The translations under genes were made by a program, and so were the position numbers. This document shows positions 1-64,000 of a stretch of DNA of 64,000 nt, piece after piece. The stretch's first letter is position 1. Each line of letters starts with the position of its first letter. Location of the stretch: the NCBI GenBank assembly GCA_964057225.1, contig OZ059898.1:14508001-14572000 (forward strand), in the 5' to 3' direction. Source of the stretch: Auanema rhodensis (taxonomy: Eukaryota; Animalia; Nematoda). A model generated the notes under the pieces. The model was not told the origin of the DNA and did not search any database. It saw only the letters and a list, made by a program, of their open reading frames with translations.

Positions 1-745
1 GAAAAACCTGAAGAAAACGGGAAAAAAAGTATCGCAATAGCCGTTGAGCATCGATAAGTAGTAGCATAGTGAGCCATTAGGCTAATGAAGCTTTGATTCA
101 AGGCCAGAATTGGAGCCAAACATTGAAGTGAAACTGAGCGTCCACTTTGGATGTGACACCCACTATCCACTACCGAAACAACAGCTATTACCACCATGTC
201 GACAATGTTTTTAGATTGGTGGTTGTAAGGAGGACAAGCCTCTGCAGCTGGCTCGAGAACATCAAGCAATGAAGCAAGAACGAACGATGATGTGGGAATT
301 CTGGAGACACAAGAAATAACAACCATCATAATGAGAGTTCATCACGCTCAAAGGACGTTAACGGATGATGATGCCAATGACAGGCCAGCTACGATTATCA
401 AAAGGTATTGCAGAATTCATTGGAGCAGAAATTGCTCACATAATACCGATAAGAGAAAAGTAGAAGAGGGGGGGGGGGAGAGGCTGGATTATCGTTGTCT
501 GTCTGGGAGGTAGAGCAGCGACAATAAATGGGCGCCGAATGAGCCGAAGAGCAACGACATGGCTGAGAACAGAAGGGCTCCGCACTCGCGGATCGTCGAT
601 CTTGGTTGCCAAAAAGAGCTTCAATGGCTCCAACTACTATAGACGCAATTATTATAAAAGAAAGCCTTCTCTTAGAGCAGAATCTTGCACATATACTAAC
701 ACTATTCTAACATATACACGTACAGCCCTTCTTTCGTCCTTTCTC

Positions 746-747
<2 letters not shown>

Positions 748-792
<45 letters not shown>
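748..792. repeat. (TC)n microsatellite
   Basis: Uninterrupted TC dinucleotide run; explains the SLSLSL stretch in ORF 539..919. Confidence 0.95.
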
Positions 793-800
<8 letters not shown>

Positions 801-3339
801 CTTTTCTTTCTTCTATTCAGTGTCAAGCAAATCTATGTTCTTCTATTCTGGATTCTGGTAACCCCGTTTTCGTGTTCAATCCCACTCTTTTGACTAGATA
901 TCTTTATAGAAAAAAGTAAACTACATAGAGCCTGCCTCAAGGCTTCTACGGCAACGATCAAAATTCAGCTGTAGCATATGCGTGTGTGTGATATACCTCA
1001 CTGTCGAGACGCTGTGTGTGTAGTTCGTATGCCTTCAAGCTTACGAGAAAAGCTCATTAGATAGCTACTCGGACTGGCAATCGTCTGTCCACTTGAGAGG
1101 CCTTTTGCTGTTTCTTTTCGGTTTTTCCTTTTTTTTCTAACTCTTGTCGGTACGAGACCAATTAAAATTATATATACTGCAAATTCATATTCAAGCAGTA
1201 AAAAGGTCTTGCATGACATGAGGAGAAGAAAAGAGAATAGAGAATAAGGCATTTCAAGCTTACAACAGGTTCGGAAATACTTTTCAAAGAGGAGTTAAAA
1301 AGTAAAATAAGGAAACGAATAAAAGAGAGTGAGAGTTGTGGGGGGGGGGGGGAGAGAGAGAAAACAGGAGGAGTGAAGTACGGGAAATTCTGAAAGCGAA
1401 GGCGGAACAAACCTATTGCCCCCACTACACATTGGTACAAGCTTCAGGTTGACAACTAAACTATTAGTGTTAGGCGATGCACAAAAAGGTTAACAAAAGC
1501 CCTTTTAAATGCCTTTTTTATGAGATAAAGCAAGCAATTCAATGATAGATAGAGAAGAGAAATTATAAAAGATTGAGAGAGAATGAATATGAAAGAGAGA
1601 GAGAAAGAGGGGAGAAAGAGAGCGAGAGATAGAGCCGACAGAAATCAAAGAGAGAAAAATAAAAATTTTTCTTTTGACTTTACTTTATAGCAAAAACGTG
1701 AAAATAGGTACGAGTGTAGTAAAGAATACTTGTGAAGATTATTCTTTCTCTATTTCTCTCTCTGTGTGTGTCTCTCTCTCTCTGTGTCTCTCTCTGTGGC
1801 CCTCTCTCTCACTCTATGTTTGTCCACCTTCATCCCGAATTCAATTCGTTCCTTTCATAATATTTCGTGATAAAGACATCGTAAGAAATGTGTGAAACGA
1901 GAGGGAGATCATGGAATAAAGTCAAGAAAAAACAGTTCAAAAAGGGGTTGAAAGATGAAAAGTCAATGGATTAAGCTACTTCAACTTCTGTTGGCTAGCG
2001 CGTTTAGACCTTACTCTTGCACAAGCTGGACAGCAGCGGACATTCGCTTTTGAAAATAGAATGAAAAACATTAGCAGGGAAAGGGGAACAGAGGGAACAA
2101 GAAAGAGAGGGAGATTGGCCAATAGAAAAAGGGAAAATAAGCAGAATCATTCAAGATTTGCCCCTAATCATAAGAATCTTTATCTAAGGCTGCGAAAATG
2201 ATTGTTGATCTACAAACATGGACACAGATACAAGCTTTAGAAGGTAAAAGAAGCTGAAAAAGCTATTTGAGATTGTTGTTTAACAAACTGAAAGAGAAAT
2301 TATTAGCATGAGCAGTAGCCGAAATGACCAAGATACATCGGTAGAGGGTATTCTGCTTCTTATAGAAATAGTTGATCCCTTTTCAAAATGACTTTATATG
2401 GTCGCAGATTACGTCACTCGTCGTAATCCATGCATGGAATCTGATGGTATCTCTTCTTCTGATGAGTGTAACATCGATGAGAAAGTCATGAAACAGATGC
2501 TTTCCTAAACGATGCCATGCGAGCATCTATCACAAAGACGAGATTAAAGGACATTCGCCATATACAATACATGAGACTAGTTATGAAGCATAAGTAAAAG
2601 CAGCATTTGCAGAGATAAATGAAGGAGAAGCAGAAGTAGCGCAGCAGCAGCATCATCTTCATCATCATTCGAACAAGACAGACAGCAAAATTTTTTGAAT
2701 AAATGCGATTTCTTCAAATTTTCGTGAATTTTTACATTCAAATTACTAAGAAAGTGATTTCAATTTTTCTCAGAACAACACATAAGAATACAATTTTATT
2801 TTTAAAATTTAAAAAAAAAAACAATCTGAAATATATTCCTTAAAATTTATACTTTTTGAATATCTTGAGGTATGTTGTATATTGAAAAATTGAAAAGTGA
2901 ACATTCATAAATGTGTTTTTTCAATTTGTAATACATCTCTCTCTCCTTCTCTCTCTCCTTCTCTCTCTCCTTCTCTCTCTCTCTCCCTCTCTCCTTCTCT
3001 CTCTCACTCCTTCACTCTCTCACTCTTTAGTATACTTTGTGTCTTTTTTTAAGAAAAAAAAGAGAAAGAAATCTATTGACAATATGTATTTATATACAAA
3101 ATATACTATATGTATAAATAAGTCTATATATAACTTGTAATGACGTCATTATTATGAAAATAATATTTATTACGAATATTATGTATTTTCTCTATTTTGA
3201 CTATATGATATAATCATTGAAAAAAAGATAATTAATCTTAAAAAAAACATTCTTTTCCTTTTTCATCTTCACTTCACTTCATATTCATCATGTATTACAT
3301 AGAATTCAACTAAGATTTCGCAGATGGAGGGTGTGTGCG

Positions 3340-3373
3340 TGAGAGGGAGAGAGAGAAGGAGAGAGAAGGAGAT

Positions 3374-3416
<43 letters not shown>

Positions 3417-3440
3417 CAGAGAGAGAGAGAGAGAGAAAGA
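3340..3440. repeat. (GA)n compound microsatellite
   Basis: Imperfect GA run of about 100 bp. Confidence 0.9.
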
Positions 3441-4519
3441 GTAATGAGATAATAGATATTAAAGATTTTTTGATAATTTCAGAATATGTTTTATGAAAAA
3501 AAAATACAAATGTAAAAGTCAAATAGGTGTGACTGACATGAAAATCATATAATCGTTGCATGACAAAGTAAAGAAAACTAGCTGCTTTTGCCTTCTATGC
3601 ATGTATTCATGTATATACAAGTTCATATTTGAATTTTCATTATAAAAATAGAATATAATATAAAATAATTAAATATATAATACATTTCATTAGAAAATCT
3701 TTAGTTTTTCACAATTGTTTCAGAAAAAAAAAGGATTAGAGAAACATGTAAATGACGAAAGAAGAACTTCATGCTCTTGTTTTCAGGAAAGATTTTCATG
3801 AAAATGTTTAAAATCTATGAATATTTATAATTTTATTTCTTTTATTCAGAATTTGTGAATGAAAAAAAATTATCTGACGACTATTTAAGAAATAAAAAGA
3901 GGAAATAAATTTTTTTTGTTTTGTTTTTATATAAAACTTCTAATAAAAGCTGATTATAATATCTCAAATATTGAAATAATAAAGAAATATTCGAAATAAA
4001 TATATCTTGTAAAGAACAGTTTTTTTACGTGAAAATTTTTTGATGAAAATGACGATAAATATGGATAAAATGAATTAAAATCTAGCTTTTAATTCTGTAT
4101 ACAGTCCAACGAGCATGGAATTGAACAATGATCAACTTGAATTTCTATCAAAATATTCTAATTTTACGTGAAATTACACGTGAAATCTGAATCATTTTGT
4201 GAGATGGATGATGGTGCTGAACGGTTGTATACTTAGCTCTCAGATTATTTTTGAATATTTCAAAATCAACAGACATCATTGGCTGAATGTGTTTTATAAT
4301 TTCTTTTAATTTTTATAAATTCTTCTTATTTTTCATTTTATAAAGTTCGTCAGAAGGTTGTACACGATGGAATGCAGTATCGGAAACCATTAAGCAGAAC
4401 TATTATTGCAAAAGAACATCCTGTAATCAAGCTTATGTGACGTTGCTGTCGGAGAGTTATTCTCTCTCAACACAACACAGCATTTAGTCTTTAAGCAAAA
4501 AAACGGTGGAAGAAGTTGA

Positions 4520-4592
<73 letters not shown>

Positions 4593-4646
4593 TCTCTCTC
4601 TATCTCTCTCTCTCTCTCTTTCTTTCTCTCTCTCTCTCTCTCTCTT
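4520..4646. repeat. (CT)n microsatellite
   Basis: About 125-bp imperfect CT run; source of spurious ORFs 4491..4673 and 4516..4707. Confidence 0.95.
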
Positions 4647-5168
4647 TCTTTCTTTTAGGAGAGAAACCTTCAAATCATTAGTATTATTAACTTTATTTAT
4701 TTATTAATAGAAAAAATGATACAGTACAGTTCTGAGTATAAAGAAAAAGTTTGATATAACTTTCAATTTATAAGAAAATAATGGAAAAATAGAATAATAT
4801 ATAGTAAATATAGTATAAACTCATTAAATATAATATATATGTACATTTATATAAGATTTATTTATCATTTTTAATGTAAAAAATGAGAGAAAAACAATAT
4901 GAAATATTATGTGAAACATTTATTATGATCATAAGAACCATTTGGTTACAATATATTTGTTAAAAATATTCGAATATCAAGTTAAAAATATATTTCCTTT
5001 GGGTTTTTTTTTGTCTTTGCTTTTCAGATAAAAAAAAAAGATCGCTATTGGTCTCTATTACTAGTTTTAAGAGGGAATTGAAAAAGAGAAACATGAGAGA
5101 GTTTCAAAGAAGGAAAAATAGAGGGAGAGAGGGAGAGAGGGAGAGAGAGAAATAGAGATAGTGAGAGA

Positions 5169-5221
<53 letters not shown>

Positions 5222-6519
5222 TACAAATTAAGAAGAAACTGAAAGAGATTTCTGATTTAAATAGAACCATTTGTCTTGCAAACAGCAATCACAAATTTGC
5301 GGAAGTTACATAGAAAATTTTGTATTTCATTTGCTGAAAAAGTATAAGACAAATCTTTGTTTTGTCTTCTTCTTTTTCTTCCTTTTCTACTTCAGATTAA
5401 TAAAAACAAATATTTTTTGATGTTTTGTGTGAGTCAAAGAACGAAAAATGCGTCCATTGGGATTCAGATGAGCAATTGGCAGAAATATGAACGATCAAGA
5501 CGATAACATGTCAAAAATCTCGAGAAAGAAACTGAAACCATTCTCCTTCTCTTCCTCTCATTCTCTCTCTCTCTCTCTCTCTCTGTTTTAGTTCCTATTT
5601 AGTTGACCTCAATATAGTATTAAGATGATGCTGCTTGCTTAAAGAATACGATTTTTCATTTTTTTTTGTAGAAAAAAAAATATTTGTTCGGGACATTTGA
5701 AAGAATTGAATGTGAAGATAACGAATTTGAAACATATATCGTGAGTTATTGCTCAAAGAACAAAAAAAAAGTTTTGCTGTAACTAACTGAATGCAAGAAT
5801 ATACAAGTGAGGCAAGAACTCAAAAATAAGTAAGAAAACACATAAGTAGCATAATCACATATGAAAAAGGAAAAATCAGTATTTCTGACTGTACAACTGT
5901 TTCGTTTATCTATTGCTCCAAAACATTTTCAAAGAAAAAGATAAGAAAGACAGCTGAACGAAGATACAAGATAAGAAATTTTTATATTTTTAAATTTCAT
6001 ACATTGAAACTGAGCCAATTATAGCATTATCTTTAATGAAACTTACAGTAAAGAAGCAAGATTTTCAGGTGAGAAATGAATGTGAGACTGTGTGACGAAG
6101 CGGAAAAGCATTGCAAAAGATTGGATGAACATATGAGATGATGAAGATAGATGTATAAGTGGTAGAACAGGTTGATTTCGTTTGTTGAAAATAAATTGTC
6201 AAATTCATTCAATTTGTATGTAAAATGGATTATTTGTGATAAAAATCTTCAAAAATTTCATGAAGAAAGACATGGTTATCGTGTAGTAGAATCAGCATGA
6301 AATTGAGCTTAGGCGGAAAGAGAAAAGCTAATGCTATAGGTAGGAAATATCCAAAGAAAGATGGATGAATATTAGATAAAACATATTGAAATGAATGAAA
6401 TTTCGCGGATTATCGTCTATCGCTTTATGCGTCATACTCCTCATACGGTGCTGCTGACGGACATACAGGTCGACGTCACCGAAGATGATAGCAACGATAT
6501 CTGTGCGATTCGGAATAAG

Positions 6520-6528
6520 GATGACGAC

Positions 6529-6566
<38 letters not shown>

Positions 6567-6570
6567 GGAT
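6520..6570. repeat. (GAT)n trinucleotide repeat
   Basis: GAT/GAC run that gives the poly-D in ORF 6391..6690. Confidence 0.9.
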
Positions 6571-8940
6571 GTTGACATTGGTGTGAAGAAGTACAGACGG
6601 TATTCACGGATTCGGATGCCATCTGATTATGTGAATACTAATCTTCTTACATTCATGTATGTATGTCTATATACTTATCCAGCTAGGTAGATGAATGGTA
6701 TGTTCAGTGAAGCAAGAAACAAAAAGTATGAAGATTACATCCAAATATCCTATATTTCGAATGAAAAAACAGATTTCAATACTCTAGTTATCTGTCAAAT
6801 TTTGGTTTAAAAAAGGAATTTTATAAATAAAATGAATATCTAATACAATGTGCGGAAATTAAATTCATAGTTGTGAACAAGAAGATTCCTTTTTACTCTG
6901 CTTTTGTCTGAAATATTGATAGAAATCAAATTTGATAATACATCAGCTATTTGTATATAATGGTCAAACACAGCTGAAGTACGCTGAAAACTTATTTGAT
7001 ACGATATCTAACCTTTCCTGCTTCGTTCTATTTCAGCTAGAAAACGTCGTTTATAAAGTAAATATAGAAATTATTTTAAAAAATTGATAATATATAGAAA
7101 GATTGTTTGCTAAATCATATTTCAGACATCTTTTCTGATAGAATAAGCAAAGAAATGAATCTATTTTTGAAGTATTATACAAAGAATTCTTGTTATTTAT
7201 TCAAATGAAAAGAACATTTTTCTTTTCCGCTTTTTTCTTTGAGATTTAAAAAGAAAGTTGGATGATAAAGATTGAACTGATAAATTTTTGCATAGCATAC
7301 GATTTAAATATCTTTAAAAACTTGGTAATGCTGATCATACTAAAAACATTTTAACATATAACACAACGCTGATAGATTCAATATGAGAAAGAGAGTTATG
7401 AGGAAGCAAAGTGGGTGGGTCAACATGTCTTGAGAGAAATTTAACGAAAGAAGAATATTGAAGAAGTGAAATGTGTTCATCATCAATTTTAAAATTATAA
7501 TATATTTGCATATTCAGTTAAATGTAACGATTACGTGATTCATGGATATTTTTCACGTAAATAGCACAATCGTGTCATTTTTTATTTATTTTATTCAAAT
7601 GACCGGTTGTTTTCAGTAGTATGTGGGTGGTGGTGTATGTTAAGGAGAGAGTAGGCCTGAAAAGAAGGTTTTTCATGTTCAGGCAATGTTTGTAAGGAGA
7701 AAAGGAGAACAAGAAAGAAAGTCAGAGATAGCTGGTTAGATATATAGATAGAGAGAGATTGTAAGAGAAAGAGAAAGAGAGAGAGAGAGAGAGAAAAGAG
7801 CTACATGTGTATGTACATATGTATATGGAATGTGACTTGAATATAAATACTGGCTATAAGGCTATTAAAAAATGTTTTTTTTGGACTTGTTCTATATATA
7901 AATATAAAAATATATAAATATATAACTAACTATACATATAAAATAATTGTTTTTTTTCTAAAAATCTTACATATAGTATAGAATAGTATGTAAATTAATT
8001 ATAGAAAAATACTTATAGTATTATGAAATGAGACAACAATTCATAATAAAATTAAATAGAAAAATAAAAATAACATAAAATAAGAGAAAAAAAAGAAGAA
8101 AAGTGAGAAAGTTGGTAAAGTTGGAAAAGAAAAAAGATTTCATTCAATACTCAACTAGCCATCTTATAATTACATTGGTTTCTGAGTATAAAGAAGAGAA
8201 TTATATAAGGAAATGAATAATACACAACCGTCAACCTCAACCTATGACCTCAATTTATATTGAAAATATAGCCAAGAATATAATAATATTATACATCTAT
8301 ATATACATATAAGTATATACATATATTATATTATATATTATATAGTATATCAGTTTAGGACTTCTGTTGAAAAACTTAAAACTTTCAAGCTTTTGAGTCA
8401 GAAACAACTTGTTCATGATGATTGACGATGTTATAGCGAACTTCTTCTTTTTGCTGTTGAAAATTTGGTTTTAATAAACATATTTTGAACTAAAAAGTTC
8501 TTTTCTGATCAAATTTTTGTAATTTTTAGTATTTTTAAATTTTTTTTTTCAAAGAAAAGAAAAAAACTTTTTTTTTCTGATGCTGCTGATCAGTTGTGAA
8601 TCATAAATCGTAAGAATAAAAAGCTTGTTCTTTGGATATTTCCGGATATGTAGAAGGGATTTCACTGAAAAGATTTTCTCCTTTTTCTAGTTTTTCCCTC
8701 AAAATCTACTTCTTCTGTCCTTTTTGTATAAACGTCCTTGAGATCTATTCTGTACTCAAATGCAACTTTTCACTATTTCCTTCACAACTCCGACAATGTC
8801 CATTCACTTCTGGACGATTTAGTCACAGCTTAAGGTTACTGATCCTCTTTTGCCTTGTTTTTTAAATTTTTTTCAGTCAAATAAGCTGTTTTATTGTCAA
8901 GTTTTAATTAAAAATCCGCTTATTTTCAGCTAATACATTC

Positions 8941-11428
8941 ATGAGGTCAGCGTTCCATATTACCCAATTGGAACTTAGCCTACTGACTCTGTTTGTACAG
9001 TTCTTGGATTCAGAAGGTTATGGTCAGTTACCCATATTTTTAAAGAACATTTTCAATTATTTATCGGATTATATAGTTAATTATGTTGTTTAGTTAAATG
9101 TAAATCAAATAATCTAATAGATGTTACAAGCTTTAGTCATCAACTTCAAAACTTAAAGAGTAAGCTTTATCTCTTTTCTTAATTTTGCTAAAAGATGTGT
9201 TCATTCAGAAACACTAGGAGGTAATACAGATGTAGATTTATGGTTTCCACAGTATAAATATGGTAATTTCTTCCAATAATTTACACATAAAGCTCTTATT
9301 ACAGCTTCTCCTTTTGGACAAATGGTAATTTCTAATGTTTGTGACTTAGAATGCTATGATTTTGACTCTTTTTTAACCAAACCCTGCAGGTATTTTTGAT
9401 ATTTAATTAAACTTATTCAGAGATAATGGCTAATATTCAGATGGAGAAATGAGAATAATGGATGTGGAGGAGATGAAATGGATTTCATGAGGATGCGAGG
9501 ACGTTGGTCGAAAGATGACGGTGGCTTTCTCTTCTCTAAGCAAGATAGTCCAGGTACATATCCTCATGTATTTGACGAATGAAATAGATTTTTTTCCCTT
9601 TTCAGACGGTTTTTTTCTAATCGTTGGAACAGAAAAGAAGATGTCGTCTGAATGGGCTTCAGCAATGCTGGTGTCTGATCCGATTCAGTGTCAAGAAGGA
9701 GATGGAACAGTTACATTACGTCATTGGACATCGCCTAGTGTACACATACGTGTCTGCATCAGGTTCTTCACTAGTACAACTTACTTTCCAAACTTTCTTT
9801 TTTATTTTTAAATAAATTTCTTTTTTTTTTTGATTTTAGAAGACCATCTGCTGGAAAAAGCTATGATTGGTGTAGTGAGAAGATTCGTCGCAATGGAACA
9901 AATCTAGCCAAAGTCATTATTCCTGGTAGTATTCACTATACCTTTGAGGTTTTTCCAATCTTGGGAAATCATTCAAATTTCTTTAAAAAATTATTTCAGA
10001 TTGTGATTGAAGCTTACAACTTTGTGTTTGATATATTTGGAAAAGAGGGTGGCGCAGCTGTTCTCGATGACATAGCATACAATGCTTCTGCCATCTATCA
10101 ATGTCAACATAGTAATATTGTTTTAGATTATTCTAAAAATCTACTTTCCGTGCAGTCATGTCCGAGTGGTTAAGGAGATTGACTAGAAATCAATTGGGCT
10201 CTGCCCGCGTAGGTTCGAATCCTGCTGACTGCGAATCTTTTGCTTTTTAGCAGGGATATAATTTTTTTCTAATTTTGTATGATTGTGATGAAAAATATGA
10301 AAAATTATTTGAATATGTAACTTAAAGAAACTTTTTAAACATTTTTCGGCAGCGTTTTTCAAGAAAATTTCAAATTTAAGGTTTAAAATCTATGTTTCAG
10401 TACCACATTACGAGCCTTTGTCGAAAATTGATCCATCCACATGCCGTAACATCCAATGTCATTTCAATGATGAATTATGTGTAAGAAAGTTGAAAGGGAC
10501 AGGATGGAAAACGTCAGGGAAAGCTGAAGGCTCATTCAGTAGTGGAATTCGAGAAAATCTGAGTAATTGTTTCAAAAATCTTTATTTTTTGACAAAACTA
10601 TTTCAGAAGGAGATTATGCTTACGCTCGAGGACCAGGAACATATTCATTTCAACTGGGAAATTTGAATTTGACACGTCATTTCTTATTGGAATTTTGCTT
10701 CTACACAACAAGTTACAAGGCGCCATTGAAAATAAACATTCAAACTGAAAATCAAGAAAAAACAAAGTATGTCGCATCAATCATTTTATTATAAATAGAG
10801 AATAGAGGGAGGAAAAGATGCAGATAGAGAAAGAAAGTGAGAGATATTGATAAAGAGAGAGAAAGAGACATCACTGTATGAAGTTTTATCGCCGATGAAT
10901 AATAATTCTTATCGGTTGATGTACGGCAATCCTCGTAGTCGATATGATCACAAATGAAAAGACGCAAATGTAACCGTCGATAGCTCAGTTGGTAGAGCGG
11001 AGGACTGTAGAGTTGTGGCTATCCTTAGGTCGCTGGTTCGAATCCGGCTCGACGGAATTGTTTTGAAGTTTTTATAAAAAATTAAAAAAAATTTTTTATG
11101 AAAATAGAATGATTTCTGTTTTAAATGAAAAAGATAACAGTACCCGTTTAGAATATTCGACAGTGCCGATCATGGGATTGGACATCAATGGCAATGTGAG
11201 AAAGTAATGTTAATTCCAGGAAAATATGACTTTGTGAGATAAATTCCTTGTGTTTTTGATAGATAACAAGAAAACATTTGTTTATAGATCGAGTTTTTAG
11301 CTGAGAAGCTTGGTAATGAGCATGTCCGTGTTGGCGTCGATCAAATAGATCTTGTCGATCCCATACAAGGAATAGGAGCATGTGATAATGTCATTCGAAG
11401 ATTTGATTTTAACTTTTTCATAAATTAG
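8941..11428 (+). CDS. Secreted MAM-domain protein (two MAM-like domains), about 12 exons
   Basis: Hand-spliced ORF: MRSAFHITQLELSLLTLFVQF (signal-like)...CDLECYDFDSFLTKPC|RWRNENNGCGGDEMDFMRMRGRW...AMLVSDPIQCQEGDGTVTLRHWTS...GGAAVLDDIAY...CRNIQCHFNDELC...W...LEFCFY...HQWQCEKV...GVDQIDLVD...C. The C-x-F-D/N..C..W, L-x-S and (L/V)D(D/Q)I motifs are typical of MAM domains. Stop TAG at 11426-11428. Confidence 0.85.
10152..10233 (+). tRNA. tRNA-Ser (anticodon AGA)
   Basis: GCAGTCATGTCCGAGTGGTTAAGG...ATTGA-CT-AGA-AA-TCAAT, long variable arm, GGTTCGAATCC B box, acceptor stem GCAGTCA/TGACTGC, G discriminator, T-run terminator downstream. Confidence 0.97.
10974..11056 (+). tRNA. tRNA-Tyr (anticodon GTA) with 10-nt intron at 11011-11020
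   Basis: CCGTCGATAGCTCAGTTGGTAGAGCGGAGGACT-GTA-G[agttgtggct]ATCCTTAGGTCGCTGGTTCGAATCCGGCTCGACGGA; intron at the canonical 37/38 position. Confidence 0.97.
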
Positions 11429-11705
11429 CTAATTAATTTAGATTACGGTAATTAATATTTATAAGATAATATACTGTACATTTTAAATTTTACAGATTTG
11501 AAGAAGAAGAAGAAGAAGAAGAAGAAGAAGAGACAACTCAACTTATCTTTGTCATTGAGCTTCAACTATCAACTTAGAATCAAAGCTTTAACCGGAGTTT
11601 CAAAGTTCCATATCAAGTTTTTAATAGAAACTGTCCATCTTACAACCTAATGCTGCTTCTGAAGCAACTCAAATTCTCTTTTATTTCATTTTTCAAAGAT
11701 TATTG
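11415..11705 (+). repeat. Left arm of ~290-bp long-range inverted repeat (partner 15618-15899)
   Basis: Reverse complement of 15618-15899 except for 3 substitutions and (GAA)10 versus (GAA)7. Confidence 0.95.
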
Positions 11706-12078
11706 GTGCTTAAACACGATTGACACAATTAATTATAAATTGACCTTTTAAAAACAAATAATTTTTAGTATAAATTAGAAATAAAATAAATTTAATATAA
11801 GATATTGTTAAAAATAATTGTAACAACCATCTCTTGTTTTTTACAATTCTTTTTTTATTTTTTTCATATCCCTCTCTCACTATTCTTAATCTCAATATGT
11901 GCCTGTCTACTGACGTATGTCTTTGTATGTGCCATTTATCATATAGTTACATAAAATTTTATTGTTTTATATTCATTTTTGCATAAAAATAATAATTTTT
12001 AACATAATCTTTCAAATAATCTGTAACATAAACTTTTCCTAATAACACGTGTACTATTTAACTTCGATCCCTTGCGCA

Positions 12079-12150
12079 GCCTCATTGGCTCAGGGGCAGA
12101 GCGTCTGTCTAGTAAACAGAAGGTCGCTGGTTCGATTCCAGCATGAGGCA
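12079..12150 (+). tRNA. tRNA-Thr (anticodon AGT)
   Basis: GCCTCATTGGCTCAGGGGCAGAGCGTCTGT-CT-AGT-AA-ACAGAAGGTCGCTGGTTCGATTCCAGCATGAGGCA; complete cloverleaf followed by TCTTTT. Confidence 0.95.
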
Positions 12151-12193
12151 TCTTTTACGGTTCGTGATTTAAAATTTTGATATGTTTTGCTGT

Positions 12194-13641
12194 TTATCTC
12201 TTTCGGACTCGTGATGTTGATTCCTACAAAAAAGAATTGAAAAACATGTAATACAATCATTGTAGCTTACCACAATTGATACGACGGAAGTTTTCTTTTG
12301 TTTGAAAACGGCAAAATATGCGGTTCGAAAACTTCTGAAAAGATGAAAATTTTGATTTTTAAATAAAATAAAATCTCTTACTTATTAGACATTAATATTA
12401 AAGTATTGTTAATAGAATAACGATATACAATTAAAAGATTCAAATATTGTAAAAAATAATCAAAATTGTATAATGGAAAATGATAGAAATATAGTAAAAC
12501 TCCAGTTGGTAAGAAGATTCCAGCAAAATTAATAAAAACAGATAATTCATTTCTAATAGAACGAATACCATTTGCTCGTACCTTAAGAATATTATGAATT
12601 TATTATTATTTTTGTCTTATGTTTACCTTTATAATTAAATTGACAAATGTAATAATATATAAGAATGAGGCGAAACATACAAGTATCAAAACCAAATATG
12701 AATCAATAAATACAGTTATTTTAACAGCAATTGTATCTTCTAAAATAAATAAGATAATATTAAAATTATTTAACAAAAACAAACCATTAAATATGAAAAG
12801 ATGAATATATGGATCCCAATTATTATGTACATATGATGTTAAACAAAGGATTGTATTAAGTATTCCATATATAACACATACAATTGCAAAAATCTGAAAT
12901 CAAAAATATAGATTTGAAATGATATTTAACTTGATTTTGGTAGATTGAAACACTTGTAATAGCTTATTAATCTCTTGCTTTCACCGTACATCATCTATCA
13001 TATCTCTTTTAACTTCTATAACTTGAAACTTTTAAAAGTTCAAGTTGTAGAGTAGGCGTACACTACCTCTATCCCTCTCATAATCTTCATCTCTCATCTC
13101 ATTTGTATTCACATCTATACATAGAAACAAATTGTATAAAAAAGAAACATACAGCAATAATTGTTGGACTAAATAAAGATGTATAATATCCTGGAAACAT
13201 AACAGCTACAAAACGATTCATAGCTAAAACCAATATTGTTGGATATTCAGCTGTCCATGTTCCGTGAAAAAATGCTCCAATAACCTGAACATAAAAGAAT
13301 AAATTAATAAATATAATTATTCTATTATACCTTATTAGTCCAATATAATTTAGATGGATTATGAAATGATAAAGCTGCAGCGACTAGTTGACAAACACAG
13401 TTCAAACCTTGCATAAAGGCTGCGAAAGCTAGAATTTGGTATGCAGATAACTTTCGGAATGACCTATTATTAAAAATGACCTGTAAAATAAAAAAAGAAT
13501 TAGTAAAGAAGGTAGAAAAACACAAAAAATTACTTGAATGACTCTTATTTGAAATATAATTCCTAAACCAGTAAACGATACGATAAGGCTGTAGAATATG
13601 TAGTGCTGAGTAGTACGATATTTCTCTTGTGGATCAGACAT
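12194..13641 (-). CDS. Serpentine 7TM chemoreceptor, Srg superfamily (Srx/Srt-like), 8 exons
   Basis: Spliced: MSDPQEKYRTTQHYIFYSLIVSFTGLGIIFQIRVIQ|VIFNNRSFRKLSAYQILAFAAFMQGLNCVCQL...|VIGAFFHGTWTAEYPTILVLAMNRFVAVMFP...|...NK|SFRTAYFAVFKQKKTSVVSIV|ESTSRVRKR*. Seven hydrophobic segments and an LAxNRF motif at the end of TM3. Subfamily is uncertain. Confidence 0.85.
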
Positions 13642-15415
13642 GCTTAAGTAATAATATAGATATAAGTAGTTTATGAAGAAGTTATATTTCATTATTAAAG
13701 AAGTAAGTTAAGTTTTAAGTTTTAAGTTTAAAGCATATGTTGCTGTATATGTACATGTATAGATCAGTATGTGTATTCAGATTGAAGATTGTGCATGCAT
13801 ATACATATATATGTATTTTAACATAACATATTTATATTTAAAGATATATGTATGTCTAGAAAAAAAAAGAAAAAAAATAGAAAATTAGATTTGATATGAA
13901 TACCCAAATTAGTGATTTACATATATAGGTACGTTTGTACCAATATAATATATAATATTATACTAATAAAAGTAAATAAGTAAGTAAAAAATGAGAAAAA
14001 TGATTGGATTATTAAAGAAAAGAAGTAAAAATCAAATTATTATCTGAAATGTTTGCAAAACAACAAAAAGATATAAACGTATTGTAGTGATGATAAATTT
14101 TTGTAAGATTGTATGAATATACATGGACATCTACATACATATATCTAATAATATAAGTAAAATAAGATTTTTTAAGAAATTACTGACTTTTAAATTATTT
14201 TATTTGGTAATTAAATTCTTTTTTTTTTCTCAGTAAAATTAGTAGAATAAGTTGAAAAATGGAAAAGAAGGTCATAGAACAAGTTCAAAACTTATTATAA
14301 GATTAAGAGAGAGAGAGAAAAAGAAAAGAATTTAAAGAAATATAGTTAGAGACATAGACAGAGCTTAATATGAATTTTTCTTCTAAAAAATCATTTTGTT
14401 TCTTCTATATTTCTGATATTACTTATATACTTTATATATGATTTATATTGTGGGCGGTAAATTTATATAATATATTCCCAGCTAATTAATATTATTTTTG
14501 AAAAACTTATTTTTCACCATTTTCAAGCTAATTGAAGAGTTTTTTGAGATCGTACTTTCCCATTTAATCATTGTTTCTCTGTCTATGTTTACTATATCAT
14601 AGTATAAATAGATTTATAATTACTATATTTAGTGAATTATAGTAAAAGATCAAAGAAGAATATTGTTTACAATGTGAACAAGACACACAGTTAAGTGAAG
14701 TAATATGAGAAATCATTATCATATAGTTAAATTGAAAATAATCTTCAAATTTAATCAAATAATTATAATTTTTTAAAGAAAAATATATATAAATATTTAA
14801 GTTTTTCTTAAAGATTATATAAATTATTTTAAATATTTTACCTAAAAATTCTTGAAACTTTAGAATTTTGGCTAATTTTATATAAAAGAAATGAAGGTAT
14901 TAGTAATAGAAATTATATTTTGACATATGTCACCAAAAAGATTTAAGAAGTTATATCTTTTTCGAAAAAAAAATGTTGGATAGTATGGTAAATCAAGTTT
15001 GAAAAGTTAAAACCTTTTCATTTTTGTTTTATAATCCATTCAAAATAATGAAAAAAAATGTTTTTTGTTGTCAAAATTAATTGATTTATTATTAAAAAGA
15101 TAAATTATACAATGAACCATATAGACAATTTTCATAGAGAATATCTGTTATCAATGAATTTCAAATTAATTTTTTAATAAAAAAATCAAAAAAACGTTTT
15201 GCAAGAAAAGTTGTATGAATGATCAATTAAACTTCAAGAACTATAATACTATTGTAAAAACTTTGTATGAGCTTGAAACAACCTGAAAAACATTTTCAGT
15301 TAACTTAAAGTTTTAAAAATATATTTATCGAATAGTTTTTAAGATTCATAAGGATATAGGGTGAGAGGTAGAACACGTGTTATCCACATCTCGGACATGT
15401 ATGTATAATGTGTAT

Positions 15416-15419
<4 letters not shown>

Positions 15420-15462
<43 letters not shown>
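15420..15462. repeat. (GA)n microsatellite
   Basis: Pure GA run. Confidence 0.95.
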
Positions 15463-15465
<3 letters not shown>

Positions 15466-15617
15466 CTTCTTAAAAAATTATTCAAAGATATAAGCTTATA
15501 AATAATAAATGTCAGCATGTTATTTGCAAATATTATTAAACAATGAATTTATTAGAAATTATTAGAAATATTTACAAAGTTTTATAAATTTAACGAAATA
15601 CATATATAACCAATCAT

Positions 15618-15899
15618 CAATAATCTTTGAAAAATGAAATAAAAGAGAATTTGAGTTGCTTCAGAAGCAGCATTAGGTTGTAAAATGGACAGTTTCTATT
15701 AAAAACTTGATATGGAACTTTGAAACTTCGGTTAAAGCTTTGATTCTAAGTTGATAGTTGAAGCTCAATGACAAAGATAAGTTGAGTTGTCTCTTCTTCT
15801 TCTTCTTCTTCTTCAAATCTGTAAAATTCAAAATGTACAGTATATTATCTTATAAATATTAATTACCGTAATCTAAATTAATTAGCTAATTTATGAAAA
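15618..15899 (-). repeat. Right arm of ~290-bp long-range inverted repeat (partner 11415-11705)
   Basis: Base-by-base reverse-complement match to 11415-11705. Confidence 0.95.
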
Positions 15900-17635
15900 T
15901 AATATATTTAACTGTGTTTATCATATATTCTGTACAAGATCTAAAAGATTTTCTTCAACATTTCTAAAAATACAAAAATTCTTTTTTTATCTCACATTGT
16001 TGAGATTAATATTATTTTTTTTTTGACAAATACCATTCATTTCTAAGTATAATCCAAAGATCATGTATACATACTGTCATATAGTTTATTAATCTTAATT
16101 AATTATTTTTCTTTTGAAATAAATTATTTCAAATTAATTTCTTTAATTCCATATATGCTCTCTACTTTCTTTCTTTCTTTTTTTTTTGAAAAAATGTTAA
16201 AGTTGTTATCAAGTTTCAAAGTTTATTGAATATTTTTTGTTATGAAAACATAAATGTTTAACAAGTTTTTAAATAATAATTATAAAAGATTTTAAGATAT
16301 CCAAATATAGTATAAAGTACTATACTGATCTCTGTTAATCTGTACAACTTAATCAAATAATGTTTGAAACATTAGTTTTTAAATAAAAAAAGAAAACATT
16401 TTACCAAAAACAATATCAAAAATGAATTAAAGGAAAACGAATATCCGATTTGTAAAAAACTAATAGTTCTATTGATATTTGAAGTTTAAATTCTTTGAAA
16501 ATTGTATCAAAGGATTGACTTATTTGGATCTCTGGATATCTCTTTCGTCTAGATCTTGTTATTCAGAAATCAAAAACGATGATGATAAAAGGAAAAACAT
16601 TGGTGTTAGAAGGTGGATAACAAGAACAATGAGAAATAATAAAACCATAGAAGTTATTTTAAACAAATCGTTTTACATCTTATTGGCCAAAAATAAAGAA
16701 AATTTAGAAATCAAAAGATAATTGGTATAATCAGATTTGTTTGATTTCAAACAAATTTCTCGCAATTTCTTTGGCATTCTCAACATTTTTATCCTTAGAA
16801 AGTGAAGTATGGATCTGAATATATGGCAATCGTTTGGAGCTAGAAGAACTTTCAGAATATGATTGGATGCTCCAGAACATCCGAATCAAGTACATCCAGT
16901 TTTACTATGCGGACACAACAACTAAGCATAATTAAGTCAGCTTATCTTATATTGGAAAACTATTGTTATATCTGATTTTCATGTTTTATTTTAATAAATT
17001 TGATATTTAATTATATTTATAATAAATAAATAAGATATATACTTCCTTATCAATTATCAAAAATCCATTAAATTACATTGTATTGCTTCATTTTAATTTT
17101 TGAACAATCAACGATTTTATTTTCAAATTTCAGGAGATTAATAATTTTTATTTTTTATTTTAATTATTCTCCTGTCTCATTATCTTTTTCTCTCCGAAAC
17201 CTATTACTACGGCTCCCCCTTCTCTCTCTCTCTCTCTTGTCTCTCTCTCTCTTCCTCTTTAAAGAGATAAGAGATAATATATCTAATAACCTATGTTGAA
17301 CTATTAATGATGTAACATGTCAACTCTTACGCTACGTATATCTCAAATACTTTCAAAACTTTTGTATTTATAGAAGAAAATTTTGATTTTTATTGTTTAC
17401 TAATGTATATTTATAGTATAAATACATATGTATGTTTCAATTTTATTCTTTTTTTTTTCCTATAAGTTTACACAGATGAGATTCTGTGATATTCACATCC
17501 ATTTTTCCCGCTTTCTTTTTTTTTTGAAAATTCTCTTCGACTAACATTAACCAAAAACATTTTTTGAATACTTATATGATTATGTTTTATTGAGAAAAAA
17601 ATAAAATATAAGGGACAAAAAAATTACAAAAGATT

Positions 17636-17717
17636 CGATCAGGATGAGATTCGAACTCACGCGGGGAAACCCCAATGGATTAGCAGTCCATCGCCTTAAC
17701 CACTCGGCCACCTGATC
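17636..17717 (-). tRNA. tRNA-Ser (anticodon GCT)
   Basis: Reverse complement GATCAGGTGGCCGAGTGGTTAAGGCGATGGA-CT-GCT-AA-TCCATTGGGGTTTCCCCGCGTGAGTTCGAATCTCATCCTGATCG; long variable arm. Confidence 0.97.
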
Positions 17718-17854
17718 ACATGTTTCATGGAGTTATCATTTGCTCAATTGTAACAGCCTAACTGATAAGAACTCTGGACTGTTTTATTAGTTTTGAAATG
17801 TTTTAGAATACAAAGAATATCATAGATTAAGTAATAATTCATGAAATATCATAA

Positions 17855-18074
17855 TACAGGGTGGCGCATAAGTAAGTTCACCTTTCGCTTTGATACAAGC
17901 TTTCAGTCTTCGCTCTATTGATTCAACCATTGCCCGTAGATATGCTTCATCTATTTTGTCTCATGCTAGAAGTAATTCTTGTTTAAGATGGTCAGCAGAT
18001 TGAAAGGTTTTTGTCTTGATTCCTTCTTCTTCTTGACATGACCATACAGAGAATTCCATAGGATTCAAGTCCGG
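17855..18074 (-). mobile_element. Tc1/mariner-superfamily (Tc1/maT-like) transposon fragment: transposase C-terminus plus one terminus
   Basis: Minus strand translates PDLNPMEFSVWSCQEEEGIKTKTFQSADHLKQELLLA*DKIDEAYLRAMVESIERRLKACIKAKG, with the (S)PDLNP catalytic motif and RL..CI.AKG tail. The conserved W is replaced by TGA at 17961-17963. The fragment ends in TA+CAGGGTGGCGCATAAG, a Tc1/mariner-type terminus with a TA target. Confidence 0.9.
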
Positions 18075-18370
18075 CAAGTTTGATGGCCAGAAAGACTTGT
18101 TCCAAAAACCTGGAAAATGCTCTTCTCAGAAGCATATGTATATGAAGAAAAAAAAAAGAAAAATCACAAACTTCATAAATCACATACTTAATCAACTTGA
18201 AGTTTGAATTTATAGATTGTGATCGCTTTTTAGACGACAAGAAAAATCATTTTTCATAATAATTTTCACATAAATGTTTATAAGAAAGAGATATTTTTTC
18301 TTTTTTTTTTTATAAATAAAATAAAATAACAGAATATACGCTGTACTTTCTTAATAATATTTATTATTAT

Positions 18371-20560
18371 TTATATTATTTCTGAAGTATCTCTTCTAAT
18401 TATATTAATTGCTTGAACTTGAATAGATTTTGAAGAATTGCCAAAATATTGTTTTCGAATATTCCTGAATGAATAGAGCTTCTTCTAGTACATAACATAA
18501 TCTTTCAATTACTCTTACATCTATCTATCTATTTTCAAATTAAAAAAGAAATTTTAACATACCCATTAAACATTAATAGAAACATATTTACAAAAGCAAA
18601 ACGACATAGAACACAAGTATAAAATATATAATTATATAATTGTGTTGATGATAATGGATGATGAAATATGTATAAAGCTATTCCAGTTGTTATAAAATTT
18701 GTGAAAAAGTTGAGTAAAAGTGATAATTCTGCTTTAACTGAGAAAATACCATTTTCTCGAATCTTAAATATATTCATATAAATTATTATTAATTTTCTTA
18801 ACTATATATGAATATCTTATATTCTATAGCTGAGGATATGACAAAGAGGCGTCTTTTCACATAAAAAGTCAAAAAAACTCAAAGTTTTCAAACAGGCTGT
18901 TGAATATATTCTCAATGAATTTTTAGAAATTTTGAATACATTTCGGAACAATTCTTTTTCCAAAATTATCAATGTATCAAATGGTCCCGCGCGGAAAAAG
19001 TTCCAATAAACATAATATTTATTTATTTTTAATATATTATATATTACCTTTTTAGCTAAATCAAAAAATGTTATAATATATAAAAATGATGATATTATAA
19101 CCAATAATGGAGCAACTCGTTTATCCGTAATTAGTATCATATCAAATAGAGGCGAATCACCTTCAAAATATCAAAAATTAAAATTATTTGATAAATAAGG
19201 AAATATATATAGAAGATATAAATATATATATCAAGGAAATAACTATACAAATTGAAATTTTAAAAATAAAAATAAACAAATTATAGAAAATCTTTTGAAT
19301 AAACAGATACAGACCTTCGAAGTACCATGTAGCCTGAACAGGATCCCAAAAATACGAAGCATTAGGTGTGAGCAAGATAATGAAATTAATTATACCATAT
19401 AGATAACATATGCTCAATGAAATCTATAAGGAATTAACTAATATTATAGTTAACTATACCATATCATATAGTTTAGGAAAATTTATTTATTTTTTGATGT
19501 TCAATTTAAAGAAAAAGATAATTGTTTCTCTTTTATCAAGGAAATAATTATCAAATTGTTATATATTCATATGTTTTTTTGAGGAAAAATGTCATCAACA
19601 ACTTACATTTTCTTTGAATTTTTTTTTTCGAAATTACATGTATTCATTCACCAATTTATATAATTTATAATAAATAATTTTATAAAAATATTCAAGTTTT
19701 TCAGGGATTTTTCAATCACCCAACAATCTTTCATAAAACTTTTTCAAAGTAAAATAATTAAAAGAAAAAAATAAATAAAATACATAATTGGATTCAATTT
19801 CTTATGGAAATCAGGAAAAATAGTTATTTGTCAATGAAACACAACTTCCAAAAATACTCATATTACACCATCCTCATCCCAAAATGCTGTTTCATCACGT
19901 TTTAAGTTTGAAAATTAAAGAAAGACAACCTTAAATGAATTATCCTCAAATATATAAGGAAATAATTTTGGTAAAGTAATAACAGTTAAACGATTTAATG
20001 ATAATAAAAATAAAGTTGGGTACTCAATTGTCCATATACCATGAGAAAATGCTCCAAAAGTCTGAAATAAGCTAAGCTAGGTTAGAACTTTATCATATAA
20101 TTTGATCTAAACATGCCTTATAAATATAAATATTAGAAGATAAATTAAAGAATGGAAATAGCATTGATAAAAATTGATTTAAACAGTATAAACCTTGGCA
20201 CAAAGCTACATGACCCAATAGCTTATAAGCTACAATTTTACGTAAATTTTCTTTAGTTTCAATAGTCTGAAAAATTATTTATCGAGGAAGTTTTTTTTTC
20301 AGAATTTTTAAAATTATTTTTGGAAATTAATTGGCTTGACACTCAACATATTCAAGGAATATCATGTATGTTTCAACATTTTTATGAAGTGGGGGAAGAA
20401 CATTTGATTAAGAAGCTTCTTATCTTACATAGATTAATCGAAAATGTAGAAGAAAACCAGCGAGACTGATCATAAAATAAATTCCATAAAATAGATAATG
20501 AAGTAATGGATATTGAACTAATAATGGATCAATTGATGTAACATCAATATAGCTATTCAT
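18371..20560 (-). CDS. Serpentine 7TM chemoreceptor, paralogue of 12194-13641, 7 exons
   Basis: MNSYIDVTSIDPLLVQYPLLHYLFYGIIFMISLAGFLLHFRLIY|TIETKENLRKIVAYKLLGHVALCQGLYCLNQ...|TFGAFSHGIWTIEYPTLFLLSLNRLTVITLP...|IRENGIFSVKAELSLLLNF...|NIRKQYFG...SEII*. Its six intron positions match the first six of the paralogue; intron 2 has a GC donor. Confidence 0.85.
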
Positions 20561-23013
20561 TAATAAAACTTGAAATAAGTAGTGAAAAGAGCAAATGTAT
20601 TGCCAAATACAAGAAAATTTTGGAAAAATTATAAACTTTTCGAAATGAAGTTGATAAGTGTGAATGGGTGTACAACTTCAAATGCAACTCAAACTTGTAT
20701 TCGAATGAGTTTTTTTCTAAACATAATGTATATTTCAAATCTTTTTATTTATACAAATATATATTTTTGCAATATATAAATCAAAATACAAATATAAAAT
20801 ACAAAAAATTTAATTAATATTTATTGATTTTTTTACTTTTTACTTTATTAAATAGTTATTTATTATAATTTATATATATAGTATACAATATTTTTTTATT
20901 TTTTCGAAATAAAATTATTAAAGAAGTAACATCATAGCTCCTGCTTCATCATATTTCTGGAGTTCATGCATACGTGAGATATACAGAGATACAGATTGTA
21001 AAACAATTCTTGAACCTTCTCTCATTTTCATGTTTCCAACTGACTATAATAGTTTTTGAAGTTTCATTTTTTTCTATTTTCATCATTTTAAGAGACAAAT
21101 ATATTTATTTATTTCATACTGTATTTATTTTTGAATTACAGTATGCTCTCAAAGAACAAAAAAAAAAGAAAATTGAATATAATATGATGTGTTGTCAATA
21201 ACTACATGACCAATACGTATGTCATATCAAAAAAAATCAAGAAAAAACTGTTAAAAGAGAAAAGAATTTATTTCTGAAATTATTGAATTTATTGGAAAAA
21301 TTAGCAAAAACTCTTTTTTTTTTTCAAAATCTAACGGATGATGGCCACGTATTTATTGACACACCTAATATATAGCACGAACTTATTTATTTATTTTTTT
21401 AAATTAAGAAGAAATTTTTTAAATTAAAAATTAAATTATTTCGTATATCATATAGTATATTGGAAATTTTATGGAGAGTTTTCTTGTAATATAACCTATC
21501 TACTCAACTAGTAGGGCTAAGAAAATTCAATAAATTGTTCGAATCTTTATAGCTATGCTATGTTTAGTCTTTTACTACTATCTGAACTGGAAGAGAGAAG
21601 TTGTATTAAGTCTGTTTATTCTGGAAGAAACCAGGTTTTTCCCTACCGGATCCGTTCAAATTTGCTAAATTTAGGATATGTTAGAACTGTAAGAAAAGGC
21701 ATAGTTAGCTAGCTAACTATCAATCTAAAAAGTTTATATAATTCAAATAATCTAGTTAATTTCTATTTTTGATTTTCGATCAAACAGATTCACAAAGGAA
21801 AAATACAATTGATTGAAACAATTCTTATTTTCTTCAAAATTTGTATTTCAGATCTTGCGAAAAAAAAAGAAAAAATACAAAAATATTTAAATAAATACCG
21901 TATTTTGAATTGGGTCTTAACAAGAAAAACGGGTTCATTTTCTCTCAATAACTCAATACACAATCTTTCTCATATATGTACGTATATCCACTAGATGGAC
22001 TGAAGACGTCGTTCCATAATACTCGTTGAAGGTTGTAAGATTCATGGTCAACAATGGCCAAATGTTTCTTCTGAACAACGTCAGTGGCTACACAGAGCTC
22101 AATGACAATCACACAATTGAAGCCGATAACGATACCGATGAATGAAGATACATCATAGCGTAGGCTTCTTCTCTTAACAGCAATCACATCACGTGTTCTA
22201 ACGCACACATCTCACACACACACAATCTCCATCATCATCATTAGACATACGTTTTACCTCATCGTTATGTCTTTTGCCGTCATCTGAAGTCACGGAGTGA
22301 AACAGGATTTCATTTTAGTCTGCATGTATGTTTGATTTCATTCAATTTTTGCGATAAAGCTATAAGCTAATTGATGAATTAAGATTAAGCTGGTTGATTA
22401 ATATGATGAATAAAAATAAAATAACATATAAATTAAAAAATATTAACTATATGATATAGTAAAGAAAAGTTTCTTTTATTTGTTTATAATATATGAATAG
22501 ATAGAAAGATAGATAGATAGATAGATAAATAGATAGAAACATACATAACTATATACATATATCTAATTAATCTCCTTAATTATATAATGTACAATCCAGT
22601 TTTTTAATTAAGTTGTAAACAATCAAACAACATATCTTTCATAATAGAAATACATCATAACATCAAAAGATCAAACTCAGAACTTTAAAGCCTTTAATAG
22701 CTGTGTTGTTCGATCTCGAAATTGTTTTTGGTTTTCTTAGTCCCACAATTGGCTGAATAGCCTTCTCATATACCAGCTTAGTTTTCATTCATCTTTACAC
22801 CTGCTTCTCCTTCTGAAGCAGCTTCTTCATCATCTCCAGCCTATCTCTTCATGCTTTCCCATTCTCCAAACATATATCGCGCTTGTCCATTAGATGGACA
22901 TCATCAATGTCATTTCACCTCCATCTCTCAGTTTTAGAACTATTATTATTACCTTTTTCATTTCTTTTCTACACTAATTCATGATGAACATTTTATTTTC
23001 TTTTTTAGCATAA

Positions 23014-23015
<2 letters not shown>

Positions 23016-23091
<76 letters not shown>
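23016..23091. repeat. (TC)n microsatellite
   Basis: About 75-bp pure TC run. Confidence 0.95.
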
Positions 23092-23095
<4 letters not shown>

Positions 23096-25146
23096 AGTTA
23101 TTATTCTTTTATGTTATACAACTTTTTTTTCTAATTTTACTATCGAAATTTCCATTAAATTATTTTATTTTTTCATTTAATTATCTTTTTTTTCTTTTTA
23201 TTATAATCATTATAATTCGATTTTTATGATCATTTCTGTTATTACGTTGAGTATTATCTACCTTTCTTCAGGTATTCAGATCATCTACTCCCTTCTGGTT
23301 GAAGTAGTAGCTCAGTATGTAGCCATCATTCTCACCTCACAAACAACAATGTCCTTTTCCCTTTTCAATTTTTCTTCAAAAAAAAAAACGAATTTCAGGT
23401 TTAATTAGTAAATTCTGATTTTTATAAAACCGGCTTTTTTCAATTTCTGTCTGCAAAATTCGCCTACATAACTCGAATGATGTATGACCATTAGTTGAAG
23501 TACCATATAAAGATTGTAGTACTATAGGTCTATTCCGTAATGATTATTGTTCCAACTTAAGAGTTGTATCGGGGTTAGTGTATTACTTTGATCATCATTC
23601 ACTTCATCTTTCTATTCAATTGAGTTTAGCAGAAAAAGAAAAAATGAGATTTAAACTTAGTGTCACTAGTAAAAGATACGGTGAAACGTTACTGTACATT
23701 CTTTGTAGAAACGGTAAACGTGAATGTTAGCGATAGCGGTCAAGTAATATAAAAAATATAATTTGAGAATTCTGAAGTACAGTAAGGACTTATGGATTTC
23801 TTTCTTTCAAGCAATTCCGTTATCAATCTTTGTTTCCTTTTCAAATTTTCATAAACACTTTAGATATGTGACCACCCACTGTTTTTCATTCTTTCTTTCT
23901 TTCTTTTTTGGTCTTGTGCCAATCGAGTAACTCTTGTGGTTTTCAGACATAAATTTACATTTTTTTGTTTAAAAACAGATAAATTGTGAAAAACAAACAA
24001 AAAAACCTTTAAAATCCTGTTCTTTTTATTCTTATTGACAAAAGATAAATACTATTTGTCTCCTTTTTTGGCTTTTCCTAACTGATTTTCTAATCTCAGA
24101 TCCAGTTTTTCTTATCCAGTATCCATCTATTCTTGTATGTTGCCATTTGACTTGATTGCCAGTACAAGCTAGCTGAAGCAGATTACGTAATCAGGCTAGT
24201 TAAGCTAAGCTAGCAGCCGCAAAACGCTGCAAGCAAGTAGGCATGATTCGTCGTCATCGCCATTGGATGGTCAGTCAGATGTTCTCATCGTTGTGCTATA
24301 CGACGGCGCATTTCTCGTCGTCTGATCCATCAGTCTGATTTGTATGTCCAATCAACACATATCTACTAAAGACAATATTCCATTTATGCATTTACCCGGT
24401 TTTTCATCAGCTTCAACGAATCCTCCTACTTCCCTGCTGCTCCTCCTTCTTCTTTGCCTCCTCCTTCTCCATTCCACCAGTCCTTCGATAGTTAAACTAC
24501 TTCCTTCCACGCAACGGTGTCCTTTAATCCATTTTCAGAGTTTAATTCTCAGTTTCTAAACACCTCTATAAACAGGTTATCCATGAATATATTCTTTAAT
24601 TTTTATTATAAATATCCTTTTTGATTTGGCATTCTATCAAGTTTTATCAAATTCATAAAGTTTATTTTCTTCCAACCTAACTAATCCTTATCATCATCAA
24701 GACTTTCATAAAAATGAATAATTTGAAGAATATTTAGTAATTGCAGCGTATAATTCCAAATTCAAATGAAAATGGAAGAATTTTTTGAAGAAATAACAGC
24801 AAAAGATGTTCCTTTACGACGTCGTTCTCCTCCAATTCTACAATAGCGTTCAACTCATTAACATGGTCTCAACGGCCGAGTTTTTCCTCCTTTTTTCCGC
24901 ACAAAATCTTATTTTCTTTATCTATTTTTTCTTATATTTAATCAATTTATATATTTTTCACTTATTAGTGAAGCTTGCATAACAACTCCTGATACTTAAT
25001 CATTTTCAATTGAACTTTCTTTTTTTGAACTTCTTCTTTACCGTATCTCATTTTACTTTTTTATTTTTTTATAAAAATCGTATCCTTTTTTTAGTTTCTT
25101 AATCAAATTCATTAGAAAATTATTTTATAATTCATATTACAGGGTA

Positions 25147-27311
25147 ATGTTGGCCTTTATATTTCTATTGTTAGTGCCTTTGGCTGTTTGCCAACGTCCA
25201 AGCATTATATTAGCTTCTCAAGTTCAAAATCCACCACAAGCATTATTTCAAGTAAATAAAAATAATTTTATTTTTCTTATAATGAATATTGTATGTTTCA
25301 AGGCTCGTGCAACTTCTCAAGATGAACTAGATCCTTGTCAATATATGCTTCAAAACTTGACAAACAGTAAGAGATAGTTACAACTTTATTCGTTTATATA
25401 ACTTATGCGTTAAGTGGATGTTGATAATCTTCAAGCTCATGAGTTTGCTTCTCTTGAGCAATGCTTATACTATTACTTAGCTGGAGAAACAGCTAAAAGA
25501 ATGAAAAGGTAAAAACAATATCTTTAGATATCTTCTAAACAATATTTCAGACTTGGAATTCCACATCCAATCGCTTCAGTTCCACCTAACTATCTCAGCC
25601 GTCACCCAGTCAAAGTGAAGTTCAGCCAGATTACTCTTCAGCATTTCGAGCTTGTAAGAATAATTTCTCAAATTTCATTCTAATATTCCATTTCAGAATG
25701 AATATTTGAAAGATATTGCCATTCATGGATATTTTGAGATTAGCTGGATGGATGACAGACTTGTTTGGAACAGGGTATGTCACACGCTGAAACCTGTTCT
25801 AGTTTATTCAAATGATCTCAAACTTTCTTCAAAAATTGCTTCGTTATGGTTATAATTGAAAATATGTGTTTAGGATCAATGGAAAATGGATAAATTGCAA
25901 ATTCAAAGCTTAAATCATGTGTGGTTCCCAATCTTCACAGCTCAAAAGTGAGTGATTGATTTGAAATAATATAAAAAATTTTCAATCATACTTCCTCATA
26001 TTCAAAGAAACATACTATTTACAGCCAAGAAACACATTTGAAGAATGGAGATGCTTTCGAGATGAGACGAGTTGAAACAACAAATGAAGGAAATGTTTCT
26101 GCTATTGTTGCTTTCTCCCTCAGGTCCGTGAGAACATACTTTAATGCCAATCACATAAGATGATACTCATTACTCCAAAAAACTTCAAATTCAAAATATT
26201 TCAGAACTTTCTGTGATGATTCTGACTTCGAGAACTATCCAGATGATGTCTACAAGTGCTGCTTCAGTCTTGAACCCAGAACTAACCCAGTATAATCATC
26301 ATATTTCAACTTTTCTTTACTCATTTTCTATGATATTTCAGGATATTATGCAATTTGATGAATCTGGATTACCTATCTTCACTGATCCAAAGTATTTCCG
26401 TAACTATGGTTGGAAATTATCTGGAACTGTTCCACAAGCTTTGGACGATCCTGAGCAAGTTGCTCAAGTAAGCTCTTTGTAGTTGATAAGCTTAAAACGT
26501 TTTTCACTTCTTAGATGGGATTCTGTATCAATTTGCAAAGAGCAACATCTTCTATTCGTATTGAGTTAACTGTTCCACTGATGGTTTGCTCATTGCTCTT
26601 CCTTCTAACTCCATTTTTAGGTCAAATCAAGCTTCAAGTATGTTATATCAATCATATGATCGTTTAAAATCTTTTATAATTACAGATTGTTGCCAAATTC
26701 TTCGTTATGGCTTTACAATTCATAACTTTCCTCTTATATAGTAATCGTATTGATACCCACTTAGGTACCGCATCAGCAACTCCACGCTTGTGTAAGATTT
26801 TATTTTTAATTTTTCAAAAACAAAGTTAACTAAACTGAATAATCATCTAATAAAATATCTTTTGTATAATATTAATTTTATAAATTACAGTAAGATTCCT
26901 CGAGTTTTCTGTTCTAATTAATGGAATTTCTATTGCTTCTTCCATCGTTTTATGGTCTCTTTGCAAAATTAGAAGAACACTTCCACCATGGGGACAACTG
27001 ACACAGTATGTTTCTTCTTTTAGAGAAATCTTTCTGATGTTTTTTTGTGAAAATAAAATTCAAAATTAATTTAGACTTTCATCATTGGTCAATCGATTCT
27101 TATGTGTTTTCCAAACTCATACTGAGGATGAAGAAATCGAAAAGGGTGCCGGCAATACCTATCAAAATGTAATTTTATTAAAAAATTTTTTTTATTTTTT
27201 TTATTTAAAAAATTAATTTAGGATTGGATTGCCGCTTTTACAGCCATTCACGCCATTGTCATGTCTCTTATCATCGTAATTTTCATTTTCGCTTGGTTAA
27301 TTATTCTTTAA
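25147..27311 (+). CDS. cup-4: Divergent Cys-loop ligand-gated ion channel subunit, CUP-4-like, about 14 exons
   Basis: Signal peptide MLAFIFLLLVPLAVCQ; DPCQYMLQNLT...ASLEQCLYYYLAGETAKR (recalled as characteristic of the C. elegans CUP-4 group); GYFEISWMDDRLVW; HVWFP; EGNVSA; Cys loop C-DDSDFENYPDDVYK-C; four TM segments (IELTVPLMVCSLLFLLTPFLG, AKFFVMALQFITFLLY, FLEFSVLINGISIASSIVLWSL, DWIAAFTAIHAIVMSLIIVIFIFAWLIIL*). Orthology to cup-4 rather than a close paralogue is not established. Confidence 0.8.
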
Positions 27312-27648
27312 ATAACTTTAAAACTGTACTTATTATTAATTTATTTGTCTAATTCTTCTTCTATTTCTTTAGTTTTTTTACAAATTTAGTGTTTTTTTGT
27401 GAATTCACAAGCATTAAAGTTGTAATTTTAGAAGAAAGCTTGTATAAAACTTCCTCTCTATATGTACATATGTGTATGATTTGACTCAATTAAACCTTTT
27501 TTTCTCAATTTAACTATGGAATTATTAAAATTTATGCCACATATACATGAAAAATCACAAATTTCACAAAGAAAAAACGGAAGAAAATTCAAAAAAAAAA
27601 AGTTTTTTGATGAAAATCAAGAGATACAAGTTGATGAAATAAATTGTT

Positions 27649-29564
27649 TCACTGTGTTCTATTTCTACTTGATTCATTCGAATGAATTTTTTGTCCAAAT
27701 ATGAGATCTCGAACTGTTTTACGTAAAACGTTATTGAAAGTAATAGTAACACTTATATGAACAAAGAATGCACATCCAAAACTAAGTAATGCAAATTGAA
27801 AGAGATCTGAAACAAAATTTTTATTTTTAAAAATTAAAAAAATCAGAAATTACGTTTATTGATGTGAATATAAATAGATAAACATACAGCAAATGGAGCG
27901 ATAAATAATAAGGATAATGTTAGAAAAACCTTAAAAACAAAATTTCTTTTTTCGGTTATAGTTGAGGGTCAAAAGAAAATCTTTGATGTGATAATGATGA
28001 TCTCGTTCACTATGCTATTTCCCGCTCTTTCAATACTATATAAGGGATAACTGGAGGCTTAAGTCATGTTCTTCTACTGTGTGACTACTTTTATAAGTCA
28101 AATTTTTTCTTTTTTCATGAGAATCGGACTTTGATCCATCTCTTCTTTACGAGTTATACTAGTATTATACTAATAATTTGAGGATTTTTCTTTAATAAAG
28201 ATGTTTTACACAACAAAAACTCAATATTTTATTCGCAGTACGCCAAAAACATTACATTTTAAATTTTTTTTTAATAATTTTGTTTACCTGTGCTGATAAT
28301 GTTTTTAAAACTGCTAAATGATATTTAACACTTGAACTTGACATATTTTGCTTTTTTCGAATTTCAAAAACTACATTAAAAAGACAGAAAATGACAATCT
28401 GAAATTGTACAAAAATTAAAAATAGACACATACAATACTGTCTTTCTTGAATTTCTCAAAAACTATTCGAAGAATATTTTTTATTTTTTTTATAAACATT
28501 TTGAACTTATTTTTGTATTATTTTCTTTTTTTATAAATTTGAGAAAAAAATTTTGTGATTTTTTAAAAATTTTGAAATTGTTTTGAATGTCATCAATAAT
28601 TATTGAGATCTTTCTATGTTTCTAATAAGATTATATATGTATATTATGTATTATATACTTATAAAATAATAATATATAATATTATTAGTATTTTTTAATA
28701 TAAATATATCAAAATTATTCTAAAATCTTCAAGTTTAAATGGAAAAATGCTGGTATGTTAGAACTTTGAATTGAGAACTTACGAAAGCAGCGAGAAATAA
28801 TAGAAACAGATAATACAATAGGTACATTAATCCAGAAAGTTGTTGCATTGGAAGATAAACAAAAAATTTCTGGTTCAATATTTCAATATCAGATTCCGTA
28901 AACTATAAAAAATTCAATTTTTAATCGAAAAAATTAACAAAAATCAACATTCAGTGGATGTGTACGTATATCAAAGTCTGATAAGATATTAAGAAATAAT
29001 ACTGGCGATGGAATAGTATAAATTAAAAATAACGTTACGTAAAGTATAGGAAAAGCATGAGGTGTCTGGAAAAAAGAAAGTTTAAGAGAGAATTCTAAAC
29101 CTATACAGATGATACATTGAGTAGATGATTAGGTCCCGATACAATCTGAAGTCGATGAAGGAATGAGATGATGACAAACATGCCAAAAAATCCGAAAAAG
29201 AAGCAGATTGAAGCATATGCTGTATCACATCCTATAAAGGATATGAACTGATGACGTTCACAATATATAAACGAATATCTAAGTTCAGAATAGAACTTCA
29301 ATAAGACGCACCAAATCATGTCAACGATGTAAAGAAGTATCTAATAAAGTTCTAAAAATTATAAATATTTTAAATGAAACATACTAATTGCATATATATA
29401 GAAAATTTGTAATCTCTAGATTCTGGTGTTGGAGGTGATTTTATAAAAATCAAAATAATAAGTATGAAAGCTATTGTATTAGTAATAGCTATAACATCTT
29501 GAAGAATTTGATACGTACGATGATCATCTTTATAGCTCATAATAGGATTTAAATCGTCAGCCAT
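27649..29564 (-). CDS. Serpentine 7TM chemoreceptor, Str superfamily (Srh/Sri/Str-like), 7 exons
   Basis: MADDLNP...TIAFILIILIFIKSPPTPESRDYKFSIYMQL|ILLYIVDMIWCVLLKFY...SFLHRLQIV...|...FEIRKKQNMSSSSVKYHLAVLKTLSAQ|VFLTLSLLFIAP...VTITFNNVLRKTVRDLIF...*. The KSP..YK, F.HR, MS....KYH....K.L..Q and TM7/helix-8 patterns fit the Str superfamily. Confidence 0.8.
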
Positions 29565-30199
29565 TACGATATGATTATATGAATTTATGGCATATTCTAT
29601 AAATAATATATAAAACTATAAAATTAATTAATAAAATTAATATTTTAAAAAGATAACTACAATTAGCAAGAGGAATGAAAGAAAAATGATTGAATAAGAA
29701 ATATTTTTGAGCAAAAAACATACAAATCTGTTGTAGCAGAAATAGGCTAAAACTTTGTTTTTTTTTAATTCAAACATGATGTTCAATTCTTTTCGAAATC
29801 CTGCAACAACTCTTGTTTCGAGATGTAAGATGCCCGATCCGACTGTTTGCTACAAATATTTTAGTTCCGCATATGACATGATGATTACAGGTAGCTAAAA
29901 ACAGTCAAAGTCTTTTGAAGCGAAATAGTTTGGGTTTTCGGTTTTTCAGATCTTCATCTCAATATTCCATTTAAGCGAATATTTTTGATAAGAATAAAAC
30001 AATTTTTATATAATAATGATATCTTGGAAAAATAAAATTTTATGTCAATTAACTGAAGAATTATACTAAAGATACGATATACAAAAATCTAGATAAAATG
30101 AAAACTGATAAGAGAATGAAAATGAAACAATATAACAAAAAATATAAACATAATCCTTTTTTTCAACTCAAGTTTTGATATTAATGAACTTGCAGCATA

Positions 30200-30410
30200 T
30201 TGTCAGAACTTCTTCCGAATGGAAGAATCATAAAAGGAGAATACTATTATCAGAAAAATGCCATTGAAGCTAACCAGAGAAACATCATGTTGTTGCATGG
30301 CAACGAGCTCTGACACTGTTGTATTTTGAAGTAAAACCTATAATATTCTCCAGACCATCATGCTTCTACAGATTCACTTTTCATGGTGTTCAAGAGGGGA
30401 TCACAGAACA
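30200..30410 (+). mobile_element. Highly decayed mariner (DD34D) transposase remnant
   Basis: Colinear frameshifted blocks ELLPNGRIIKGEYYYQ (cf. ELLPPGQTINSEYY), NIMLLHGN (cf. ILLHDNA), YSPDHHASTDSLF (cf. YSPDLAPSDYHLF) and EGI; large internal deletions. Confidence 0.65.
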
Positions 30411-31213
30411 AGATAAGGACCTAATATAAAGATGAATCTGAATAATTCATGTGTAAGATGACATAAAATTTATTCAAAAAATGTATTTATAATTGAATTT
30501 TTAGAATAAAAAGATCAAAATATATGAAGAAAATCTGTTTGTATGCTAAAAATCATGTTATTAATTTAAAAAAAGTTAATTTTTCTATTATAATTCTCTA
30601 TTTTCCAAATAAATTCTCTTAAAACTTTTGTAATAAAAATCTTTTATCATTATTATAATTATATTTATTGATGTAACCCATTTATAGTTTGTATACTATA
30701 TTATATTTATTTAATTTTCAAAAATACCCGCCATTTATCTTAAATATATAAAAGTTTTTCTTCTATATATATGCTCATACTATAAGTTTTATCACTTTTA
30801 AACTTATATTTTACCTCTTAAATCTTTTTTTATCATATTTTTCTTTTATACATCTTGTTCTTGCGATAATTTTATTAAAATTCCCCTCCCCCCTTTCTTC
30901 AATAAAATCTTTTTTTTTTTTTTTTGAAAACAGCCTTTTCTTCAGTTTTCTTCAGTTGTTTTATAGAATTTATTCAAAACTTTGTTGTTTTTTACTTATT
31001 TTTGATTTTATTTTCATTTGTATATAAAATATATAATAAAGGTTTGAGATAGGTGAAATAGATAGGGGTAAGGGGGGAGGTAGGAGATACTGTAAGTGAA
31101 GCATGAAACCAAATAGTTTTCACTATAATTCAAATTCTTAAATTTGATTTTAATGAAAATCATTAAAAACTTTTTATTTAAGCTTAACTAACACCTTTTT
31201 TTACTGATTAGTC

Positions 31214-32843
31214 ATGTCAAGCGAAGAAGAGGTTTGATAATAATTTTTTCATTTTTCTTCTGAAAACTTTTTTTATTTCAGACAATTATTGACCCAATTT
31301 ACGTAGATTTTGATTATACGGTAGCTTCATACGATGAAGTATGTTTGGGAGATATTTCATGAATTAAAGAATTAACTTTCTACTTTTAGCTTTCGGAAAG
31401 ACATAACATTCTTCTTAAAATTTTGCGTGAAAAGGTAACATGAAATTTCAAAAAATTTTTTTTTATTTTTAAAGAAAATATTTGAAATTTTAATTTAAGA
31501 CTAACATTATAACTCTTGAAGATTGCTGGAGAGTATCAAGAGAATTTAACAGTGAACAATTTCATTTTAAGGTTAGTTTTCAGGATATTTATCGATTTGA
31601 TATTAAATATTTCATTTAATAAAACTTTCATTGTTGACAAAATTTATTAAAAATCTTATTTTAAGATGTTGCTAAGGATGGAGCAAATACGTTTACTAGA
31701 CCCCGAAATAATGGCGCAAGAAGGTGTAAGTTTCAACTTCAATTAGCTTTTCAAACAACTTTTTTTGGCTTAAATTTAGTGGAAATTGAAGATTCAAGTT
31801 TTCAAGTTAATTTTTCTGCTTTTATGTTAAAGCTTTTACGTTTTCGCTTTCAGGTATTTAGGATGATACAAGAAATAACAATTTTGGAGAATGAAATCTT
31901 AATTCGGCAAGGGCAAGTAAGTTTTAGGATGAAGTGAGAGTTTTTGAACTTTGGCTTTGACTTCAGTTTCAACCCTTTTTTGTTTTTTAGATGCAAAGAG
32001 TCTTTACTGGCCTCGATCGCTTTTTCGCGATAAATTTGCACAGAGTGAGCTGTCTTTCAAATTTTTACAGTTTAAAGGAAATCAGATCATAATTTCTATT
32101 TTATTTGCAGTATCCTCGAGGATTGGCAATGAGATTTCCCTCAGCACCAAAACGAACTCCTTTGTTTGAAAACTTGGGAACATTGGTTGATGAGTATGAA
32201 TATTATTTCATACTTTCTGGTGATCACTACAAAAAAGAGGAAGTTGAGCCAAAAAATGTTTTCTTTTTCCGGAAATTGACTGGCGTAAGTTTTGAATTTA
32301 GAATCGGTATCCTTGTCAATTTCATATTCTACTTTCAGTGTCAGATTAAGAACTTATTCGAAAAAACTAAAAAGGATATATACCAAGTGTACAATGATTA
32401 CAATAAATTTAGCTTTGAAAAATGCATGAGAGTCTATGTAATTTTATAATTTATTATTGATTAAAATCAATTTTTTTACTTCAGAATAGAAAATATCTGA
32501 AATCAAAGCGTGATTTCAGAAGCATGTCATTCAGAGATATCTATCAAAGCATTGAGTATGCTCGTGCCGTAAGTTTTTTTCGAATTAGTCTAAAATATTA
32601 TTTTCTTCATTACAGGTACTAGTCGCGCTTTTCTGTACTAGACAAAGCTCAGGAGGAGTATTAGTTACCTTCCTTGAAACTGCTGATATAGTTAGTGTAA
32701 CCAGCAAACGTGATTCTTTGATTTTGAGTAGTACGGGCGTGCACGATAAATGTGAAGTTTTCTTGAGAGGTGGCCATCTTTTTGCGAAAGATTTCGCACA
32801 CTTTTTGACCAGAAACTACCATTTGGTAATTGCTTCTGAATAA
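31214..32843 (+). CDS. Unknown-family protein, array member 1 (~315 aa, 11 exons)
   Basis: Continuous spliced ORF MSSEEE|TIIDPIY...|VFRMIQEITILENEILIRQGQ|MQRVFTGLDRFFAINLHR|YPRGLAMRFPS...YYFILSG...NVFFFRKLTG|CQIKNLFEK...Y|NRKYLK...YARA|VLVALFCTR...NYHLVIASE*. All introns GT-AG and phase 0. Confidence 0.8.
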
Positions 32844-33016
32844 CTTTTTTTTTTCAACGGAAGTGATGAACATTTTGAAATTTTTTTCCTGTAATTATAA
32901 AAATTAATTAAACTATTCGATATGTATATTCTGTACTTTTTCTATTTAATGTTTCAAATATATAAACAAGACAATGAAAAAGATACAACAATAATTTAGT
33001 TCCAAAAGGTTAAAAA

Positions 33017-33089
33017 AAACTTTGATGACAGCTAGGGGTCTTCAGGAAATGTTTTTTGACAAACTTTGATGACAGCTAGGGGTCTTCAG
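33017..33089. repeat. Perfect 29-bp direct repeat, two copies
   Basis: AAACTTTGATGACAGCTAGGGGTCTTCAG at 33017-33045 and 33061-33089. Confidence 0.95.
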
Positions 33090-33359
33090 AAATTTTTTAT
33101 TTAATAAAAATTCTTTAAAATATAAAAATTTATTATAAAAGAATATCACAAATAATAAATATAGTAAACGATCAAACGTTTAGAAATTTGTAAATTAAAC
33201 CTAAATTTTTGGATTGACGCCAATAAGCTTCATATATATCGTAATATGGAAATCGTAAATATTGATCAGTCTACTAAAATATTATTTTTTTACAATCTTA
33301 ACTGTTAGATACTATTATTATTTATGAATTATTCCTCTGTCTTTTTAGAAAAGAATAAA

Positions 33360-35332
33360 ATGACTGAAACGATAAAAGTTGAAATTGATGAAATTGAGGT
33401 AAGCTTTTTGTATTTTATGTATATAGTATAAACTTAAGAATGAACTTGAAAAAATACTTTATTTCAGAACTTTCAGTTCTTCAATGATTTTGATAAATTT
33501 AGAAATAGTGTTATTCGAAAAGTAAGTTTAGATTAACACTACTTTCATGGAAACCTTTCTGTTTTAGTTTCGAGTTATGGAAACGCAATTAAATATACTA
33601 CAAATGGCTTCATTCCAAAAAGATAATCAAGTAAGTATTTGTTTGAATTTAAAAAAAAATTGAAGCATGCAGATGATCTAACCTTTCGAGATTATTCACT
33701 GAATTATCTTTTTCAGATTTATGAAAGAGAGACTCGTAACGCTATATTACAAAAACGATTAATCATAAAGGAAGAAGAAGTGAGTTTGAATCTCGAAAAA
33801 TTGTTGAAGTTGAGATTTTTTCGGGAAACTTGAAGCTTTTTCTTGTGTCTCTGTTTTTGTATTATTATTTTTTTTTGTTTTCAGATTCACGAAAAAGACT
33901 CCAGATATTCTATCTTAGAGCATGAATTATTTCAAAAACAAGAAGACGTAGGTTTGAATCTGATATTCAACAGTTTTAGAGATGATTTAGAAATATTAGA
34001 ACATATTCTAATTAAAATCAAATTTTTTTAAACGAACCTTATTTCCAACTTTTTTCAATATTATCTTGAGTTTTATTTTCAGATTAGAGATTTGGAAATT
34101 CAATTAAATACCCTTAAAAGTGAAATAATAGAGAAAACGGAGAAGGTATGCCTTGAGTAGCTTCAAGTACAATTTCAAACTATCTGTCTTTTAGATCAAA
34201 GAATTGGAACAAAAAGAACTAAATGTTGTTGAAGAACCACCAAGCAAGGTTTTAACTATTCTCTATATGTCATTTTATGAAATATTATTTGAGAAACCTA
34301 ATGTAGAAGTTGAAAGTGAAACAAATTTCATCGAATTCGTTGATGAAAATCAGAACAATCTTGAATATGAGGTAATATCTTTGATTACAATTTTTCGTTA
34401 CTCATTTATACTTACAAAAACAAATTTTACTTATTTTGAGTACTTTCTACTTAACTTTTAGTTTTAAAAGCAAGGTTTGAATATCTTTTGTTTCTAGAGA
34501 ACTTTTATAAGGCCTTTGGAGCCTGAAAGACGTTTGGTAGGTACTTTTCAACCGAAACATATAAATCCAGTTTATTTTAGAGACCTAAAAGTTGGTTTGT
34601 AGAGTTTACATCAACATGTGCCATGAGATATGCACGTTTTGAAGAATTGGAAAAGATTTTAGTTGATAACAAAATGTATTTCTTTGGTGTATTTAATAGA
34701 CATAAACACATTACTTTCCCTCAAGATAAGATTATATTTCTGAAAAAGCTTTCTGGTGTGAGTTTCGAGGAAGGCAGTCATCTATTCCAAATTTAATTTC
34801 AGACGCAGATTAAAGAAATATTTAAAAAAGTCATTAAACGAATGGAAGAATTAGTTGGTAACGGTTTAATACGATCACATGCATTCCTTGAGAAATATGT
34901 AAGTTTATGATTTATAACCGTTAAACTTAGATTTTTATTAATTTTAGAATGCCAGATACGCGAATGAGCAAATAGATGATTGGAATGTGGTAATTGATCA
35001 AGGCGATTCGTTTAAGGATCGTCTAGAAAATGAAAGCAGTGTTGTTGGAGTGAGATTTAAACAAGAATTTCATATAGTTATGTCTTTTCTTTTAGCTTTT
35101 AGCCACAATGTTTGGTAAATCAGGAACAAAAGGTCCAGTATTTCTTGTTGAAGACCGTGAAGATGTCTCATTCACTTATGGTTCAGGCTTTTACCGAGAT
35201 AGAGTCACTATTCTGAATAAATTATCTAATGGGGAATTGAGACTTTCTTTCAATTATACTCTTAAACATTCATCTTCCGTTAAAGCATATTTGAAAGAAA
35301 ATTATTTTGATAATAGAGAATTTACATTATGA
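33360..35332 (+). CDS. Unknown-family protein, array member 2 (~375 aa, 12-13 exons), long coiled coil
   Basis: MTETIKVEIDEIE|...four 63-nt exons...|RPKSWFVEFTS...MYFFGVF...KIIFLKKLSG|TQIKEIFKK...Y|NARY...VVG|LLATMFGKS...NREFTL*. The last exon overlaps ORF 35108..35332. Confidence 0.8.
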
Positions 35333-36289
35333 ATATTGTTGAAAAGTGGAATGGTTAGCGTTGTAATTATTTGTTTTTGTTTGCTGTTGATTTTGATAAA
35401 TTTTAGCTTTAAGGTGAATTTTGCTGAATTTAAAACAGAACAGCTTAAGTTATGCAGAAATCATGAATTCAAACTCAAGTGCAAAAGTTTGGTTAACACA
35501 TTTTGTTAGTTTGGAATGTTTGATTTGAAAATTTTCTAAAACTTGGGGAAGAAATATTCTTAATTTTAATTTCGATCTTTTCATATAATTAGAAATTTAC
35601 CGCACATAAAGAAAACAAACTTCTCTCAAAATCATTTAGTTCCTTAGACTTATAACTTCTGTCGATCTTCATTTACTGCCAAGTAATAGAAATTTGAATT
35701 TCGTAACAACAATTGATTTGTAAAACTACACTATTTCAAAACATTTACAAGTAGTAACCATTACAAGCATATATCTATAACTAACACTAATTGCTTCAAC
35801 ATGTTTTAAAAACTTTTCTATTTTCCGTTTACGATAGGAATGTTATTTCCTTGAAAATCTAAAACTTAACCACAAGTAGGAAGGGTACTGTGTTACTTAC
35901 TGTTACTCGGATGCCTACTAGATATTCACTTAATTCGTTTTGTGACAACTTCAAGTTGTAATTACCATATTAAGAATATTTTTTATCATAAAAAAATACT
36001 TTGCCATAGTACTACCGTCTGATTAACAAATGAACTTCAAAAAAAATGATCTTCAGAAAGAACCAATAAGAGAAGATAAATTTGAATTTCGCAAACTTTA
36101 CCTTATATGATAGTAAACTTTACCGAAATAATGCCCTACGTTCAGGCCACGCTGATTGGTTCAAAAATAACTTGAGCTTAACTCCTAATTTATTCATTTT
36201 AATATCCTAATTTCTTTTACACGGTTGCTATTTTTTATTTTGCCAATTTTTAATTTTTTAAGATGTTTTTAACTTTTTTTTTCAGAACC

Positions 36290-37663
36290 ATGTCTGATCG
36301 TATGATAGTTAAAGAGGAATCTGAAACCATTGATGAAGTATGATCGTTAATTATAAGTTCGGTTATACAAAAAGCTTCATTAATTTAAAAATTTTTTTAT
36401 TAATTTTCAATTTTTAGAATTGATAATTAATTTTTATTAATTCTTTAAGTTTTGGATTACAGGCTCGTAAATATTCTGAATCTGAATGGGAATTAGCTAG
36501 CATATTTGAAAGATATAACGAAGTAGGTCTTGATGTATTTCTACTTAAGAAACACTTTTATTCGGATTCTCCGAGTTTATGCTTTAGAACAAAGCTCTCT
36601 AATTATTCTTTAATTCATTATACTTGTATTTAGTTCGAAGATATTGAAGAAGCAGGAGTAAAATATGCTGCTCGGAATTTACGTGAACCTGTGCGTTCAT
36701 TACAACTTACTCTTTTATGAATAAATATTTTAGGAAAGCATGTTCCATGGTTTAGACCCTTATTGCCCAGGAAATGTAAGTTTCATTTTTTTTTCAGAAA
36801 ATCATTATCCTTTTTCAGATTGCTCAAACTTTGTTTGTGAAAATATGCTCAGATCTAAGGCTCAGATCTATACTTATTGAAAATATCACAGACGCTTTAA
36901 TTGATGAAAATGAATATCATTTCATTATACTCGAAGACGACCAGGATGAAGACCTGCTTTCAGAAAAACAAAATCTTCTTTTCTTAAAAAAACTAACGGG
37001 GGTACATCTCGAGTTGAAGAGAAACAACTGTCTATATAAATGTTATTTCCAGAGCGAAATTAAGGATATGTTTGACACAGTGATCTGCTGTGTGAATGAA
37101 TTATACCAACGATTCAATAAACGTGATTTTTACCTTCACGAATATGATTTAAATTGTTTTGAAGTATTTTATGTAAGTTTATATTTAGTATTCTAAGGGT
37201 TGTTACTATATATTCTTTAGAATAGGTTACATCCTACTAACAAAATGAAACTCATTGATCTGTATGCGCACGAATTTCGTAGCATGGAAAACGTACAAGC
37301 TTGTTTGGAGGATCTAAAAAATGCTATTGGAGTGAGCTTTTTTTCAATTATTCTACAACAATATATAATCTTAAACAGTTGCTGACGTGGGTGTTTGGTA
37401 CAAAAAGCCGTGATGTGTCTATGGCTATCCTAGGAGCTAACAACACCGTAGTACCTGTCTATGGTTCTGAATCGGTGTCTTTGAAAAATCTGTTAACAGG
37501 AGATAAAACTGTCATTCTATCCAAACTTTTCTCGTGTTCAGAAATGTTTTCTGATTCTATGAAATTGGAACGCTTTTTAAAAAAGAATTCTCATTATTAC
37601 GAATTAATATTGTCAATTATTGAAATGGGCGATCACATAGAAACTGAAATAATGTATTTATAA
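36290..37663 (+). CDS. Unknown-family protein, array member 3 (~300 aa, 8 exons)
   Basis: MSDRMIVKEESETIDE|...|ESMFHGLDPYCPGN|IAQTLFVKICS...YHFIILE...NLLFLKKLTG|SEIKDMFDT...FY|NRLHP...NAIG|LLTWVFGTK...NSHYYELILSIIEMGDHIETEIMYL*. Confidence 0.8.
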
Positions 37664-38496
37664 GCACTGAATTGGTTTTAGTTTATTTTTGTTAAAAATA
37701 AATATTTTAAAAAAATATATTTAACTTTAAGTTTGTTAATATCAAAGATTATTACTTAGTAAATATTGTTTTGAATGTCTCTTTCTTTTTATTCTTTTTC
37801 TTATTATTTTCTTATTCATACATTCTCTTTATTCAGCTCTTCCTCCCAAGCTGTCAAAATCATTTTGCTTCGTGTTGTCGTGTAGTATTTTTCTTTTAAT
37901 AGGTTATCGACTCATCCCTGTGCTAACAATTAACCTTACTTGTAATCTCAAGTTGTAAGCTCATTTTCTATAAAAGTGATGGTAGCGTCATAATACTTTT
38001 GTTGGACCGTCGGCGACAGTAGGTAAACTGCGGACACGTTCTTCTTACTGACAGTATCAGCCAACTGTCCTCTCCCACATCATTGTTGGAGTTGTACCTC
38101 ATTCTTTTTAGCCGGTAGTATTATGAATAGTGTCTGTCGCTCTAAAGATCTCGGTTTCCGTGTTATTCTCAAACAGTATAGCATTGATTTGAATTCCTTA
38201 TTATAGGATTAATTAATTAATTATTTCCTTATTCCGACCCATTATCACTGATAATTTTCTTTGGCAACAACTGTCCTAAAAACCTCTCTGAAAATCTCTA
38301 TTGCGGTCTTTACACGAAAATCCTGTACGCTAATTTAAATATCTTAACCATCTTTTTTTTTGCTTCTTCCTTTCTCGCACTTTTGGTTAACATAAGTTTT
38401 CTTAAAAACTTTCCCATATATAGATGGTTCATGCTTACAGTATTTATTTGTTTATCATAATATTTTGAATAATTATAAACAATTTTTTTTCTTAGC

Positions 38497-40027
38497 ATGG
38501 CGCCTGGTCGTGGTCGTGGAAGGCGTAAAAAAGAAGAAGTAAGTGCTCCGGTGATAAGTAAGTCTAAGAAAGAAAGTGTTAGTGCTCAGGAGGTAAGTTG
38601 GTTTTAAACTTCTGTTAAATTTTTTTCATTAATTTCAATCAATTTTTGATCATTTCCTTACTTTTTAATTGTAGAGTATTCAAGAAAATATTCCGTGTAT
38701 ACAGTTAAAAGATATTTTACGTGATAGAGAAAGCGAGGTGAGCCTTGATTCTCTTCGTGATCTGAGTTTAAGAAGTTCTTGGCTTTGATTATTCCAATCT
38801 ATGTTTGGAGCAAAGTTATCTAATTCTATACATGTTGGGTGTATTTAGCTCGGACAATTGAAAGAAGAACTTTTTAACCTAAAGAGTGAGATTCAAAGAA
38901 AAGATGTCATTGTAAGTTTCTTCACGATAAAGCTTTATGGGCCTATATAAAATTTTCAAAGCTATTTTTGTCTAGACCAATTACATGATATCCGAAATGA
39001 CTACCTTGAGACTGAAATGGTCTAAAGTAGAAGCAGATGTAAGTATCTATTAAGCTAAATGCTGTATGAAGTATCATCTTAGCATATTTTTCATACATTA
39101 ACACTTAAGCTTGTAAAATTACCTTTTTCAGGTTAAACAATCCTTTCGTGGTGTCAATATGATGTACAATGAGAGGAATGTGGGTATTTTTTAAATTTGT
39201 TTCCTGTCTTTAGATCATAGTGTAAATTCGCTGTTTCTTTCAGCTGACACAGGCTATGCGTGTGAATTTCCCTTCCCCATCTGATATTGTCGTTAGATTT
39301 CCACTTCTTGAAAAAATGAAGGATTCTCTATATGGTGGAAGAGACTATTTCTTTATTATATTTGATTATAGTACGGAGAAGAATGGCATTATCTTTTTTA
39401 AAAAGCTGACTGGCGTAAGTTTTGAGTACAAGTGAAACAGCGTGCTCTTTAAACTTAATTTCCAGTCGCAGATTAGGGAGTTGCTTGAAAGAGTCAATGC
39501 TGTGCTGAATCAGCTATTCGATTGCTATGGCCAAGCCTATACTATGTTCACAAACATGATATATGAGGATATAGATAAGTTTGTTAACTTCTATGTAAGT
39601 TCCAGATTGATATTCCAAATTGTTTTATTTTTCCTTTTTTTTAGAATTATAAATTTGCTGCTAAGAAAATGAGTACATATATCCTCAAAAGAAGAATCAA
39701 TGTTGTAGAAAACGAAATGTATCGAAAAATTTTTGAGGACATGGATAATGCTGTTGGGGTATGATTATCTTCCAATTATTTGTAATATAGTGTTCTTTAT
39801 ATCAGATATTGTGTGCACTCTTTGGTGCAAAAGAACACACTCTCTCAGTTGTCTTTATTGATGCCCAAGATCAATTAGATGTTGTTTATTCGATGGAAAC
39901 AATTTCAATGAGAAATACTATAAAAGAACAAACAACAAGGATTTTTTCAATAAATTGTTGTGATCATGTAGATTTCTTGATGACATATACGAAACATAAT
40001 TGCCACACTTATCAATTATCTTTGTGA
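38497..40027 (+). CDS. Unknown-family protein, array member 4 (~320 aa, 9 exons), basic RG-rich N-terminus
   Basis: MAPGRGRGRRKKEEVSAPVISKSKKESVSAQE|three 63-nt exons|VKQSFRGVNMMYNERN|LTQAMRVNFPS...YFFIIFD...GIIFFKKLTG|SQIRELLER...FY|NYKF...NAVG|ILCALFGAK...NCHTYQLSL*. Confidence 0.8.
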
Positions 40028-40628
40028 ATATATTCACTATGAGATGTCAATATACTCACCAATCTAATCTTTTGCTTCATTTTTATTGACTTACAATGAA
40101 AGTTGTTATTAATTTGTTGTTAGTTTGTTCATTTTTTTAGTTAATAAAACTGTTTTGTTTGAATCGTTCTCTTTATTCAGAAAAGTATAACCATAATTAT
40201 GAATTAGATATGAAATATCCAGACATTCTCTATATGAAATCTTCAATATTCCTAGTTATACATGAGAATCTCTTCATATCTTTTGAGACATGTCTAGAAG
40301 TAATATTGCTATGTGAATTGCCATGAGCACCAAGATATCTTGATATATTCTATCCAGGGGTCATACATATGACCTAAAGAGTTTTCCTTCTCAGACTATT
40401 ATCTCAATGTATAATTGAAGCAAATTAGTCAACTTATTCTTAGTATAGTCTATGTCGATGAATATACTATACTTATGTATTTATATCTCCAATTGTTTAC
40501 TCTTACTCAATTAGCTCAACTTTCTTCTATTTCCTTTATATATCTTCTGTTTTGTTTTATGTTTTAACATGTAATCGAACTTATATGAGCTATTTTTTTA
40601 GAAAGTACGGCTTAAACCATCTAAGATC

Positions 40629-41238
40629 ATGGCTGTTGAAACCGAAACTGTTTCTGATTGCACCAGCATCGTGATTTCCGACTTTCCAGCTTGGCGTAAT
40701 CATTACCTTCTTGGAAAAGAAGCTGGAGTTCGCAAATTTGTTGAGGATCAAGATTACACATTCACCAAGATTTTCGATGTTTGTACCTTATAAATCAATT
40801 TTGAATTAATTTATTATTTCATATTATTTAGCTCGAAGAGCAAATATCTGAAGAGAAAGCAAATGGAGACGAGAGTGGTGTTCTAAAGTATCAGCTGGAG
40901 CTTTCTCGTTTGATGAAGAAAATTAGCGAATTAGATGTTCTGATCATGTTATCAAATCTTGAGGTAATCTTACATATCTTTCATATAGTTATACTAACTA
41001 TCTTGTATAATATTTATTTGATCATCTTCTAGATTGGAGTCTTGAATACAGTTAGTAGTTATGATGTGTATTCTGAAGCATTAGAAGTCATTGGCCGAAT
41101 TAAAAACGCTGAATTTGACATCATATACAGTGCTGACGTAAGTATTTTACAGATAATTCACATAAATATGTTCTTATAAACAATATTATCATTATTATTC
41201 ATTATTTCCAGTTTTTCCGAGCCGGACACACTGCTTGA
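40629..41238 (+). CDS. Small orphan protein (~137 aa, 4 exons), helical and acidic
   Basis: MAVETETVSDCTSIVISDFPAWRNHYLLGKEAGVRKFVEDQDYTFTKIFD|LEEQISEEK...LSNLE|IGVLNTV...YSAD|FFRAGHTA*. Three GT-AG phase-0 introns; AATAAA at about 41391. Confidence 0.7.
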
Positions 41239-42685
41239 CGGAGGATGGCTGATGCTACAAGCTACTACTGCTGATCTTAACTCTCAACATTCGAAATAAT
41301 TTTTGTAATTACTGCATATATCGTTTATGACTTCACTTATTCTTAAAAAAAAACTCTTTTTGAGCAAAAAAAATTGTGTTGTAAGTCGAAAATAAAAGAA
41401 TTGAAGAAAGAGAGAAAAAGAAATATTTTATATAAAACGGAATTTTCTTGTAAAACAAGTAAAAAACATATATTTAAACATAAATATTCATGGAAATAAA
41501 TTGTGACACGAACAAGTTGGCAAATAAAAGTTCAGATTGTAGCTTATGCTGGAGGACTATGATGTGCCCAAATTGAATGATGAAACAATAGAGCTGGATG
41601 ATGAACAAGAGGGGGTGGTAGGATGATGGGTGATCGGAGATGAAGAAAACATGTTGATAAGTTAGAACTATTCTCCGGATTAGGCTATACAGTAAACAAC
41701 TATATTCGCTTGGATTATAAATATTCAAATATGAAAGCACAGTGAGCAAGTAGGACTTTGAAGCTTATGCTGATGCCCTGAAGTCAGTATAGTGAAGATC
41801 GTTGAACATTCAATGATTGATGATCAAATATATTCGAAAGTACATTTTATAATAAAAATGTTGTTAAAACTCTCATTAAAGGTCCTAAAACGATGTTGGA
41901 ATGTCAAGTTTACATTCAGTCTGAATGACTGAGCCCAGATTATCAAATCTATCAAGATATTCCAACGATGATCACATACAGTATTCAGGATAAACGATGA
42001 AAGGGATAGTGGGTTGGAGTATGTGTGTTTGTGTTATGATTGAGGTATCAAGAAGGATAATGCTCACAAAGATTGAGAGAGAGAGAGAGAATAGGAAGAT
42101 GTTGATAGAAGAGGATGAAAGGTTGGAAAGTGAACATCATCTCAATTAAAGAATTTATTTTGAGCTTAAATGAACTAAAAAGACGTATTGCACATGAAAC
42201 ATTTGAGAAATGAAGAAATATAAATGAATAATTTGTATTAGAAATTCGAATTATTGATTTTTTATATTAAAAGTCAATAAAACTTAAGTAATCACATGAA
42301 TAATTAGATTATTATATGTATTATAAACTATTAAATATATTTGTTTTATGTGTTATTTTGGTTTTCCATATAGAACTAGCGCAAATAAACCGGTAACTGA
42401 GATCAGGAATTTTGGGATTTGGCTAAGCGAGATGGTTGTCGGATGGATAGAGCTGTCTGAATTTCCAATATACAAGCATCTCCAGCTTCAACTTTGTCGC
42501 CAGAATAAGTGACGTGAGCAGGCTCCAGTATTCAGAGATGATAAAGAAATAGCAGAGCAATATATGAAGCTATGGATAACCGTTTGGAAGCTTTCCATCT
42601 GCATGAGCTCGGATAGGATATGACCCGGTGACGTTACGACTGTAAAGACGAGTAGTTGGATGTTGAAATGGAGGTTCAAATGGAC

Positions 42686-55105
<12,420 letters not shown>

Positions 55106-56614
55106 TTCACTGTTTCAGCTGAAATTATATGTACAAAGATTTGGGTTAATAAGATATGATGATGATGATAATAATAAGAAAAAGCTTAAAGCATGAAGCT
55201 TAAACGTACATCATGCAGCATAGCGTAGTGGGGATGATGACAGCTGAACGATCGTCCAACGTTGATTCGGGTGGGGTGAGCTTCGGCTGCGTCGACGGCA
55301 AATGATTCTGAATAGCAGTATGCGGTATACCACACACAACAATTAATGTGCTGAATCTGATGCACGAGGTGTTGAGAAATGCTCAACTATATCTAATCTG
55401 AAACAACATTCTATATTTTTTGAGAAAATAATAGAAAAAAAACGATATCGAGAGCATAATCTCAAGTAGGAAAGTATAGTGAAAGCATGAGAAAATCACA
55501 GAAAATATGAAAAATATTTTCAGAACGACTTGTAAGCTTGAGGATAAGTTTAATATAATTCGAAAAAAAAAATAACTCGTGGTTTGAAGCTCTAACAAAG
55601 TTTTTGTGTTGTGACTTTTAACCTTAAGAAATCTTATAAATGAATAGCAGGCAACGTTTTGACATTATGGCTGAACAAGCTGGCGTATTGTGTATCTATT
55701 GTGCTTATAAGAGACGTTATTAGATGAACAGTTAGAAGAGATGAAGAGAAGAAAAAAACTTTTTTTTCTGCTCCATTAAGTGAATATAGTAGATATTTCT
55801 TCTTCTGAATCCACGTGAATATGAAGCATATGAACATGATATATAGAGAGAAAGGGAAAAAAGAAATAGAGAGAGAAGGGGCGAGAAAGAGAGAGAAGCG
55901 TTCATGACGGCATTAACCAAGCAAAAGCAGTTATGAGAGTTAAGCAATAGTAGGCAAAATTTGGATATATAAGGCATATTCTGGATGATGTAATGGAATA
56001 TGGAATCGGTTTGTATAAGGAAATATAAAGAAATTTGAGTTATTTACTATGCTAACTATGCCATATATCAGAAGAAATCAAAGAAAAACATTTTTTATTA
56101 GCTATGAAATACTACTAGCAACTGCTCGTGATGATGATAATGGAAGACGTGAAATCAGAAGCTGAAATCATATAAAGAAACATTAGTGAAGAGAAATCTG
56201 CAATAGAAGATATGGATGCCCTGAGGCTCCACAATACGGGATGGTCATGAACTGACCCCTGGGGATGATAAATCAGAATGTGACGAAAGATGAATAAAGC
56301 TTGTGCATTTGTGGCTTATCCACAAACTGCCCGTTTTGAACAAAGTGTTCGCTCATTGGGCCGAAGCTGAAAAGTATGGCAAAACCAGGAAATTTAAGAA
56401 AAAAACAGACGAAAAAGAAGAAAGGATTGTGGTTAAAGCTGAGTAGAAGGAAGCATTAGTGTTAACAAGAAAAAATTGACAAATCTATTTGTTTATTTTG
56501 AGAAAAAAACAAAAAAAATAATATGATTATTTGATTTTTTTTAACCACAACACTACTCTTAGCATTACTATTGTCTTTTTACAGAAAATGAAAATTTGAA
56601 TATCGGGGCAAAAG

Positions 56615-56652
56615 AATGAAGTCCACGTGAACTTCTTCACGTGGACTTCATT
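56615..56652. promoter_or_regulatory. Perfect 17-bp inverted repeat with two CACGTG E-boxes, 1.5 kb upstream of the dyc-1 ATG
   Basis: AATGAAGTCCACGTGAA-cttc-TTCACGTGGACTTCATT. The palindrome is certain; the regulatory role is inferred. Confidence 0.5.
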
Positions 56653-59371
56653 TTATCATCTAGGTTATGTTTAAATCGGTTGCAAATTGAACATAACAGA
56701 CATTTTTGAATAATAACCTTTGAGTGCAGATAGTCAAATTCAAAAATATAAAAGAATGATGAAGATAAGTTTGAAAAAAGTTGGAATAAACGAGTGAAAG
56801 TATGAATAATAAGAGAGAAAAAAGTTTTTTTTTTTAACACGTTGATGTGTGTGGTAGTTGGTGTCATATACAGATATGAAGATGAGAGGGAGGGGGAGGA
56901 GTAGAAGAAAAGTTGGAAAAGTGATTGAAAGAGAAAAGAATTGAGGGAGAAATATTGAATAACATCAAAATTCTATTCTATAAAATCAAATACACAAGAG
57001 ATATAGAGAAGAAGACGAAGAACAAGAAGGAGTAGATGTAGGAGAAGAACATAGTTCTATTCTATGAATACAGTATATTGAGAATAAGTACTACGAACTT
57101 TAAAACTTTTTTGATATTGAAGTTTGCGAATATGAATATATGCCTAGTTTTTAAGAATAAAAATGGATTAACAGAGGATATAATAAAGAAAAAAATGAAA
57201 TAACACTAATCGAAAAGAAAAAAAAAATGAAAAAAAAACTGAGAAGAGATTTTTGAAAGAAAATTGTGGTCAATAAGTAGATGTTGCAAATCTAATTTTT
57301 GAATAAATTGAACAAGTGGCGAAAAAAACTGTGTTCTTATTGAAATTAAAGGAAACAAGTTTGGCATCTCCTTGTCTGGCCTCAGTAACAGAAAATTAGT
57401 GAAAAAGGAAAAGAAGAACTTCAAAATGGATAAGTTGGTATAGGCTGGACAAATTAGCATAAATGACGAACCAAAAGAGTCTTGAAAGACAGCTATCAGA
57501 AGTCTAAACGAGCTGAGGATCCTAATTGGTCTCGACAGGAATTATATATTCGGAAGGTAATTCAATTTCCAACAGCACTCAGAAATAGATGAATGAGAGA
57601 AGGGGGATCAGAAAAGTTAGAAGGAACATAGGGAAGCAGAGATAGAGAGAGAGAGAGAAAGAGAGAGAAAGAAGTTCTAGTAAGCTAGTACGAAGAGAAA
57701 AGAGGGTGAAGAAGCTCTGAAACACCATTATGAGAAGTTTCATGAACAAATTTTATAAAATTGTATTTAAATATATTGATTAAAGTTTACAATTTTAATA
57801 AGAAATAGGAATTTTCAATTGAAAATGTTTCAAATAAAATACAAATTTTCGAATAAATGTTAGAAAATTGCACGTATAAGAGAAAAAAAAGAAAGAAAAA
57901 ATATCTGATGAGTCAATAGAAAACAAAATGAAAAATTAAAATAATTTTATGAATAAAAGTAAAAACATTGATAATTTGGGAATATGTGACAAGGCAATGA
58001 TTACCAGAGTTCGAATGAAGAAGCTTGGCTTTGTCCATACGTTCTTCGGATGGCCTTCGCTTTGCTTGTGATGTCGTCTAAATTTGATCAAGACATCATC
58101 AGCAACACTTCCTCATGCTACTTTAAAACCATTTTCTAACTTTTGGAACTTTTGAACTATTAAAGGAAGTGAGAAAAAGTATTAAAAGAAAAGGAAAAAA
58201 TGAAATGAAAAGAGAGAGAGAGATTAAGTTTATGATCAGATAGAGGGAGAGAGAGAGTATGTGTGGGGGTGAAAACACTTGGAAACTAGATTGTCTCGCT
58301 TAATGTATGATACACAGTACATAGTAACAGCTAATTCATAAGCTAATAAGGTGACTCTTCGAAGAATCGAATGGTTTAATGAGTTTCAGGTAAGTAAACT
58401 AGAAGAATAATAACTAAAGATATTTGAATAATAGTTGAAAAGAAGAAGAAAGGTCAAAAAGAAGGAAGAAGGAAGAAGGAAAAACATGAAAGTTCGTATT
58501 ATGTCATTGTCTTTGAAAAGGATGTTTGATTGAGAATAAATATAGAATGTATGATACTGTATGAATGTGTTAAAAAAAACTTTTTTTTTGATTTTCAAAC
58601 GAAAATGAATATAAATTTTGAAGATGAAGATGATGAAGATGATGATGAGAGTAACAAAGCACTCAAAATAAGATATGGCCGAGAGGCGATTTGTGATGAT
58701 GGTAATCGGATTGTGTTGAGACATTCAATTACTTCTTATGCTGTAAGAGTATAGATGTCTGATGATGAAAAGAAGAAGAAGAAGAAGTTAAAGGAAAATG
58801 AAGAAAGAAGAAGAATATATGAGAGATGAAGTGAAGGAACATGAAGCTTGACGAATTCATCACTTGTCTTTAACACAGACACACACACATATGTATATAG
58901 AAGACAAAAACCATTGAGATACAACTCATATATTTGCATTTCTAATGAATAAATTGAAAATGTTTGTATAAATATCAATCAAGAAACTTTAAAAATTAAT
59001 TTGGAGTTACGAGAGATGAAAGTTAAAGGGAAAAAGAAAGCTTCAACAGAATTGTGTGATTATTTGAATGAAAAACTTGAATAAACTTTAACACATCAAA
59101 AAGAATTTTTTTTCTTTTTCAGAAAATAAAAACATCAAATATGTTATATTCAAGATGTTATAACAAGAAATTGCGAAAACATTATGGTCGGAAGTTAAAC
59201 TGCTTGCTGTTTGTGCCGGAAATTCAGATTACGGACCTTAGTTCGACCTTATTTGAACTTTTTTTTCCTAATGTAATGTGGTCAGAAGGATCATTGATGA
59301 TCAGTAGACACTTAAACAACGTGTATGAAACTTGAAGGAAGGAGAAGATGAAGTAACAGAGTAATAGAGTA

Positions 59372-59378
59372 AGAGAGG

Positions 59379-59429
<51 letters not shown>

Positions 59430-59436
59430 AGAGAGA

Positions 59437-59517
<81 letters not shown>

Positions 59518-59520
59518 AGA
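59372..59520. repeat. (GA)n compound microsatellite with a G8 interruption
   Basis: About 150 bp of GA repeats. Confidence 0.95.
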
Positions 59521-62500
59521 GCCGAACGGAATTTAGCAGTTAGTATGCCTGTGTGGATCATTTATTCTGGTACAGCATTGAACAAATGCAAGAAAAAAAG
59601 CTGAAATGATGAAAAGTTTGAGCAAAACGAACGAAAGAAACGCCTCAAAATCTGATTTTGCAAAATATCTGTTGATGATCTGCCTATTACTGGACGAACA
59701 TAGGACAACATATCGTGTCCCCCAAATATGAGGACATATGTATGTAGTTAGAGATATGGAGCACAAAAGCTGTTAAGGGAGAAATATGCCCTAAGGCATC
59801 AGTCTCTTCTTTTCATTCAGTACTTCTCTTTCTCTCTCTATCTTAGTATCTTTCTCTCTATCTCTTCTCTTTCTTTAGACACAAGTTTTCCAATATTCAG
59901 CCAAATTCAGGATTATCGGCAATAAAGGATAATGTGGTTCAGTTTCTGTTCCATTAGACTATTCCGAAATTTATGTTTAAATTTGATGACAGGGGTGATA
60001 AAGGCAACCATAAATGCGGCAAAAAAAAAGAAAAAAAAACGATGAAAATGAAGAAAAAATTCTGTTGAATTCCAAAAGTACTGGGTGAGTTCAAAGAGAT
60101 TTCCCATATAAATAGCCTGAGCTAACAGGAGAGAGAGGTTCTACAAAAAGTATAAAGATGGGTAAAAGCTGAAAAGATGAAAAACGAAATGAAAAGCTTA
60201 GGTAGGAGTAAGGTAAACACAATTAGTCATCAGACTCTATTCATATGCATATGAAATGTTTCAGAAAAAAATGTTGTGTGGAATATTTAGGAGAGAGAGA
60301 TGATCAAGCTCTTGAAGTTGGAAGCAAAAGCTGGAATTGCAAAGAGCAGTTCATTTCCCATTCAGAAAGGAAGAGCCATGCAACAGTAGTCGTGATAAAT
60401 GCTTGGAAAGCTGAGATGTGAATATGAGCAACATCGGTTGTCTCATGTAAATCTAGAAGATTGAAGGGAGGAAGAAGAAGAAGAAGACCAAATGGCAACA
60501 TGTTCTCGTCAACGAATGGTCCTTCAACTACCGCAGTCAACTGATTGCTAATTACCCGTCTTGACCGGAAAGGACAACGCCAAGAGAGACGGAAAGCCCG
60601 CACAGCCGGACAATGTGTCGAAACAAGTGCAATGCGAGAAGGCTAACGACAAGCTAAGTATCTAAGAGCTATCTATAGAAAATGAAACTTTCATGACAAC
60701 TTCATTTGAAAAGAAGAAAGAGCATACAAATATTATCAAAAGTTTGACAAGCTATCATGGAAATCAGCCTGATTTTTCCTGCCAAAGAAGGAAAACAAAA
60801 TTCATTTTGAACTAAGTCGTTAAATCAATGTTGTGAAATTAATTATTATAAACGTACTTTAACAAACTATATACAGAGGAATTTATGAATTAAGCTTGAA
60901 TGCCATTATGCTAAGCATCATGTAGAAACTGCGTAATAGTCTCACGCAGAAATATGAGATCTGAGATGCAGGGCTTGAAGAGGGAGGAGGGGGGGGGGGC
61001 AGGAAGGGTGCTAGAAGGGCTTCGTGGTGGGTGAAGAGAAAGTCTTGAAGCTCACTACTTCGTTATAAAGAGAATGTGAAAATGAATAATCTAGATGAAA
61101 GCTGTAGACACATGAAGCAAGAGGCAGGCGAAGCTGCCATGATCAGCAGACGATTTGTAAATTAGAGAACAAGGAAGTTGTTGTTATTAAATATTTTGAC
61201 ACAAAATGTCATTAAAACATGGAATAGAATATGCTACTGTGTGTATAAGATTTATAAATTTCTAATTAGTATAACTATGTGTTTTTGTTTATTGACTATA
61301 ACTTAACTATATGTATATAACTAGAGATAGATTTAAAAATTAAAAACGAGCGAATAAATAAATAATATTAGAAACATAACCTATAGATCTTATGTGCATA
61401 TAATTAAAATTTTAAAACAAATAATTTAAAAAAAAGAAAAAAAAGAATAGTAAATATTAATATTAATATTGTTTATAGTTTCAAAATTTAAAAACAAAAA
61501 CATAAATATATATAAATATATTATAAAACTATAATATTATTTTTAATATTAAAATTAATTATAATAAAGCATTTTGCAACCGCTCAATATATCAACTGAA
61601 TGCTAAAATGAATTGAGACTTGAGATATACTCAGAGCTAAGAATGATTTACGTGAAAATTAGCATACTACGAGCTATGTGTGAGGCTGGGTGTGTGTGTG
61701 TGTGTGAGCCTTATGATGATGTGAGAAATGAATATAACAAGAGGTTAAATCTGTGAATAAATGAAGAGAAACAATTATTTTACTATGCACATACATACAT
61801 ACATGTAAATTATAATTTATAATAATAATAATAAAGATTATCATATGTATAAGTATGCTTATAGAATAAAAATTATAGTTTAACTACGAAAAAATACGCA
61901 CCAAAGCAGTGTTGCAATACGCAAATTATCTGAAAACTAAAAGGAAAAACATTTCTTTCTTTTCTGTTTAAAAAATAAACAATTAAAATTAATTATGATT
62001 TCAATTTTTATTTTGTTTGCAATGATTTTATTGGCAATCTCTCAATTTCTTAGACCAATTCTTCAAGTTTTCTTCTCTTTCTTTTGAAAAAAAATTGTCT
62101 TTGGGACATGCTAAATAAATTTATTTTTTTAAAAGCAGAATTATTTCCTACGTAGTCTGGAAAGTTAGAAAAAAATCTTTTCTCTTGAAAAATAGCCAAA
62201 TAAGACAAAAAAATAAAGAGAAATAGAAAGGGTTCGATGCCTATCTTTAGATATTTTGTATTGTATAATTAAGCTGGTTCAGGAAAATGGCTAGTTCTAT
62301 TCCGGATCACGCACATCCCTTCTATCTTGTTGTCACTCAGCATTTTTCGTTCCAAGCAAGAACACTACTATACATATGCATTAGAAGTTTGCATTAAAAT
62401 TTCCTTTTTCAGCTAATTTGCTCCGAAACACATATTTAAGGAAAAGCTTGATTTAGTATTGTTTCGCATCATCTACTGCCGTACCTCATATACTGCTACG

Positions 62501-63257
62501 AAATACTTAATTAAACTTTTGTGAAATGATGCTGTATGCTCTTTGATGAACTCTTTTTGAATTTAGTGAATAGAAATAGAATCCGGATGGGTGTTCCCAA
62601 TACAATTGCGAAGATCAAAGACAGCTGCTAAAGTCTGGATCAAACGAGGAGGGAAGTGGAAGAAGAAGAAGACGGGAAAGTGAGGACAAGAATGAGATGA
62701 AGAGGGGATGAGATGAGTGAGATGAAGACGAACAGTTCAAGAATATAGAGAGATAAGACTATGAAAGTCAGAGAGACGATAGCAAAGCAAGATTGGAGAC
62801 AATTTGTGCTGAAAGTAAGGTCACAGAACAACAGAGAAGTGATACGATAGAGATTCGCATAGAGAAATACTTCACAATTTGAAAATATAAGAGAATGAGA
62901 AACATAAATGTTGAAAAAGTGAGAGATAAAGAGTAGGGGGAACTGGGATTCTTTACCTGAAGCTTTGTCAGTGAATCTGGCCTCTCACCCCCTCCTCCCC
63001 CCCGGCTTCCCGGCATGTCGCCTTGCCGTTTCCTGCTCCCCTCAACTCACCTCTCCCACATTCACACTATTGGGGCTCTCTCTCCTTTTCTCCTCCTTTT
63101 CTCTCTATATCACCACCTTCTTTCGTTCCATTCAAACTTGTCTATACTGGCTATCTATCCATATCACCTAATCCTTCCTCTCTTATTGAAACCACATTAC
63201 TATCTCTTTCAATTTTCTCTTTCTTTGCATTCTCTTCAAAGCCTATTATCATCAACG

Positions 63258-63291
<34 letters not shown>
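63258..63291. repeat. (TCA)n trinucleotide repeat
   Basis: Explains the poly-S and poly-I in ORFs 63015..63314 and 63023..63301. Confidence 0.9.
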
Positions 63292-63294
<3 letters not shown>

Positions 63295-64000
63295 CAGATG
63301 AAGTGAATTTTTGAACAATTGTTCAATCAATATGTATTGAAGGTTGCTTGACTAGCTGGCAAGTCAGTCACTCTGGCAGGTTACTCTTAGTCACAAAGTT
63401 TGATGATAAGGTACTACATGCCACAATGCAGCCATGCATCCTCCATAATCTCAAACATCCTCTATCTCTTTCATATTCTCTTTTTCTATAATTTTTAGTC
63501 TTTCTTTCTCTTTTCTCTATCTCTCTACAGCTGATTTTCAAGCAATACAGTTACAACATTTTGAACTTCAATCTTCAATATAAGCCCAAAATTATGTAAA
63601 AAATTAGATCAAAGTTAAAATCATTTTTGTGGCCATTGTGTATTGGCAATCTAGAGGTGCTGGTCTTCAACACCAGCTCGTCTTGGCCCACAACAGATAT
63701 ATCAAGCCAACATTGCTGACGTCAATTATGACGAGTGAAGATGAGCTAAACGGACTGGCAGAAGTAAGGATTAGCGAAAGCCCAGGAGGAAGATGTGAAT
63801 GATGACAGTGAGTCGGAAAAAAAGGTTACAATGATGAAAACGGTCAGAAAAAGCCGGAACTTGTGGTCTAATTATTGTTCAGAGGTGAGAATAGGCGGGG
63901 CTCTGATAGAATGATGCTCATGACACTTGTAGTATTCTCATATGTGGATTAGTAATACAGATAGATAGAGAGAGATAGATAGATAGATAGATAAAGAGAG

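Follow-up and report, generated by a model that had tools for sequence, protein, structure and literature searches.

What kind of protein family is encoded by an array of four tandem genes in the roundworm Auanema rhodensis, a trioecious species (with three sexes) in which X inheritance is odd and DNA elimination is massive, and what might these proteins do? The array lies at positions 31214-40027 of the window, the 64,000-nucleotide stretch of DNA that was analyzed, and comprises four intact multi-exon genes on the + strand, here called A to D, whose models were read by hand and then checked by script. Gene A (31214-32843, +; 11 exons, 317 aa), for which exon-profile matches were also used, begins with an acidic N-terminus, followed by two helical exons, of 60 and 63 nt, and by the C-terminal domain shared by all four genes (31991-32843). 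Gene B (33360-35332, +; 13 exons, 375 aa) carries four 63-nt and one 54-nt heptad exons corresponding to a coiled coil of ~100 aa (33568-34248), followed by the shared domain (34498-35332). The N-terminus of gene C (36290-37663, +; 8 exons, 290 aa) is short and acidic; it is followed by a single helical exon of 60 nt and, without a long coiled coil, by the shared domain at 36734-37663; an AATAAA lies 34 nt downstream of its stop. Gene D (38497-40027, +; 9 exons, 304 aa) begins with a basic N-terminus (MAPGRGRGRRKK) and continues with three 63-nt heptad exons (38675-39038) and the shared domain (39132-40027). The gaps from each stop to the next ATG are 516, 957, and 833 nt, in agreement with the head-to-tail, same-strand spacing of 0.5 to 1 kb given in a preliminary description of this DNA.

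The four genes are a real protein-coding set, with splicing and translation predicted from sequence features. All introns that separate the 8 to 13 exons of each gene are of the GT..AG type and measure 43 to 136 nt, and internal stops are absent. The GC content is 0.31 to 0.36 in exons versus 0.23 to 0.30 in introns, and across codon positions it follows the order GC1>GC3>=GC2. In all four genes a polypyrimidine tract and AG form a strong acceptor 1 to 11 nt 5' of the ATG, which is expected for nematode trans-spliced genes. Two candidate features were dropped: a reading past the KLTG donor that would make a conserved VSFE coding, for which no alternative donor is frame-compatible in all four copies, and a shared promoter motif, AAAAACTTT, which we regard as AT-rich background, given its variable distance from the ATG and its 14 occurrences in the window.

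The last five exons are homologous across the four genes, and the four introns between them fall at identical positions, all in phase 0; the register proposed earlier for the terminal exons holds. The shared domain is ~210 to 246 aa long, with pairwise identities of 23 to 32%, and its exons follow in the order F.G exon, ..Y.F..F.KL(T/S)G, x(Q/E)I(K/R)..Y, N...(A/V)(V/I)G, and.L...F(G/C)....N.H. In the alignment the best-conserved of these, ..R...E..L..Y.F....F.KL(T/S)G, lies on the + strand at 32111-32284 in A, 34581-34757 in B, 36819-37001 in C, and 39244-39414 in D, and the last exon (.L...FG.K ... N.H.Y, then stop) at 32616-32843, 35096-35332, 37379-37663, and 39806-40027 (+), respectively. 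The F.G motif is confined to three of the four genes, as previously noted, with gene B reading TFIRPLE at this position; the AVG ending assigned to the fourth exon of gene A has to be corrected, since that exon ends in ARA and the V and G come from reading through into the intron. Sixteen columns are invariant among the four copies (S, R, E, L, Y, F, F, K, L, G, I, Y, N, L, F, and N); these include no D, H, or C, and the columns common to at least three copies number zero for Cys and one for His. The two halves of the domain were compared for an internal repeat, and none was found. AlphaFold models of two single-exon pieces reached pLDDT values of 46.9 and 46.3, and these low-confidence models hint at the order strand-strand-helix ... 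strand-strand-strand-helix; the domain thus seems, tentatively, to be of mixed alpha/beta type with long helices.

Pairwise BLASTP comparisons of the four proteins (database size of 8e6) gave an E value of 9e-19 for C and D, 3e-8, 1.5e-7, 1e-5, and 1e-3 for other pairs, and 0.3 for A and B, and judged on the sequences their paralogy is far beyond chance expectation. Exon profiles searched against the 181-Mb genome recovered the four copies at E values of 1e-23 to 1e-32 and no other significant match, placing the whole family at a single locus, near 14.54 Mb of contig 6. Synonymous sites are saturated between the copies (pS of 0.59 to 0.79), and pN is below pS in every pair. Because of this saturation the duplications must be old and dN/dS is not estimable; age also explains the low identity, and the suggestion that the family is fast-evolving is therefore not supported. 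That all four copies are intact despite very old divergence argues for purifying selection, as had been proposed. On the sequence evidence, then, A to D are a real single-locus family, anciently duplicated, in a rhabditid roundworm.

The preliminary description held the N-termini to be unrelated, which is only partly true: helical exons of 60 to 63 nt (three heptads per 63 nt) recur in all of them in variable copy number. The 63-nt form is present once in A, four times in B, and three times in D. Hydrophobic a/d periodicity over several heptads, the defining property of a coiled coil, was found in B, where a/d occupancy over 102 aa is 0.63 versus 0.43 in shuffled sequences (p<0.0005), and in D (63 aa, p=0.03), and in both the register runs across the exon joins. 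The heptad signal of gene A is not significant, and gene C has just one 20-aa helical exon; because A and C show little or no significant signal, the idea of a stalk does not apply to every member.

Searches for relatives of the C-terminal domain in Pfam, the PDB, and a protein library were queried with exon pieces. Ten such pieces reached no family cut-off in Pfam at E<=10, where only noise was returned (SelB_WH1, CRR7, DUF4144, and Pox_I6_C), and two alignment profiles, one of two exons and one of the last exon, gave a best E value of only 0.17 against PDB sequences. The two-exon profile had no match among 1.84 billion representative proteins, nor did it recover the proteins of this genome itself, so that the proteins of this species are evidently absent from that library. 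The two longest open stretches of gene C, used as queries in word-index searches that cover proteins of ~70 to 240 aa, had no match, and of the 269 stretches that the KLTG pattern picked out in a metagenome scan, not one is a relative. The earlier impression of an unrecognized domain is borne out by these exon-piece searches and word searches: as judged from them, the domain is without detectable relatives and matches no known protein family. Similarity to PALS, meiotic, or selfish-element proteins was likewise not found with exon pieces in Pfam and the library of 1.84 billion proteins.

The reading that we favor, by a small measure over its denial, is that A to D form a lineage-restricted family whose products are dimeric, non-secreted scaffolds or adaptors with a coiled-coil stalk of variable length and a non-catalytic C-terminal binding domain. 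All four proteins lack a signal peptide, and their proposed layout is a short charged N-terminal tail, then a helical stalk, then the C-terminal domain. The stalk of 60- to 63-nt exons would dimerize or oligomerize as a parallel coiled coil, a tendency that is clear in B and D and hardly there at all in C, and each assembly would present at least two copies of the C-terminal domain, acting as a binding module and not as an enzyme; the paralogs would then differ in their reach, set by stalk length, and in their N-terminal tail. For D, the RGRGRGRRKK tail points to a form that is nuclear or associated with nucleic acids. One invariant residue each of S, R, E, and K is too little to point to an active site; an enzyme may nevertheless be encoded, as the apparent lack of invariant catalytic-type residues comes from four sequences of ~25% identity. 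Dimerization, a binding role, and the localization of the proteins are what we infer, and we propose the mechanism because the architecture is like that of adaptors that carry a globular head on a coiled-coil stalk (TRAF/MATH, TRIM-SPRY, Spc24/25, and Csm1), which have the same N-terminal parallel coiled coil and C-terminal recognition domain. Unlike TRAF/MATH, TRIM-SPRY, and RWD proteins, however, the C-terminal exons of A to D have no MATH, SPRY, or RWD match in Pfam, the low-confidence mixed alpha/beta character with long helices is a further difference, and we do not claim membership in these families.

A less probable alternative, which nonetheless carries real weight, is that the C-terminal domain belongs, in strongly diverged form, to a described family (for example, PALS-type regulators, a longin/roadblock-like or RWD-like adaptor fold, or a degenerate KH module), of which the array would be an ordinary expansion. 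Duplicates this old mean that the family existed before the species did, and relatives should therefore exist; the queries were exon pieces only, and the low-confidence order of strands and helices also fits. The Pfam matches at E<=10 are nevertheless weak, unrelated, and below curated cut-offs, PDB sequences gave no significant match, and the 1.84 billion representatives gave none at all. For KH, including the degenerate GLD-3 type, the sequence F(L/F)(K/R)KL(T/S)G-x-Q-I-(K/R)-x-(L/I) loosely resembles IGKGG..IK.I, and a language-model search gave weak leads (0.80) at the KL(T/S)G and xQIK region, where every top named neighbor belongs to a KH cluster; yet one third of shuffled proteins attain this atlas score, which places it within noise. 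The four proteins have no KH_1 match at E<=10, their K-L-(T/S)-G lacks the first Gly of the GXXG loop, and the motif follows a predicted strand, whereas that loop must follow a helix and lies between two helices. The pals- clusters of C. elegans are similar in being nematode-specific tandem arrays of highly diverged paralogs, ~300 aa long, in which no domain has been defined biochemically. A to D differ in having just four members at one locus and a modular coiled-coil stalk, and the two-exon profile and exon pieces, used in place of a specific PALS model, showed no similarity to PALS (ALS2CR12-signature) proteins in Pfam or the library of 1.84 billion proteins.

It is improbable that A to D are a germline or meiotic chromosome-associated set, laid out like him-8/zim or the coiled-coil proteins of the synaptonemal complex and perhaps tied to X segregation or DNA elimination in Auanema. 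Such a role would draw on layout and species biology: the host shows unusual germline chromosome behavior (10.64898/2026.08.27.747507), B and D have coiled coils, D has its basic RGRGRGRRKK tail, and him-8 and zim-1/2/3 of C. elegans are likewise four same-strand tandem paralogs that are diverged at the N-terminus and conserved toward the C-terminus. The C-terminal C2H2-type zinc fingers that define HIM-8/ZIM pairing-center proteins are, however, absent from A to D, which conserve no Cys/His zinc-finger pattern, and similarity to known meiotic proteins was not found. Slightly less probable again is that the ~210-aa region is a new domain confined to Auanema-like rhabditids, with the paralogs serving as spacers graded in three-heptad steps in a germline chromosome process that only this trioecious, DNA-eliminating worm would have. 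An origin of the genes from a transposon or retroelement (gag/protease-like, for example), now domesticated or in decay, is already largely refuted and very improbable, since the retropepsin-like fragments nearest to the last exon in the language-model search (0.81 to 0.83) score lower than what the tool counts as a lead, the four-copy alignment has no conserved D-(T/S)-G motif, the exon pieces match neither RVP nor the transposase, reverse transcriptase, or integrase domains of Pfam, no terminal or inverted repeats flank the gene units, and the four copies sit at one locus, not dispersed through the 181-Mb genome, and carry numerous short spliceosomal introns whose positions are conserved.

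About 15% of the genes of this worm have no homologs in C. elegans, Ascaris suum, Oscheius species, or humans (10.64898/2026.08.27.747507). The A to D family belongs to this class and is in that respect an ordinary, expected kind of finding. Among the lineage-specific gene families of worms, the lack of a known match is common; should the domain prove truly new, the number of uncharacterized nematode-restricted families would rise by one. The array is also a tidy case of paralogs that differ by whole three-heptad exon modules, and the three sexes, X inheritance, and DNA elimination of the host would make any link of the array to the germline interesting.

Base-by-base reading of positions 31214-40027 resolves four + strand genes, here called A to D, whose models were read by hand and verified by script for frame, splice dinucleotides, and one terminal stop each. 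The exons of gene A are 31214-31231, 31282-31338, 31390-31434, 31500-31571, 31666-31725, 31854-31916, 31991-32044, 32111-32284, 32339-32437, 32485-32568, and 32616-32843; those of gene B are 33360-33398, 33468-33521, 33568-33630, 33717-33779, 33885-33947, 34083-34145, 34195-34248, 34294-34371, 34498-34536, 34581-34757, 34803-34898, 34948-35049, and 35096-35332; those of gene C are 36290-36337, 36463-36522, 36634-36657, 36734-36775, 36819-37001, 37053-37172, 37221-37331, and 37379-37663; and those of gene D are 38497-38538, 38675-38737, 38849-38911, 38976-39038, 39132-39179, 39244-39414, 39466-39594, 39645-39758, and 39806-40027. The predicted products have 317, 375, 290, and 304 aa, respectively. 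Introns are of the nematode type, short (43 to 136 nt) and GT..AG, with mostly ttt(c/t)ag acceptors. In the exons, which are more GC-rich than the introns, GC content by codon position follows the pattern of coding DNA. Some 5' exon boundaries are ambiguous in B, C, and D, with the frame kept under either choice: 34249-34293 in B is possibly retained, exon 3 of C ends at 36657 or 36690, and exon 1 of D ends at 38538 or 38592. A strong acceptor lies 1 to 11 nt upstream of every ATG and no upstream exon was seen; trans-spliced nematode genes usually appear this way, suggesting that these transcripts may be trans-spliced. At 33017-33101, 260 to 340 nt upstream of the gene B ATG, a 44-nt unit is duplicated in tandem with 95% match. 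The 25-nt core of this unit, TTTGATGACAGCTAGGGGTCTTCAG, is found at no other site in the 181-Mb genome, and the duplication may be a local regulatory one.

The preliminary description of a diverged four-gene array with its last exons in register is borne out by the alignment: the last five exons correspond, and the four intervening introns, each of phase 0, fall at matching positions in the alignment. Across the shared 212 to 246 aa, pairwise identity is 23 to 32%, with 16 invariant columns (S, R, E, L, Y, F, F, K, L, G, I, Y, N, L, F, and N) and blastp E values, in a proteome-sized search space, of 9e-19 at best (C-D), 0.3 at worst (A-B), and 3e-8 to 1e-3 for the remaining pairs. When the whole 180.9-Mb genome was scanned in six frames, profiles of the last exon and of the best-conserved exon, named for its KL(T/S)G motif, recovered the four copies at this one locus (E values of 1e-23 to 1e-32) and nothing else except one match at an E value of 7. 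No DNA-level repeats linking the four units were found, and they are therefore not recent duplicates; Nei-Gojobori pS is saturated at 0.59 to 0.79, with pN at 0.44 to 0.54. The copies date far back, and the saturation of dS implies that sister species must also carry relatives. That all four are nonetheless intact, at 8 to 13 exons per gene, points to purifying selection, as had been proposed.

The intron downstream of the KL(T/S)G exon lacks stops and is a multiple of three in A (32285-32338, 54 nt) and C (37002-37052, 51 nt), so that its retention would add 17 to 18 residues with the frame unbroken; the B and D counterparts contain a stop. It begins GTAAGTTTTGA in A and D, GTGAGTTTCGA in B, and GTACATCTCGA in C. 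Across this boundary, 32259-32295 (A) and 39389-39425 (D) are 81% identical over 37 nt, which probably reflects the donor consensus and chance.

The shared domain was also said to be unrecognised, and our searches agree. Joined spliced proteins entered the local paralogue alignment only, the queries being exon pieces, open stretches, and profiles. No recognition came from Pfam (ten exon pieces, E ≤ 10), PDB sequences (two profiles), word-index protein searches (the two longest open stretches of gene C), or a metagenome scan, and a two-exon-spanning profile had zero matches among 1.84 billion representative proteins; that library also returned none of this genome's own proteins, so the blank indicates a lack of close relatives in public protein sets and should not be read as restriction of the family to this species. 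Two language-model atlas leads lay within tool noise: KH for the KLTG xQIK region (0.80), with an incomplete GXXG and no Pfam KH match, and retropepsin for the last exon (0.83), without a conserved D-T/S-G. Low-confidence AlphaFold models of contiguous exon pieces hint at a strand-strand-long helix arrangement followed by strand-strand-strand-helix, and the two halves of the domain, compared with each other, are not repeats.

The N termini had been described as unrelated, which is only partly true. The tails are acidic in A, B, and C, and D starts with MAPGRGRGRRKK. Exons of exactly 63 nt number one in A, four in B, and three in D; B has a further one of 54 nt, and A and C have one of 60 nt each. 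In gene B an a/d heptad pattern runs unbroken across five exons, each beginning at position a, with hydrophobic a/d occupancy of 0.63 versus 0.43 in shuffles (P < 0.0005); the pattern holds in D (P = 0.03) and is not significant against shuffles in A. Given these differing counts, the main difference among the paralogues is the number of three-heptad modules.

We tentatively propose an adaptor mechanism. No product has a signal peptide-like start, and the proteins, if expressed, would be non-secreted; B and D may form dimers or oligomers via a parallel coiled coil, presenting paired C-terminal alpha/beta domains for partner binding. The paralogues would have stalks of different lengths and different N-terminal tails, and the D product may be nuclear. 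Most of the invariant columns are hydrophobic core positions, joined by one each of S, R, E, K, and G and by N, with no invariant D, H, or C; this make-up is more in keeping with a binding module than with an enzyme.

The germline assembly of 180.9 Mb has 11,943 reported genes, 85% of them with a homologue in Caenorhabditis elegans, Ascaris suum, Oscheius species, or humans, 19,554 tRNA loci, and a gene-rich, low-repeat compartment kept in the soma (bioRxiv 10.64898/2026.08.27.747507); about 15% of genes are thus orphans like A to D. The window appears to resemble that compartment, since its repeats are microsatellites only, it holds no eliminated satellites, and it carries tRNA genes and an Srx/Srt-like serpentine-receptor exon (13102-13383, - strand; Pfam Srx E value of 2e-4 and Srt of 2e-3, both under the curated cut-off). 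That exon gives the only Pfam match among the hydrophobic, multi-exon, chemoreceptor-like open frames at 12609-13707, 18538-19423, and 29104-29849 (- strand). Four tRNA genes lie within 10151-18000, including Ser-AGA, Thr-AGT, and Ser-GCT; the fourth (10974-11056; Rfam score of 61 bits) has an anticodon unreadable by ARAGORN. Many (TC)n/(GA)n microsatellites of up to 76 copies (749-5218, 23016-23090, 48691-48767, and 59372-59521) give rise, on both strands, to long but spurious SLSLSL open frames. A multi-exon gene at 44770-47409 (- strand) includes a stretch rich in glutamine and, at 45518-45892, a coiled-coil-like exon, with no Pfam match for the pieces tested.

We consider it highly probable that A to D form a real family under selection, confined to a single locus and sharing an unrecognised domain. 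As a lineage-restricted nematode gene family, the array is genuine but of an ordinary kind; its sole unusual points are its fold, which the exon-piece models (pLDDT of 46 to 47) do not settle, and its exon-modular stalk.
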